A model generated the notes under the pieces. That model did not search any database. It was given only the letters and a program-made list of their open reading frames with translations, and was not told where the DNA came from. Of a stretch of DNA of 64,000 bases, positions 1 to 64,000 are shown in pieces. Every line of letters begins with the position of its first letter. Within the stretch, counting starts at the first letter, position 1. Origin of the DNA: Ostreococcus lucimarinus (lineage: Eukaryota); the NCBI GenBank assembly GCA_000092065.1, contig CP000600.1. The stretch is one strand, 5' to 3'. Both the position numbers and the translations under genes were made by a program.

Positions 1-170
1 TTTTCTGCGCGCGCTCAAGTCTCGCGCGTCGTTCTCACGCGCGCGCGCGCTCGGGAAGGCTTGGATTGGAGACTCTCGTCGGTTCGCGTCGCCGAAGTCG
101 CGACGACGAGCGAGCGTCGACGTCGATCGAACGGTTTTCGCCGCGCCGCGCCGCGCGCGAGGTCACGAAG

Positions 171-1547
171 ATGTCTCGAGATGATCGAGATTTGAATTCG
201 TCGCGCGCGAACCGCGCGTTGCGCGCGCGTGAGGAGGCGGTCGTGAAACGTTGGAAGTCGCCGGATCGCGCGCCGCCGGCGCGCGCGGCGGCGGCGCTTC
301 GAACGCTGCGACCGATCCCGTTTCGCCCGTTCGGCGCGATGTCGTTTTGCGATAAGGCATTCTCGTGCGCGTGGCTCGCGGATGATCTGGCGTTGATCGG
401 GACGAAGGATAATCGGTTGTTTGAGTTGGAGATCGATCGACGAGGGCGTCGAGACGCGTGGCGCGAGATCGAACTCGGAAGGGAGGACGCGTACACGAGG
501 AACCGGGCGATGGAGATCGCCGCGCAATGGGTGAGCCGACACACGCCGCAGGCGTTACGAGCGATCAACGTTTCTCCGCCGTTCTTGGCCGGTCCCTATG
601 GGCACGGCGCGGTTCGCGCCGCCGCTTCGAGACGGGGCGGCGCCCACGCGTGTTCGGTGAGCTCGACTCGAGAGCACATCGTGTGTAGCGGTGGTCCATC
701 ACACAACATCGTTGGGTTCCGTCGAGACGAGGAGACGGAATGTCTCGTGCCTAGAATGGCATTTTCTGGGCACGACGACGTCGTGTTCGACGTTGGCTTC
801 ATCGGACGAGACGCGATGGCGTCGGCGTCGCGCGACTGCACGGTGAAAGTCTGGCAGCTTCCTAAGAGTCCTAGCTACGACGAGATAAGAATCACTCCAA
901 GTGGTTCGGTGCACCCGATCGGAGAGTGCACGCAGAACGAACGCGTGCGTGGCGTCAAGGTTGTTGATCGATGTCCCGCTCGTCATCTTGCGACGTGCAC
1001 GTCGAGCGGACACGTACTTCAGCTCGACGCAGAGACGCTTTCGCTCGTACACAGTGGATATCAGTGTCGAGGATATCTCGAAACTTGCTGCCTCGCCACC
1101 GATGGCCAAATCGTCGCCGTCGGTTCTCGCACGCACATTGGTTTCGTGGACTTTCGATCAAAAAACTTTTACGCCTCCGTAGCGCTACCATACGGCGATA
1201 CCAACAGCACGCGCAGTCTTAGTTTCCATGAGGGCGGCAATCTACTCACAATTGGCGGCGGTCGAGGATTGATTTCGTTTTACGACGTTCGCATGCGAAA
1301 ATATCTCGTCGATAACGGTCGAGGTCGGGTGCGCCAGCTCTTCAACAACCAATATTGCGTCCCCTTTGCAGACAACGGGATCTTCGAGGATGAGCACGAT
1401 GACGACTTTTACGACATTGAGATTCGCGATTACTGTTTGCCAGCAATCTTTGCGCATCAGTGGGACCCGAGTGGAACACGTTTGCTCTGCGCCGGTGGGC
1501 CGCTTCAGTCGATGCTACACGGCTTCTTTGTGGGCGTGTGGAGTTAG
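171..1547 (+). CDS. DCAF12: DCAF12-like WD40-repeat protein (DDB1/CUL4-associated factor 12 homologue). Start is ambiguous: ATG at 171 or at ~339.
   Basis: ORF 66..1547 (ttg at 66, so not a true start). C-terminus 'HQWDPSGTRLLCAGGPLQSMLHGFFVGVWS' matches the DCAF12 C-terminal signature '[26 protein letters not shown]'. 'GLISFYDVRMRKYL' matches 'SLLFYDIRAQRFL'. N-terminal 'FSCAWLADDLALIGTKDNRLFELEI' matches '[25 protein letters not shown]'. WD repeat 'SRDCTVKVWQL'. Confidence 0.6.
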   Translation: MSRDDRDLNSSRANRALRAREEAVVKRWKSPDRAPPARAAAALRTLRPIPFRPFGAMSFCDKAFSCAWLADDLALIGTKDNRLFELEIDRRGRRDAWREIELGREDAYTRNRAMEIAAQWVSRHTPQALRAINVSPPFLAGPYGHGAVRAAASRRGGAHACSVSSTREHIVCSGGPSHNIVGFRRDEETECLVPRMAFSGHDDVVFDVGFIGRDAMASASRDCTVKVWQLPKSPSYDEIRITPSGSVHPIGECTQNERVRGVKVVDRCPARHLATCTSSGHVLQLDAETLSLVHSGYQCRGYLETCCLATDGQIVAVGSRTHIGFVDFRSKNFYASVALPYGDTNSTRSLSFHEGGNLLTIGGGRGLISFYDVRMRKYLVDNGRGRVRQLFNNQYCVPFADNGIFEDEHDDDFYDIEIRDYCLPAIFAHQWDPSGTRLLCAGGPLQSMLHGFFVGVWS

Positions 1548-1566
1548 TTGCTCCAGATGTCGACGC

Positions 1567-2271
1567 ATGTCGTCCCGACGGCACGCCATCTCACCCGTGC
1601 GGCGTAATGGAGATCAGGCGACGTCTCGAACCGCGGTCGGCTCGAGCGAATCGACGTCGTGCCCCGTGTGCGGCGTCGACTTGAATGGTGTCTCGTTCGA
1701 TGCGCGCTCGCGCCACGCAGCCACGTGCGCCGAGACGCTCTCACAGCTCGACCACGTCACGCAAGAGGACGGCAACGACGAATTTGACGATGATTTGATC
1801 GCGCTCGTGGACGAGATTGACCGGAAACGAGAGTTGGAAGCGGCGAAAAAGGCGTCTCGAGCCACAACGTCGGGCTCAGCGTCGGCGATTCAGGATGGAG
1901 AAACCGTCGAGCGTTGGCTCCATCGCATTGGTTACGCGCCGTACTACCATCCTTTGTACGTCAAGGAAGAATTGCTCGACGTAGAAATCGCAAAGGAGTG
2001 TTCAGCGATGGATTTGATGTCCGTTGGCGTTGACGCAGAAGATGCAAGAGCGTTGGCGCACTGCGGCGGCGCGCCGCCGGACACCATCGCGAACGTCCCA
2101 CAAACGACAACCGTCCCGCGCACGCGATCAGCGATGCAACGTGCACGCGAAATCGCGGTCGCGAACGACGATTCGCTGTGGGCTGTCGCTCGTGGCGCCG
2201 AAAATCGCGGCCGCGGCGAGTCGCTCCCTTCCATCGAACGCTTCACGCGCGCGAAAACGACAGAGCGTTGA
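1567..2271 (+). CDS. UBZ4 (Rad18-type C2HC) zinc-finger protein with a C-terminal SAM domain.
   Basis: In-frame ATG at 1567 inside ORF 1366..2271. 'CPVCGVDLNGVSFDARSRHAATC' fits a C-x2-C-x13-H-x3-C UBZ4 pattern. 'VERWLHRIGYAPYYHPLYVKEELLDVEIAKECSAMDLMSVGVDAEDARALAHC' fits a SAM-domain pattern (WL..IGL..Y...F...EID...L..L...DL..LGI). The start is only 20 bp downstream of the DCAF12 stop. Confidence 0.45.
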   Translation: MSSRRHAISPVRRNGDQATSRTAVGSSESTSCPVCGVDLNGVSFDARSRHAATCAETLSQLDHVTQEDGNDEFDDDLIALVDEIDRKRELEAAKKASRATTSGSASAIQDGETVERWLHRIGYAPYYHPLYVKEELLDVEIAKECSAMDLMSVGVDAEDARALAHCGGAPPDTIANVPQTTTVPRTRSAMQRAREIAVANDDSLWAVARGAENRGRGESLPSIERFTRAKTTER

Positions 2272-2428
2272 TTCACCTCCGTTGGACGTCGAAACATTCA
2301 TTCATCAGACATAGCCATAGAACTTCTTAGCGCACGCACGGCACATTGCAATCACACGATCCGAAATTCTTTCCGCGCGCGCGTCGCAGTTCTTTCGTCC
2401 CGCACTTCGCGACTCGCGAGCGGTCGCC

Positions 2429-3515
2429 ATGGCGGACGCTATGCGTGCCATGCTCGATCAGCTCATGGGCACCGAGCGCGACGTCCCTCTCGATCAACGC
2501 ACCGGCCGTTCGAGGCATTACTCGGTGCGTGCGACGCCGCGCGACCGTTGTCCCGCTCTCTTTCTGAAGATTTCTCAAGCCTTCAGTGACTGACTTTTCC
2601 GCGTGGTTCTCGACTCAGGACGCGGACGTGTGCAAATACTACATCTGTGGGTTCGACGTGACGTGTTTCAAGAACACAAAGTCCGACGCGGACGTCCTGC
2701 GGTGCGTGGGAGCGGAGGCGCAGGAAAAAGTTCGGGACGACGGCGCGCGAGAGGCGTTTCGACTCGCGCCCGAGGCTGAAAAGGCGAAATGTGGGTACGA
2801 AATGGACACGAAGATGGTGTTAGATCGGATGATTCGCGAGTGCGATCGGAGGATCGAGCGCGGGATGGTGCGAGCGAGGGCGGAGAAGGAGGAGGCGATG
2901 GTCAAGATGGCGACGAGCGCCGACGCTGATACGTTGAGGTTGTTAGAGGTGAAGATGGAGGAAAGCGCAGCGAAGGCGGAGAAATTGGGCGAGGAAGGCG
3001 ACGTCGACGGCGCCGAGGCAGAGTTGGCGCATTTAGAGACGTTTGAGCAGCGCGCGAAAGAGGTTAAGGCGAAGATGGATAGTATGGACGCGTATCGATT
3101 GACCGAGCCGTGTCCGGTGAGCGGGACGTTGTTGTGCAACACCGACACCGAGGAGCGTCGACAAGAGCATTTGATGGGTAAACAATACACTGGATGGACC
3201 CACATTCGTAAACTGCGCGACGAGCTCGCGGCGCGGTTGGCCAAGTACGAAGAGGCGGGATTCGCCATCGGTGGGCGGAGCGGCGGCGACGGGCGCGACA
3301 GAAAGCGCCGATCGCGTTCGCCCGATCGCGATCGCTCGTACAGACCGCGCGATAATCGCGACCGTGAATACGGGCGCGGTGATAGAGATACGTACCGAGG
3401 GGGTGGTGATAGGAGGTACGAGCCGTACCGCGACGACCGACGCCGGGGCGACGATCGACGTTCGTATGATCGCAGAGACGACAGGCGTAGGGACGATCGA
3501 TATAGATACTACTAA
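2429..3515 (+). CDS. LUC7: LUC7-like U1 snRNP protein; two exons, join(2429..2524, 2619..3515).
   Basis: Exon 1 'MADAMRAMLDQLMGTERDVPLDQRTGRSRHYS' matches the LUC7 N-terminus 'MDAxRAxLDxLMG'. A GTGCGT donor sits at 2525 and a ...gtgactgac...ctcag acceptor ends at 2618. Exon 2 continues 'DADVCKYYICGFDVTCFKNTKSDADVLRC', matching the LUC7 'CxFYxxxFCPHDLFxNTKSDLGPC' zinc-finger region. RS/RD-rich C-terminal tail. Confidence 0.8.
2525..2618 (+). other. Spliceosomal intron (94 nt) in LUC7.
   Basis: GTGCGT donor, 'gtgactgac' branch point 24 nt upstream of a CAG acceptor. Splicing restores a contiguous LUC7 N-terminus. Confidence 0.75.
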
Positions 3516-3545
3516 TACTTTGAGTTGACGCGTGACAATTATTTG

Positions 3546-5009
3546 CTAATGTTCTAAGCTAGCGCGCCGATGGACGTAAATCTCGGGCTTCGTCTTGACG
3601 CGCAACACAGATGGTGCGCTCTTCACGTCGACGGCCAATCCTGCGTACCCGTCCGCGACGAATGCCACCTCGTACCCTGGAACGTGCTCGTGCGCGTTGA
3701 GTAAATAATCGAACCCATGATCGGCGAAAGCACTGACGCTCAAACCCTCAGTCTTACTGTACGACCAACCCGACGACGCGCTCGCGGCTTCGCCGAAGCG
3801 GCTCACGCCCGTCATCGCCGCCGGAACGTCCACGTGTACGCTTCCAGGCCTAGGGGCGACGTTCGCGTCGTGATGGAGGCGATGAAACGCCACACCACCA
3901 GGATAATTGACCGATGACGCCGCGGTGAACACGCAGACGAGCGCGAGACTTGTGAACAAAAGACCCGCGGCGATGACTGCGACGAGCGGCCGCTTGCGCC
4001 GATTATTCCAGACGCGAGACAAAGTCGTCGCCGCGGCGACGTTGAACAGCGGTAGCGTCGGGAATATGAAGCGCAACTCCTTGTGTGGCAAAAAGCTATA
4101 CATACCAACGTAGAAGAGCGCCGCGAACATGATCGGGCGCGCGCGACGCTCGATGAAGACGGACATCAACGCCAGCGGATACGCGCACAACAAGCTCTTC
4201 GGCAGCGCCGACGAAAAGTACCAATGCCAAGGCGACGTCCCCCACTCCGAGCTCTTGTTCAAGGCGGTGTTAAAATACAACACCGCACCTTCAGGCCACA
4301 CGAGTCGTCCCCAAAACCACGAATCCACGAGCGTGGACGTCGCGATCGTCAGCAACGCGACGACCGATCCGAGCCCGACGGCGCGCGGCGCCGAAATCAA
4401 CCCGCTCGCGAGCATGTGCAATCCCATCGGTGCGAGCAACAAAACCACGTCGCATCGCAGTAAAAACGTCGCCACGGTGATATAAATCACAGCCTCGCGC
4501 ACGTCTGTCCTCTCACGCGACCGCGTGCTCCGAATCCACGCCCCGCATCCCCGAAGCGTCGCCGCGAGCGCGAAGACGTTCATCAAAGGCCGCGACGCGT
4601 AAAACCACATGTGAAACTCACACAGCGACACGATCGCCACCAACGCCCCGACGACGTCCCCGAACGCGTATTTCACGTCTCCTCTAAATTTCGCGTGCGA
4701 GCGCGCGAGCGCGACCCCTAACGCTCCCCGCGCCGCGCCTCGCGCCGCCGCCTTCGTCTCCCCCGTCCCCCGTACCGCCCTCCAGACCGCCCACGGCCCT
4801 CGCGCGAGCGCCGCGAGCGCCAACGACGCGATCGCCGTTCGCGGCACCACGCCCGGGAACGCCCTGTGGTCGTACGACGCGACGTCGAGGCCGAGAAACA
4901 TGAAATCGTGCGTCGCTTGCAGCGCAAAAGATTCTTCAACTTTGCAATACGGCGCCGTGTACGCGTGCGCGAGCGCCGTCATCGCGCACGCGACGTCGTA
5001 CGCGTCCAT
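3546..5009 (-). CDS. ALG12: ALG12-type dolichyl-P-Man alpha-1,6-mannosyltransferase (GT22 family).
   Basis: N-terminal 'YCKVEESFALQATHDFMF' matches the ALG12 motif 'YTKVEESFNLQATHD'. 'LPHKELRFIFP' is the HKE(E)RF motif of the ALG9/ALG12/PIG-B family. Multipass membrane profile. Confidence 0.8.
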   Translation of the reverse strand: MDAYDVACAMTALAHAYTAPYCKVEESFALQATHDFMFLGLDVASYDHRAFPGVVPRTAIASLALAALARGPWAVWRAVRGTGETKAAARGAARGALGVALARSHAKFRGDVKYAFGDVVGALVAIVSLCEFHMWFYASRPLMNVFALAATLRGCGAWIRSTRSRERTDVREAVIYITVATFLLRCDVVLLLAPMGLHMLASGLISAPRAVGLGSVVALLTIATSTLVDSWFWGRLVWPEGAVLYFNTALNKSSEWGTSPWHWYFSSALPKSLLCAYPLALMSVFIERRARPIMFAALFYVGMYSFLPHKELRFIFPTLPLFNVAAATTLSRVWNNRRKRPLVAVIAAGLLFTSLALVCVFTAASSVNYPGGVAFHRLHHDANVAPRPGSVHVDVPAAMTGVSRFGEAASASSGWSYSKTEGLSVSAFADHGFDYLLNAHEHVPGYEVAFVADGYAGLAVDVKSAPSVLRVKTKPEIYVHRRASLEH

Positions 5010-5165
5010 CGCGCGCGCGTCGCCGCGTCGAATCGACGCGATCGCGCGTCCGCGCGTCGCGTTTTGCGTCGAAAGTTTTCAACAGAATGCAATCCGTCAC
5101 AGCTCGACGCGGCGACGCGTCGTCGACGCGCGCGCGGACGCGCGCGCGACGGCGCGGTGGACGCG

Positions 5166-7262
5166 ATGACGGGAATCGACGTCCTGAGCTTCGCGGAACG
5201 CCTCGCGACGGACGCCGACGCCGACGCCGACGCGCCGACGCTCGAAGAAACGCTCGAACTCTGCGCGAGCGACGTGCGAGAGAAGAAACTCGTCGGCGCG
5301 CTGCTCGCGACCAAGGTGCTGGCGCGCGTCGCCGAGCGGCAGCGCGCGTCGACGTGCGATGCGATCGCGAAGGCGCTGGGCGCGAAGTTTTTGAACGCGC
5401 TGCTGAAACCGGCGGCGGCGGACGCCGACGCGGAGTCGAGACTCGACGCGACGATGCGAACGTCGCTGGGCCTGAGCGTGTGCTCGGCGCTGTGCCAGAG
5501 CGATGCGTTCGCGTCGTCGAAAACGATGGCGTTTTGGGTGCCGACGTTTGAAAAATGCGCGGGGAGAGTGGCGAGGAGCGGGTTTGAGGATTTGTGCGAC
5601 GAAGCGGCGGCGGATGCGTTGGAATGCGCGTTCGCGCACGTCATCGCGAAGAGTAAATTGGCGGAAGCGGCGAGTGCGGGCGAGGGGGAGGCTGTTGAAG
5701 TGCGCTTGCGCGTGCCCGAAGGAACGGTGTTGGCGGCGAAGGAGGCGCTGAGGGAGGGGAAGTTGTGTAAGTTGTCCGCCGTGGCGATGGACGTTTTCGA
5801 CTACTCGATGTGTAGTGAGTTCTTGAATGAGCAGTCGGTAGATTCGGTGGAGATTGTGTCGTCGTTGGAGATTTTGCCGCAAATTTGCAAGATCATGCGC
5901 GAGGCTGCCGGGTCGGAGTTGCAGCTGCGCGCGATGACGGTGTTGCACCATTTGTACACATTTTTCTTGCCTCTTCCACCAGAGGCGCCGCGCCGAGACG
6001 TGTTTCAAAGTGGCATTGAGCGCGCGAATCAGGATATTTTAGAAGCGATGTGGGTCGTCTTAAACTCGCGAACGCCTAGACTTATGCGCTTCTATGCGCT
6101 GGACATCACGGCGCTCGCATCGAATGTGGTCAACACGAAGAAGGGAGCCCCGAACGCTGACAATTTTTTACCGTGGCTCCTCGCGATTGACGCCCAGCCA
6201 CCACCGGTGGTTCTAGCGGGAGCCGTGAGTGCTGGCGCCACGAAAAAAGTTCCGAGCTTGTTGGCACTCATAGTGGAGCTAGTTCGAGTGGAGATCAGCG
6301 TCGCTTTGCACGGCCTGAGCGATGCGACAAAGGGCGTGGATGTGATGGCAGAACTCGGTTTTGGGAGCGCGATGCGCTTATACAGTGAAATCATGATCAC
6401 GATAAGTGTGATCGTATCGCAAGTTCTGAGTGAAGATGGCGAAATCACCGAGCGCGGGAAAACGCTCTTGAAGGACGAGATGGGTCGATTGAGCATTCAA
6501 GAGTTGATGCGGATCGAGGCAACGAACAGAGACATCGTGAACACCATGCTCGAGGCGTTTGAAGACACGGAGACGCGAGAGATTTTCAGCGTGGAAACTC
6601 GTCAAGGTTTGATGCAGGCGATTATGTTCAATTGGGCTGAATCTCCGTCCACTTGGCAGTCGCGATTCGCGAGGTTGATGCCGTATTGGTTTGGTGAAAT
6701 GCTCGAGCTCGACGCGCGACGCGTCGAAAGCCCGTTAGAGCTCGATGCCATAAAGATGTCGCGCACGATCGGCTTCATCCACGGTTTCATGTCGATCATC
6801 GAAGACGTCGAAGGGGTGGAGTTGTTGATTGAGAGCAAGTTCTTATCGATGTTCTCCGACGTGTACGTCGCCCATGCTTCGAAGCGAATCGACGCCGCAG
6901 AGTCGTATGAAACTTCGGTTTATTTGAGTACTTGCTTGCGCGCGATCACCGAGTCGATCGACACGCTCGCGAAAGCGACGAGTTCAGCAGACTCACCGAT
7001 CCACGCGTTACGCGCATCTTTCATCGAATCGATGGAACTGATGCACAAGCGCGTGCGCGACAGTTACCTCGAGCGCTTACCGGAATCGATGCGAGAAAAG
7101 AGCAACGTCGACGAGTACGTTGTCGGCGAAAATGGTGAACGCTTTAGCGTGGCGGAGAAGGCATACGCGGAGGAGGTACACGCCGTTTTAAAAAAGCGTG
7201 GAGTCTTCGCCGGTGACGACGCTCACCTCGACAGCGTCACGCGCGGCTTCGAGAAGCTTTAA
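5166..7262 (+). CDS. NCDN: Neurochondrin-like protein (conserved hypothetical).
   Basis: ATG at 5166 within ORF 4866..7262. The upstream part of that ORF is antisense to ALG12 and arginine-rich. N-terminal 'LEETLELCASDVREKKLVGALLATKVLARV' resembles the neurochondrin N-terminus '[30 protein letters not shown]'. Length ~698 aa. Varied, non-repetitive composition. Confidence 0.4.
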   Translation: MTGIDVLSFAERLATDADADADAPTLEETLELCASDVREKKLVGALLATKVLARVAERQRASTCDAIAKALGAKFLNALLKPAAADADAESRLDATMRTSLGLSVCSALCQSDAFASSKTMAFWVPTFEKCAGRVARSGFEDLCDEAAADALECAFAHVIAKSKLAEAASAGEGEAVEVRLRVPEGTVLAAKEALREGKLCKLSAVAMDVFDYSMCSEFLNEQSVDSVEIVSSLEILPQICKIMREAAGSELQLRAMTVLHHLYTFFLPLPPEAPRRDVFQSGIERANQDILEAMWVVLNSRTPRLMRFYALDITALASNVVNTKKGAPNADNFLPWLLAIDAQPPPVVLAGAVSAGATKKVPSLLALIVELVRVEISVALHGLSDATKGVDVMAELGFGSAMRLYSEIMITISVIVSQVLSEDGEITERGKTLLKDEMGRLSIQELMRIEATNRDIVNTMLEAFEDTETREIFSVETRQGLMQAIMFNWAESPSTWQSRFARLMPYWFGEMLELDARRVESPLELDAIKMSRTIGFIHGFMSIIEDVEGVELLIESKFLSMFSDVYVAHASKRIDAAESYETSVYLSTCLRAITESIDTLAKATSSADSPIHALRASFIESMELMHKRVRDSYLERLPESMREKSNVDEYVVGENGERFSVAEKAYAEEVHAVLKKRGVFAGDDAHLDSVTRGFEKL

Positions 7263-7400
7263 CCTCGTCGTCTGAGTTTCGTCGTTTCCATCGTTTGTTC
7301 TACAAGCGTACAACGCGTTCGTGTGGTAAGGGTAGCGTACATTTGGTTGAAAAATCCGTAAAAATCGTCATCATCGTCGTCGTCGTCGTCGGCGGCATCG

Positions 7401-7991
7401 TCAATCGGCGCCGAAGACGGGCGCGTGCGAGCCGCGCGCCGACTTCCCCTTTGGCTTCGCTCGCACGGATTTGTAAAACGCCCGCATCGCCTCCTTATCG
7501 CTCAAATCCACCGGCGCCACCACGTCCCCGACCCCGGCCGCCCGTCCACGCAGCGCCCCACTCCCCGCCAAATTCTCTTCCTTCCACCTCGCCAGCATCT
7601 CCTCTCTCTTCTTCACCTTCGCCTCCCGTCTCGCCACTTCCTCCGCCGTCGGCCCGTCCTCCGGCTTCGCCGCCAGGTACGCGTTCTTCCAGCTCTTCTT
7701 ATCCTTCGGCGCCTTCCCCGGAAACGCCGGCGCCATCCCGGGCTCGTACCACGCCTCCGCGTACCTCGGCCACCACAATTCATCGCAATCCACCATCTTC
7801 TTATACGCGCACCCTCGCCTCGAGCACGCGCACCGGTCGCTCGTCTCCGACAGCGCCCTCGCGCTCGCGTCCCGCAGCAGCTCGATCACCGACGCCTTCG
7901 TCACCGCGCCCGTGAGTTTCGGATCCAGCAGCGTCTCGAGCGGACACTCCGCGTCGACCGAGCTCGACGACGCCTCGTCGCCGCTCGACAT
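7401..7991 (-). CDS. Hypothetical protein, possibly with an F-box-like N-terminus.
   Basis: 196-aa ORF with diverse amino-acid composition. 'CPLETLL...CSRRGCAYKKMVDCDELWW' loosely fits an F-box (LPxEILxxIL...VCKxW...LW). No confident family assignment. Confidence 0.3.
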   Translation of the reverse strand: MSSGDEASSSSVDAECPLETLLDPKLTGAVTKASVIELLRDASARALSETSDRCACSRRGCAYKKMVDCDELWWPRYAEAWYEPGMAPAFPGKAPKDKKSWKNAYLAAKPEDGPTAEEVARREAKVKKREEMLARWKEENLAGSGALRGRAAGVGDVVAPVDLSDKEAMRAFYKSVRAKPKGKSARGSHAPVFGAD

Positions 7992-8760
7992 CGTCTTCGC
8001 GCGCGCTCGACGTCGTCGTCACCGCGCGCGCGTCTTCGTCCGTTCGCGCGATCCCTCGCCGTTCGTCGCGTCGCGCGGCGCGCTCGCGCGCGAAAGCGCG
8101 ATCACGCGCGCCGGATGATTTTTTCGCGTCGGTTCGCGCGCGCGAGGGCGTTCTCGCGGTCGCGCGTCGCGGTGCGCCGCGCCGAATCGTCCGTCGCGCG
8201 CGCCGCGTCGGCGGCGATCGCTCGATCGCGCGCACCGTCGAACCTTCGCTCGAGGGTCGTCGTCGCGGGTACATGCGCACATCGAGGTTCGACGCGTCGA
8301 CGCCGCGATCGATCGATCGATCGACGTCGCGATCGCGCGTCGCGCGCGTCGCACACGCGCGCGTCGTCGCGCGCGGCGGACGCGTCGTCGACGCGATCGA
8401 GCGAACGAGCGGGCGTCGAGCGCGTTCGCGCGCGCGTCGACCGCGCGACGCGTCGACGCGCGCGCGCGGCGCGTCGCGCGCGACGGAAGAGGGTCGGGAC
8501 GTCACCGCGCGATGCGCGGCGACGTCGCGGCGTCGACGTCGCGGTGCGCGCGCGCGGCGGGACGCGCGCGTGCTCGCGATGGGAATCGCGCGTCGAGCGC
8601 GTGCGCGCGGCGGTTGGGGGCGAAACGACGCGACGGGGGCGGGAAGGGAAGGGACGCGACGAGGCGACGCGCGCTCGCGGATTTCGCCGACGTCGCGGAG
8701 CGGGCGACGCGCGTCGCGTCGGATCACGACGCGCTCGGCGCGGTGTGGCGAGCGCGCGCG

Positions 8761-10458
8761 ATGGGATTCACGGAGGGTTTTGAGATGCCGACGGTGGTGA
8801 TGGACGCGACGGCGCGGTCGTTCGAGGCGCTGGCGCCGAGGATCGACGCGGAGAGCGGGGTGACGCCGCTGAGCTTTGTGAAGCGCGCGGTGGAGCTGGC
8901 GCAGGACGCGATGGGATTGCTGAACGGTGAACGGCAGGAGACGGCGCTGCCGACGGGGGAGGTGGTGAGGGCGCTGGAGGATCCGGTGTATTTCGTGGAG
9001 AACATCGCGAACACGATATCGAGGGAGGCGGAGGCGGGGGCGATCATCGACGACCAGGAGTGGACCAAGGTGCTGAAATCCGTCGACGTCGACATCGGGT
9101 TGTTGCTCGCGTCTGTGGTGCTCATCGTGCCGCTGTTCAATCGCTTGAAGGTGAGCCCGGTTTTAGGGTTTTTGGGGATCGGTTTGGTGCTCAATCGCGC
9201 GGGATTGTTCATCGAGAATCAAGAGGTGGATCAGTTTTGCGAGCTCGGGATTCAGTTTTTGCTGTTTGAGATGGGTTTGGAGTTGTCGTCGAAGAAATTG
9301 AGCGGTTTGGCCAAGTACGCGTTCGGTCTCGGGCTCACGCAAGTGCTGTTCGTGAACTTGGCTTTCGCTTCCGCGCTCTTACCCGCGGGTGAGGCGCTCG
9401 GGACGAAGGTTTTGGAGTTTATCCAGCCCGGAAACGACGAAATGTTGCAAGTGAGCTCGGTTTTGGAAGCCGTCGTCATCGGTTTCGCGCTGTCGCTCTC
9501 GTCCTCGGCGTTCGGTTTGCAGCTCCTGGCCGATCGTAAGATGTTGACCACGAAATTCGGCACCGCGAGCCTGGGAGTGCTGCTGTTCCAGGATTTGGCG
9601 GTCGTGCCGTTCATCATCTTGTTGCCGGTGTTGCAGTCGTTCAAGAGCGGCGGCGCCGACGGCGGCGTCGACGTTCCCATCCTCGCCGCGGGTGGTGCGA
9701 CGTCTTTCCTCGATCTCGGGGTCTTAGCGTTCGGTGGTCGACAACTCACTCTGCTCGGCTTCCGCGCCATCTGCAGAGAAAATTGTACGAACGACGTCTT
9801 CGTCGCCATGTCGCTGTTGGTGCTCTTTGGATTTAGCTTCGCCACGAGCGCGATTGGATTTTCCGATTCTTTGGGCGCGTTTCTCGCGGGGATCATCCTC
9901 GCCGATACGCCGTACTCGCACACAATCATTCGCGAGCTTCAAGCGTTCAAAGGTTTATTCTTATCTTTGTTCTTTGTCACCATCGGTACCACGATTGACT
10001 TTCCGCTATTCCTCGACCTTTGGCCGATCGCGCTCGCCATGACGCTTACGCTGATGGCGAGCAAGACGGCCGTCATCACCGCTCTCGGTCCAGCGGTCGG
10101 TTTAACCTGGCGCGAAGCACTCGTCGCGGGGGCTTTTCTGTGTCAAGGCGGCGAATTCGCTTTCGTGATTTTCGGTCAAGCCACCTCTGGGTCGACGGGT
10201 TCGCTCTTCCCGATGGGATTGGACGAGCTTTTGGTCATCGTCGTCATCTTGTCCATGGCGCTCACGCCGTTGGCCGTCGACGCGGCGTTGGCCATCGCAG
10301 GTGCAGATTTTATGACGCCTGAGGCGACGGAGGACGAAGACGCGATCGACGTCGCGATTCAAGTCGAGGGGAACATGGAAGCGCTCGACATTGCGCGCAT
10401 GGGGAGCGATCGCATGGGCCAGTCGGTGGACGAGAGCGCGGACGGGGACAAGGTTTAA
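8761..10458 (+). CDS. KEA: K+ efflux antiporter (KEA), CPA2 family Na+/H+-exchanger domain. An alternative start at 8512 would add an R/A-rich putative transit peptide.
   Basis: TM region 'LLASVVLIVPLFNRLKVSPVLGFLGIGLVLNRAGL...LGIQFLLFEMGLELS' is typical of KefB/KefC/KEA. 12-13 TM helices and no C-terminal KTN domain (KEA4-6-like). Confidence 0.8.
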   Translation: MGFTEGFEMPTVVMDATARSFEALAPRIDAESGVTPLSFVKRAVELAQDAMGLLNGERQETALPTGEVVRALEDPVYFVENIANTISREAEAGAIIDDQEWTKVLKSVDVDIGLLLASVVLIVPLFNRLKVSPVLGFLGIGLVLNRAGLFIENQEVDQFCELGIQFLLFEMGLELSSKKLSGLAKYAFGLGLTQVLFVNLAFASALLPAGEALGTKVLEFIQPGNDEMLQVSSVLEAVVIGFALSLSSSAFGLQLLADRKMLTTKFGTASLGVLLFQDLAVVPFIILLPVLQSFKSGGADGGVDVPILAAGGATSFLDLGVLAFGGRQLTLLGFRAICRENCTNDVFVAMSLLVLFGFSFATSAIGFSDSLGAFLAGIILADTPYSHTIIRELQAFKGLFLSLFFVTIGTTIDFPLFLDLWPIALAMTLTLMASKTAVITALGPAVGLTWREALVAGAFLCQGGEFAFVIFGQATSGSTGSLFPMGLDELLVIVVILSMALTPLAVDAALAIAGADFMTPEATEDEDAIDVAIQVEGNMEALDIARMGSDRMGQSVDESADGDKV

Positions 10459-10559
10459 ATTATTCATCATCAAACGTAACTTCATGTTGTAGATTAGGAT
10501 ATTATAGAGAAAGTTCGTACAAGTGGTTAATACAATACAAACGGCATAATTCGACAACG

Positions 10560-11570
10560 CTACGCGCTCTCCGATTCCATGGACGAATTTTGCGCCGCGT
10601 AATCGAGGGTCGAGTTTTCCAGAGACGCCTCCATCTCCGCGATCTCGCGCTCGAGTTTTTCAACCTCCTCTGGAGATAAGTTACCAAGATCGCTCGACGC
10701 ATCGGTGGACTCGTCGCCGTCGTCCTCGTCGCCGTCGCTCGTCCGGATGAACGCGTGCAAGTCTCTGTTTTCGCGCTGCAACCGTTTGTTCTCGTGCGTC
10801 AGGGAAGACTTTTCACTCATCAACGCCTCCACCTGCGCGCGAAGCTGATCGACGAGCGCCACCATCTCCGGACTCGCTTTCGCCTCGCGCGCGACTTGTC
10901 GTTTCTGAAGAGCCAAGTTTTGACGCTTCAATTCCTCCGCGAGGCGCGTCGTCTCCCGCTCGCGCGCCTTCGCCGCGGCGACCTCTCGCCGCAACGCCTC
11001 CATCTCCAACGCGCTCGAATCGTCGTCCCGCGTCCCGAACGTCATCGCTCGCGGCGTTACGGGTACGTTTTCTTTCCCCGTCGGCGCTCTCGCGTTCGTC
11101 GTCGTAAACTTCGTTCTCGTCCATCCCTCGTCGTCGTCCTTCTTCCCGTCGTTCGCGTCCCACGAATCCGCCGCGCGGTCGAACACCTCCCCCAGATAAC
11201 TCGCCCCTCGCGTCAGCGCCGACACCGCCGCCGACGTCGCCCCGATCGATTTCACGATCATCGCGTCGATCGCGTCGTCCACCGCGCCCAGCGCGACCTC
11301 CGGCGTCGCCGTCGCGCCTCCGCGGCTTCGCGTCTTGCTCGGCGACCCGTCGTCGCGCGCGCGTCGCGTCTTCCCTCTCGCCCCGCCCCACGCGCTGTCC
11401 AGCGCCGCGCGCTGGAGCGCGTCGCCGTCGCGGCGTTTCTCACGCGTCGTCGTCCGCGACGCGAACCATCCGTCGTCGTCGTCGTCGCGTCGCGTCGTCG
11501 GCGTGCGATGCGTCGTTCGGCGTTCGTACCCCTCCGGCGTCATCATCGCGCTCGCGCCGCCTCGTCGCAT
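10560..11570 (-). CDS. Coiled-coil protein (hypothetical). Only the C-terminal ~335 aa of ORF 10560..12200 is proposed as real.
   Basis: C-terminal heptad coiled coil 'LEMEALRREVAAAKARERETTRLAEELKRQNLALQKRQVAREAKASPEMVALVDQLRAQVEALMSEKSSLTHENKRLQRENRDLHAF'. The first ~140 aa of the ORF is antisense to the Kazal gene at 11779..12249 and is discarded. Confidence 0.4.
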   Translation of the reverse strand: MRRGGASAMMTPEGYERRTTHRTPTTRRDDDDDGWFASRTTTREKRRDGDALQRAALDSAWGGARGKTRRARDDGSPSKTRSRGGATATPEVALGAVDDAIDAMIVKSIGATSAAVSALTRGASYLGEVFDRAADSWDANDGKKDDDEGWTRTKFTTTNARAPTGKENVPVTPRAMTFGTRDDDSSALEMEALRREVAAAKARERETTRLAEELKRQNLALQKRQVAREAKASPEMVALVDQLRAQVEALMSEKSSLTHENKRLQRENRDLHAFIRTSDGDEDDGDESTDASSDLGNLSPEEVEKLEREIAEMEASLENSTLDYAAQNSSMESESA

Positions 11571-11778
11571 CGCTTTCGGGGCTCGCGTTCGGCGCGCGCT
11601 TTCGGCTCGATCGCGCGGTTCGTCCTCGCGCGCTTCCCGCGCGTCGCGCGCGCGCGTCGCGATGCGTCGCCGCGCGCGCGCGTCGACGGACGTTGACGGG
11701 TGACGTTTCAAACACGGATCTCGAGATACGAAACGTCGTTCGTTCGTCGGGACGTCGACGCGAGAGGCGGACGCGTCG

Positions 11779-12249
11779 ATGTCGACGTCGACGGCGCTGA
11801 AACTGCTGGCGCTGCTGCTCGCGAGCGTCGCGCGCGACGCGCGGAGCGCGCGCGCGACGCCGGCGCCGGTGCGCGCGCTGGCGCCGATGGCGGTGGCGGC
11901 GGGGGCGGGAGACGGCGTCGCGAACGCGCTGGACGCGTGCCGGGCGCGGTGCGGCGACGAGGCGTTCGCGCCGGTGTGCGCGGCGAACGGGGCGGCGACG
12001 TACGCGAATAAATGTTGGGCGAACTGTGCGTTCGCGAGCGGACTGCTCGGGAGCGGCGCGCGCGTGAATTTCGTGGTGGACGGCGCGTGCGCGAATCCGA
12101 CGCGGTTTCGAAATCCCTCGTTCGCGTGCGCGACGGCGTGCGCGCAGGTGTACGAACCCGTGTGCGGCGAGAACGGGGTTTCGTACTCGAACGGGTGCAT
12201 CGCGGAGTGTTCAGGCGTGAGATACGTGCGCGGGTCGTGTCACGCGTGA
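11779..12249 (+). CDS. Secreted protein with two Kazal-type serine-protease-inhibitor domains.
   Basis: Signal peptide 'MSTSTALKLLALLLASVA'. Kazal 1 'CRARCGDEAFAPVCAANGATYANKCWANCA'. Kazal 2 'CATACAQVYEPVCGENGVSYSNGCIAEC' carries the (E)PVCGxNGxTYxNxCxxxC signature. Confidence 0.65.
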   Translation: MSTSTALKLLALLLASVARDARSARATPAPVRALAPMAVAAGAGDGVANALDACRARCGDEAFAPVCAANGAATYANKCWANCAFASGLLGSGARVNFVVDGACANPTRFRNPSFACATACAQVYEPVCGENGVSYSNGCIAECSGVRYVRGSCHA

Positions 12250-12312
12250 GCGCGGGCGCGATGACTTTTGTGATTACGAGGCGTTCGCGTTTACGAGGTC
12301 TCGAGGCGGACG

Positions 12313-13377
12313 CTACGGCTTAAACCGCCACGTCTTGACCGTTCCGTCGTCCGAGGCGGACATCAGGAGGGATGAATCGTGCGGAGACCACTGGACGTCG
12401 TTCACGTCGTCGTCGTGCGCGTTTTCCACGGTCACTATCTCTCGCCAAGTTCCATCAATCTCGGCGTACAGGCGAATGGAATTATCGCCCCCCCCCGCGG
12501 CGACGACGCCGTTCTTCCCCCACGAGCAGCTCAGCACCGCGCGATCGTGCCCGCACGCGAACCGCGCGCCGAACTCTAACTCCGTGTCACAAAACCCACG
12601 CCCGTTCCACACGATCAGCGCCCCATCGCCGCCGCACGTGACGCATCTCGTCCCCCGCGATCCGTCGTCCAGCGCTCGCGGCTCAAAGCTCGCGCACCAA
12701 ACCGTCCCCTCGTGTCCCTCCCCGTGCGCGCCGTCTTCCCCCCCCAGCACCTGCGCGCACGACCAGTCGTCCCCATCCGCGTCCTCTCTCCACACTCGCA
12801 CGCTCTCGTCGTAACTCACGCTCACCAGCACGTCCTCCGTCGGATGCCACGTCACTCGCTTGACGTCGCCGCCGTGTCCGTGCAGCGCCGCCGCGCACTC
12901 GAACTCCTCATCTCCGTACCGCTCCCACACCCACACCGTCCGATCGCGTCCGCACGTCGCCAGCAACGATCCCGACCGCGACCACGCGCACGATTTCACC
13001 TCGCTCTCGTGTCCCTCGACCGCGCACGCGCGCGTCCACCGCTCGTCGTCGCCGTCGCCGCCGCCGTCGCCGCCGCCGTCGCCGTCCTCGCCCCGTCCCT
13101 CGCGTCGGTGCACCGTCGTCGCGCCGTCGAACGACGCGACGGCGACGAGGCGTCCGCACGGCGACACCGCGCACGCGCGCGCCGCGCGGTCGCACTTTTC
13201 GAGCGTCTCGACGACGCGCCAGTTTCGACGCGTCGACGCGTCGGCGCGCACGCGCGCCGTCGCGCCCGAGGATTCGCACGCGAACGCGACGCCGGCGCGC
13301 GAGGGGTCGTGCGCGACCGCCCAGACCGCGCGCGGCCGGCGCAGGACGACGGCGTCGGCGTCCAGCGCGGGCGCCAT
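12313..13377 (-). CDS. CIAO1: CIAO1 (cytosolic iron-sulfur assembly component 1), WD40 protein.
   Basis: Seven WD repeats. 'GHESEVKSCAWSRSGSLLATCGRDRTVWVWE' and 'AHDDDVNDVQWSPHDSSLLMSASDDGTVKTWRF' match the CIAO1/Cia1 family. Start taken at 'MAPALDADAVVLRR...'. The upstream part of ORF 12313..13962 is arginine-rich artefact. Confidence 0.85.
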   Translation of the reverse strand: MAPALDADAVVLRRPRAVWAVAHDPSRAGVAFACESSGATARVRADASTRRNWRVVETLEKCDRAARACAVSPCGRLVAVASFDGATTVHRREGRGEDGDGGGDGGGDGDDERWTRACAVEGHESEVKSCAWSRSGSLLATCGRDRTVWVWERYGDEEFECAAALHGHGGDVKRVTWHPTEDVLVSVSYDESVRVWREDADGDDWSCAQVLGGEDGAHGEGHEGTVWCASFEPRALDDGSRGTRCVTCGGDGALIVWNGRGFCDTELEFGARFACGHDRAVLSCSWGKNGVVAAGGGDNSIRLYAEIDGTWREIVTVENAHDDDVNDVQWSPHDSSLLMSASDDGTVKTWRFKP

Positions 13378-13575
13378 GCCGAGAGATCGACGCGCGACGA
13401 CGAGTGCGGCACATCGCGACGCCGAGACGGCGTCGACGCGACGCGCGAGACGACGACGACGCGCGCGAAACATTCGCCCTCGTCGCGACGCGCACAGAGC
13501 GACGGACGCGCGCGGAGCGACGCGCACAGAGCGCGCGAGAGATTTGAATTTTAAATCATCGCGCAGCGCGGAAAG

Positions 13576-14346
13576 ATGACGGCGACGACGACGCCGGACG
13601 ACGCGATGGAGGACGCGCGTCCGTCGCGCGACCGCGGCGCGCGCGTCGCGGAGTTGCGGGCGTCGTTCGAGAGCGCGCTGCGGGCGTGCGCGGAGCCGCC
13701 GACGGCGCAGGTGGGTGGACGCGAGACGACGCGGTGGTTCCCCCGCGCGCGACGCGCGCGCGGATGAGGAAAGGAGACGCGCGAGGCGTCGCGAAGGCGC
13801 GAGGCGAGCGAGCGACGAGAGACGATGGAGGACTGACTCGCGATGCGATCGATCGGCGCGTCGGCGCAGGAATTCATACGCGCGTTTCCGGGGTTGAATC
13901 CGGCGCACCACGCGGCGCTGTACGACGCGTACGCCGAGGCGTTGAGATCCGTGGGGCGACACGCCGAGGAGGAATTCGAGGCGATCTGCGAGGAAGAGAG
14001 CGTGGAGGCGCGATTGAATGCGATCGATGCGCTGTGCGCGGAGCGAGGGGTGATGGATCTGGACGTCGCGTCGAACGCGGCGCGCGTGGCGTACTCGGGA
14101 AAGTCGCCGGATGAGGTGGCGCGGAACACGCGCGCCGAGGCGAAGCGAAAGGAGGCGGAGACGCTGCGCGAGGAGGCGGCGGCGCTCGAGATGGCGGCGC
14201 AGGAGACGATCGCCGCGTTAGAGGCGAAGCGCGAGGCGGTTCGGGCGGCGGCGACCGGGCTGAAGACTGGCACGCAGGGCGGCGACGTCGTGCAAGACGC
14301 GTCGACGCGGTGGGCGGCGCGAGCGCCGCAGCCGCTCAAGTCTTGA
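13576..14346 (+). CDS. Hypothetical small protein; candidate two-exon model join(13576..13710, 13870..14346).
   Basis: Same-frame ORFs 13576..13767 and 13843..14346 are separated by a GTGGGT donor at 13711, a 'ggactgac' branch point and a cgcag acceptor at ~13869. Alternative: single-exon ORF 13843..14346 only. Confidence 0.3.
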
Positions 14347-14414
14347 TCTAGTTTCAAATATTGTAACAATGTTTCCTACCTCCCTATCACTATCGCTAAT
14401 ACCGACTGATGCGG

Positions 14415-15509
14415 CTACAGCTTCGAGTCGCTCGCCGCGGCGAAGTACGAAGTCGCGTCGACGGCGGGCATCCATCCTCCGGGCGGCGGCGCGCCGACTT
14501 TGTCGATCAACACCGCCTCGACGCCGCGTCGGAAATCCGGGGCGTGGATGAACTTGACGATGAGAGCGTTGTCCATCGCTAAAACCCACTCCAGCGATTT
14601 CCCTCGCGATCGCCGCATGAGCTCTAAGGACACGCCCAGGCTCGTCGGCGACGCCTTGGCGACGCTCTCTCGGCACTCCGCGAAAAACGCTCGCTCCGCC
14701 TCGCTCTCCGCCGCGTCTTCTTTTCGCGCGATCTCGCGCGTGATATCATCCAGCGACATGGCGTCGTTCCCGAACACCTCGTCGATCATCGCGCGCCCGC
14801 GTTCGCTGGTCAAGTACGACGTCGCCGCCGGTTCGTCCCGCTCGCCGCTCGCCGCCGCGCGCGCTAAATCCTCCACGCTCGCCCCGCGCTCGAGCGCGTT
14901 CACGCGTTTCTCCGTCTCTCGATCCCAAACCTCCATCGTGACGTAATGCGTGGCGAGTCCGATGCGCTTGCAATCGATCCCTCGAACGCGCGCCCCCGTG
15001 AGGCTCAGGCACGTCGCGTACGCGTGCCCGCACAGCGCGTTCAAAAACCATCCCGCGCCCACGTCCGGGTACAGCCCGATCGCGCACTCCGGCATCGCAA
15101 ACACCGTCGCATCCGTCGCGACGCGCACGGGACAATAACAACTCAACCCCGCGCCGCCGCCCATGACGACGCCGTTCCACACGCACGCGCTCGGCTTGCG
15201 CAGCGCGTGCAGCGCCGCGTTCAGCGCGAACTCCCGATCGAAGAACGCGATCGCGCCGTCGACGTCGCCGCGAACCACCATTTCGCGAACGGCGCGAACG
15301 TCGCCGCCGGCGCAGAACGCGCGCGAGCCGTGGCCTCGCAGGAGGTAGCACGCCGCGGCGTCGTCGCGCTCGGCGCGCTGGAACAATTCGTGCAAACGCT
15401 CCACGGCGTCGCGGTTGAGGGCGTTGAGCGCGCGCGGGCGATCGATGGTGACGTGCACGACGTTGTTTACGAGCGTCGCGCGCACGGGCTCGGGCTCGGG
15501 CTCGGACAT
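14415..15509 (-). CDS. HIBCH: 3-hydroxyisobutyryl-CoA hydrolase (enoyl-CoA hydratase/crotonase superfamily).
   Basis: 'AFCAGGDVRA', 'NGVVMGGGAGLS', 'FAMPECAIGLYPDVGAGWFL' and the C-terminal 'SPTSLGVSLELMRR' match HIBCH (CHY1) signatures. Confidence 0.85.
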   Translation of the reverse strand: MSEPEPEPVRATLVNNVVHVTIDRPRALNALNRDAVERLHELFQRAERDDAAACYLLRGHGSRAFCAGGDVRAVREMVVRGDVDGAIAFFDREFALNAALHALRKPSACVWNGVVMGGGAGLSCYCPVRVATDATVFAMPECAIGLYPDVGAGWFLNALCGHAYATCLSLTGARVRGIDCKRIGLATHYVTMEVWDRETEKRVNALERGASVEDLARAAASGERDEPAATSYLTSERGRAMIDEVFGNDAMSLDDITREIARKEDAAESEAERAFFAECRESVAKASPTSLGVSLELMRRSRGKSLEWVLAMDNALIVKFIHAPDFRRGVEAVLIDKVGAPPPGGWMPAVDATSYFAAASDSKL

Positions 15510-15615
15510 CGCGCGCGTCGACGTGCGGACGGGCGGCGGGGCGCGCCCGGGGCCTTGGCGCGCGGGACGGGACGGGACGGCGACGACGCGCGAACGGCAC
15601 GGTTGCGATGAATGA

Positions 15616-18600
15616 TTAAAAGGCGCGCTTGGGGCGCTTCCTCAAGATGCGAGCGACGGGAGGCCGTGGACTCGGTTCGTCGCCGTCGCTGTCGCCGTCG
15701 GTGTCGAAATCAAAGGTGTGCTTGAGGGGAGAAAAGTCGGCGCGATCGCGCTCGGCTTTGGCGCGCTTCTTGGCGTCAGACGTGGGGATCTTGGACGTGA
15801 GCGCGATGAGCGGACCGGGAACTGGATTCACCGCCAAAGTGAGCGGATCGTTTGCGGCCACGCTCGGCATGGCGTGGAGCTCGTTCGCGCACATCATCTT
15901 GCGCTTCTTCGTTCGCTCGCCAGCGTTCGTCGTCGTCGTCGTCGTCGTCGCGGTGAGGTCTGATTTGGACGAGGAATGCGGCGGTGGGTTTTCCACGGGC
16001 GATGCGTCGTGCGTCGTGGGAGAAGGTTCCGATGAAGTGCGCTCGGCGGTTTCTTCCGTTTGCACGGCGGTTTCAGGCTCGTCAAAATCGTACGTTTGCA
16101 CGGCAATTTCGCGCCGCGGAGACTCACCAAAGTCGTCCGTCTGCACGGCGATTTCGCGCCGCGGCGATGCCGATACCGTTGGCTGTTTCGCTGACGCAGT
16201 GTATTCCGTCTGTGTTTGGACATCCTTCATCGGGGTTGAGGACTTCGATTGCGGCGAAGTCGCCTTCTCCATCTGAGCGTTCCCCTTCGTCGACTTGATA
16301 ATCGGTGCCGGACTCTGCACCTCGATTTCGTCCGTATCGACGTCGGGGTCGGCGTCCGGCACCAAGGTACCTTGGATCGATTCCTCTCGGTCATCGATGA
16401 CTGTGGTTTGTTCTTCCTCGCCGACTGTGATTTGTTCTTCTTCCTCGCCGACTGTGGTTTGTTCTTCTTCCTCGCCGACTGTGATTTGTTCTTCTTCCTC
16501 GACGGGTTCGATTTGATCTTCGTCTTCCTCGACGGGTTCGATTTGATCTTCGTCTTCCTCGACGGGTTCGATTTGATCTTCGTCTTCCTCGACGGGGACG
16601 ATTTGTTGCTCCGTCACCTCGATTGACTCTTCTTCATTCGCCTCCATCTCCGGCGCCGCGGGCGCTTCTGCGGGCATGTGTATCTGTAGAGGGAATTCAT
16701 CTAAACCAACATTGATACCATCGTCCGCAGCTTTGATCGCATCGGTAATAGCCGGACTTAAGACGGGCGGTTTCGTCAACTGGAAAGGAAGCGCACCGAT
16801 TTCTGAGAGCGCAATCAGCTTCTTTGCCTTTTCCGCCCTGGAGAGCGGCTCGCGAGCCTCTGAGCCAAGGATGAGACTCGTCACCGTCATGTGTGAATGC
16901 GCGAGTTTCACGTCTGGCGAGATCACAGTGAACATCGAAGGTTTCGCAACGCGTGCTCTAAATTCCGGCATGACTTGTTTCTTCACGTAAGGACTCATAC
17001 ACGTCAAGCATGCTTGCATGGCGTCTTCGCTCGCGATGAGAATGTAGGGCGTATAAAATTTCTCAATTTCTTTCGTCGCCTTTTCGATGATGAGATCATT
17101 CATCGTGCACGCTGTATGGGATATAGCGTTAATCACGTCCGTCATCATCGCCCTGACACCCTCCGGTGGCGGCACTTCAGTGGTCTCGTCCAACGGATGG
17201 AAGGCGCACATCAAACCAGCGGTGACTGACTTGAGTTGTCGATTTATCTCGATTTGAATGTTCTTCGTACATTCGAGCCAAAGACGCGTGGTACTCTCCC
17301 CAGCAACTTTCGCTGAATTCATGTACGCATATCTATGCGCCGGGCTCAACTTGAATTTAGTTAGCGCTAAATTGAAGAGCGCTCGCATCATGGCGCGCTT
17401 CGGATCATCTTCGGGGCCTGCGAGACTCGCAATCTGATTTTTCACCAAAGCGCCAAACATCAATTCGCCAGTACTTTGATCAGAGACGAGAGAGTGACAC
17501 CAAGCAGCATTGACACTCTCACAGACTTGGAATAATAATCCTCGAGGCTTTTGCGGCGTGTTTTTTCCGTTAAAGTTGAAGTAGAAAGTTGCCTCCAAGA
17601 CCTTTCCAAAGTAATCCACCGCCTCGATGATAAATCCACGCACGTCTGCTGGCGTTCGAATGTCATGGATGCGTTCCTCAGGCCTTAAATTTTTCGTCAA
17701 GACCTCACGCACGACTGCCGCGCGACCGTGCTTGATGGCATGAATATCAAGCGGCTCCATGGCTACTTTCATCGAGACCGCGATGACGCGAGTGCAAAAC
17801 TGGTGCGCTAGTTCATACACTCTTCTCGCCGCATAAGCGCCACCTTCGCCTAATCTGAACTCGATATCATCGTAAAATCCACGAAGAGAATCATCAGAAC
17901 ACGTTGGAAGCGCACAAAGCGGTTCGGCGGCGACGCAGAAAGCCTTGAGTACGTCGTGGACTCGTCGCGTCACGCGGCGCATCGCCTTCAACTGTCTTGC
18001 CCGCTTGAGCTCCTCCAGAGTGGCGTTCAAAGAACCATGACCGGTGATACTCTGCACATCAAACTTTTCAGGGTCCAAAACTTTGGCCCAAGACAGACGA
18101 AACTCGAGGAACTTCCAAGCTACCGCAATTACGGCGTTGGCTGTCTGCTTGAGCTCGCGAACACTTCCGGTTTGATCCATCAACATCTTCAGCAACTCGG
18201 CGCGGCGGACCGTGGCTATCTCTACTGTGTTTTCGTTGATGACTCGATCGATCGCCCATTGAATCTCTTCGTCCACTGGCGGGAAATCTTTTGCAAGTTC
18301 TTCCACGCTGACATCTCTACCGAGTTTACGCTTTAACAATGCGCTCGCACGTTTCAAAGTTGTCGCTGTGCTTCCCCAAATACGATCACCTTGAACGGCA
18401 TTTATGAAACGTCTAGTTGCTGGTCGAATCGCCAGTTGCTGCAAAAATCCACTTTTATGAAGCGACCGCACAATATCGCCCGTGACTTCACGCGAGTCGC
18501 CAAGGCAAATAACGGCGGCAGCGTTGCGCAAAGCGGCGACGAGATGCCTGTCTCGAGCGGGATCGGAATCGCCCGCACCGGGCGCATCGATCAGAACTAA

Positions 18601-20313
18601 ACCACGCTTTTGCGGTGGAACTGGGATATCTATCCGGACTTCACGCAGTAACCCCCAACACGACGATGGAATGTGCGTTTGAGTGAACACGGTGTGCTTC
18701 GTCGCTCTCAAAGCGCGCTGAAACGTACGTTCGTCAGTATAATCTATTGGTTCGTCAGGTTTGCCGTTTTTGTTTCTGTCGGTTTTGTACTCGAACTCAA
18801 CGCGCTTGCCTAACCGTTCGATATACTCGGCTGGAATTGCCACGTCGCTCTCGTCCAAGTCAGCGAGCGTCGATATGTTCGGGTCAAGCCCGACCATGGC
18901 GCACGCCACCCTGAGCACCGACGGTAATCCGTAGCCATCGTCTGGAACCGCTTCCCCTTCCTTCGGCTTCGTCCTAAAATCTAAAAGCGTAGTTTCTTCC
19001 AAACCTCGAGCCTTGAGCTCCTTTTTCACGTACGATTCGGCGTAAAAGCCTAAGCCCTTGCGAGCCGATTCGATTGCCCGCGCTTGGCGCACCGCGTACT
19101 GGAGCGCGTGCACGTGTTGCTTGACGACATCCTCGCTAAAGTACACCAAACTCACTCTGAAGGCGTCGGATGTTCTCACAGAAGACGCCACGGACGTCGT
19201 GTCCATGACATCACCCTCTGGGAGCAAAAACGGCGGCGGTCTCGCATTTTTGAGTCTGGGATCGTTCTCCAAAAAATCCTTCAACGTCGTGGGCGGCGGC
19301 GGGAACTTCTTCTTTCGCACCGGAATCTCATACGCCGCGATCGCCGCGTCGTACTTCTGACGCTTCGCTTCCTCGGCCGCTTTCTTCGCCGCCTCCTTAT
19401 CGCGCGCCTCCTGATGCTCCTTGTACAAGACGTAACTCGGCTTGACTTTCTGCCCCTTCTTCTGCGCCTTCTTCGCCGCCTCCTTGAGCTTTTCCTTGCG
19501 AATCGCGTCCGCCTCCGAATCCTTGAACGCATCCCCCCGTATCTCTCTTCCTCGCATGTGTCTCGGCATGTACACCGCCGCGCTCGTGTCTCGATCCAAC
19601 GGCGGCGGCGGCGCGAACGCGCTCGCGTTCGCGTCCAACGCCGCCCCCCCCTCGTCCTCCCAATCGTCCTCCATCGCTCGCGCTTTATCCTCCTCCGCCT
19701 CCTCCGCGCGTTCATCGTGATCTCGCATCTTCGTCAGCGTCAGTTTCCCGTTCGCGCCGCCAGTTCCGACCCTTCCTCGCGCGTCGCCTCGACTCGCCAG
19801 CTCCCGCAGCAGCCCGTTCAGCACGTGACTCTTCCCCACCCCCGACCGCCCCAGCGCCACGACTCGCAGCGGCGCCGACGTCGCGCGTTCGTATTCCTCC
19901 ATCGCCCGCGTCGTCTCCTCCACCAGCCGTCGTCGCGCGCTCTCCGGCACGACGTACGTCGACCCCGGCGCGTCGAGCGTCGCCGCGCGTCCGTGCGACA
20001 GCATCAGCTCCCGCGTCGACCGCAGCGCGTCGTGCAGCGCGCCCGTCTGCGCGTCGAAACAAAAAGCGCGGCGTTTACGGTCAGTCGCGAAGTTCGTCGT
20101 TCCGCGCGCGTCGTCGTTCCGCGCGCGTCGCGACGATTTCATTTCATTTTCGCGCGCTTCGATTCGCGTTCGACGCACCCGCACGACGCGCAGCGCGGCG
20201 TCGACGGCGTCGGCGTCCGTCAGGTCCCCGCACGCGCTCTCCGCGTGCCGCGCGAGCGAGCGCGCGCGGCGCTCGGCGCGCGCGGCGTCGGAATCATCGG
20301 ATTCGTCGCGCAT
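15616..20313 (-). CDS. Large (~1560 aa) dynamin/mitofusin-like P-loop GTPase with an in-frame intron candidate (20047..20178) and C-terminal acidic tandem repeats.
   Basis: G1 'ALGRSGVGKSHVLNGLL' (GxxxxGKS). G3 'LVLIDAPGAGD' (DxPG) lies ~400 aa downstream, so a large lysine/proline-rich insertion sits between them. Long alpha-helical stalk-like region. C-terminal repeats 'VEEDEDQIEP'x3, 'GEEEEQ(T/I)TV'x4, 'SPRREIAVQT'x2. ORF sequence upstream of 20313 is antisense to TTC1 and arginine-rich, so it is rejected. Confidence 0.6.
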   Translation of the reverse strand: MRDESDDSDAARAERRARSLARHAESACGDLTDADAVDAALRVVRVRRTRIEARENEMKSSRRARNDDARGTTNFATDRKRRAFCFDAQTGALHDALRSTRELMLSHGRAATLDAPGSTYVVPESARRRLVEETTRAMEEYERATSAPLRVVALGRSGVGKSHVLNGLLRELASRGDARGRVGTGGANGKLTLTKMRDHDERAEEAEEDKARAMEDDWEDEGGAALDANASAFAPPPPLDRDTSAAVYMPRHMRGREIRGDAFKDSEADAIRKEKLKEAAKKAQKKGQKVKPSYVLYKEHQEARDKEAAKKAAEEAKRQKYDAAIAAYEIPVRKKKFPPPPTTLKDFLENDPRLKNARPPPFLLPEGDVMDTTSVASSVRTSDAFRVSLVYFSEDVVKQHVHALQYAVRQARAIESARKGLGFYAESYVKKELKARGLEETTLLDFRTKPKEGEAVPDDGYGLPSVLRVACAMVGLDPNISTLADLDESDVAIPAEYIERLGKRVEFEYKTDRNKNGKPDEPIDYTDERTFQRALRATKHTVFTQTHIPSSCWGLLREVRIDIPVPPQKRGLVLIDAPGAGDSDPARDRHLVAALRNAAAVICLGDSREVTGDIVRSLHKSGFLQQLAIRPATRRFINAVQGDRIWGSTATTLKRASALLKRKLGRDVSVEELAKDFPPVDEEIQWAIDRVINENTVEIATVRRAELLKMLMDQTGSVRELKQTANAVIAVAWKFLEFRLSWAKVLDPEKFDVQSITGHGSLNATLEELKRARQLKAMRRVTRRVHDVLKAFCVAAEPLCALPTCSDDSLRGFYDDIEFRLGEGGAYAARRVYELAHQFCTRVIAVSMKVAMEPLDIHAIKHGRAAVVREVLTKNLRPEERIHDIRTPADVRGFIIEAVDYFGKVLEATFYFNFNGKNTPQKPRGLLFQVCESVNAAWCHSLVSDQSTGELMFGALVKNQIASLAGPEDDPKRAMMRALFNLALTKFKLSPAHRYAYMNSAKVAGESTTRLWLECTKNIQIEINRQLKSVTAGLMCAFHPLDETTEVPPPEGVRAMMTDVINAISHTACTMNDLIIEKATKEIEKFYTPYILIASEDAMQACLTCMSPYVKKQVMPEFRARVAKPSMFTVISPDVKLAHSHMTVTSLILGSEAREPLSRAEKAKKLIALSEIGALPFQLTKPPVLSPAITDAIKAADDGINVGLDEFPLQIHMPAEAPAAPEMEANEEESIEVTEQQIVPVEEDEDQIEPVEEDEDQIEPVEEDEDQIEPVEEEEQITVGEEEEQTTVGEEEEQITVGEEEQTTVIDDREESIQGTLVPDADPDVDTDEIEVQSPAPIIKSTKGNAQMEKATSPQSKSSTPMKDVQTQTEYTASAKQPTVSASPRREIAVQTDDFGESPRREIAVQTYDFDEPETAVQTEETAERTSSEPSPTTHDASPVENPPPHSSSKSDLTATTTTTTTNAGERTKKRKMMCANELHAMPSVAANDPLTLAVNPVPGPLIALTSKIPTSDAKKRAKAERDRADFSPLKHTFDFDTDGDSDGDEPSPRPPVARILRKRPKRAF
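16055..16180 (-). repeat. Coding tandem repeat: ~42-nt unit x2-3 (SPRREIAVQTxDF).
   Basis: 'gtttgcacggcaatttcgcgccgcgg' repeated at 16094 and 16138, with a partial copy at ~16059. Confidence 0.7.
16399..16590 (-). repeat. Coding tandem repeats: 27-nt unit x4 (EEEEQxTVG) followed by 30-nt unit x3 (VEEDEDQIEP).
   Basis: Near-perfect direct repeats 'ttcttcctcgccgactgtgatttgttc' and 'ctcgacgggttcgatttgatcttcgtcttc' on the + strand, inside the GTPase CDS. Confidence 0.8.
20047..20178 (-). other. Putative 132-nt in-frame, stop-free intron in the GTPase gene.
   Basis: Minus-strand GTGCGT donor directly after '...AALRVVR'. AT-richer island 'gaaaatgaaatgaaatcg'. 'cgactgacc' branch point 33 nt before the acceptor 'ctttttgtttcgacgcgcag'. 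Confidence 0.5.
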
Positions 20314-20334
20314 CGCCGCACAGTGCCGCGCGCG

Positions 20335-21060
20335 ATGGTCGCGCTCGTCGACGCGGACGACGCGCGCGGCGCGACGGACGCGCGCGACGACGACGGCGAC
20401 GCGCGCGACGCGCGCGGCGACGCGCGCGACGCGGCGGCGCGGCGGCGCGATGGGAACGCGGCGTTCGCGCGGGGCGCGTACGCCGAGGCGTCGCGCGCGT
20501 ACACGGACGCGCTGACGCGCGCGCGCGGCGATGGGCGCGGCGACGCGCGCGAGGACGCTTTGGACGCGGGCGAGGACGCGGCGGGCGCGGCGCGCGGCGA
20601 CGGGGACGCGGCGACGTGTCTGGCGAATCGCGCGGCGTGTTGGTTGAAGCTGGAGCGATACGAGGACGCGGCGAGGGATTGCGACGAGGCGATCGCGATC
20701 GATGGGACGTACGCGAAGGCGTACGCGAGACGGGCGCGCGCGAGGGAGGCGCTCGGGGACGAGGAGGGGGCGCTGGAGGATTGGGAGAGGACGCGCGCGT
20801 TGGCGCCGAGGGACGCGACGGCGAGGGACGAGACGAGGCGACTGAAGCCGGTGGTGGAGCGGAAACGGGAAGAGATGAAGAGAGAGATGTTGGATAAGAT
20901 GAAGGATTTGGGGAACTCTTTGCTCGGGAACTTTGGGCTGAGTTTGGATAACTTCAAGGCGGAGAAGGACGCGACGACGGGGAGTTACTCGATTCACTTC
21001 GTCGACGAAAAGAAACGCTCGACGACTGGCGACGAGGACGACGAGGACGACGAGAACTGA
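20335..21060 (+). CDS. TTC1: Tetratricopeptide repeat protein 1 (TTC1) homologue.
   Basis: Three TPRs ('GNAAFARGAYAEASRAYTDAL', 'ANRAACWLKLERYEDAARDCDEAIAIDGTYAKAYARRARAREALGDEEGALEDW'). C-terminal 'DLGNSLLGNFGLSLDNFKAEKDATTGSYSIHFV' matches TTC1 '[32 protein letters not shown]'. Acidic N-terminal region. Confidence 0.75.
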   Translation: MVALVDADDARGATDARDDDGDARDARGDARDAAARRRDGNAAFARGAYAEASRAYTDALTRARGDGRGDAREDALDAGEDAAGAARGDGDAATCLANRAACWLKLERYEDAARDCDEAIAIDGTYAKAYARRARAREALGDEEGALEDWERTRALAPRDATARDETRRLKPVVERKREEMKREMLDKMKDLGNSLLGNFGLSLDNFKAEKDATTGSYSIHFVDEKKRSTTGDEDDEDDEN

Positions 21061-21136
21061 GCTCGCGCGCGCGGTGCGCTCGCTATAGCTATTAAAATTG
21101 TCACACGCGCGCGCTCGAGCGTCGCGAGAGTCTAGT

Positions 21137-21850
21137 CTAATCGCCGTCGCGTTCGAGTCCGCCGCGCAACGCGAGCTGTCGACACCGCTTTTCAAACGCT
21201 TGAATCTGCGACCTCGCGACGTCGTCGAAGACCACGCTCACCGCCGCGGCGTGCATGGGATCTTTAACTTCAAAATCAATCTCGAAATCCACGATGACGC
21301 CCTCGGCGGGTAATCCCGTGACCGGGTCTTCGTCCTCGTCGTCGTCGAGCGGCGAAAATTTCCACGTCGTCGTCATCGACCGAAACAACCCGCTCGACAC
21401 GCTCGTCGCCGTCACGCGCTCCGGTCGCGCGCACGTCACCGCGCTCGTGTACTTCTCGTTGAATAATTTAAACCCAATCTCCAAATCCGCCTCAAAGTAT
21501 TCCTCCCCTCGCGCCAGCGCCTCGCGTTCGCGTTCGCGTCCCCATCGCTCTCGCGGCGTCCGCCTCGCCCCCGCGCAGAACGGCACGAACGCCGCGTAAC
21601 TGTCCACGTCCGCCACCGCGTCGCACAGCGCGTCTCGCGCGATCCCCTTGACGATTCGTCGCGCCGAGAACCGTCGCCGCGCGCCCTCGTCGCCGTCGCC
21701 GTCGCCGTTTCGCCCGTCGCCGTCGTCACCGCGCGTCGCCACCTCCCGCGCGCGTCCGAGCGTCGCGCCGGGCGTCGCGCGGGTCGGCCCCACGGCGCGC
21801 GTCGCGCGCGTCGCCGCCTCCCGCGCGCGCCTCGCGAGCGCGCGCGACAT
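21137..21850 (-). CDS. COQ10: Coenzyme Q-binding protein COQ10 (START/SRPBCC fold) with a mitochondrial presequence.
   Basis: 'LEIGFKLFNEKYTSAVTCARPERVTATSVSSGLFRSMTTTWKFSP' matches COQ10 '[45 protein letters not shown]'. 'FEIDFEVKDPMHAAAVSVVFDDVARSQIQAFEKRC' matches '[35 protein letters not shown]'. Presequence 'MSRALARRAREAATRA'. Confidence 0.8.
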   Translation of the reverse strand: MSRALARRAREAATRATRAVGPTRATPGATLGRAREVATRGDDGDGRNGDGDGDEGARRRFSARRIVKGIARDALCDAVADVDSYAAFVPFCAGARRTPRERWGREREREALARGEEYFEADLEIGFKLFNEKYTSAVTCARPERVTATSVSSGLFRSMTTTWKFSPLDDDEDEDPVTGLPAEGVIVDFEIDFEVKDPMHAAAVSVVFDDVARSQIQAFEKRCRQLALRGGLERDGD

Positions 21851-22035
21851 CGCCGCGCCGCGCTCTGACGCGACGCGCGCGACGCGCGCGTGCGCCGAGT
21901 CCGACCGACCTCTCGTCCGGACTGTTTGCGCATACACCCGCGCGACCGACCGCACGGTTCGCACTGTTTGCCCCGCCGCGATGGGGCATCGCGATCGGGG
22001 CGCGCGCGCGCGATCGCGACACTCCCGCGCGCACG

Positions 22036-23180
22036 ATGTTCACGCTCTCCACCACCCTCGCGCACGCCGCCGTCAAGGCGAACGTCAAGGCGACGCGTAA
22101 ATCGCAATCGCGCCGAGGCGCCGTCAAGGTCGCCGCGCAGGCGCCCGACGCGTCGAGCCGTCGCGAAGCCATGAGTCTCATCGCGGTGCGTCCGAACGCG
22201 ACGACGCGATCGAGCGCGCGATGCGCGCGCCCGCGCGCGACGCGCGACGCGCGGGACGACGCGGGACGACGCGGGACGACGCGCGGAATTATTGTCGAGC
22301 GAACCGGCGCGCGAGGGCGCGGAGAGACGCGCGCGCGACGCGTCGAGGACGCGACGCGCGCGACATCATCCAACGAGATACTGACGATCGCGCGGCGTGC
22401 GGTTTCATCGAACGCAGGGCGCGACGACGCTCGCGATGTCCAAGCCGGCGTTCGCGGCGTACGGTGACTCGGCGAACGTTTTCGGCGGCGTGTCGAACCC
22501 GACCGGTGCGTGCGCGCGCGAGGCGCGAGGCGCGCGCGAGGCGCGCGCGAGGCGCGAGCGATCGTATCGACCCGAGATACGATTCGCGCGTGATCCGGGA
22601 CCGATGGGTCGTGATGTCGTGTGGGTAAACAGTGAGACTGACGAGACGCGCTACTTTCGCGAATGCAGGTTTCGTCCCGTACGCCGGCGACGGCTTCGCG
22701 TTCTTGTTGCCGAGCAAGTACAACCCGAGCAAGGAACGCCCGTTCCCGAACACGGAGTGCTATTTCGAGGATAACTTTGACCAAGTGACGAACATTTCCG
22801 TAATCGCCGAAAAAGCCGAAAAGGGGAGCATCGACGCGTACGGCAAGCCGGAGCAATTCTTGGAAAAGCTTGGGTACTTATTGGGCGTGCAATCGTACGC
22901 CGGGCAAACCCGCTCCGAAGGGGGGTTCGCGGCGAACAAGGTTTCCACCGCCGCCGTGCTCGACGTGTACACGCGCGAAAACAAGGGCAAGACGTACTAC
23001 CAATACGAAATTCTCACGCGCACCGCGGACGGCGACGAAGGCGGACGCCACCAGTTGATCACCGCCACCGTGAGTGATGGGAACTTGTACATCATGAAGC
23101 TTCAATCGGGTGACAAGCGTTGGTTCAAGGGTCAAGAGCGCGACCTTCGCACCGCGATGAACTCGTTCACCGTGGCGTAA
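22036..23180 (+). CDS. psbP: Photosystem II oxygen-evolving enhancer protein 2 (PsbP, 23 kDa) precursor; three exons, join(22036..22185, 22418..22505, 22669..23180).
   Basis: Exon 1 carries a transit peptide plus the Tat motif 'SRREAMSLIA'. Exon 2 'GATTLAMSKPAFA|AYGDSANVFGGVSNPTG' holds the h-region, an AFA cleavage site and the mature N-terminus AYG...NVFG. Exon 3 'FVPYAGDGFAFLLPSKYNPSKE...LTRTADGDEGGRHQLITATVSDGNLYIMKLQSGDKRWFKG...NSFTVA' matches PsbP along its full length. Both introns have GTGCGT donors, CTGAC branch points and CAG acceptors. Phases check out: 0 after exon 1 and 1 after exon 2. The spliced product is 249 aa. Confidence 0.85.
22186..22417 (+). other. psbP intron 1 (232 nt).
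   Basis: GTGCGT donor. Internal (GACGCGGGAC)x3 microrepeat. 'tactgac' branch point 32 nt before the cgcag acceptor. Confidence 0.75.
22506..22668 (+). other. psbP intron 2 (163 nt, phase 1).
   Basis: GTGCGT donor. (GCGCGAGGCGC) repeats. 'gactgac' branch point 26 nt before the tgcag acceptor. Confidence 0.75.
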
Positions 23181-23267
23181 GCGAGCGCGCCGCTCGCCGC
23201 GCCCGCCACACACATATAGTTCCGCGACGTTTTAAACGCGAAGCAACCATAGCACGTGTTATGAAAG

Positions 23268-24668
23268 ATGAACATCACCACACCGCGCCGCGCCGCGCCG
23301 TCGCTTCGCGCGCGCGCGCACCGCCCGCCGCGCCCTGACCGCGCGCTCGCCATGCGCGCGTCCCCGCGCGCGCTCGGAAAGTTGAAACCGCGCGACGTCG
23401 CGCTGCTCGATTCGATCCTCTCTCGCGTGCACGCGTCGATGCCGGCGCGTTCCGAGGCCGCGACGGCGGGCGCGCGCGAAGAGTACGTCGTCGGACTGTC
23501 CGGAGGCGTCGACAGCGCCGTCGCCGCGTGGGCGCTCGAGCGGTGCGGCGCGCGCGCGACGGCGACGCTCATGAGAAACTGGGACGCCCGGGACGAGGAC
23601 GCGGCGACGGATTGCTCGCACAGGGACGACCTGAAGTCGGCGAGAGCGATCGCAGAAAAATTGAATCTGAGATTTATCGAAAGCGATTTCACGAGAGAGT
23701 ACTGGCACGAGGTGTTCGAACCGTACGTCGAGGCGTTCGAGAGCGGGGCGACGCCGAACCCGGATTTGGAGTGTAACCGCCGCGTAAAGTTTGGCGCGTT
23801 GTTGAGACGGGCGATGGAGGATTTGGGAGGGCGGTATCTCGCCACCGGGCACTACGCGAGGATCGATCGAGACGTCGACGAGGGCGCGCCGCCGCGGTTA
23901 CTGCGAGGGATCGATCAGACGAAGGATCAGTCGTACTTTTTGGCGTCGGTGCGCGGCGAGGCGTTGCGAAGCGCGTGCTTTCCGCTCGGCGCGGTGTTCA
24001 AGTCAGAGACGCGCGAGGCGGCGCGGATTCTCGGGTTCGATTGCGCCGATAGACGATCGAGCGCGGGGATCTGTTTCATCGGTCGCAGGCCGTTCGGGGA
24101 GTTTATCGGTGAGTACATCACGCCAAGCGAGGGCGCGTTCGTGGACGCGGAGACGGCGCGTCCGGTGCCGGGCGCGGCGCCGCATCGAGGATTGGCGTCG
24201 TACACCGTCGGACAGCGCGCAAAAATAGGCGGTGCGCCAAAACCTTGGTTTGTCGTCGGGAAGAACGTCGCCGCAAACGTCGTGTACGTCGCAAAAGGTG
24301 CTGAGCACGACGCGTTGTATTCCACTCGCGCCGCGTTGGCGGATGAGTTTTGGATTTCCAATCGACGGCCTACGAGCGACGACGGATCGAGTTCCGTTCG
24401 CCTGCTCGCGAAAACGCGCTACGCCTCGTCACTCACTCCAGTGACGCTATCGGTCGCGAGCGACGACGAGACGTTCACGAAATCGAGGTTTTCTTCCTCG
24501 TTCGTCCCGCGCGTCGAATCGTCGCCGCTCCGCGCGACGTTCGACCGTCCCGAACGCGCCGTCACCCCAGGTCAGGCTTTGGTGCTCTACGACGGCGACG
24601 TGTGCTTGGGCGGTGGCGTCATCGAACACGTCGGCGTAACCGAGTTCGAGGCGCGCGCCGCGTCTTAG
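23268..24668 (+). CDS. MNMA: tRNA-specific 2-thiouridylase MnmA/TRMU (mitochondrial MTU1-type).
   Basis: PP-loop 'VVGLSGGVDSAVAA'. 'ATGHYARI', 'DQTKDQSYFL' and 'AGICFIG' are MnmA/TrmU catalytic motifs. Confidence 0.85.
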   Translation: MNITTPRRAAPSLRARAHRPPRPDRALAMRASPRALGKLKPRDVALLDSILSRVHASMPARSEAATAGAREEYVVGLSGGVDSAVAAWALERCGARATATLMRNWDARDEDAATDCSHRDDLKSARAIAEKLNLRFIESDFTREYWHEVFEPYVEAFESGATPNPDLECNRRVKFGALLRRAMEDLGGRYLATGHYARIDRDVDEGAPPRLLRGIDQTKDQSYFLASVRGEALRSACFPLGAVFKSETREAARILGFDCADRRSSAGICFIGRRPFGEFIGEYITPSEGAFVDAETARPVPGAAPHRGLASYTVGQRAKIGGAPKPWFVVGKNVAANVVYVAKGAEHDALYSTRAALADEFWISNRRPTSDDGSSSVRLLAKTRYASSLTPVTLSVASDDETFTKSRFSSSFVPRVESSPLRATFDRPERAVTPGQALVLYDGDVCLGGGVIEHVGVTEFEARAAS

Positions 24669-24748
24669 TTTCTAGCCCACATTTAGTCAAACGTAGCCGC
24701 CGTCCCAACTGTCCCGTCGGCGTCACACCGCGCCTCGCGCCGTCGAGG

Positions 24749-25894
24749 ATGCCCGCGATCCTCGACCACATCTTCGAGTTCGTCGGCCGACTCACGCCGA
24801 AGCGTAGCGATAAGCGCTTCTTCGCGGTGGACGCTTGGGGGAATTTGGACCTCGCCCGCGACGTGCACGCGCAGTCTTTGACGTATTTCCACTCAAAGTC
24901 AAAGCCGCCCGTCGACGCGACTTTACGTCGCGACACCGCGTGTGATATCGCGTGGGCGCCGCCTTCGGTGGACGCAGATTACGGCGATGGCGTCGTGCGC
25001 CAAGACGCGACTTTTGTGAGTCCGTTCGCGGATGCGTTGCCGGAGGAGTCGCGTTTGGTGCGTTTCGCGCGTTTGCGTCCGGGAGCGCCGCCGGCGAGCG
25101 GGACGGATGGTGCGGCGAGCGCGGTGAAGCGCGTCGCGGTGCTGCTTCCGTGCACGGGAGACGTAGACGAATGGTTCAGACGATCGATCGCGCGAGAGTT
25201 ACTGACGAATGGTGTGGAGTGCGTGATACCGACCATCGCGTATTACGGCGAGCGCAAGCCGGCGAGGCAGTGGCGACACGTATTGCGAAGCGTCGCCGAC
25301 GCGAAGATTCAGCTGAGTGTGACGCCGGTGGAGATGATGATGCTTTGTATGGCGTTGGATGAAGAAGCGAAACGAGACGGGCACGCGAGCGTCGATTTGT
25401 GCTTGGCTGGGGTGTCGCTGGGCGGGACGATGAGCGCGTTGACCGCGCTGGCGATGGCCAAGGCGCGCGGCGATGCCGAGAACAACGTCGTCGTCTGTTG
25501 TGTTGCCGCCGCGAACGATTGCACGCCGTACGTCGAAGGAAGCATCGAAACTAGATTAGCTTGGGAAGTGCTTTGTGAATCGGGCGAGGCGGACGGGGCG
25601 ACACCCATGAGTAAGGAACGGTGTAAAACTATTTTGCTCGACGTGTTGAAAGAATTGGACATGAGTAATCTCGTCGTCGAAAACGCCGTAAAGGGCGCGG
25701 TTTGCGTGACCGCGAGGGAAGACCGCTTCGTCGGCGCTGGAGATGCGATCGCGAAGACACTACAAACTATGGTGACGACCGCTGAAGGGTTCATTCGCGA
25801 AGACTTCGACGGCGGACATTTACAATTTTTATTCGGCAACAAATCCTCCATTGCGCCGAATATTCAAAGAGCATTCGATCTCATGAGAGCGTAG
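24749..25894 (+). CDS. Alpha/beta-hydrolase fold protein, ABHD18-like (GxSxG serine hydrolase).
   Basis: Start taken at 'MPAILDHIF'. 'LAGVSLGGTMSALTA' is the nucleophile elbow. Upstream ORF sequence (24350..24748) is arginine-rich artefact. Confidence 0.5.
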   Translation: MPAILDHIFEFVGRLTPKRSDKRFFAVDAWGNLDLARDVHAQSLTYFHSKSKPPVDATLRRDTACDIAWAPPSVDADYGDGVVRQDATFVSPFADALPEESRLVRFARLRPGAPPASGTDGAASAVKRVAVLLPCTGDVDEWFRRSIARELLTNGVECVIPTIAYYGERKPARQWRHVLRSVADAKIQLSVTPVEMMMLCMALDEEAKRDGHASVDLCLAGVSLGGTMSALTALAMAKARGDAENNVVVCCVAAANDCTPYVEGSIETRLAWEVLCESGEADGATPMSKERCKTILLDVLKELDMSNLVVENAVKGAVCVTAREDRFVGAGDAIAKTLQTMVTTAEGFIREDFDGGHLQFLFGNKSSIAPNIQRAFDLMRA

Positions 25895-25959
25895 CAAGTT
25901 TCTTGAATGAATGTAATTTACAAAAGAATCGATGAATGGATGCTTGTGATCGTGCGTTG

Positions 25960-27642
25960 TCAACCGTCGGTAAACTTACCTATCCACACGAGCGCGCCGA
26001 ACGCGATTCGCCTAGCCCATTTCCGTTTTCGACCTTGCGGGCGTTCGGCGGTGCGCTCGTCGAAGGATTCATCGTCGCTCGATTCCGTCGCCCGTCGAGA
26101 CGCCGCTGACGCGGAGTTCGGGTCAACGAGTTCAACAAGCAGCTTCAACACTTTGCCGATCCTCCTTCGGACTCTTTGGCGTTTATTCAACCCATTTCGT
26201 CCACTGAAGAGATACTCGCGACTGGAATCTGTCGGAGCAAAGTGAAGCTTGTTGGCGACGTCCTCGGCGTCGAGTGGAGGCGACCCCGCGCGCGATCCCG
26301 CTGTCGCATCTTCGCCTTCATCGTCGCTCTGCGGCACACTCGTTCGTCCGGTTCGGAATGATCTCGTGTGCGGCACCTCGCGCGTCGCCGGCGGCGCGGG
26401 AATGGCGTCGTAATTCTTCATGCGAGCATTCGCTCGCACGCGACGCTGCAACTCGCTATTGAACGTCGCCATGTATGCGTCTAGTCCTTTTGCCGCAGCC
26501 ATGTGAGCGAGTCTCGGTGGCACGCCGGGATCTTCGTAATAAATGGATACGTACTGACTGCCTTTGACTTCGTCGTTCTTTCCCACCATGATGGCGCTGT
26601 ACATGGATTTGACGTCCACCGCGCGCGCTCCCATCATCTGTTGAAGCTTGTTCTTCGCCGAAACCGCGGACGGTGATTCCAACGCGTCGCGACAAATGCA
26701 TGTCGCCATCTCATTTTTCTTATCGTACCACATCCGACGAGAGACGAGATAATCACGAGGTGCCATGAGACGAGGGTATTTCAACCGCCAATACACCACG
26801 TCTTGCGCGGTGAACTCCTTCTCCTTGTTCTCGGCGTCTTCGCGTTCAACGCACGTCGGGTGCAACGTCGTGCTATCCCACGCTTGACGTCCCAACAAAT
26901 CCGTCTGTGCGTGGAACAATATTTCCGCGGGTACCCCAGCCGCTAAGACTTCCGTGCGGAATTTCGCGAGTCCCTTCTTCATCATGCGCTTGTCCTCGGC
27001 GGAGACGCCGCGAAGCATCCTGTACGTGCAGCATCCCACGCGTCCGCTGGCGATGACGTCCCAGTCACCCTCATCGTTCGCCACCGCAGTCGCAAATGCT
27101 TCGTAATCCTTATTCGTCACCCTATCACGCACGTCATCGGCTAAGTCCCTCGGCCCTTCGTTCGCCACGAGATCGTCGTCCCATCCTCGGTCCACCGCTC
27201 GACGCGTGACGCCCGAGTAAAACGCTTTCAGCGTCCACACCGGCGCGCCCAGCGCGGCGCCCAGCGCCCAGCGCATCAAGCTAAAGAACAACTTAATCGC
27301 CAACAACGCCACGCGATCCGGCGGCGGCGTATTCTTATCCATCCGCAACCCTATGAACAGCGCCTTGTACGCCAACGAAGTCGCCCACATGGCCAACACG
27401 CACAGCGACATCGTCCTCGGGGACATCTCTCCCTTTCGCACGCGCACCGCGAGCGCACCGACCACCGTCGCGCACGCGCTTTCGCACCAACTCAAAGTCG
27501 CGACCGCACCGTCCCCATCGTTCGCCGCGCTCGTCTCCTCCTGCGCCGGTTTCCCGTCCCTCGACCGCCGCCGCCGCCGCCGCGGCGCGTCCCCAAGCGT
27601 CTCCGCGCTGTCTTCGAGCTCCACCGCCCCCGCGCGCGTCAT
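25960..27642 (-). CDS. Membrane-anchored START (StAR-related lipid-transfer) domain protein.
   Basis: N-terminal TM helices ('MSLCVLAMWATSLAYKALFIGL', 'LLAIKLFFSLMRWALGAALGAPVW'). START-like core 'YEAFATAVANDEGDWDVIASGRVGCCTYRM...VVYWRLKYPRLMAPRDYLVSRRMWYDKKNEMATCICRD...SIYYEDPGVPPRLAHMAAAKGL' resembles the plant 'polyketide cyclase/dehydrase and lipid transport' family. Confidence 0.6.
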   Translation of the reverse strand: MTRAGAVELEDSAETLGDAPRRRRRRSRDGKPAQEETSAANDGDGAVATLSWCESACATVVGALAVRVRKGEMSPRTMSLCVLAMWATSLAYKALFIGLRMDKNTPPPDRVALLAIKLFFSLMRWALGAALGAPVWTLKAFYSGVTRRAVDRGWDDDLVANEGPRDLADDVRDRVTNKDYEAFATAVANDEGDWDVIASGRVGCCTYRMLRGVSAEDKRMMKKGLAKFRTEVLAAGVPAEILFHAQTDLLGRQAWDSTTLHPTCVEREDAENKEKEFTAQDVVYWRLKYPRLMAPRDYLVSRRMWYDKKNEMATCICRDALESPSAVSAKNKLQQMMGARAVDVKSMYSAIMVGKNDEVKGSQYVSIYYEDPGVPPRLAHMAAAKGLDAYMATFNSELQRRVRANARMKNYDAIPAPPATREVPHTRSFRTGRTSVPQSDDEGEDATAGSRAGSPPLDAEDVANKLHFAPTDSSREYLFSGRNGLNKRQRVRRRIGKVLKLLVELVDPNSASAASRRATESSDDESFDERTAERPQGRKRKWARRIAFGALVWIGKFTDG

Positions 27643-27992
27643 CGTCGCCGCGCGCGTGCCGTCGACCGCACCGAACGATCGCCCCGCGAGCGTCGACGCG
27701 CGCTCGACGCGCGCCGAGGCTCACGCGCGCGGCGCGCGGCGTCGACGCGCGCGCTGACTCAGCGTCCCAAAGGTCAACCTTTCGCGCGCGCGCCCCGCGC
27801 GACGCCCCGCGCGCGCGTCTCGACGCGATTCGTCGGGACGAAACGATGCGCGCGCGTTCGCCGCGTTCGCGCGCGTCGCGCGTCGCGTCGCGCGCGCGAT
27901 CGCGCGCGAGCGTGTGCGGGGACGCGATAAGATGGACGGGGCTTTATTATCCAGGAGGCACTTTTTCCGCGGTGCGCGCGCGTCGGAGGTCG

Positions 27993-28154
27993 GCGCGACG
28001 CGCGCGGCGGTCGAACGCGGCGAAAACGCGCGTTCGGATGGTGATGGGTTTAATGGTTTAATCACTACTCAGTAATCGTCGAAGCGCGACGCGCGCGGCG
28101 GTCGAACGCGGTGAAAACGCGCGTTCGGATGGCGACGGGTTTAATTACTACTCG
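27993..28154. repeat. Intergenic tandem duplication: two copies of ~75-90 bp at roughly 90% identity.
   Basis: 'gcgcgacgcgcgcggcggtcgaacgcgg(c/t)gaaaacgcgcgttcggatgg(t/c)ga(t/c)gggtttaat...actactc' occurs twice in tandem between the START-gene 5' end and the ICT1-like 3' end. Confidence 0.7.
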
Positions 28155-28187
28155 TTCTCGACGGTCTTCCCCGAGCGACGATCGGTC

Positions 28188-29123
28188 TCAATAATCGTCG
28201 AAGTTCTTGATGTTCTTCCCCGACCGTCGCTCCGTTTTCTTTTGCGAGGTCTGTTTCTTGTCTTGTAAGCGCCGTCGGTTGCCCTTCTCCACGTTGGCTT
28301 GAAGTTTCTTCTTCTTCCGCTTGTCCGATTGACTCCCCGGGAGCTTGGCGGCGCGATTTATGTAACTCTGAAGCTTTTCTAGCGCGTCGTCTACGTTTTG
28401 ACTCTGCGTGCGGTGACGCGTGCTGTTTACCACGAGCTCGCCGTTTGAGTTGACGCGATTCTTCTCCGCCACGACGAGTCGATCCGCGCACCACTGCGGC
28501 AACCACCCCGCGGCGACCGCCCCGGCGACGTCCAACCGCATATCGACTTTAGTATTCACTTTATTCACGTTTTGCCCCCCCGCGCCGCCCGATCGCGCGA
28601 AGGAGACGACGACGTCGTCCTTCGTCACCGGTCGCGGCGGCGTCGTGTCCGCCCCCTTCGGCGGTAGCGGTAACTCGTCCCGTATCCTCGGTCCCGCGAT
28701 TCCGCGCAGCGCGTCTTTCGACGATTTCGTCGTCCCGTCTCCGTCGTCGCCGAACGCGTCGTCGTCGTCGTCGTCGTCGTCTTCCTCGTCCGCCCACGGG
28801 TCGTCGTCGTCGTCGTCGTCGTCGTACAGTTCGTCGTCGTAATTCATCCCTCGCGCCGCGCTCATCCCTCGTCTCGCGCGCGGCGCCGACGCGCCGACTC
28901 GCGACGTCGCGCGCGTCGAAACCGAATCCAAATCCCTCGTTCGAGCCACCGCCGCGACGCCTCGCGGTCGTTTCGACGCCATCCGCGCGTGCGCGACGAC
29001 GGGTTTACTCTCGCACAATCCGCGCGCGCCGCGCCCGAGCGCGAGGCGCGCCGCGCGCGCGAGCATCGCGCGCGAGAGTGCGGTCCCGGTGTCCCGATGC
29101 CTCGACGCGCTCGCCCGCATCAC
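28188..29123 (-). CDS. Class-I release-factor-domain protein (ICT1/mL62 or MTRFR-type peptidyl-tRNA hydrolase) with an organellar presequence. Start ambiguous: 29123, 29066 or 28982.
   Basis: GGQ motif 'SFARSGGAGGQNVNKVNTKVDMRL'. Basic C-terminal tail 'KRKKKKLQANVEKGNRRRLQDKKQTSQKKTERR'. Acidic poly-D/E linker. R/A-rich N-terminus. Confidence 0.7.
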   Translation of the reverse strand: MMRASASRHRDTGTALSRAMLARAARLALGRGARGLCESKPVVAHARMASKRPRGVAAVARTRDLDSVSTRATSRVGASAPRARRGMSAARGMNYDDELYDDDDDDDDPWADEEDDDDDDDDAFGDDGDGTTKSSKDALRGIAGPRIRDELPLPPKGADTTPPRPVTKDDVVVSFARSGGAGGQNVNKVNTKVDMRLDVAGAVAAGWLPQWCADRLVVAEKNRVNSNGELVVNSTRHRTQSQNVDDALEKLQSYINRAAKLPGSQSDKRKKKKLQANVEKGNRRRLQDKKQTSQKKTERRSGKNIKNFDDY

Positions 29124-29175
29124 CCCGCGCGCGCGCGTCCTCGCGCGTCGCGCGCGCCGCCGGATATCGCGCGCG

Positions 29176-30294
29176 ATGTTCGCGCGCGCGATGGCGCGCC
29201 GCGCGGCGTCGCGGATCGCGCGCGCGACGCGGTGCGATGGAATCTATGCGCGCGCGCTCGAATTCGCGGTCGGTCGTCGCGGCGTCGCGATGGGAACGCG
29301 CGCCGCGCGCGACGCGCGAGACGCCGGACGGCGACGCGCGGTCGACGACGCGCGACGCGCGATCGGCGACGACGCGCGCGAGGCCGAGGCGGCGCGCTCG
29401 CGCGTGGTGTTCGAGGAGGAGGTGCTGCCGGCGCTGCGCGCGTTTTACGCCGAGCGAGGACACCTGAACGTGCCGCGCGCGTACGTCGTCCCGAGCGACG
29501 CGCCGGCGGCGATCGCGGGAATGAAGCTCGGAAATCGAGTGGATCGGATTCGCTACCGAGGAGACTTCGTGAAGGGGAGCGAGGAGAGGATGAAGGCGCT
29601 GGACGCCGTCGGCGAGGCGACTGGGGAGACGTTTGCGTGGGACGGCGAGGATTGGGTGTTTTATAAGCAAATCATCCCGTGTTTGAGGTATTACATCAAG
29701 GAACACGGACACGGGAACGTGCCGATGGCGTACGAGACGCCGCGGGACGCGCGGGCGTATTCGAGCGCGAACGCGCTGAAGACGTACAACATGGGATTCG
29801 CGCTCGGAAAGCGCGTCAACGATATTCGAGCCAAGGGAACGTTCGTCGAGGGGCGACCCGATCGTTTCGACGCGCTGTCGAAGATGCAATTCGTGTGGGA
29901 CGACGAGGAATTCAATTGGTCGCAGCGCTTGATTCCGGCGCTGCAGCTTTACGAGCAAGTGCACGGGCACCTGAACGTGCCCAGCGCGTACGCGGTGCCG
30001 GCCAAGATGCCGTGTCCGTTCGGCGTCGCCCGTCCCGTCGTCGTTCGCAGAGACCTCGTCGGTTTCGAACTCGGCAGCGCGGTGGCGCAGATCAGACACT
30101 GGCGATTTCAGCGTCCCGGCACGTCCGAGGGCGCGGCGAGAAGTCGCGTTCGACAGCTCGACCGGCTCTCGCCGCTCGGCTTTCCGTGGGACGTCGCCGA
30201 GTGGGAACGCAGGGCGCGCGTCCTCAAGCGCGTGCGTCGTCGACGCGTCGACGCGCGCCTCGCGTCCGACGCCGCAGCGTCCTCGAGCGTCTAA
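29176..30294 (+). CDS. Protein with three helicase-associated (HA) domain repeats and no helicase core; mitochondrial-type presequence.
   Basis: Three ~70-aa repeats: 'EEEVLPALRAFYAERGHLNVPRAYVVP...GMKLGNRVDRIRYRGDF', 'WVFYKQIIPCLRYYIKEHGHGNVPMAYETP...GFALGKRVNDIRAKGTF', 'FNWSQRLIPALQLYEQVHGHLNVPSAYAVP...GFELGSAVAQIRHWRF'. The shared HGH-NVP / LG-x-V-x-IR pattern is characteristic of HA domains. Confidence 0.6.
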   Translation: MFARAMARRAASRIARATRCDGIYARALEFAVGRRGVAMGTRAARDARDAGRRRAVDDARRAIGDDAREAEAARSRVVFEEEVLPALRAFYAERGHLNVPRAYVVPSDAPAAIAGMKLGNRVDRIRYRGDFVKGSEERMKALDAVGEATGETFAWDGEDWVFYKQIIPCLRYYIKEHGHGNVPMAYETPRDARAYSSANALKTYNMGFALGKRVNDIRAKGTFVEGRPDRFDALSKMQFVWDDEEFNWSQRLIPALQLYEQVHGHLNVPSAYAVPAKMPCPFGVARPVVVRRDLVGFELGSAVAQIRHWRFQRPGTSEGAARSRVRQLDRLSPLGFPWDVAEWERRARVLKRVRRRRVDARLASDAAASSSV

Positions 30295-30537
30295 GTAGCC
30301 CGATGTCATCACACTAGCTAGCCCGGTGTCACCGCGCAGCCAGACCCGCGAAAAAAGCAAAAACGCGGCGACCCCGATGCGCCGCACATCCACGCGCGCG
30401 CGCGCGTTCTGACCGCGCGCGATCGCCGCGACGCGCACGCGCGTCGCGCGCATCGCGTTCGGTCGCCGCGCGGTCGCGAGGACGCCTCGGCGCGACGCGC
30501 GGACGTCGGATAATCGCGCCGATTCTCAACACCAATC

Positions 30538-33015
30538 ATGGACGCCCCGATGGATGGCGCCGTGGAAGCCGTCGAAACCACGGGATGGTTCCTCGCGCTC
30601 GCGCTCACGCACGCACCGATGATGGTGTTCACGCTGTACGCGTCGCTGACGATCGTCGAGCGCGCGCTGGGGAGCAAAAGGGGCAAGGTGAAGGAAAAGC
30701 CGCCGGCGCGAGAGGCGCCGCCGTACGTGTGCGTGCAGTTGCCGATGTACAACGAGCCGGCGTGCGCGAAACGGGCGATCGACGCGGCGTGTCTGCTGCA
30801 TTGGCCGCAAGATTTGATAGAGATACAGGTCTTGGACGATAGCTCGGACGGGACGGAGGATGTGGTGGACGACGCGTGCGCGGAGTGGCGGGAACGCGGG
30901 GTGGTGTGCAACGCGCTGCGAGCGAGCGCGGTGCTGAGAGGGAAATCGAGACAGACGAAGGCGGCGGCGTTGGAGTACGGTCGCGCGCGGACTTCGGCCG
31001 ATTTGATTGTGGTTTTAGACGCCGACGCGGTGGTTGAGGAGGATTATTTAGCGAAGATTGTGCCGTATTTCTACGACGAGCGAGGCGAGCGAAGGAGCGA
31101 GGTGGCGGTGGTGCAGCCAGACGTGACGTTTAAGAATTCGTCGCAAAACTTCTTGACGATGCATCAGGCGTTTAAGATGGAAGCAGACGCGATTGTAGGG
31201 AACAGGGCGTACATTCGCGCGTTTGGGTGCGCGCTGCGGGCGGGAAGCGGGGCGATTTGGAGCGCCGCCGCGCTTCGCGGCGTCGGTGGTTGGGACGTAA
31301 ACATGCTCGCGCTGGAAGGGACGGATATGTCCATGCGCACGCGCATGGCTGGGTACAGTGGGAAAGCGGCGGCGAACGTCATCATAGAAACCGAGCTCCC
31401 GTCGACGCTAAGCGCGTACAAAAGTCAACAGTTACGATGGATGTGGGCGTGGGCGTATTTAGCCAAGCGACACTTGGCTAGCGTGTTGTTCAATTCGTTC
31501 AACGGCGTGACCTCGGACATTGGTATCGGGGTTTTGAACGGGAACGTCGCTCGCTTGTGGTTTGCGCTCACAATCGTGCGTCCGGCGCAATGGTTGCTCC
31601 TCGCCGTGTGGTTATTACTCCTCCCTGAGCTCATTTTCGACGGCATGTGGCTCGGCAACGCCCAGCACGTGATTCACGGCGCCGTTTGGTTGTACTTTTT
31701 ACCCCTGTTGCTCATCTTGAAGGCGGATACGTTCGCGATGTCTGATGTAGAAGGTAAAGTTCGCTCGCCCCCGAAGTCCACGGGCGAGGCGATGAGCACG
31801 ATGCGCACGACGTTGCGCAAACTGAGCTGGATCGGCCCGCACGCGTGCGTGTCGCTCGGCATGATCGCCGTGTACTGCACCGGATACGTGCGCGGCATTT
31901 TCGGTTCCACCTACCCTTCCTTCGACGCCCCCGTGAGTCAGCTGCGCACGCCAAAGCTTGGAAATGGCGACGTCGAGCTGAGCGAAGCCGATCGCGGCGC
32001 CGACGAGACTTCTTGCTCGAAGAGTGAGATTTGGCAAATCGTCTTCGAGATGACCTTCGTCGTCGCCACGATTCGCGCGTCGATCGAACTCATGAAGTGG
32101 GCCCCGACGGGCGGGTCAGGGGCGGGGACGATTTCACTCGTTTCCGTGATTGGGTTCGGCATCGCGGCGTGCTGCGTGTACGTCGCCGCGGGAAGCTGGG
32201 ATGACAAGTGCGGTCCGAGAAGTAGCGAGCGCTACCGTCGCGCCAAGACGTCGAGCGTCGAAGAGCGCGCGGGGTTACTGTCGTCTACGACGGCGGCGGC
32301 GACGTTGGCGCCGCCTCGACGGATCAATATGTCTCTCTCATCGAAGTCGCGACGCACGAAAGCGAGCGACATGTACGGTACGAGTACTGTCCCCGCGTTT
32401 GACGTGGAAAGTGGGAAACGAACGCCCGAGGCGTTTAGCGTCGGCGACGAGGACGACGTCCAACCCGTCAGCCTCGACGTCCCGGCGTTGACGAACGCGA
32501 AGGAGATGCAAAAGGCTATCAAAAAGTACAAAAACATGCGAGATCACAATTTCGATCTCGAGAACTTTAGTGAGTACGCGCAGAGCGATGCGACGAGCGT
32601 GATGTCGGAAAATCACGCGCCGTCGCACGTCAACTTTGGATCGCACGCGCCGTCGCACGAAGATTTCGGCAGCGAAATCGGCAGCGCGTTCGGCGACGGC
32701 GACGACGACGAAAGGTCGGTAGACATGGACGGCAAGGATCGCGCCGCGCTGGCGCACGCCATGCAAGCGCAGCACGACTCGCAACAGCGCGCCAAATCGC
32801 TTCGCATGGCGAATTTGCGCGTCAACACCGCGCCCGCGCCGAATCCCAAACGGTCGCGACCGCCGAGGTCGCCGCGCAGCTCCAACGCGACGTCCGCGGA
32901 CAATTCGCCGCGCGCGCCGCTCTCACCCCCGACCGCGGAATCACCCAAACCCATCAGCGCGTCCGATTGGGTCGATTCCCCGATCGTCGTCGACGCGTCG
33001 TCGACGCCTCGATGA
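30538..33015 (+). CDS. Family-2 glycosyltransferase, processive beta-glycan-synthase type (CslA/CslC-like), with a ~350-aa disordered C-terminal tail.
   Basis: 'YVCVQLPMYNEPACAKRAIDAA', 'QVLDDSSD', 'VVLDADAV' (DxD) and 'KSQQLRWMWAW' (Q-x-x-RW) are GT2 motifs. Several TM helices before and after the catalytic domain. The tail is S/P/R-rich. Confidence 0.75.
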   Translation: MDAPMDGAVEAVETTGWFLALALTHAPMMVFTLYASLTIVERALGSKRGKVKEKPPAREAPPYVCVQLPMYNEPACAKRAIDAACLLHWPQDLIEIQVLDDSSDGTEDVVDDACAEWRERGVVCNALRASAVLRGKSRQTKAAALEYGRARTSADLIVVLDADAVVEEDYLAKIVPYFYDERGERRSEVAVVQPDVTFKNSSQNFLTMHQAFKMEADAIVGNRAYIRAFGCALRAGSGAIWSAAALRGVGGWDVNMLALEGTDMSMRTRMAGYSGKAAANVIIETELPSTLSAYKSQQLRWMWAWAYLAKRHLASVLFNSFNGVTSDIGIGVLNGNVARLWFALTIVRPAQWLLLAVWLLLLPELIFDGMWLGNAQHVIHGAVWLYFLPLLLILKADTFAMSDVEGKVRSPPKSTGEAMSTMRTTLRKLSWIGPHACVSLGMIAVYCTGYVRGIFGSTYPSFDAPVSQLRTPKLGNGDVELSEADRGADETSCSKSEIWQIVFEMTFVVATIRASIELMKWAPTGGSGAGTISLVSVIGFGIAACCVYVAAGSWDDKCGPRSSERYRRAKTSSVEERAGLLSSTTAAATLAPPRRINMSLSSKSRRTKASDMYGTSTVPAFDVESGKRTPEAFSVGDEDDVQPVSLDVPALTNAKEMQKAIKKYKNMRDHNFDLENFSEYAQSDATSVMSENHAPSHVNFGSHAPSHEDFGSEIGSAFGDGDDDERSVDMDGKDRAALAHAMQAQHDSQQRAKSLRMANLRVNTAPAPNPKRSRPPRSPRSSNATSADNSPRAPLSPPTAESPKPISASDWVDSPIVVDASSTPR

Positions 33016-33520
33016 CGCCTCGACGACGAAGCCCGTCTCGCGTCGCGTCGCGTCGCGTCCGCGTCTACAGCGCGCGTTGATTATTTTACACCCAGTCTAC
33101 GCTACCCCGTCGCGCCGTCCCCCACCGTCGTCTCGCCCGCCGGAGTCCCCTTTCCCAACCTTCGCGCGCGTTCAAAGTGCAGCGCGCGAAGCATCGCGTT
33201 CACCTCGGCGTACGCGCCCGCGCGCGCCTCGTCCTCGTCCTCGTCCTCGCGCGCGCGTCCCGTGTGCATGCGCTTCACCGCGCGCTGCAGTTCGAGCACC
33301 TCCTCGCCGTCGCTCGCGCTCGGTCGCGCGCGCGTCGCGCGCGTCGTCGTCATCGGTCGGCGCGTCGTCGCTCTCGGGCGGTATCGACGGCGCGCGGACG
33401 CGCGACGCGCGCGAGACCGACTCGGACGCGCGCGCGCGATCGCGGCGCGCGCGACGCCGCGCCGCGCGGTCGAATCGCGCGCGCGAACGGCGCGCCGTCG
33501 CCACTCTACGGCGCGCCGAA

Positions 33521-33952
33521 ATGAAACCGAAACCGAAAGATTCGCCCAAGAAGCGCCATCAGCGACCGAAGAGCGGCACGGGCGCGGCCAAGCGCGACAA
33601 ACGCGGCGTCGCGCGACACAAGAGCGCGACGACGGCGTTCGGCGAGGCGACGTTCGACGACGCGAAGCGTAAAGATTGGGTCACCGGGTACCGCAAGCGC
33701 AAGGTTGGACGACGAAAGCAAGCGCAGCACGACGCCGAGCAGCGCGCGCGACGCGAGCGAATCGCGGCGAGGAAGGCGCGGAGGGACGCGGAGCGCGTCG
33801 CGCTCGGTTTGGTGGACGACGAGGGCGAACGCGCGGCGAATGGGGTCGGGGACGCGGTCGAGCGGGACGACGCGGACGTCGACGCGGCGTACGCGAGCGG
33901 CGTCACGGTGACCGTGCGCGCGGGATCAGGCGCGAGCGACGATGGATTTTGA
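33521..33952 (+). CDS. NOL12: NOL12/Nop25-like nucleolar protein (RRP17 family).
   Basis: 'ATFDDAKRKDWVTGYRKRKVGRRKQAQHDAEQRARRERIAARKARR' matches the NOL12 N-terminal motif 'VxFDxxxRxEFLTGFHKRKxxRRKxAQ...'. Start taken at 'MKPKPKD'. The upstream in-frame ORF is arginine-rich artefact. Confidence 0.5.
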   Translation: MKPKPKDSPKKRHQRPKSGTGAAKRDKRGVARHKSATTAFGEATFDDAKRKDWVTGYRKRKVGRRKQAQHDAEQRARRERIAARKARRDAERVALGLVDDEGERAANGVGDAVERDDADVDAAYASGVTVTVRAGSGASDDGF

Positions 33953-34189
33953 TTTGTATTTTTTGTATCTCTGTATCTTTGCCTCGAGCGCGCGTTTCGA
34001 TTCGTTTCGCGCGCGTCGGCGTCGGCGCGCGGCAGAGCGCGACTCGCGGCGGCGGCGATGCGCGGTCGGTCGGTTCGACGCGCGCTCGCGCTCGCGCTCG
34101 CGTGCGGCTTGGGTGCGTGACGTAGGGCGCTCGTCGCGACGCGTCGCGGCGGCTCGACGACGGCGCGCGCGCGCGCGGAGGGAACGATC

Positions 34190-35644
34190 GTGGGGAACGC
34201 GCGCGTCGAGCGAATGCGCGTCGACGCGCGCGAGAGCGGCGAAACGCGACGGCGCGATATCGGACTGACGGCGCGCGAACGCTACCTGTCGAACGCAGCG
34301 ATGGCGCGCGACGCGGAGGGGGCGCGACGCGCGAGCGTGAACGCCTCGGGCGTGTTCAACACCAACGGCTTGCGGTGTCCCGAAGACGTCGAGTGCGAGC
34401 GGTGCGCGGCGCCGCTGAACGCGGCGCCGTTCCGCGCGCCGGTGAACCTGACGGGAGTGCGAGTGATCGGGTGTCGATACCGCGCGGACGTGTGCGACGC
34501 GCTGCGCGAGGAGTCGAAGGCGTGCAAGAGACACGCGCGGTCGCTGTGCGGCGAACAGGACACGCGAGCGCAGGCGAAGACGAAATGTAAACGCGAAATG
34601 AATCGAGCGTGGAAGACGCGGTGCAAGGAAGAACGGACGATGATGGTGTCGCGCGCGGATGGGGCGCTGAAACGGTTCTTGGAAGTGCTGGAAAAGTTGA
34701 AAAGGGCGCGAGCGAAGCGCGCGGCGGGAGGCGCCGGGGACGACTTGACGATGTTAGAGATGGAGCTTTCGCGCTTGAAGACGTCGATCGGGCACGCGTT
34801 CGAGGAGCTGAGAAGTAATCACGGAGGCGTCGCGGTGGGATTGATGTCGGATCGAATGGAAGCGTTCGTGCGCGGGCCGACGCTGTTGGATTCGACGAGC
34901 GATATGTTGGACGTCGTCAACGCCATGAACGCCGTCTTGGGCGAGCTTCAAGGTTTGAGCACCGAAGCGAAAAGCTTGTGCTCGTACGACGCGAACATGG
35001 ACACGTCGGATGGTAAAATTTTGTGCCAAGACATGGAAGAAAAGATGAAGCTTTCGGAGAAGCGCGTCAACCGCTGCGCCGCGCGCCTGAGCGATTATTT
35101 AGCGTCGACGGCGAAAATCGACGCCCTCATCGTAGAGAAGAAGCGTCGGTTCGCGCTTTTGGATTCGCTCGACAAGTTCACCGATTCAATCTCTGGCGCT
35201 TGGTCCGCGGTGCAGTACGAAGGCGACGACGACTTTGTCGAAGAGCCGTCGACGCGCTTCAATCTCACCGAACACGTCACCACGGGCATCGTGCACACGC
35301 TCATGAACCACTACACCACTGTCAGCGCCCGCCACGCGCTCGCCACCGCCGAAATCAAAGAATCCGCGCTTTGCGCGCACATCATTCCAAGATTTCAGCT
35401 CTCTCTCCTCGGCACCGGCTTCAAGCGCGGCGACCTCGCGTGTCCGCCGCCCCACGGCACCTTCATCGCCGGTCGCGAGCTCCCGGACTGGTCCGCCTAC
35501 TTTTTATTCCTCCTCGGCATCGCCGTCGGCGCCGGCGCCACGATCGCCACCAATCGCGCCAACGAAGCCGTGGATTTCGTGCGCACGAATTCCTCCGTCG
35601 TCGTCGCCGTCTTGGTCGTCGTCTTGGCCGGTCGCTTCTTTTAG
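34190..35644 (+). CDS. Hypothetical protein with a Cys-rich N-terminal region, a long helical middle and a C-terminal TM anchor. Alternative start at 34298.
   Basis: 'CPEDVECERCAAP...GCRYRADVCDALREESKACKRHARSLCGEQ...CKREMNRAWKTRC'. C-terminal 'WSAYFLFLLGIAVGAGATIA...VVVAVLVVVLAGRFF'. No family recognised. Confidence 0.4.
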   Translation: MGNARVERMRVDARESGETRRRDIGLTARERYLSNAAMARDAEGARRASVNASGVFNTNGLRCPEDVECERCAAPLNAAPFRAPVNLTGVRVIGCRYRADVCDALREESKACKRHARSLCGEQDTRAQAKTKCKREMNRAWKTRCKEERTMMVSRADGALKRFLEVLEKLKRARAKRAAGGAGDDLTMLEMELSRLKTSIGHAFEELRSNHGGVAVGLMSDRMEAFVRGPTLLDSTSDMLDVVNAMNAVLGELQGLSTEAKSLCSYDANMDTSDGKILCQDMEEKMKLSEKRVNRCAARLSDYLASTAKIDALIVEKKRRFALLDSLDKFTDSISGAWSAVQYEGDDDFVEEPSTRFNLTEHVTTGIVHTLMNHYTTVSARHALATAEIKESALCAHIIPRFQLSLLGTGFKRGDLACPPPHGTFIAGRELPDWSAYFLFLLGIAVGAGATIATNRANEAVDFVRTNSSVVVAVLVVVLAGRFF

Positions 35645-35721
35645 TCGCGCTCGGCCGAGTCCGACTCCAACCGCCGCGCGCGCGTTTGTAACACTACCGC
35701 GCCACCACACGCCGACTCGCC

Positions 35722-36774
35722 ATGTCGCGCTCGCTCGCGACGCGCGAAGTGACGCGCGCCATCGCGCTCGCCCGCGCGTGCGCGCGCGACGCCCGCGCGC
35801 GCGTGAAAATTGCCGGCGGCGCGCGCGCTTCGGGACAAAAGTGCACTTTTTCTCGCCTCGGAAAACACCGGCTCGCGCCCGCGTCGACCGTCGCCGCGCG
35901 CGGCGGCGCGACGCGCGCGACGAACGATGATCTCGCGCGCCTGCACGCGCCGTCTCTTCACCGGTTCTACGTGGACGCGGACTTTGCGCGCGGCGCCGCG
36001 GTGACGCTCTCGCGCGAGGAGACGCGACACGCCACCAAGGCGCTTCGGTTGAAACCGGGCGATCGTTTGGAAGTGTGCGACGGTCGAGGGACGCTCGGCA
36101 TCGCGAGGCTGTGCGCCGTGGACGGCGTGGGGGCGACGGTGGAGGTGGAGGAGATGGTGGCGGACGCGCTCGGGAGCGGGACGGCTTGGGACGTCGCGAG
36201 CGCGTTCGGCGGATTAAAGGGCGGACGAGGGGACTGGTTGGTCGAAAAGTGCGCGGAACTCGGCGCGCGCACGCTCGTACCGTTGTTGACGACGCGATCG
36301 GGGGCGATCGGGGGTGGGGATAGGGACGGGGATAAGAAGCGGTCGGGGAATCGACGCGCGAGCGGCGGCGACGACGACGGCTCGACGGCGAGCGGGCGCG
36401 AGGGTCGGTGGGGGCGCGTCGCGCACGCGGCGAGTAAACAAAGCTTGCGCGTGTACGGCTTACAGGTTGCGCCGCCGATCGGTGTCGAGGCGCTTTGCGA
36501 AGAAATCGCGAAAGATTGTGGCGAGCGGTTGACGTTGCTCGCGGCGGCGGGCGCGCCGCCCATCGCCGACGTCGCGCGCGCTTCGGGACTAGACTTGCGC
36601 TCGGGACGGATCGTCATCGGGCCCGAGGGAGATTTTACGGACGAAGAGTTGAAGGCGATGATCGCGGCGGGCGCACGGCCGGTTGGTTTAGGGTCGTTGC
36701 GTTTACGCGTGGAGACGGCGGCAATTTCCGCGCTCGCCGCCGTGTCGGCGCTCGCAGAGGAAAAAGGTGCGTGA
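35722..36774 (+). CDS. rsmE: 16S rRNA (m3U1498) methyltransferase RsmE, organellar-type with an N-terminal extension.
   Basis: 'RFYVDADFARGAAVTLSREETRHATKALRLKPGDRLEVCDGRG' (PUA-like N-domain) and 'IVIGPEGDFTDEEL...GARPVGLGSLRLRVETAAISALA' (SPOUT C-domain) match RsmE (PF04452). Confidence 0.8.
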   Translation: MSRSLATREVTRAIALARACARDARARVKIAGGARASGQKCTFSRLGKHRLAPASTVAARGGATRATNDDLARLHAPSLHRFYVDADFARGAAVTLSREETRHATKALRLKPGDRLEVCDGRGTLGIARLCAVDGVGATVEVEEMVADALGSGTAWDVASAFGGLKGGRGDWLVEKCAELGARTLVPLLTTRSGAIGGGDRDGDKKRSGNRRASGGDDDGSTASGREGRWGRVAHAASKQSLRVYGLQVAPPIGVEALCEEIAKDCGERLTLLAAAGAPPIADVARASGLDLRSGRIVIGPEGDFTDEELKAMIAAGARPVGLGSLRLRVETAAISALAAVSALAEEKGA

Positions 36775-36830
36775 AGCAGCTCTCGCTTGAATATAATATT
36801 GTACACTGGAGTTTCATTCTAAATCATCAT

Positions 36831-38905
36831 CTAATCGCACTTGATCGCTCGGTAAATGTGACGCACGAAGAGCAGGCTCGCCTTGTGCCCGACGGTGCCG
36901 AGCAACAAAAACCAACCGTAACAAATAATGGCCATGTATCCGAAGTAGTACGTGCTCTGCAAAAAGCCCGTCATGTCGCTTCGCAAATGATAATAATAGA
37001 ACGCGTAACCGAAGATCGCGATCGCGGTACTGCCACCGCACAGCACCGAACGCCACCACCATTCGTGGTCTTCCGCGGTGAGCTGAAAGTACGTCAGCGA
37101 AATCGTCATAAACGCCGTGACGAGGATGAGAATGACGAAGACGACGAAGAGTACGCTATAAATCGTGTACACCTTGTGTCCCCAAACCGAAGCGAAAATG
37201 TAGAACAACTCGATGTAAATAGCGCTGAATGGCAAGAAGCTCGCGATGCACATCTGCGGAATCGTCGCGCGGTACCATGGCAGCGCTGGGATGTCGCGCG
37301 GATACTTCGTTGTTCGCACCGGCGCGTTGAACTCTGCCTTGGCGTTTTTACCGGCTATGCCTCCGACGATGGTGAGAGGAATGGTGACGATGGCCCAAAG
37401 CAAGACGATGAGTACGATGGTACCGAAAGGTAACGCCGCCGTGCTCCTGTACGCGATGGCGACGGTGTTCAAAAACGAGAACAACACGCCGAGCGGGCCG
37501 CAAAACAAGACGCACGTCAACAGCACGTTTCGCACCCAGTTTTCACCACCCATTTGTCTGTACGTATTCGCCGAGACGTAGCCTGCGATGCCTGCGGTGA
37601 GCGAGTACATGATCAAACATGCCGCGGTGACTGCACCCATGCTGTACGGGTAAAACGCGCCAACGAGGGCCAACATGAAGACGAAGATGACGAGAAAGAA
37701 GAGTTGCGTTCCAGTGCCTATTATGGCGGCGAACAGCGACCTGCCCCGCGGGAATCGGAACACATCGCCGTGCACATACTTCCAACCGGACTCTTCTTGA
37801 GACTCCAACATTTCTTCGTCTCGCGCAAACTTGACAAAGTCATTCTTCAACACTCTCAACAAAATTGACGCTAAGAAGCCCATCATCAAAATAACCGTCA
37901 CGCACGAGTTGATGATGCTAAACCAATGAATCTCCAGGTGCTCGGGTAAGAAAGAATACCGCGAGTACTTATCCATTCTATCCTTAAACGCCGTCGTCGT
38001 CGGTTTCCAATGCACGCTATAAGAAAACCGCATCGACATCGCCTCGTCCGCCGTGATATCTACCGTCTTCAATGGATCCGTACTCAAGTTGATCTCAATC
38101 ACTCGATCTTCGTTGTACGAAATCTCAAAGTGCACGTGCGTGAACAAGAAATACCTGTTCTCTGCCGCCGCCCCCCCGCGCATGATCTTCTCCACTTTCC
38201 CGATGAAGCCCCAAATCGGCAAGTCGTCGAACGACATTTGAAAGTAGTAGTCATTCTTCACCGCCCGGCGAAACTTCTCCACCTCTTTCCGCTCTAAAAA
38301 CTGCGTGCACAAGTCCACATTCTCCTTATCGATGCCAAATTCTATCTCATAAGGAGACTTGGCGAGCCTATCCCCACCCAGTACTTCACCCAAATCCGTT
38401 CGCTCGCGCTTGACGCCTTCGGGCGAGCGACAAAACGGGAAATCGTAATACTGATATGTCTGCGCGAACGAGCCGGGCGCGACGAGCGAATTCGAGTCAG
38501 TCTTAACGTTCGCATCCGCATCTCCCTCGACGCGCGTTCGCGCGCATTCACAAGACATTTCGACCGCGTCGTCGCGTTTGGATTAATCAATTCGCCGCGC
38601 GCGCGCGTTCGATTTTTCCACTACGACGTCGACGCGCGAAACCGCGCACGCACCTCACTCGGATTGTGAAAAGGTCCAACCTTGTTCGCGAACAGCGCGA
38701 TGTCGTCGCCGCGATCGTATTTCGAGCCCGCGAGGAGCGAACGACCGATGGAGTTCGAAGTCGATCCTCGTTGAAGATCTTCCGCGCGCGCGCTCGACGC
38801 GCGCGTACACAGCACCGCACACGACGCGAGCACCACACACGACTCGAGGAACGCGCGTTTACGCGTTGGACGCGCGCGGGGGCGAGTTCGCGCGGTCATG
38901 ACCAC
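36831..38905 (-). CDS. TM9SF: Transmembrane 9 superfamily (nonaspanin, TM9SF) protein; two exons, join(38905..38654, 38459..36831).
   Basis: Exon 1 (ORF 38621..38905) supplies the signal peptide 'RKRAFLESCVVLASCAVLCTRASSARA' and 'YDRGDDIALFANKVGPFHNPSE'. A minus-strand GTGCGT donor, 'agactgac' branch point and gcgcag acceptor follow. Exon 2 continues 'TYQYYDFPFC', which together with exon 1 forms the conserved 'VNKVGPxxNPxETYxYYxLPFC' block. Nine C-terminal TM helices. Spliced length 627 aa. Confidence 0.85.
38460..38653 (-). other. TM9SF intron (194 nt).
   Basis: GTGCGT donor, CTGAC branch point 36 nt upstream of the CAG acceptor, phase 0. Confidence 0.75.
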
Positions 38906-39010
38906 CGCTCGCGCGTGGGTGTGTGCGGCGCGGCGCGGCGAGCGCGGCGGTTGGACCGCGAGCGGTTTCTCGTTTCGTTCATTTCACGGCGTCGGTTTAT
39001 CTAAGGTTAG

Positions 39011-41026
39011 CTAGACGATTCGCTGGACGCTACCAAATTGTCCGCGAGCTTTTGCAAGCGCGGCAGTGTACGCCTCGTTCGCCGTCTTCCAATCGCTCTT
39101 GTACTTGGCTTTGCGTTCTGGATCGAGCGAGGCCCACCGCTCGCCGAGCGCCTTGCCGACTTCGCGGAAGTTAAAGGTTGGATTTTCCGCCTTGACTGAC
39201 GGGCGTTCGTCCGTCGCGAACGCTAAGAAGGCAGTGAGCGGCTTTTTCATTCCTGGAACTTCCACCTTGGGTTCCGGCGCCTTCTTTGCCTTTGGATCTT
39301 TAGCTTCCTTCTTCGCCTCTGGCTCCTTCGAGCATCGATCTGCACACCGCTGTGAGGCAGTGCTGAGATCTCGCGCCGCCGAGAGCGCTTCGCTGAGATC
39401 GTGCGCCAAGTCGACTTTGATTTTTTCAACCAAGTTTTCGACCGATTTGTCCGTCAACTCGCGGCTTTCCTTGAGCGTACGATTTTCGGTTTCGAGAAGC
39501 TTGACGTTGAGACGCTCTTGTAGAAGTTTCTTTTTCGTGGCTTCGAGTTGCTTCAATGTCTCAACTCTGAACGTCTCATTCGTTGCTCGGGCTGCGATGA
39601 AAGCGGCGCGGTATCGAGTCGCCTCTAGTTGGAATGCTTTAGGACATCCAGTATTCGGTTCAGAGTTGCGCTTTTCCGACCGTAAACTACACTGTTCGAT
39701 GTCTTCATTGGCGTCGCGGAGCTTGTTCATCAACACGGCAATCGTTTCATCCTTCGCGCTCAAACACTTGTTTCGTAGAGCGAGCTCAGTCGTAGATGCC
39801 TGGAGTTCACTTTGCGTGCGCTCTAATGCCATCTTTAGCGACGGGATTTCTCTCATTTTCCGCGCCGCATCGACTCTAAACTCCTCCACTTCCCTCCTGA
39901 GTTGCTCGGACGTGGATTTGAGTGACTTGGACATTTCAGAAATTGATTTGTTCTCCACAGTCAAGCGCTTCACCTCGTCTCGCAGCTCGGCGTCTGAGCA
40001 CGATGCGAGCTCCTTTTGCAACTCGGCGATTTTCGACTTCAGTTGCACATTTTCAGTCTCGGCAGAGGAGAGTAACTCCACATCGTAGTTGAGCTTTTCA
40101 TTCTCGCCTTCTAAAGACGTCTTCTCCGCATCCAATTTTTCATATCGTTCGAGTGCGTCAACCAAATGACGTTGCAACGAGTCGCAACGTCGTTTCAACT
40201 CGTCGCGGTCGGTTAAAAACGATTTTTTCTCTTCATTAAGCACCACGCACGCGCCATTGTGCGAATGCACGTTCTCCGTCTCCGCTTGAATACGATTGTA
40301 ATCCTCGCGCAGGCGCTCCACGTTTTTCCGCAGGGCTGAGATTTGCGCCTCGTACTCGCGCTCTTCGCCATTCGCACGCATCTTCGCGATCGCCTCGGTC
40401 TCCTCTCGCGCAGCTTTCTCCTTGCGAATTTCCGCGCGTAACTGCTGATTGACCGTGCGCAGATGCGCAATCTCTGACGCCCGCGCGTCGGACTCTTTTC
40501 GAATCGCCTCGATACGAGATGGAAGCGCCTGAAAGTCTTCGCGAGAAAAGGCGGTGGGCTCGGATTCGAACGGTGGCGGCAGCGGCGGCGGCGGCGGCGG
40601 CGAAACACCCCGCGGCGTCTCAAGAGCCTCCACATTCACCATCTGCTCCGTCCTAGCTTTCTTCGATCGCGACGCCGTATCGACGTTCTCGACGAGACCA
40701 GTCTCCTTCGACGTCGTCCGATGCGTCGCCGACGTCTCGCCCTCGACTCCTCCGCGCGATCGCGCGTTAATATTTGGTGACGGGTACCCGCGCGTCGACG
40801 CCGCCGCGGCGACGCGCGTGACGTCGCCCCTCCCATGCGGACTCGCGTCGTCGCGCCGAGGCCGAGGCCGCGGCGCGGCGCTCTGCTTCTGTGTCTGTGC
40901 GTCTCGTTCCGCTCGTTTCGTCGTCGTGAGGGCAGGCGCTTCGCACCGGTCGCACGGGTCAGTGGGTTTACGCGTCGGCGCGATGAACAGCCCCCAACGC
41001 GCGGGCTTTGACTTTTTACGCGGCAT
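39011..41026 (-). CDS. Long coiled-coil protein with a C-terminal HMG box.
   Basis: C-terminal 'KKPLTAFLAFATDERPSVKAENPTFNFREVGKALGERWASLDPERKAKYKSDWKTANEAYTAALAK' is a canonical HMG-box. About 400 aa of heptad-repeat coiled coil. Poly-Pro 'PPPPPPLPPPF'. The start may instead be the internal M 'MVNVEALETP'. Confidence 0.65.
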   Translation of the reverse strand: MPRKKSKPARWGLFIAPTRKPTDPCDRCEAPALTTTKRAERDAQTQKQSAAPRPRPRRDDASPHGRGDVTRVAAAASTRGYPSPNINARSRGGVEGETSATHRTTSKETGLVENVDTASRSKKARTEQMVNVEALETPRGVSPPPPPPLPPPFESEPTAFSREDFQALPSRIEAIRKESDARASEIAHLRTVNQQLRAEIRKEKAAREETEAIAKMRANGEEREYEAQISALRKNVERLREDYNRIQAETENVHSHNGACVVLNEEKKSFLTDRDELKRRCDSLQRHLVDALERYEKLDAEKTSLEGENEKLNYDVELLSSAETENVQLKSKIAELQKELASCSDAELRDEVKRLTVENKSISEMSKSLKSTSEQLRREVEEFRVDAARKMREIPSLKMALERTQSELQASTTELALRNKCLSAKDETIAVLMNKLRDANEDIEQCSLRSEKRNSEPNTGCPKAFQLEATRYRAAFIAARATNETFRVETLKQLEATKKKLLQERLNVKLLETENRTLKESRELTDKSVENLVEKIKVDLAHDLSEALSAARDLSTASQRCADRCSKEPEAKKEAKDPKAKKAPEPKVEVPGMKKPLTAFLAFATDERPSVKAENPTFNFREVGKALGERWASLDPERKAKYKSDWKTANEAYTAALAKARGQFGSVQRIV

Positions 41027-41079
41027 GGTTTGAAGTGCGGTTTGACCGCGACGCGACTGCGACTGCGACGCGCGCGCGT

Positions 41080-41985
41080 TTACAAGCCGAGTTCTATGGC
41101 TAAGGCGGTCTTGACTTTTTTCACCGCCTTCGCGGGCGGCGCGTTCGTTAACGCGGTCGGCGGCGGCGCGGGCGCGGACTTCTTCGCGTCGTCGTCGTCG
41201 TCGTCGTCGCTCTCGGTGAGTTTAATTTTCGCCGTGCGCTGGGTGTGCAAGGTGTCCTTGGTCAACGGCGGCGGCGCGAAAAATCCAAACGTCGCCGCTT
41301 TCGCCGGTTCCGCGCTCGTCGACGGCGCCGCGGTGGGAAACGAAAATAACCCCGCCGGTTTCGTCTTCTCAGCCTTCGCCTCGCGCGCGTCGTCGTCGTC
41401 ATCCGCCTCGACGGGCGCGCCGCTCAGCCGCGAAAACACGCTCGATCGACCGGCGTCCGCGTCCTCCCTCTTCGCCCCACCCGTGAGCGCCGCGAACCCT
41501 GCGAACGCGTTCGACGTCGTCTTACCACCGTCCCCGGTTCCACCCAACGGCGATTGTCCCGGTCGCTTCGCCTTGACCACCTTTCGCCTCCCGCCCGACG
41601 AGCTCGCCGGCGACTCGCTCGCCTCCCCCGGCTTCCTCCTCGCCACGTACTCCCGCCCCTGATCCTCGAACGCCCGTCGCTCCCGCTCCCGATCCTTCGC
41701 CTCTTCGATCTCTCGCTTCGCCCGCTGCGCCTCCACCTGCGCTTTCGCCTGTTCGATCATCGCGTTCACGTCGTCCGACGGCGTCGCCGCGCTCGCCGCG
41801 AACGGATTCGCGCCCTCGGGCGCCGGCGGCGCCTTCGCCGCGCGTCCGAAGTAATTCCCCGTCGCCTCGTCGACGTCCGCGTCTTCCTCGTCGTCGTCCT
41901 CTTCGTCGCGCGCGTCGTCGCGCGCGTCGTCGACCTGCGCGTTCAAACCGACGCCGTCAGTCCAATCGCGCATCGCATCGCGCAT
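41080..41985 (-). CDS. Hypothetical disordered protein with acidic tracts and FG-like motifs.
   Basis: 301-aa ORF with poly-D tracts and F-G motifs ('GLFSFP', 'TFGFFAPPP', 'NAFAGFAAL'). Composition is less artefact-like than the overlapping + strand ORF. No family assignment. Confidence 0.3.
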
Positions 41986-42157
41986 CGTCCGCGTGCGTCG
42001 TCTCGAAGCGCGCGTTCGCGCCCGCGCGCCGCGATCGCGCGCACCTCATCCTCCGTCGCGCGCGCGTCCTCGCCGTCGCTCTCGTTCGACATCGCGCGCG
42101 CCGCGATCTGCGGCGAACGCGTCGCGATCGATGCGTCATTCGACGACGCGCGAATCC

Positions 42158-44995
42158 ATGTCGAACCAAGCGTCGCGCGCGCTTCGCGCGCCGGTGGCGC
42201 CGTTCGGCGACGCGCCCGCGCCCGCGGGTTACGTCCCGGGACTCGGTCGCGGCGCCGCGGGGTTCACGACGCGGAGCGACATCGGGCCGGGACAGGTCGC
42301 GGCGGCGGGGGACAAGGTGCGGGAACGAAACGACGACGACGACGCGACGACGCGACGACGCGACGACGCGACGGAGGCGCGATGCGATGGACGCGCGCGC
42401 GGATGATGCCGGCGAACGACTGACGAGGACGGCGCGCGCGAGTAGGAGCGAGACGAGGACGGCGGGAGAAGCGGCGACGGCGGCGAAGACGGATTGTTCG
42501 GCCGGGACGCGTCGACGTACGACGACGACGACGCGGAGGCGGATGAGATATGGGCGCAGATCGATGAGAGGATGGACTCGAGGCGGAGGGACGCGCGAGA
42601 GCGGCGGGAGAGGGAACAGATGGAAAAGTTTAGGGATGAGAATCCGAAAATCGTGGAGACGTTTCGCGACTTGAAGCGCGGGCTGAAGGACGTGTCGTAC
42701 GCGGAGTGGGACGCGATTCCGGATATCGGGGACTACACGATCAAGAAGAAAAAACTGAACGTGGGGTTCATGCCCGCGCCCGATACGCTGCTGGCCAAGG
42801 CGTTGGCGGAGAAGGAGACGGTGAACACGGCGGCGGACGCGGGCGGCGAGCAAGACTTGACGGCGGTGGGCGAAGGTCGAGGGACGGTTTTGGGGTTGAA
42901 GCTCGACCGATTAAGCGATAGCGTCACGGGTCAAACGACGATCGATCCGAAGGGGTACTTGACCGATTTAGGCTCGCAGAAGATCACGAGCGCGGCGGAG
43001 ATTTCTGACATTAAAAAGGCGCGTTTGCTGCTCAAGAGCGTCATCAACACCAACCCCAAGCACGGCCCGGGGTGGATTGCGGCGGCGCGTTTGGAGGAAC
43101 TCGCGGGTAAATTACAACAAGCGCGAGTGTTCATGCAAAAAGGGTGCGAGGAGTGTCCGAAGAACGAAGACGTGTGGATCGAGGCGGCGCGGTTGAACAC
43201 GCCGGAGAACGCCAAGGCAATTTTAGCGCGCGGCGTGCAAACGTTGCCGAATTCGGTGAAGATTTGGATGCAAGCGGCGCAATTAGAGATTGAAGATGAG
43301 CGTAAGCGGCGCGTGTTGCGGCGAGCGTTGGAGAACGTGCCGAATTCTGTGCGATTGTGGAAGGCGCTCGTGGACTTGAGCGCCGAGGACGACGCCAAGG
43401 TGTTGCTCGCGCGCGCGACGGAATGTTGTCCGCAGCACGTCGAACTTTGGCTCGCGCTGGCGCGTTTGGAGACCACTGAGAACGGTCGTAAGGTGCTGAA
43501 CAAGGCACGCGAAACATTACCGCGCGAGCCTCAGATTTGGATCACCGCGGCGAAGCTCGAGGAGGCGAATGGGAACGAAAAAATGGTGGAGAAAATCATC
43601 GCGCGCGCGGTCAAGTCGCTCAAATCGCACGGCGTCACCATCGATCGCGAGAGTTGGATCAAAGAAGCGGAAATCGCTGAAAAAGCCGAACCACCGTCGA
43701 TTGCGACGTGTCGGGCGATCGTCAAGGCGACCATAGGCGAAGGCGTGGAGGAAGAGGACAAAAAACGCACTTGGAAGGCGGACGCGGAGGAGTGTATGAA
43801 GCGCGAGAGCGCCGAGACCGCGCGCGCGATTTATGCGCACGCGCTAGATTCAGGATTTTCGCACAAGAAGGGTTTGTGGATGAAAGCGGCGATGTTGGAA
43901 AAGCGATTCGGTACGCCTGATTCCGTCGACGCCGTCTTGCGCAAGGCGGTGACTTTTTGCCCCAACGCTGAAATCTTGTGGCTCATGGGCGCGAAAGAGC
44001 GCTGGCTCAGCGGCGACGTCACGCGAGCGCGCGAGATTTTACAATCAGCCTTCGACGCCAACCCGGACTCGGAAGAGATTTGGCTCGCGGCTTTCAAATT
44101 GGAGTTTGAAAACGGCGAAATTGATCGCGCGCGCATGTTGCTCGCCAAGGCGCGAGAACGTTTGGCCGACTGTGCGCGGGTTTGGATGAAATCTGCGCTT
44201 GTCGAGCGCGAGGCGGGTGATGAACAAGCCGAACGCAAGCTTCTCGATGAAGGCATCGAAAAGTTTCCGACGTTTTGGAAACTTTGGATGCAACTCGGGC
44301 AACTTGAACAGCGCGCCGGGGAGAAGCGCGCCGAGCAAGTCCGACACGCGTACACGCAAGGCACGAAGAAGTGCCCGAACGCGATTCCGTTATGGATTGC
44401 GCTTTCAAGTTTTGAGATGCGCAGTGGGAACGCGTCCAAGGCGAGAATCATTCTCGAAACCGCGCGCGCGAAGAATCCCTCCAACGAACACTTGTGGCTC
44501 GCCGCCGTACGTCAAGAGCGCGAGAGCGGAAACATCCAGCTCGCCGAGAGCACGATCGCGCGTGCACTGCAAGAGTGCCCAACGAGCGGTTTGCTCCTTG
44601 CCGAGTCCGTGCGATTTGCGCCTCGCCCGCAAAGGAAATCGAAATCTGTCGACGCGTTGCGGCGGTGCGACAACGATCCGTACATCATCGCCGCCATCGC
44701 CATTTTGTTCTGGGCCGACCGCAAACTCGACAAAGCCCGAAGCTGGTGGAACCGCGCGGTGACAATAGCACCCGACATTGGTGACCACTGGGCGTCGTAT
44801 TACAAATTCGAACTCCAAACCGCGGGCGAGCAAGCCGCCCAAGCCGTCGCCGAGCGTTGCGCGCGGGCCGCTCCTCGCCACGGCGAGAATTGGAGCGCGA
44901 TGCGCAAGCGCGTGGAGAACTGGCACGATCCCGTGATTGAAATTTTGAAAAAAGTTGCCGCCGGGCAAGACGAAATGGCGTACGCGACGAAATAG
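42158..44995 (+). CDS. PRP6: Pre-mRNA-processing factor 6 (PRP6/PRPF6, U5 snRNP, HAT/TPR repeats); two exons, approximately join(42158..42316, 42446..44995).
   Basis: Exon 1 '[26 protein letters not shown]' matches human PRPF6 '[26 protein letters not shown]'. Two in-frame stops (42404, 42443) are removed by an intron with donor GTGCGG at 42317, branch 'cgactgac' and an in-frame acceptor at 42445 (42448 or 42457 are also possible). Exon 2 '...[32 protein letters not shown]' matches '[30 protein letters not shown]'. The full ~830-aa HAT-repeat body aligns, for example '[10 protein letters not shown]', 'SVRLWKA', 'ARAIYAHAL' and the C-terminal 'RHGENW'. Confidence 0.85.
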
Positions 44996-45078
44996 TATCT
45001 TAGCTTGTAATAAGTCGCCACCTTAGCGTCCCGAACCTCCCGCGCGTCGGCACAACGCCACTCCGCACGCGGCGCCTC

Positions 45079-45636
45079 ATGGCGCCCTCTCCCGCGAGCG
45101 CGTTCGATCCCACGAAGCTCGACGTGTTCTTCGAACAATACGTCGATGAAGACACGCAGCTCCCGCTCATCGCGAGCATAATCGATCGAGAACTCAGCGA
45201 ACCTTACTCCATCTTCACCTACCGGTACTTCTTGAACAACTGGCCCGAGCTGTGCTTCATGGCGATCGATTCGTCCTCGCGCGAGTGCGTGGGTGTCATC
45301 GTGTGTAAGCTCGAGAAGCACCGGGAGATGATGCGGGGGTACGTGGGGATGCTGGTGGTGGATAAGCGCGCGCGCAAATTGAAGCTCGGGAGCGAGCTCG
45401 TGTCGCGCGCGCTGGCCGTGATGCAAGAAAGAGGCGCGGATGAGTGCGTGTTAGAGGCAGAGACGACGAACGAGGGGGCGCTGCGGTTGTATCAATCATT
45501 AGGATTCATCAGGGATAAGGCGTTGTCGAGGTACTACTTGAGCGGGCGCGACGCGTATCGCCTCAAGCTGTTATTCCCGCTGCCACCCGCGGACGAGGTG
45601 GACGAGGCGAGCGGCGCGCCGAGCGACGCGAACTAG
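45079..45636 (+). CDS. NAA30: N-alpha-acetyltransferase 30 (NatC catalytic subunit, MAK3-like GNAT).
   Basis: 'YSIFTYRYFLNNWPELCFMA', 'YVGMLVVDKRARKLKLGSELV' (acetyl-CoA binding Q/RxxGxG/A) and 'VLEAETTNEGALRLYQSLGF' match the MAK3/NAA30 family. Confidence 0.8.
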   Translation: MAPSPASAFDPTKLDVFFEQYVDEDTQLPLIASIIDRELSEPYSIFTYRYFLNNWPELCFMAIDSSSRECVGVIVCKLEKHREMMRGYVGMLVVDKRARKLKLGSELVSRALAVMQERGADECVLEAETTNEGALRLYQSLGFIRDKALSRYYLSGRDAYRLKLLFPLPPADEVDEASGAPSDAN

Positions 45637-45787
45637 CGAATTAGCGATGTAATCTAGCTTTATTTTAGCGTCACGGCGATTTGTGAATGGTGTGGAGTGT
45701 ACTACATCGTACGACGAGCATCTAATATCGCTAAGGGTTTTCGGCTTTGCCGGGCGGCGAATACGCCGCTCGACGTCTCGCAGAAAA

Positions 45788-46222
45788 TTAACGACGGCCA
45801 CGTCCAGTGGTCTTCGTGTGTTGCCCTCTGACACGAATACCCCAGTAGTGTCGGAGACCTCTGTGGTTACGCATCTTCTTCAAGCGTTCCAAATCGTCGC
45901 GCAACTTCGTGTCGAGTTGGTTCGACACCAGCTGCGAAAACTTGCCATCCTTGAAGTCGTGCTTGCGGTTCAAGAACCAATCCGGAATCCTGAACTGTCG
46001 CGGGTTAGACACGATCACCATCAACGATTCCAACTCAGCCGCGCTCAGCTCACCGGCGCGCTTCCCGAGATCAATCTCAGCCTTTTTGCACACCAAGTTG
46101 GAAAATCGGCGGCCGATACCCTTGATCTTCGTCAACGAGTACATCACCTTCTCGCGACCGTCCACGTTGGTGTTCAGGACGCGAATGATGTGTTGAAAAT
46201 CATCTCCAACGATGAGAGACAT
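45788..46222 (-). CDS. RPS18: Cytosolic 40S ribosomal protein S18 (uS13).
   Basis: Near-identical to eukaryotic RPS18 throughout: '[17 protein letters not shown]', '[31 protein letters not shown]', '[22 protein letters not shown]', '[31 protein letters not shown]'. Ends '...TTGRGRR', like yeast RPS18. Confidence 0.9.
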
Positions 46223-46574
46223 GTCGTGCGGCGTTTACGGCGTCCAAGCGCGCGAAACGGAGGTTACGTTCGACGATGGATGGATCGACGAAAGATGCGA
46301 CGATCGGTTGTGCGATCGACGTATGTGCGCGCGACACGGATCGACCGAGCGTGCGTTCGAGCGGTGCGTGGGACGAAAGGAAAACTTTCTTGCGTTCGCG
46401 TGCGCGTGCGGGCGCGACGTGCGTCGGCGCGTCGGGAAAAGACGGACGCGAGCACACGTGTTAGGGCTTTTGAGGGCAGCGGCGCGCGCGCGAGGTCGGC
46501 GTCGATGACGGGGAGTCGCTCGTATTTAAGGGGTCGCGTTGAATCACAACTCAAAGAATTTTAGGAGAAATGGC

Positions 46575-47441
46575 CTACGGCCCCGGACGCTCGGGCCTCG
46601 GGCCGAGTTCGCCGCGAGGATCGGTGACAGTGATGTCGCCCTCTCGCGGCTCGTTGTGTAATTTGTTTTGAACCGCGTCAGCTTCGACGCGCTCTTCAAG
46701 GGCGGTCAAGAGACGATCGACGACGACGTCGACGGGGGCGCCGTCGGCGTCGTCGCGCGCGCCGAGCGGGACGGTGATGTCTGCCTGCTTGTACATCGTT
46801 TCGCGCGTTTCTAACAGAGCGTTGATCTTGGCGACGATGGAATCGATCGTCGGTTGTTCCTCGCCGCTGGTGTCGCCGGAGAGTAAGGGACGCTTTTCGA
46901 CGCCGTCGGCGAGGACGCGGCGCGCCAAGAGCTCGGAGTCGCCGTGCAAGCGCACGGTGACGCCGTTGTGCAGGTGCATCCAATTCGTCTTCTCGCACAC
47001 GATACCACCGCCCGTAGATATGACGCATCGCTTGTACGCCGCGACTTCGGCGAGGATCATGCTCTCGATGGCGCGAAATTCGCTCTCGCCCGCCTCGGCG
47101 AAGAGCTCGCTCGGCGTCTTCTTTGTCACGCTCTTGATGAGCTCATCCGTGTCCAAGTGATTGTACCCGAGCGCTTTCGCCAGCGACGCCCCGACGGTGG
47201 ACTTTCCGGACCCCATGATACCGATTAAGAACAGCGACGTGTCTGCGAGCTTGTTCGCGACGGTACGACCGCGCAGAAGCTGCGCGGACTCGGACGCCGA
47301 AGCCGAGGCCGAGGACGCCCGGCGACTGTCTCGAGCGCGTCGCGTCGCGATGACGCGGTGCTTGAGCGTTTGCGTCGGTGCGGAACATTGCGTCGACGGC
47401 GAAGCGACGGCACGACGAGCCGCGAGCGCGGCAGACGACAT
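46575..47441 (-). CDS. SK: Shikimate kinase, plastid-targeted.
   Basis: Walker A 'GIMGSGKSTVG'. 'LDTDELIKS', 'VISTGGGIV' and 'LHGDSELLARRV' match shikimate-kinase motifs. S/A/R-rich transit peptide 'MSSAALAARRAVASPS...'. ORF sequence upstream of 47441 overlaps the 3' end of the SSD gene and is rejected. Confidence 0.8.
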   Translation of the reverse strand: MSSAALAARRAVASPSTQCSAPTQTLKHRVIATRRARDSRRASSASASASESAQLLRGRTVANKLADTSLFLIGIMGSGKSTVGASLAKALGYNHLDTDELIKSVTKKTPSELFAEAGESEFRAIESMILAEVAAYKRCVISTGGGIVCEKTNWMHLHNGVTVRLHGDSELLARRVLADGVEKRPLLSGDTSGEEQPTIDSIVAKINALLETRETMYKQADITVPLGARDDADGAPVDVVVDRLLTALEERVEADAVQNKLHNEPREGDITVTDPRGELGPRPERPGP

Positions 47442-47509
47442 GATGTCGCGCGTTTGAAAGTGAGGATGAAGATGGGGACAAGGACCTTGAGGTTTTCGGC
47501 GCTCGGGGC

Positions 47510-50500
47510 TCACGCGAAGAGACTGAGCGCTATTGGTAGAAAGACGACGCCATTCGCCACGGCGAAGAGCAAAATCACGCACCATTGACTGAAAAAGTAC
47601 ACGCGGAAGTACTCGTACCGCGCGAACGCGCTCGGGATGACACCAAGGAACGTGGTCACTCCAGCGTTGAACAAAGCGGGAGCGATGGATGCGAAGGCGG
47701 CGCCCGCGCGCCGGTCGGAAGAGAAAAACGCGCGGGACATGTGAGCGATGAATTCATTCACGACACCGGTCGAAATGATCAAGTTCGCCATGGATGCGCC
47801 GTTGAGCTTGACATTGAACCGACCCATGGCGCCGAAGAGCTCAGCTTGTGTGAACGCGAGCGTCGCAGAGGCCACCATAGTCGCTCGAACGTCGCCGCGA
47901 AAAGCAACGAACATAATGATTGTGGACGTCACGAGTCCTATGATGAGCGCTCGCCACGTGTTTGACTTGATGTTCAAGTACTGTTCGTTCATCGCATACA
48001 GCGCTACGTCGAATGGGAAGGCTCGGGCACCTCCTCGCGCGACGATGTCAGAATTCTTCAACGCGCTTCGAGCCTGGCGGATGTGCGCGAGTTTATCGTC
48101 AACGTCGAAAACGTCTTCGACGTAAAACAACAGCCTGGCGCTCGTGACGATTGACGCGTTGCTTCCGAGTGTTGTGAACGCGCGCGAAATTTCGCCGCGC
48201 TGACCGCCGGCGAGAAAAGCCGGGAACTCGCGAACGAATGCGTCTTCGTTGTAAATCAGTCGATGAGGGCAGTAGCATCGACTTCGCTCGCGGCTCGCGC
48301 CTTTGTGGAATTCGCACCGCTTCGATTGCGTCTGAGGTACGTGTGCTAAGCACTTTACCATGCATGTAAACGTTTGATTCTCGTCGAGCGCGTCCGCAGC
48401 GCACGAATCGTAAGGTTCCGCCGCCCTCGTGGCGTCGTAGTACCAACGCGTGTCGTTCAGCGAACACGAATGCCCGCCCGCAACTCTCGATTCCGCGTAT
48501 TCGGTGTAGTAAATCATGAAGTTGGTTGACCCGTGCGTTACGTCGACGTGCGCGACGTCGAGAAAGTCGCGCTCGAGTTCTCGCAACGCCACGGCGTACC
48601 GAGCAAAATCGACATTCGAGACGAAGACGAAGACAGGATACGTGGCGAATCGATGCTCCATCTCCGCCACGAACGGCGCCATGTAAGAATCGCTCGGTAT
48701 GACGTCCCGCATTTCGAGTCCAAGGCGTACTGTTGGAATGCCGGCGATCAAATACACGGCGAAGACACCATACATGGCGAGCACCGCAAGGCGTAACGCC
48801 GTGCTTGCGCGTGGTGCAGCAATCAAACGCTCACGCCACCGCACAAACGGCTCATACACCGCCGATGAAATCTTCGCAAAGGAAGAGTCGCGACGGAGCG
48901 GTGTCGTGCATTCGACGTCTTCTGATACCCTCCTCGCCTCAGATGCGCTGCGTCGCTCGAGATGTCGATACAGAATGCCAGGGAAAACCAACAACGCGAC
49001 GATGTAGTTGCATGCCACTGCGCACGCTATTTGGATACCAAAGTTTCTCACCGCGGGCACCGGCGAAATGGCGCCGAGCAAGAACGCGGCAAAGTTCATC
49101 GCGCTGGACAGTGTCACCGATGTACCACCATCGCGTAAAGTGCGAACGAGTATGTCTTCATTAGAACTTATTGAATCACCGTCAACGAATGAATCTTCAA
49201 GTTCTGCCGTAGCCGCCGCGGCGTGCGACGCGAGCACAAAGAAATCATTCACGCCCAAGCCGAGCGATAAGAACGGCAAAACTTGAAGCGTGATGGCGTT
49301 AAATGTCACGCCAGAGATTCGCGAGAGCGCGGCACTCAATCCTAAAGACGCCCACGTACTTAAAGCGACTACAGAGACGCCTTCGACAGCTGCTCGAGGG
49401 CCACACGCAGCGTTCGGGCTGAGATGGAAATATGTCACGACGTAAAAGGCGACGGTGAAGTAACCAATGAAGAGGAGCACGAAGGCGCCCCTCGACGCGG
49501 CGGCGATGATATCCTCAGTACTTCGTTGTGACATGTAAGCGATTGAAATGTGCTCGTAATTCGCAATTTTGGCGTCGATTTGCGAGAGCCAAAGTGATTC
49601 CCAACCCAACAGTAAATCTTCAGCGTCCTCTTTCGAGAGTTCGCGGCGTTCGTGTGCGGGAACCCAAATCAAAGTCGATGCCGTTGACGCAGATTTGGAC
49701 GCGCGCTTCGCCGGTGGAGTGACAACACTCGTATTCCTACCGCAAACATCGAAACTAGGCGTCGAGAATCCGCTCAGCGTACAAAACTGTACGATTTGTC
49801 CGACGTCATCGCGAGCGAAGAGGGACTCGCACGGTCTCGATCTTCCTCCGCAGTGAAGATCCCCGCAGTGACATTTCGACAAGGCAAAAGTCTCCAAGCT
49901 CGCACAACACTCGCTCGCAGCCGTGTAATTACCCTCGGCGATCAATGGACATTTCGTTTGCAGCGAACGTAGCTTGAATCCACACTCGAAGACGTTTGTC
50001 ACTGGCGTTGAAGCGCTCAAGTCTTCGTAGTAATCGTCTTCGATTCCACTCGTCGAAGACTTGCGTAACGTTTCTCCGTTCGGAAGTCTCACACACTGCG
50101 AATCGAACGAAATTCTTGCTATTCCGCACGTAGTGAACACTTGATTCCCGAGCGCGAACAACGTAGCGTCGCTCATCCACAACGTCTCGACGCACGGATG
50201 CTCGCGTAGTCTCGCCATATACTCGCAGCACGTGGGTGGCTGCTCCGCGTCGCCCTCCGGAACGCAACCGTATTCCAACACCGAAAACAAATTAAACGTT
50301 TCTATGCACGAGCAATCTTCCAACGATGGCGTCCCCGCGCGACAGCCCAACACGTCGACCGCCGACGCCTGCGTCGGCGTAAAAGTCGTTCGCACCACGC
50401 CGCGAGCGGCCAACGAGGCGGCGTCGCGCGTTTGAAACACCACGCGCATCGCATCTAACCCGTTCGCGTCTTCTCGCAATCCCGAAAACAGTACTTTCGG

Positions 50501-51061
50501 GGGAGTCGCGAGATTGAACCATTGTTTGCACCCTCGAGCGAAAGACTGATTGAAATCTTTCTCGAAATCAAATGATGCCACGCTCGGGCGAACCGAGTAC
50601 GACGCCGCGAACGCATCGTTCTTCTCAGCCCCTCCCGGCGCGCTCACCGCACCTTCCGCGAAACAATCCAACGGCGTTATTTGAAAACACGGCGTGTGCG
50701 GTTCGGAATCGACGTACTTGTAGCAAAAATCGTGCAGGGTGTACGACCCCGCCGCGGACGGCGCCTCCAAACCGTACATCCAGTCGTGCCAGTCCTTGAG
50801 TTCTAAGAACGCCTCCCTCGACGCCAACGTCGGCGCTCGCTTCGCCGTCACGACGAACGCCTGCGTCCTATAGTCACCGAACGCGTCTTCGTACGTCTTT
50901 ACCTCCTCCCGCGCTCGCGCGTCGACCCACAACTTCAGCGCGTCGACCTCGACCCTTCCCCAGAGCGCGCCGAACCCCCCCGCGAGCGCGCACGCCGCGA
51001 CCACCGCTCCGCACCGCGGACGCACCGCGCACGCCGCGACGCACGCTCTTATTTTTTCCAT
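47510..51061 (-). CDS. Patched/NPC1/Dispatched-like sterol-sensing-domain (RND-superfamily) membrane protein.
   Basis: 1183 aa. Large Cys-rich luminal domain, then a first 5-6 TM bundle with the SSD signature '...ITLQVLPFLSLGLGVNDFFVLASH...SAMNFAAFLLGAISPVPAVRNFGIQIACAVACNYIVALLVFP'. Second luminal loop, then a second TM bundle 'LIIGLVTSTIIMFVAF...TLAFTQAELFGAMGRFNVKLN...LIISTGVVNEFIAHM...FLGVIPSAFA'. Confidence 0.75.
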   Translation of the reverse strand: MEKIRACVAACAVRPRCGAVVAACALAGGFGALWGRVEVDALKLWVDARAREEVKTYEDAFGDYRTQAFVVTAKRAPTLASREAFLELKDWHDWMYGLEAPSAAGSYTLHDFCYKYVDSEPHTPCFQITPLDCFAEGAVSAPGGAEKNDAFAASYSVRPSVASFDFEKDFNQSFARGCKQWFNLATPPKVLFSGLREDANGLDAMRVVFQTRDAASLAARGVVRTTFTPTQASAVDVLGCRAGTPSLEDCSCIETFNLFSVLEYGCVPEGDAEQPPTCCEYMARLREHPCVETLWMSDATLFALGNQVFTTCGIARISFDSQCVRLPNGETLRKSSTSGIEDDYYEDLSASTPVTNVFECGFKLRSLQTKCPLIAEGNYTAASECCASLETFALSKCHCGDLHCGGRSRPCESLFARDDVGQIVQFCTLSGFSTPSFDVCGRNTSVVTPPAKRASKSASTASTLIWVPAHERRELSKEDAEDLLLGWESLWLSQIDAKIANYEHISIAYMSQRSTEDIIAAASRGAFVLLFIGYFTVAFYVVTYFHLSPNAACGPRAAVEGVSVVALSTWASLGLSAALSRISGVTFNAITLQVLPFLSLGLGVNDFFVLASHAAAATAELEDSFVDGDSISSNEDILVRTLRDGGTSVTLSSAMNFAAFLLGAISPVPAVRNFGIQIACAVACNYIVALLVFPGILYRHLERRSASEARRVSEDVECTTPLRRDSSFAKISSAVYEPFVRWRERLIAAPRASTALRLAVLAMYGVFAVYLIAGIPTVRLGLEMRDVIPSDSYMAPFVAEMEHRFATYPVFVFVSNVDFARYAVALRELERDFLDVAHVDVTHGSTNFMIYYTEYAESRVAGGHSCSLNDTRWYYDATRAAEPYDSCAADALDENQTFTCMVKCLAHVPQTQSKRCEFHKGASRERSRCYCPHRLIYNEDAFVREFPAFLAGGQRGEISRAFTTLGSNASIVTSARLLFYVEDVFDVDDKLAHIRQARSALKNSDIVARGGARAFPFDVALYAMNEQYLNIKSNTWRALIIGLVTSTIIMFVAFRGDVRATMVASATLAFTQAELFGAMGRFNVKLNGASMANLIISTGVVNEFIAHMSRAFFSSDRRAGAAFASIAPALFNAGVTTFLGVIPSAFARYEYFRVYFFSQWCVILLFAVANGVVFLPIALSLFA

Positions 51062-51306
51062 CGCCCTCGCGCGCTCCTAGCGCGTCGCGCGCGTCGTCGT
51101 GTGCCGAAAACGGTCGAGAACGTCGAGAGAGCCATGTGTCGGTTCTTGTCCTCTCTCGGCCAACACTAAAATCTACAGCGCAACTTTTGCTACGCGGCAC
51201 ATCGACGCGCGACGCGCGACGCGCGAACGCGAACGCGAACGCGACGCGACGCGAAATAACGTCGACGGTGACGTCGACGTGACCGCGCGCGACGCGCGCG
51301 ACGTCG

Positions 51307-51362
51307 ACGAACGAACGAACGAACGAACGAACGAACGAACGAACGAACGAACGAACGAACGA
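51307..51362. repeat. (GAAC)n tetranucleotide microsatellite, about 13 units.
   Basis: 'acgaacgaacgaacgaac...' lies in the divergent promoter region between the SSD gene (start 51061, -) and the SNARE-like gene (start 51386, +). Confidence 0.9.
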
Positions 51363-51385
51363 TCGTCGAGCCAACACCCGGCGCG

Positions 51386-51883
51386 ATGTCGGGACGAGAG
51401 CGCGATGCGCTGCTCGGGAACGACGCCGAACGCGCGCGGAGGAAGACGGCGATCGAAGGCGTGGAGCGGTCGAGCGCGAACGCGGATCGGTTGGAGCAAA
51501 CGGCGCGGACAGCGATGGAGAGCGCGCAGACTGGAGAAAACATTATGAGCAAGCTGCACGATCAGCGGGAGAAGATTTTGAGCGCGCGCGCGAGCGCGGG
51601 GCACATGGAGCGGGATATGGATAAGAGTGAAAAGCGCATGACGCAGCTCGGATGCGAAAAGTGCATGCAGCGGTGGGCGTTTTGTGTTTTAGTGTTGCTC
51701 GTGTTGACGGGATTGAGTTTTCTGTTGTGGTATAAACTCAAGCATCGGGACGAAGATAAGGCGCGTCGAGAGGCCGAGGAGGACGAGGCGTTGGCGATGT
51801 TGGCGTCGAAAGTGACGTCCACGGTGAACGATTCGTTGGCGCACATGGGACGGGTCCCGCGGCGACTGTTGGGGACGAGATAG
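51386..51883 (+). CDS. Small tail-anchored SNARE-like protein (Bet1/GS15/Sft1-like Qc-SNARE), with an unusually long ~48-aa segment after the TM helix.
   Basis: Coiled-coil heptads 'LEQTARTAMESAQTGENIMSKLHDQREKILSARASAGHMERDMDKSEKRMTQL', then the single TM 'WAFCVLVLLVLTGLSFLLWY'. Resembles GS15 '...TSLLTGSVKRFSTMARSG...LLCGMAVGLIVAFFILSYFL'. Confidence 0.4.
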   Translation: MSGRERDALLGNDAERARRKTAIEGVERSSANADRLEQTARTAMESAQTGENIMSKLHDQREKILSARASAGHMERDMDKSEKRMTQLGCEKCMQRWAFCVLVLLVLTGLSFLLWYKLKHRDEDKARREAEEDEALAMLASKVTSTVNDSLAHMGRVPRRLLGTR

Positions 51884-51944
51884 CAAAACTTTGTTTGTTC
51901 ATAGAAAAATGTATGTAGACTACACCGCGACGACCGCGTCGCGA

Positions 51945-52556
51945 TCACGAGAACCCGACCGATTTCCACCCATACTTACTCAGCGCCAACCGCAGCGTCT
52001 TGATGCGCTTGCGATTCGCGTCGCCGTCGCTCTGTCCCAAACGCGAAGCGCTCCTGTAGTCTACGCGCGACTTCGAGTTGCCCACATCCTTCGGGAACCA
52101 AAACTCCACGTCGTCCACGAACCCAAATATTTTACTCTTGTACTCCAACCGCAAGTAATCATCCGTTCGCTCGACGATCGTCGGCGTGAATCCATCGCAA
52201 TCCGTCGTCAGCGTGACGTCGACGAGCTCCTGCATCGCCTCGCTCGTCGTCTTCGCCGCGCCGCCGCGCGCGATTTTCTCCTCGTCGTTGTACGTCCACG
52301 CCGGAATGTAGTGCAGCGTGTCGTTGAACTCGTCCGCCGTGCCGACGCAGTTCGGCGTCGACGGGCAGAGCGCGAGGCCGGTCGAGACGCCGTTGAACGA
52401 CCCCACGCCCAACCCGGGACGCTCGCCCTCAAAGTTTAACAGCGAACCGACGAGCACGGGGGCGGCGACGCCGCGCAGGACGAAGCGACGGGACTGCTCG
52501 GGCGCGCGTTGGGCGCTGGCGCGAACGCACGGGCGAGCGGAGGCGCGCGCGAGCAT
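51945..52556 (-). CDS. DUF1499-family protein (plastid-type), with a transit peptide.
   Basis: 'CPSTPNCV', 'YLRLEYKSKIFGFVDDVEFWF' and 'RSASRLGQSDGDANRKRIKTLR' match the DUF1499 (PF07386) conserved blocks. N-terminal 'MLARASARPCVRASAQRA'. Confidence 0.6.
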   Translation of the reverse strand: MLARASARPCVRASAQRAPEQSRRFVLRGVAAPVLVGSLLNFEGERPGLGVGSFNGVSTGLALCPSTPNCVGTADEFNDTLHYIPAWTYNDEEKIARGGAAKTTSEAMQELVDVTLTTDCDGFTPTIVERTDDYLRLEYKSKIFGFVDDVEFWFPKDVGNSKSRVDYRSASRLGQSDGDANRKRIKTLRLALSKYGWKSVGFS

Positions 52557-52652
52557 CGTGCGCGCGGGCGAGTGGCTACTTTGTGATTTTATGATACAAC
52601 GACGACGCGCGACGCGAGCCACGGCGCGAGCGATGGTGCGGCTTCGACGGAG

Positions 52653-55169
52653 CTACGGCATGAGCGATGGTGCGGCCTCGACGGCGCGCTTCTTGGACTC
52701 GATCACGAGACGCTTTTCGGCGAAGAACATGCGCTCGAGCTCGGGGGCGATGTCTTCCATCGTGGGACGCTCGAGGGCGTCGGCGCGCCAACATCGAGCG
52801 ATGACGGCGATGTATTCTTCGGGAAGACGCACGGCGAACTTTGAGGCGTCATCGAGCGACGGACGCTCGCCGCGAAGTAGAGCGGCGACGATTTGCATCG
52901 GTGATAAACCGCTGAAGGGATCTTCGCGCGTGAGACACTCCCACATGACGACGGCGAAACTGTACACGTCAACGGCGGTCGTGTACCGAGGCTGGCCTTC
53001 GAGGAGTTCGGGAGCCATGAACTGGTACGTGCCGACGAGCGACATCATGCCGCCGCTCGTCGACGCGCCGGTGTGAAATTTCGACAACCCAAAATCTCCG
53101 AGTTTTATGGATCCGCCGTCGTCGATGAACAAGTTTCCAGACTTGACGTCGCGGTGGATGATGTCCGAAGCGTGCAAATACACCAAGCCTTTCGCGGCCT
53201 CGCTCATCCATTTCAGAACCTTAAACGCCGAAAGGGTCTTGTTCGGGTTGTGCAGGTACGCGTATAGCGATCCTTTGTCGCAGTAGTCCATGATGATGCA
53301 TAGATTCGGCGGTGCTGTGGATGCGCCGATGAATTGCACGATGTGACGATGTCGCAAACGCGTGAGGAAAGAAAGCTCGCGCTTGAACTCAGCCAAACCG
53401 CGCTCGTCGCTCACGTCGCTCAGCACGCACAATCGCTTGATGGCAACGTCTGTTCCTCTATACTTACCGCGGAATACTTCGCCAAACGCGCCGCGACCGA
53501 TTTGTCGACCAAACTCTAAATGGTCGAGTGGAATCTCTTCAAAGTCGTTTTGTCGCGACGACGGTGTGGTCATCGGGCTTCGCGGCGGCTTTTGCGGCGC
53601 CAAAGGCGATGGCGTCGACTGCGGCGAACGTTTGCTTTCGCTCTCGTCTAAAGCATCGGTGAGCGTGCGCACGGCGAACGGATCGACGTACGTCGAAGCA
53701 GACGCTGGCCCGCTTTGAAGCGGCGTGAACTCGAGCGGCGCCGCAAACGCGTCCAAATCAAAATCGCTGGGTTTTCGACGATGACCGGGGCGCGCGCCCA
53801 AATCGAGCGGCGGCGCCAAGCCGAACGGATTATAATGCTCGTTGTCATCATTGTCGTCGAACTTGATCAGAGGCGGAATCTCCCCCACGGCGATTATCTG
53901 CGGCGCCTGCGCCGCCAGATCGGCGTCCATCAAGTTTTCAAACGTCGGATCCAACACGTGTTTCTTAGCCGGCGCGTTGGCGCTTAAAATCTCCTTAATA
54001 TCCGTCTCCTTCTCTAAGAACTTTGGTTCCGTTTCACCGAGCGTATGCACGATTTCCTGCCTCAGGAACGCCTTGCGTAACGCCACGCGAAAGCATTCTC
54101 GCAACGCGACGTGCTCGGCGCGAAACTTTTCGTTGTCACCTTCGGACAACCTATTCTCTTCCGCCAACGTCGCCGCAACGAAGAGCGCAGCGGCGTACGC
54201 TAAATCCGCCTCGCGCAACGCCAACCGCGCGACGAAACCGATGAGATCGGTCCATTGGAACTTGTCGAATTCGTTCGTCGTCGCCGCGACGGCTTCGGGC
54301 AAGTGTCGCGCGGCGAGCTCGACGACTCGTCTCGCTTTTCCCGCCACCGCGATGAGCGCGCACAAACTGACCGAGGAAATTGGATCGTGCATCCCGATAT
54401 CATCGTCCTCAAGCGTCTCCACGCGTGCGTCCACGGAGTAATTGTTCTCAAACGCCACGAAGAAGCGATGAAACTTACTCTTCGCTCGAATCATCGCCGC
54501 GTACGGCGCCACCAGCCCCGCGCACGCGTCGAACCCTTCGCGCTCGTAAAACCCCAAACCCTTCGTAAACTCCGCACTCGCCTTGCGTCTCGCCCCTCCG
54601 AGCGCCCCGAAATCGCTCGAATACGCCTCCAAAGGCTCATCCATCAATTTTTCTCGCCACGCGTACGTCGGATGCAAAATCGACGAGCTCCCGTGTTGCT
54701 GCAACGCGTGCACCACTCCACACATCCGCAGCGCCGACACCGAGCTTCGCAACACATCCACTCTCGCCAACGATTTCAGCATCATCTCTATGTTCTCACT
54801 CCGTCGCGTCGCGTCTTCGCACCACGTCGCTCGCACCAATCGTTCGACGTGCCGTCGCTTCGGCGCTCGTCCCTCGCTCGAGTGCATCGTCGCCTTCACG
54901 CACGAGTACTCGATCGGCGTCAGGCTCCGCATGTACGACTGGAACTTTTCATTGAACGTGCCGACGTCGTCCGCGAACGACGGCGTCGGCGTCAGCGCGC
55001 CGCTGAAACTCGACGCGCTTTCGTGATGATGATGTTGGTGACTCAAACTCGTCGTCGCGCCGTCGCTCGACCGCGTCGGCGCGCGCGCGACGTCGCCGCG
55101 ATCGCCGACGGCGTCGCTCGCGCCGTCGGTGCCCTCGCGCGCGTCGAAGACGCGCTCGGCGCGCGACAT
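52653..55169 (-). CDS. Serine/threonine protein kinase (TKL, Raf/CTR1/EDR1-like) with a long N-terminal regulatory region. Start ambiguous: 55169 or internal M at ~54932.
   Basis: C-terminal kinase domain: GxGxxG 'IGRGAFGEVF', 'VAIKRL', 'HRDVKSGNLFID' (HRDxKxxN), 'DFGLS' and 'APE' ('FMAPELL'). The first ~100 aa of ORF 52653..55472 overlap the MMS19 5' end and are rejected. Confidence 0.8.
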   Translation of the reverse strand: MSRAERVFDAREGTDGASDAVGDRGDVARAPTRSSDGATTSLSHQHHHHESASSFSGALTPTPSFADDVGTFNEKFQSYMRSLTPIEYSCVKATMHSSEGRAPKRRHVERLVRATWCEDATRRSENIEMMLKSLARVDVLRSSVSALRMCGVVHALQQHGSSSILHPTYAWREKLMDEPLEAYSSDFGALGGARRKASAEFTKGLGFYEREGFDACAGLVAPYAAMIRAKSKFHRFFVAFENNYSVDARVETLEDDDIGMHDPISSVSLCALIAVAGKARRVVELAARHLPEAVAATTNEFDKFQWTDLIGFVARLALREADLAYAAALFVAATLAEENRLSEGDNEKFRAEHVALRECFRVALRKAFLRQEIVHTLGETEPKFLEKETDIKEILSANAPAKKHVLDPTFENLMDADLAAQAPQIIAVGEIPPLIKFDDNDDNEHYNPFGLAPPLDLGARPGHRRKPSDFDLDAFAAPLEFTPLQSGPASASTYVDPFAVRTLTDALDESESKRSPQSTPSPLAPQKPPRSPMTTPSSRQNDFEEIPLDHLEFGRQIGRGAFGEVFRGKYRGTDVAIKRLCVLSDVSDERGLAEFKRELSFLTRLRHRHIVQFIGASTAPPNLCIIMDYCDKGSLYAYLHNPNKTLSAFKVLKWMSEAAKGLVYLHASDIIHRDVKSGNLFIDDGGSIKLGDFGLSKFHTGASTSGGMMSLVGTYQFMAPELLEGQPRYTTAVDVYSFAVVMWECLTREDPFSGLSPMQIVAALLRGERPSLDDASKFAVRLPEEYIAVIARCWRADALERPTMEDIAPELERMFFAEKRLVIESKKRAVEAAPSLMP

Positions 55170-55212
55170 GACGACGCCGTCGCCGCAGATTGCGACGCTC
55201 CGGCGTCGAACA

Positions 55213-58200
55213 ATGGCGACGCGCGACGCCCTCGCGGCGTTCTGCGCCGCGTCGGCGCGCGACGACGACGCGACATCGCTCGCGGACGACGTCGCGCTCG
55301 CCGAGATCGCGCGCGCGATCGCGGACGGCGCGCGCGCGGTTTTAGACGTCGTCGTCGACCTGGAAGGATTTCTCACAGCGACCGAGCCAAAGCCGCGGGC
55401 GCGGGCGACGGAAATCCTCGCGCACGTCGCCGAAGAGTGCGCGATGACGCTGGATGATCGCGCGGTGCGCACGCTGAGCGCGTTCTTCGCGTCGAGGTTG
55501 AGCGATTTCGCGTCGACGGCGAGCGCGGCGCGCGGCGCCGAGGCGTTGGTGAAGCGAGCGAACGCGGAGGCGATCGAAGCGACGTCGAGGGCACTTTTCG
55601 CGGAGTGCGACGTGCAGGGGTTGAGACAAAGCGATAGGGAAGCGTGCGTGCGGTTGGCGATCGAAATGCTGCGGAGTGCGCACGCTGGGGCGTGCGCGCG
55701 CGGGGCGGGGGACGGGGAGCCGAACGAGGCGTTGGCGAGAATAATCGGCGCGTTCGATGGGGAGAAGGATCCTAGGTGCGTGTTGGGATTGTGTGAGGTG
55801 TGGACATTGTTGCCAGGGGCGTTTGAGCGGTTCGGGGAGGGTGGAAAGGCGGTGTACGAGGAGAATGCGGAGGAATTGTACGACGTCGCGGCGAGTTACT
55901 TTCCAGTGAGTTTCAAGCCGCCGAGAGGGGATTCGATTAAGATTTCTCGTCGCCAACTCGCGGAGGCGGTCGAACGCGCGATGACGGCGTCACCAACATT
56001 CGCACCGTGGGCCGTCGCGCACGCGTTGGAGAGTTTGAACCCTGAACTAGGTCCGGGGAAGATGGCGGACGCCGCGCGCGCGGTTCGCGCGATGGGCGAA
56101 CGTTTCGGCGCGAGCGTCATGGAAGAATACATGGGTATCGTTTGGCAAGCCATGCGCGCCGCATTGGCGCATCCCAACGCGACGAAGATGGAAGAAGACG
56201 ACGACGTGCAGGCGACGACGCCGATGGCGGTGATGACGACGATGTTTGCCAGCGAATTCACTCGCGGCACGCTCGCGCGCGCGGCGTTGACGGATCAATG
56301 CGTGCGCGACGCCGAAGTGACTTTGCGTCGCATGGCGAACGACAGCTCGTCGGATGACGTCGACGGCGCGTGCGCGATGGAGACCTCAGACGAGGGGTGC
56401 TGTGGCGGTGGTTGCGGCGGTGGGAGTAAGTCGTCCGGCGAAGAAGCGGCGAGGGGAAAACTCGTCGTTGCGACGGCGAGTCGCGTGCTCGGTGCGGTTG
56501 CCGCGGCGACCCCCACACTCGCGCATGATGTCATACACGGCACTTTAAAGTCACTTCTCGACGCCGCGAAGATTCCACGCGAAATAGATGGACTTCATTC
56601 GTCCAAAGCGGCGTACTTGGCTCTCATTCTTGCCACGCCCGCGCTCGGCGGCGCGTTGGATTGCTGCGAACGGAACGCCGAATCAAGTGTGCACATGAGC
56701 GTCTTGGACGATGAAAGTGAACGGTTGGTGGGGCTGTTTGCCGACGCAGCGCTGGGAAAGATCGAATCCCCGAGCTTTGACGAAGGCATCGTTTTAGGTT
56801 TAGCAGGATTGCACATGTTGTGCAAGTTTCCATACAGATTCGGTCTGGCGAGCGCTGAGTCGCGAGTCGCCGTGGCGAGCAAGCTATTCGATGCGATGAT
56901 GGCGCAACACGTAAACGAGTCCGAGGCCGATATCGAAGTGCGCATTGAGCGTTCGATCGATGCGCTCGTCGCCGCAGCGAGCGGTGCGGACGCAAAACTC
57001 GTTGACGCGATGTCGACGGGCGCCGTCGCTCTCCTTGCAGACAAAGTGACAGTTACGAATTTGCAAACCGTCGAAGCGACGCGAGCGATTCGTGCCCTCT
57101 GCGCCCTCGCGGCAGTAAATCAGATGATTCGAAACGACGTCGCGCGATTGTTTTGCGGCGTTGTGCGTGATGCTATCGAGATTGGTTCGCCGAATGCCGA
57201 GGATCTGGTGTCCGCGATGTGCCGCGACGACGACGGTGTACTGACGCGGTTTGTTTCATCCGACGAAGCACAGCGAGCGTGCGCCGATCTCACCACATTT
57301 TGTCTCGCGCGTGATCCTGCCACAACTGCAGAGTCCACCGTGCGCGTCGTCGCGAGCGCGGTGGCGAATTGTGACGACGCGACGCAAGCGCGATTCGCCG
57401 CCGAAGCCGTCGCGCTCTCGCGCGAAAAGCCGCTGATGGCTTGCGCGGTGATTTGTGGACTACGACCGCAAGCGGCGTTCGAAGCGACACACATGGTGGC
57501 CGCTCTCGACGAATTAACGCGCTCGCGCGGCGACCGAGGATTCTCGATGTTCGTCGCCGCCGCCGTCGGTTCGGCGACGCACAAATTCCCGAGCGTGGAC
57601 TTCGCGCCACCTATGGAAGACTTGACGGACGAGCGCACGACTTTCGTTCTCGGTGCGTGCTTGCGCGCGCGAGCGATGCGTCGAGACGATTCGTCGCCAT
57701 CTGATGCGCTGGTTTCGTGTCTCGTTCGCGCTCTCGACGACAGTTCGTCGCCTGAAGCGTCGAGAGGCGCGGCGATGGCGTTGAGCATGGCTGTGGGATT
57801 CAGCGCTGCGCATCGCGACATCGGGCTAGGTTTGAAGTCTTCGACTCACGCGAGCGAAAAGTTCCTCGCGTGTCAACGTTTCTTCACGAAAGTTGCGCCG
57901 ACTTTGATCAAGGGCGCGTACGAAGCCGTGGGCGCGAAGCGCTTGTCGAGATCTTACGCAGTCGTCAAGCTCGCCAGCGGCGTCGCCCCATCCGTGGCAC
58001 TCAGTTCGCAGTTCAACCTGTTCCCGCTGTTACCAGACGTGTTACACGCACTCACCGTCGGTACGCTCGCCGGTGACGACGACGCCGTGCGCGCGGCGCT
58101 CCTCCTCGTCGGCGCGCGACTCGCCGAGCCCGCACTGTACGATGCCGGCAGCGAAGGCGCGACGGAGCAGAACGCCGTCGCTCTCATCGACGCCCTGTGC

Positions 58201-58419
58201 GCCATCGCCACTGCAACGAGCACAATGTCCATGGAGTGTCGGGAGCACGCCCTCGATGCTCTCGTCGCGGCGTCGACGCTCAAGTTCAGCGCCGTGTACC
58301 CGAGTCGCCGGCGCGCGCTCGACGCCGCCGTCGTCGCGTGTGACGATCCTAAACGTCGCGTCCGCCGCGCCGCCGCGCGAGCGCGACAGGTATGGCTCAA
58401 ATTAATGACCTCTACTTAG
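55213..58419 (+). CDS. MMS19: MMS19 (HEAT-repeat cytosolic Fe-S assembly targeting factor) homologue.
   Basis: N-terminal 'LEGFLTATEPKPRARATEIL' matches human 'LGSSLENPEPRTRARAIQLL'. 'DGEKDPRCVLGLCEVW' matches 'DGEKDPRNLLVAFRIV'. 'ASYFPVSFKPPRGD' matches 'SCYFPIDFTPPPND'. C-terminal 'KRRVRRAAARARQVW' matches 'KKRLVRKEAVSARGEW'. About 1070 aa of HEAT-like repeats. An alternative start lies at 55168. Confidence 0.8.
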   Translation: MATRDALAAFCAASARDDDATSLADDVALAEIARAIADGARAVLDVVVDLEGFLTATEPKPRARATEILAHVAEECAMTLDDRAVRTLSAFFASRLSDFASTASAARGAEALVKRANAEAIEATSRALFAECDVQGLRQSDREACVRLAIEMLRSAHAGACARGAGDGEPNEALARIIGAFDGEKDPRCVLGLCEVWTLLPGAFERFGEGGKAVYEENAEELYDVAASYFPVSFKPPRGDSIKISRRQLAEAVERAMTASPTFAPWAVAHALESLNPELGPGKMADAARAVRAMGERFGASVMEEYMGIVWQAMRAALAHPNATKMEEDDDVQATTPMAVMTTMFASEFTRGTLARAALTDQCVRDAEVTLRRMANDSSSDDVDGACAMETSDEGCCGGGCGGGSKSSGEEAARGKLVVATASRVLGAVAAATPTLAHDVIHGTLKSLLDAAKIPREIDGLHSSKAAYLALILATPALGGALDCCERNAESSVHMSVLDDESERLVGLFADAALGKIESPSFDEGIVLGLAGLHMLCKFPYRFGLASAESRVAVASKLFDAMMAQHVNESEADIEVRIERSIDALVAAASGADAKLVDAMSTGAVALLADKVTVTNLQTVEATRAIRALCALAAVNQMIRNDVARLFCGVVRDAIEIGSPNAEDLVSAMCRDDDGVLTRFVSSDEAQRACADLTTFCLARDPATTAESTVRVVASAVANCDDATQARFAAEAVALSREKPLMACAVICGLRPQAAFEATHMVAALDELTRSRGDRGFSMFVAAAVGSATHKFPSVDFAPPMEDLTDERTTFVLGACLRARAMRRDDSSPSDALVSCLVRALDDSSSPEASRGAAMALSMAVGFSAAHRDIGLGLKSSTHASEKFLACQRFFTKVAPTLIKGAYEAVGAKRLSRSYAVVKLASGVAPSVALSSQFNLFPLLPDVLHALTVGTLAGDDDAVRAALLLVGARLAEPALYDAGSEGATEQNAVALIDALCAIATATSTMSMECREHALDALVAASTLKFSAVYPSRRRALDAAVVACDDPKRRVRRAAARARQVWLKLMTST

Positions 58420-58463
58420 CGTCATAGCTAGTCCATTCATCACGCGCGCCTTTAGTCCTAGCG

Positions 58464-59114
58464 ATGCAACGGAACGTTCTCTCGCGTCCCGCTCGCTCGC
58501 GTCCCGCTCTCGCGCCGCACACCGCGACTCGCGGCATGCCGGACGCCGCTGGTTCGCGCGACGACGACGTCGGTGTCCCCATAGAGCGCGATGTCGCCGA
58601 CGCTCCGTCGACGTCAAAACCCGCGAGCGCGTCCAAACCGTGCGCGTTCTTCGCCCGAGGTCGTTGCGGTGGTGGAACGCAGTGTCCGTTTTCACACGCG
58701 CCGAGCGTCGTGCGCGCGCGCGCGACGCACGCGTCCAACTGCGGATGCCCGGAGTGCAATCCAATGCGCGCAAAACCGCGCGAAAACGGCGCGAACGACG
58801 CCGATGGGGCGGTATCATCGGAGAGCGAGGAGGAGGGCGCCGTCCCGAACGCCGTCGTCGAGCGCGAGGCGCGCGAACGCGCCGCCGAACGCGCCGAGAC
58901 GCTGCGGCGATGCGCGACGATCGCGGATGAAAATCGGTGCGAATTTTGGCGCGAGTTCCTGCGCGAGGCGAGCTCGGGTCGAGGGAATCGTTTGGTGCCG
59001 TATTGGACGCGCGAGGACGACGCGCCGCCGCCGGCGACCGGACCGCGACCGCGACCGCCGGATGTCGGCGACGCCGACGCGCGCGCGCGCGCGAGACCGC
59101 GTCGTTCGATTTAG
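58464..59114 (+). CDS. Small CCCH-type zinc-finger protein (hypothetical).
   Basis: 'KPCAFFARGRCGGGTQCPFSH' fits C-x7-C-x5-C-x3-H. A second Cys/His cluster 'HASNCGCPECNP'. The overlapping minus-strand ORFs (58402..59157, 58412..58759) are arginine-rich artefacts. Confidence 0.45.
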   Translation: MQRNVLSRPARSRPALAPHTATRGMPDAAGSRDDDVGVPIERDVADAPSTSKPASASKPCAFFARGRCGGGTQCPFSHAPSVVRARATHASNCGCPECNPMRAKPRENGANDADGAVSSESEEEGAVPNAVVEREARERAAERAETLRRCATIADENRCEFWREFLREASSGRGNRLVPYWTREDDAPPPATGPRPRPPDVGDADARARARPRRSI

Positions 59115-59306
59115 CGCACTTAGCCTCTGAAACCGCACCCTCGCGGTCGTAGCTCACGTTTTAGATTGTAGCGTATCGGCGTCCCGAAGCGCGTCCCGAG
59201 GCGCAATTCCACTCAATCGCGCCCGCGCCGCCCGCACTCGTCGTCGCTCGCGCTCGAACCGCGCGCTCTCGGCGCGCGACGTCGCAGACGCCTCGCCCGC
59301 GCCGTC

Positions 59307-59966
59307 ATGTTCGATCTCAAGCAACTGTTCGGCTTAGCGCCGACGCCCGAACAAAAAACCAAAGAGTGCAAGCTCAAACTGCGCAAACTCCAGCGCGAAC
59401 TCGAGCAACAGATTCGCGACGTCGAGCGCGCGACGACGAAGACGACGAGAGAGATCAAGCTCTGCGCGAAGAGAAACGACCAGAAAAGCGCGCGCGCGCT
59501 GGCGAAAGAGATCGTGCAGGCGAGGAAGGCGATTGAAAAGTTGTACACGAGCAAGGCGCGCGCGAGCTCGGTGGAACGCGCGCTGACCAGACGGGCGGCG
59601 ACGCAGACGAGCGTAAAAACGCTCGAACGCTCGAGCGAAGTGCTGAAAGCGATGAACGCGCTGGTGAAAGTGAGCGCGGTGCGCGATCAGGCGAGAGAAT
59701 TGAGCCGGGAGATGACGAGGGCGGGGATCATGGAGGAACTCGTGGAGGAGGCGCTGGCGGATGATTTAGAGGACGAAGACGAGACGGAGCGCGCGATTGA
59801 GGATATTTTAAAGGAAATCGCGGGGGAGGTCGTGTTACCCGACACCGGCGTCGAAGAGAAAGTCACGCGCGAGGCGACGATCGCGGTGGAACCGACGACG
59901 ACGACGACGACGACGACGACGGAAGATTTAAAGGCGCGACTCGAGCGCATGCGGCAAGAGGCGTAG
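59307..59966 (+). CDS. VPS24: ESCRT-III subunit CHMP3/VPS24 (Snf7 family).
   Basis: 'LAKEIVQARKAIEKLYTSKARASSVERAL' matches 'LAKEMIRSRKAVSKLYASKAHMNSVLMGM'. 'SSEVLKAMNALVKVSAVRDQARELSREMTRAGIMEELVEE' matches 'STEVMKAMQSLVKIPEIQATMRELSKEMMKAGIIEEMLED'. C-terminal MIM-like 'LKARLERMRQ'. A poly-Thr run (T x9) at 59890-59920. Confidence 0.8.
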   Translation: MFDLKQLFGLAPTPEQKTKECKLKLRKLQRELEQQIRDVERATTKTTREIKLCAKRNDQKSARALAKEIVQARKAIEKLYTSKARASSVERALTRRAATQTSVKTLERSSEVLKAMNALVKVSAVRDQARELSREMTRAGIMEELVEEALADDLEDEDETERAIEDILKEIAGEVVLPDTGVEEKVTREATIAVEPTTTTTTTTTEDLKARLERMRQEA

Positions 59967-60199
59967 CGAGTCGCTCGTTCGCGCGTTTCAAACGCAAATC
60001 ATCGCCGCGCGCGGCGAGCGATCTGTATCATCAATCAAAACCATTCTCGCGCTGTGTCTCCACGCATCGACGTCGCGCCTTCGCGCGCGCCCGCGTCGCG
60101 CTCGATTCGATTCGCGTCGTCGTCGTCGCCGCGCTCGACGCATTCAATTCCAAATCTACATTCGCGCGCTCGTCACCGCGTCACACGCGCGCGCGCCCC

Positions 60200-62032
60200 A
60201 TGACGCCGCGCGCGCTCGCGAACGCGTCTCCGCGCGTCGCGCGCGGGCGTCCGCGCGCGTCGACGCGCCGCGATGGACGTCGACGCGCGACCGCGGGCGC
60301 AGGGTTCGTTACGCGGACGCGTCGACGCCGCGTCGCGCGCGCGGCGAACGAGGACGCGGCGAGCGAGCGAACGCGCGCGAACGCGTCCGCGATGCCGTCG
60401 AAGACGCTTCGCGGGATGTTCGACGCGGTGCGAGGGTTCGTGCTGGAACCGTCGCGGGACGGCGGCGAAGCGTCGAGCGGCGGCGCGAGCGGCGGCGCGA
60501 GCGCGAGCCGACTGCGAAAAGTCATCGGATCGTTCGTCATGGACGTTTCGCAATCGTTCGATGAGCTCACGGACGCGCCGTCGATGACGACGGACGGCGC
60601 GGCGAATTTGAGGACGACGGCGGCGCGGCGAAGACGGGCTCGGACGCTCACGGCGGAGCGACGGCGACGAAGACGCGACGCGAAGACTCGGGATGAGCTG
60701 AGCGCGCTCGCGCCCGAGGTTGAGGTTCTGACGTTGAACGCGGTGCAGAGACGCGCGATCGGGTTGGATTGCGATGAGATGCACTTTGTGCCCGTCGGCG
60801 ACGCGAGCGGTTGGAGCGCGGCGTTGTTGCGATACAAGGCCAAGGAAGGCGTGGAGACGCGAAGACCGATCGTCATGGTGCCCGGATGCGCGTCAAACGG
60901 GATGACATTTGATGTCGATAAGACGGTGAGCTTACCCAGGTATCTCACGGAGCGCGGGCACGAGGTTTGGATCGTGGAGACGCGCGGCGTCGGGTACGCG
61001 CGCAGATGGACGAGACCGAGGTCGGATTACGTCGAGGTCGCGCCGCCGACGGACTCGGTCGGCGAAGGAAGCGGTGGTGGAATAGAAATACCGATGATGC
61101 GATCGGTGGGATTCGGGCTCTGGGACTTCGACACGCTGTTGAATGAAGATTTGTTTTGCTCGTGCGAGTACATCGCCGAAGTCTGTCGCCGTGGGGATTT
61201 GGCGGGCGTCGGGCATTCGATGGGTGGAATGCTCCTCGCCTCGCTTGCGGCCGTAGGACCGAAAGAAAGCGACATCGGGGTGAATTGTTCGTGGTCCATG
61301 ACTCGCGTGTGCACGATGGCGTCGTGTTTGGAATGTTCCTCGGAGAGCGACCCGGAATCGCCGGCGTCGGTGTACGCGCGTTTCGCCGCCTTGGCGGGCC
61401 ATCTCCCGCGAGGACTCACCGCGAATCCGAGCACGACCACCGTGCACTTACCAATAGCGCCCGCAAGCGTAGCCACCGCGGAGGCGTTTCAATTCGTGCT
61501 CGGTCCACCGCCTCCCATCGACGGCGACGGCGCGTCGGCGCCCGATCCCGCCAAGGCGTTTTGGAGAAATTCAGTCTCCCCGGTGACGTGCCATCCCGGC
61601 GCCACGGACTCGGAATTCCTTCGACGACTACTATTACGAGGCTTCAACAACGTCCCATTGTCGTTGCTGATTCAAATGGCAACACTGTTCACTCCCGGAG
61701 GCATGCGCAGCCGCGACCCATCCATGGGCGTCGACGAATCGTCGAGCGTGCGCGCCAGAATCGCTCGAGACAGCGAACGATTAAAGTACCTCGACGAGCT
61801 CCAGCGCGCGCGCGTGCCTGTTCTCGCCATCGCCGGGGACGTGGACCCGATTTTTCCCCCGAACCAAGTCAAAGCGTACGCCAGAAAAGTAGACGCCGAG
61901 TACCACGTCTTCGGCGACGCGTCGTCGCCGCGCGACGACCCGGACACCCATTACAGCCACTACGACGTCATCTGTGGCCGACACGCCCCTCACAAAGTCT
62001 TCCCCATAGTCGCCGAGTTTCTCGAGCGCTGA
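60200..62032 (+). CDS. Alpha/beta-hydrolase (lipase/esterase-type) with a long R/A-rich N-terminal extension, possibly a transit peptide. The true start may be the internal M at ~60392 ('MPSKTLRG').
   Basis: Nucleophile elbow 'VGHSMGGMLLAS'. 'RPIVMVPGCASNGMTF' loop. C-terminal 'VPVLAIAGDVDPIFP' and catalytic His region 'HYSHYDVICGRHAPHKVFPIVAEFL'. Confidence 0.6.
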   Translation: MTPRALANASPRVARGRPRASTRRDGRRRATAGAGFVTRTRRRRVARAANEDAASERTRANASAMPSKTLRGMFDAVRGFVLEPSRDGGEASSGGASGGASASRLRKVIGSFVMDVSQSFDELTDAPSMTTDGAANLRTTAARRRRARTLTAERRRRRRDAKTRDELSALAPEVEVLTLNAVQRRAIGLDCDEMHFVPVGDASGWSAALLRYKAKEGVETRRPIVMVPGCASNGMTFDVDKTVSLPRYLTERGHEVWIVETRGVGYARRWTRPRSDYVEVAPPTDSVGEGSGGGIEIPMMRSVGFGLWDFDTLLNEDLFCSCEYIAEVCRRGDLAGVGHSMGGMLLASLAAVGPKESDIGVNCSWSMTRVCTMASCLECSSESDPESPASVYARFAALAGHLPRGLTANPSTTTVHLPIAPASVATAEAFQFVLGPPPPIDGDGASAPDPAKAFWRNSVSPVTCHPGATDSEFLRRLLLRGFNNVPLSLLIQMATLFTPGGMRSRDPSMGVDESSSVRARIARDSERLKYLDELQRARVPVLAIAGDVDPIFPPNQVKAYARKVDAEYHVFGDASSPRDDPDTHYSHYDVICGRHAPHKVFPIVAEFLER

Positions 62033-62137
62033 TTTCGACGTTTGTAATCGCATCGTATCGAGTCGTCGCGCTTCGCTCGCCTAACCGCCGCGTCGCCGCA
62101 CACCGCGCCGCTCGCGCGTCCCGCGCGCGGCGCTCGC

Positions 62138-63550
62138 ATGCGCACCGCGTCGCGCTCGAACGCGAGTGTGCAAACGGTCACGCCCGCGCGTCCCGTTCGC
62201 TCGCCCGCGCGTCGCTCGCGTCGCGCGATGACGGTCGCCGAAGCCGTGCCGCCGCCCCCGAAAGCGAACCAAAGCCAACGCGGCGCGTCCTGGCGCGCCG
62301 AACACCGCGAAGCGATCCTGAAGGGCAGCGCGAGGACGCACGTCAGCGACGCTTCGCCGACGGTGATCGATTTCTTGACGAACGACGACGCGCTGGTGGG
62401 ACCGAGGAAGTGGTTGGGCGCGGCGACGCGCGCGGCGACGGGGGACATTTTCGGCGTCCCGAGTCACGCGCGACGGGTGCTCAAAGTGAGCCCTCGAGCG
62501 GGGACGGTCGAATTGATCGGTGACGAACTCACGCCGACGCACTTTAAATTCCTGCGCGGGATCGATGGGAAGAATGGGAAGTGTTACGGTTTGCCGGCGT
62601 GGGGCGAGGGCGTGTTGAAAATCGACGCCGAGACGGGAGAGACGAGCATGATTGGAAAGTTGCCGGGAGACATGAAGTGGCAGTGGCACGGCGGTTCGTT
62701 AGGTCGCGATGGAGCGCTGTACGCGGTGCCGTGCAACGCGTCGTCCGTCCTGCGGGTGTGCACGAAGACGGAGGAGGTGAGTTTCATCGGCGGCGACGTG
62801 ATTTCGCCGATGAAGAATAAGTGGTACGGCGGCATTCAAGCGCCGGATGGTTCGATTTACGGCGTGCCGTATTGTTCGGATAAAATCATACACATCGTTC
62901 CAGAGACACAATCGGTGGAGATGCTCGAACTACAAGGAGCGACTTTGGAGCCGAATAGCTACGCTTGGCACGGCGGAATCTTAGCGCCAAATGGCTGCAT
63001 TTATTGCTTTCCCAGTCACGCTCGTCGCGCGATGAAGATTGACTGCGCCACGCGCACGTGCACGCTCATCGGCGACGATCTCGGAGACAAGCGGTACAAA
63101 TTTGGCGGCGGATGCGTCGGCCCCGACGGCGACTCGGTGTACGCGTTTCCGAGCGATTACAAGGCGGTGCTGAAAATCGACACGAGAACCGACCAGACTT
63201 CTTTAGTGGGCGAAGGACTACCCGGAATGCTCCCAGACTTGCTTAACAAGTGGCAAAACGGTGTTCTCGCGGGCGACGGTTACATATACGGAATCCCGTG
63301 CGACGCACCGTCTGTGATCCAAATCGACCCCGGGACGGATTCGGTGCACTTCCTCGGCAACCTGGGCGACTTACCCGACAAATACCAAGGCGGTTTCTTA
63401 AATCGCGACGACGGCGTCGTGTACTGCATCCCCGAAAACGCTGAAAACGTCATGCGCATCTGCCCCGTCGGCAGCGACGCGCACCCACCGCCCCGCAGCG
63501 GCTTCGATCACGACGCTCGTCCCGAAAGTCGTCGCGCGGCGGCGTTGTAA
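62138..63550 (+). CDS. Uncharacterised repeat protein with eight ~46-aa repeats (predicted beta-propeller). Likely start is the internal M at 62228 ('MTVAEAVPPPP').
   Basis: Consensus 'KWxGGxxAPDGxIYGVPxxAxxVLKIDxxTxxVxxIG'. Examples: 'KWYGGIQAPDGSIYGVPYCSDKIIHIVPETQSVEMLE', 'AWHGGILAPNGCIYCFPSHARRAMKIDCATRTCTLIGDDL', 'KWQNGVLAGDGYIYGIPCDAPSVIQIDPGTDSVHFLGNL'. I do not recognise it as a named domain. Confidence 0.55.
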   Translation: MRTASRSNASVQTVTPARPVRSPARRSRRAMTVAEAVPPPPKANQSQRGASWRAEHREAILKGSARTHVSDASPTVIDFLTNDDALVGPRKWLGAATRAATGDIFGVPSHARRVLKVSPRAGTVELIGDELTPTHFKFLRGIDGKNGKCYGLPAWGEGVLKIDAETGETSMIGKLPGDMKWQWHGGSLGRDGALYAVPCNASSVLRVCTKTEEVSFIGGDVISPMKNKWYGGIQAPDGSIYGVPYCSDKIIHIVPETQSVEMLELQGATLEPNSYAWHGGILAPNGCIYCFPSHARRAMKIDCATRTCTLIGDDLGDKRYKFGGGCVGPDGDSVYAFPSDYKAVLKIDTRTDQTSLVGEGLPGMLPDLLNKWQNGVLAGDGYIYGIPCDAPSVIQIDPGTDSVHFLGNLGDLPDKYQGGFLNRDDGVVYCIPENAENVMRICPVGSDAHPPPRSGFDHDARPESRRAAAL

Positions 63551-63663
63551 CTAAAGTGTGGTTTCTGAGCCACTTCCCGTTATCCCTTCGCGCGTCTCCG
63601 CAGACGCGCGCGCGCGACCGCACGTGCGCGCCGGCGCGTCGACGCCGATCACGCGCGCGCACC

Positions 63664-64000
63664 ATGCTCCCGTCCTGGCTCGCCGGGAGCTCGAGCGATG
63701 AGTACAGCGGCGACGAAAGCGAAGGCCCGCGATCGCCGTCGAGGTTGAAACAGATCGGTTCGACGGTGAAACACGAGGCGAAGGACCGCCTGACGAAGCT
63801 GGCGCGAAGCGGAACCGCGAGCACGGCGGTGGATGGACTCACGGATTTCATCGCGGACCCGAAATCGCACGCGGCGGCGACGAAGATTGGAAATTTGAAG
63901 GAAAAGTCCAAGACGCTGTGGACGAACGCGATGCGGGACGACGAGGCGAAGATTGAAAGGACGAAAAACGCGACGAAAAAGGCGCTGGAGATCACGGAAA
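63664..64000 (+). CDS. Hypothetical protein, 3'-partial (runs off the window end).
   Basis: ATG at 63664. Open to the end of the window: 'MLPSWLAGSSSDEYSGDESEGPRSPSRLKQIGSTVKHEAKDRLTKLARSG...'. Diverse composition with GC-rich third codon positions. Confidence 0.3.
   Translation, partial: MLPSWLAGSSSDEYSGDESEGPRSPSRLKQIGSTVKHEAKDRLTKLARSGTASTAVDGLTDFIADPKSHAAATKIGNLKEKSKTLWTNAMRDDEAKIERTKNATKKALEITE

Follow-up and report, generated by a model that had tools for sequence, protein, structure and literature searches.

The closest described system is Pfam PF21959, 'Repeat of unknown function (DUF6923)', which is the same repeat type as the one studied here. Its model has 234 positions and covers only part of any member in our scans. 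It misses the fixed eight-blade unit described below, as well as the signature separating the eukaryotic module from the repeats of phages and bacteria. The six-bladed NHL propellers (the sensor of M. tuberculosis PknD, Pizza6, and the Drosophila Thin/Brat type) have detectable profile similarity to the family. They share its blade layout, with a small-residue inner strand, a Gly turn plus an (I/V)Y strand, and a hydrophobic third strand. The window protein differs from them in having eight blades rather than six, in its motif K-W-x-G-G ... Y-x-x-P ... V-L-x-I-D, and in its blade-specific His, Tyr, Arg and Gln residues. By the window we mean the whole 64,000-nucleotide stretch of Ostreococcus lucimarinus DNA that was analysed.

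Other propellers are further away. Vgb (virginiamycin B or streptogramin B lyase) has seven blades against eight here, shares 10-12% identity with the window protein, and has a Pfam model on which all scores of the family stay far below the cut-off of 50. The fusion partners of our family also point away from an antibiotic-resistance lyase. The central channel is used for metal or catalysis in Vgb lyase, in lactonases of the SMP30/PON type and in eight-bladed propellers that hold a cofactor. Identity is 5-14% to the eight-bladed WD40 proteins (Notchless/Rsa4, Fbw7/Cdc4, TBLR1 and ODA16), and the window propeller has no WD motif. It is again 5-14% to the PQQ-like BamB, to cd1 nitrite reductase/NirF and to the designed Tako8, Ika8 and Bagel8, and there is no PQQ motif here. 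None of these other eight-bladed superfamilies is related to our protein at the level of sequence; judged by the predicted fold, they would have only an analogous or very distant relationship to it. PF16819 (DUF5074), likewise a family of unknown function, resembles the family consensus (60.7 bits) and is matched by 4 homologues; the window protein does not match it.

The gene and its surroundings

The propeller gene lies at 62138..63550 on the plus strand, where the ORF list has one unbroken frame of 470 aa plus stop. This list, the GC3, the metagenome copies and the colinear orthologues mark it as a complete single-exon CDS. Its GC3 is 0.745, compared with 0.71-0.76 in two neighbouring genes, and its orthologues are colinear with the window copy at 61-83% identity. 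Gene calls on contigs in 790 blocks of a public assembly collection, many of them metagenome contigs, yield exactly the same 470-aa product, so the gene is not an assembly artefact. The genes adjoining it in that collection are eukaryotic (MMS19, Snf7, an alpha/beta hydrolase, an aldose epimerase and a longin/synaptobrevin protein).

The window is a compact, apparently intron-poor fragment of a green-algal nuclear genome with 62% GC. Its TM9SF marker points to a green alga: among named organisms the closest matches are Pyramimonas, Cymbomonas, Pseudoscourfieldia and Nephroselmis at 67-69% identity, and the matches at 86-88% are all metagenome proteins. Its other genes include EMP70/TM9SF (36831-38558), a PRP1-like gene (42494-44992), shikimate kinase (46575-47585), a sterol-sensing/Patched-like gene (47510-51061), a protein kinase (52653-55472), MMS19 (55129-58416), Snf7 (59307-59963) and an alpha/beta hydrolase (60200-62029). 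The gene downstream of the propeller (63664-64000, plus strand) runs past the window; its full copy (L001 6527-8632) encodes an uncharacterised protein of 701 aa with no Pfam match. A window-wide search for RNA genes found none. Long Arg/Ala-rich ORFs lie over the real genes, among them 61156-62523 on the plus strand and 62081-62689 and 61990-62448 on the minus strand, along with many others. These were dismissed as genes, being typical artefacts of 62% GC.

Residues 1-50 (62138..62287, plus strand) are rich in R, A, S and P and predicted to be disordered (pLDDT ~50), and by composition they hold no hydrophobic signal peptide. Their length varies among orthologues: in P0005 and P0006 only some 14 residues precede the conserved 'ARGASWRAE' motif. 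A chloroplast or mitochondrial transit peptide was considered for this region and was not established, as the closest orthologues have no conserved extension. There is a second in-frame ATG at M31 (62228-62230), and starting there would bring the N-terminus nearer in length to these short orthologues. The true start codon may therefore be M1 or M31. A GC-rich 11-bp repeat (CGCGCCGCTCG, ~3 copies) lies at 62104-62137, directly upstream of the annotated ATG. The conserved green-algal motif 'RGASWRAEHR' is followed by a helix at aa 52-67 (62291..62338, plus strand), placed by DSSP on the model and by the orthologue alignment.

Eight repeats and a predicted propeller

Eight tandem repeats of 44-50 aa each span residues 88 to about 456. 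Their anchors are, in order, KWLGA, KFLRG, QWHGG, KWYGG, AWHGG, KFGGG, KWQNG and KYQGG. Each anchor is followed by DG-x-(I/V/L)Y-x-x-P and then by (V/I)(L/I/M)-x-(I/V), which gives the consensus K-W-x-G-G-x-L-x-x-D-G-x-I-Y-x-x-P-x-x-A-x-x-V-L-x-I-D-x-x-T. The repeats share a mean pairwise identity of 31%. A BLASTP self-alignment of repeats 1-4 against repeats 5-8 scores 104 bits (E=2.9e-33), while 200 shuffled pairs average 15 bits and reach at most 24. The original prediction of eight tandem repeats is thus confirmed. The consensus it quoted was idealised: the motif is real, but 'APDGxIYGVP' is exact in repeat 4 only and 'VLKID' in repeats 2 and 6 only. Repeats 1, 2 and 8 depart from it most. 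Tandem Repeats Finder detected no tandem period of ~138 bp in the DNA. This rules out a recent DNA-level duplication as the source of the repeats and implies that the duplication is ancient.

One can imagine that the frame is a chance ORF in GC-rich DNA, with no real gene or repeat behind it. The local DNA does yield many long spurious ORFs in other frames and on the other strand. However, such an ORF would not have a self-alignment at E=3e-33, 92 homologues, 8,935 profile matches, a confident fold and coding-type GC3. We regard this idea as refuted and give it practically no chance.

AlphaFold2 was run on an alignment of 62 homologues and gave a model with a mean pLDDT of 89.3 and a pTM of 0.85. 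In the model residues 88-442 form eight four-strand blades, with three C-terminal strands in blade 8 (416-422, 427-432 and 438-442 by DSSP). There is also a lone N-terminal beta-strand at aa 76-80 (TVIDF; 62363..62377, plus strand), which most likely completes blade 8 as its fourth, outer strand in a 'velcro' ring closure. On this model the protein is an eight-bladed beta-propeller. That was one of the two folds first suggested; the other, a beta-solenoid, would consist of stacked coils of short strands, and these are absent from the model.

The blades can be placed by combining the repeats, the model and conservation. All are on the plus strand and most are marked by residues invariant in the family. 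Blade 1 is aa 88-133 (62399..62536), with K91, L93, G94 and P108. Blade 2 is aa 134-177 (62537..62668), with K137, L139, R140 and P153. Blade 3, aa 178-225 (62669..62812), has W181, W183, H184, G185, P198, N200 and A201, and blade 4, aa 226-273 (62813..62956), has K228, W229, Y230, G231, G232 and P244. Next come blade 5 at aa 274-318 (62957..63091; W277, H278, G279, G280 and P292) and blade 6 at aa 319-368 (63092..63241; Y320, K321, G324, Y335, P338 and D340). Blade 7 is aa 369-412 (63242..63373), with N370, K371, W372, Q373 and P387. Blade 8, aa 413-445 (63374..63472), has the conserved residues K415, Q/E417, G418 and P432. The tail at aa 446-470 (63473..63547, plus strand) has low model confidence and is poorly conserved among orthologues.

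Family assignment

The window protein alone scores 25.6 bits (E=1.3e-5) on PF21959, narrowly below the gathering cut-off of 27. For the family consensus the score rises to 65.8 bits (E=6.7e-18). DUF6923 is matched by 55 of the 62 homologues at E<=0.01 (best 1.1e-15), with scores up to 79.6 bits. Judged by these profile scores, membership in DUF6923 is clear for the homologue family and marginal for the window protein by itself. An Alexandrium homologue is already named 'DUF6923 domain-containing protein' in UniProt.

Against PDB sequences the family profile finds the designed, NHL-derived Pizza6 (E=6.6e-5) and, marginally, the NHL domains of Thin (0.014) and PknD (0.015). The window protein alone finds nothing significant there, and it has no match in NCBIfam or PHROGs. 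By these profile matches the DUF6923 repeat type is a distant relative of the NHL, YVTN and Vgb types of blade. Pfam scores speak against membership of the protein in the NHL, Kelch, WD40 and Vgb families themselves. NHL (PF01436) has no match even at E<=10, and its propellers typically have six blades against eight here. Kelch_6 matches a single blade, at 16.7 bits (cut-off 25.3), and gives weak matches in only 8 of 62 homologues. There is no WD40 Pfam match; the likeness is structural only, at 5-12% identity. Virginiamycin B lyase (PF24684) does not match the eight-bladed window protein, and the best homologue has 30.9 bits against 50. The exclusion of Kelch, WD40 and NHL, first made by motif, therefore stands. 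The view that the family is undescribed does not, since it is catalogued in Pfam as DUF6923, with a remote NHL-type affinity. The family does lack a known function, as first stated: the Pfam entry has none, and a literature search found no paper naming DUF6923 or PF21959.

It must be noted that automated annotation can mislead here. SepRS_C (PF18006, the C-terminal domain of O-phosphoseryl-tRNA synthetase; 31 positions) cross-matches the repeat hairpin 'DG-x-IYG-x-P', in the window protein at aa 237-248 (62846-62881). It matches 27 of 62 homologues, some of them above the 26.9-bit cut-off (P0139 has 34.3 bits and the consensus 39.8). Such cross-matches look likely to generate false annotations. 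The automated names of homologues also conflict and are unsupported: P0033 is a 'streptogramin lyase' in JGI, and 438-aa members of the P0012 cluster, which includes P0120, are named '3'-phosphoadenosine 5'-phosphosulfate (PAPS) 3'-phosphatase'.

A blade-specific residue signature

Besides the residues found in every blade, each blade has invariant residues of its own, each kept in 84-95% of the 62 homologues. The signature is K91/L93; K137/L139/R140; W181/W183/H184/N200; K228/Y230; H278; Y320/K321/D340; N370/K371/Q373; and K415/Q417 (or E417). These residues are constant in eukaryotic homologues down to ~25-35% identity. When 58 longer family members were aligned to the profile, 36 of 42 long domain matches had the full signature. 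It is missing in seven proteins of this table. P0143 carries bacterial- or phage-type domains (DUF5907 and a weak match to a carbohydrate-binding module). The other six (P0151, P0158, P0165, P0166, P0244 and P0261) are judged to be phage- or bacterial-type, mainly by repeat pattern and N-termini. An ORF on the phage contig L005 has uniform KW-x-GG repeats without the blade-specific residues.

Eukaryotes keep the signature and the phage- and bacterial-type repeats are without it, which means that the eukaryotic module is a fixed eight-blade evolutionary unit whose blades are orthologous, and not a variable array of repeats. What is new in this analysis is the invariant blade-specific set common to eukaryotic members (R140, H184, N200, Y230, H278, Y320, D340 and Q373).

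In the model L93, L139/R140, H184, Y230, H278 and Q373 are each the second or third residue of an innermost strand. Y320/K321 and N370/K371 are in D-A loops, and N200 and D340 are in B-C loops. In the standard four-strand meander of propellers, one face holds both the D-A and the B-C loops as well as the beginning of strand A. We infer from the secondary structure and this general topology that the signature residues would form one asymmetric pocket on one face, at the mouth of the central channel. In the profile alignment H184, Y230, H278 and Q373 fall on the Ser/His position of TPSG/TPHG in Pizza6-SH. Those Pizza histidines reportedly face the central axis, an observation attributed to Voet et al. 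2015. With the Ser/His substitution of Pizza6-SH, Pizza was turned into a propeller that binds metal and is catalytically active (PMC7337062). Coordination of metal by Pizza-derived histidines is also described (PMC6327176).

Such a pocket makes it necessary to ask whether the propeller is itself an enzyme. It could be a lyase, lactonase or hydrolase in which a ring of H184, H278, Y230, R140 and D340 binds metal or does acid-base catalysis, and in fusion proteins it would carry out a second catalytic step. The invariant polar residues are what one would look for in such an enzyme, and a change to His at the aligned Pizza position did give a catalytic propeller. Vgb/streptogramin B lyase ranks high among the Foldseek matches (target-normalised TM 0.73-0.77), which also include SMP30 and lactonases. 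A few homologues have weak matches to the Vgb_lyase Pfam model (at best those 30.9 bits), and there is the JGI name mentioned above. However, no enzymatic propeller family reaches its Pfam threshold, and eight blades do not agree with the seven of Vgb or the six of SMP30. The repeat type is also used in proteins of phage tail regions and in viral proteins headed by collagen, which speaks against an enzyme.

A different objection is that the invariant residues are mainly structural. The protein could be a generic protein-protein scaffold or assembly factor, comparable to the WD40 adaptors or BamB. It would then lack a specific small pocket, and its R/A/S/P-rich N-terminus might direct it to an organelle. 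We find this rather improbable. Polar conservation that is specific to single blades is unnecessary for folding, and the basic N-terminal extension varies in the closest orthologues.

Distribution of the family

A search of 1.84 billion representatives with the family profile yields 8,935 clusters at E<=1e-3, of which 2,281 pass E<=1e-30. They include giant proteins, in which as many as 14 stretches match. Organism names are attached to only a minority of the matches, so the list of named homologues is incomplete; it contains Pycnococcus, Alexandrium, Polarella, Symbiodinium, Amoebophrya, Chromera, Chlorarachnion and Triparma. Homologues are thus found in green algae, dinoflagellates, chromerids, a chlorarachniophyte and a bolidophyte. 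When bacterial and archaeal genomes were scanned with green-algal patterns, which are specific to the eukaryotic signature, no relative was found. A looser version of the repeat is present in P0202, a bacterial-type protein with a prokaryotic N-terminal methylation (prepilin-type) motif.

The repeat type is also present in Vibrio and Cylindrospermopsis phages and in a collagen-repeat protein of a giant virus. On the phage-like contig L005 it lies at 4341-6017, near a phrog_1645 virion structural protein. In Vibrio phage 2E1 (L009, KX507045.1) the repeat gene at 4845-6629 is between the tape-measure gene and a 'hemagglutinin'. Both of these genes belong to tail or virion structural modules. Their products have no annotation beyond 'hypothetical' and are candidates for receptor binding. 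With 8,935 clusters, several eukaryotic groups and phages, the family cannot be called lineage-restricted, as had been suggested at first.

Domain fusions and proposed function

We surveyed 33 multi-domain proteins that bear the signature. A PhyH-like region is the partner in 14 of them, on either the N- or the C-terminal side of the propeller, and 2OG-FeII_Oxy is the partner in 5. This means Fe(II)/2OG dioxygenases account for 19 of the 33 fusions. TylF/Methyltransf_24 is found in 3 proteins, and PIP5K, arylamine N-acetyltransferase and a class I (lysine-methyltransferase-like) methyltransferase in 1 each. In the dinoflagellate Polarella glacialis, P0139, P0140 and P0386 (~1,220-1,255 aa) have several repeat stretches N-terminal to an Ion_trans channel domain. 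This arrangement suggests ion channels that are gated or anchored by propellers.

That one conserved module is joined to channels and to such a variety of modifying enzymes favours a domain for recognition or sensing. The use of the repeat type in phage tail regions and in viral proteins headed by collagen points toward recognition too. However, the phage proteins are without the eukaryotic signature, so the support they give is limited to binding by the repeat type as such. The fusions also bear on whether the propeller is catalytic. Since its partners are typical tailoring enzymes, a protein for several steps of a pathway is conceivable. Their diversity is the stronger argument, because a recognition domain fits partners that include ion channels and PIP5K better than a fixed chemistry does. 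We therefore consider an enzymatic propeller the main rival, possible but less likely.

The scenario we favour is recognition. The stand-alone eight-bladed propeller of DUF6923 type would act as a non-catalytic module whose central-channel pocket binds a specific ligand or substrate, which may be a small molecule or a protein motif. It would present what it has bound to a partner enzyme, or sense a ligand for it. Its partner in this alga, most likely an Fe(II)/2OG dioxygenase, would be the product of a separate gene. The 64-kb window itself contains no second family member and no gene for a fusion-partner domain. Reading the fusions and the model together, we give about an even chance to this scenario, in which the propeller recognises a ligand or substrate, does no catalysis itself and works with a modifying enzyme from another gene. 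Two points weigh against it. A set of invariant His, His, Tyr, Arg, Asp and Gln residues would be no less typical of an enzyme's active site, and the logic of fusions does not prove that a stand-alone propeller has a partner.

One can also imagine a broader scenario, in which the signature module is a protist domain for ligand recognition (or catalysis). With a single His/His/Tyr/Trp/Arg/Asp pocket at the central channel, it would then bind substrates as the dedicated partner of PhyH-like and 2OG dioxygenases and methyltransferases, and would be the sensor of some dinoflagellate ion channels. We regard this as speculative and quite unlikely to hold. If it were true, marine algae at large would handle some shared metabolite or mark on proteins through this domain; a charged osmolyte and a modified residue are two examples.

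Implications

Two annotation problems are flagged by this analysis: a Pfam cut-off that narrowly misses the window protein, and the cross-match of SepRS_C to the repeat. The signature residues and the fusions to dioxygenases and methyltransferases are useful leads that would not surprise a specialist; otherwise this is one more DUF beta-propeller. What the analysis adds is that DUF6923-type repeats form a fixed eight-bladed unit in eukaryotes, with a testable set of invariant residues that likely marks a functional site. The fusion link to Fe(II)/2OG dioxygenases and methyltransferases offers a starting point for work on a family that numbers thousands of proteins.
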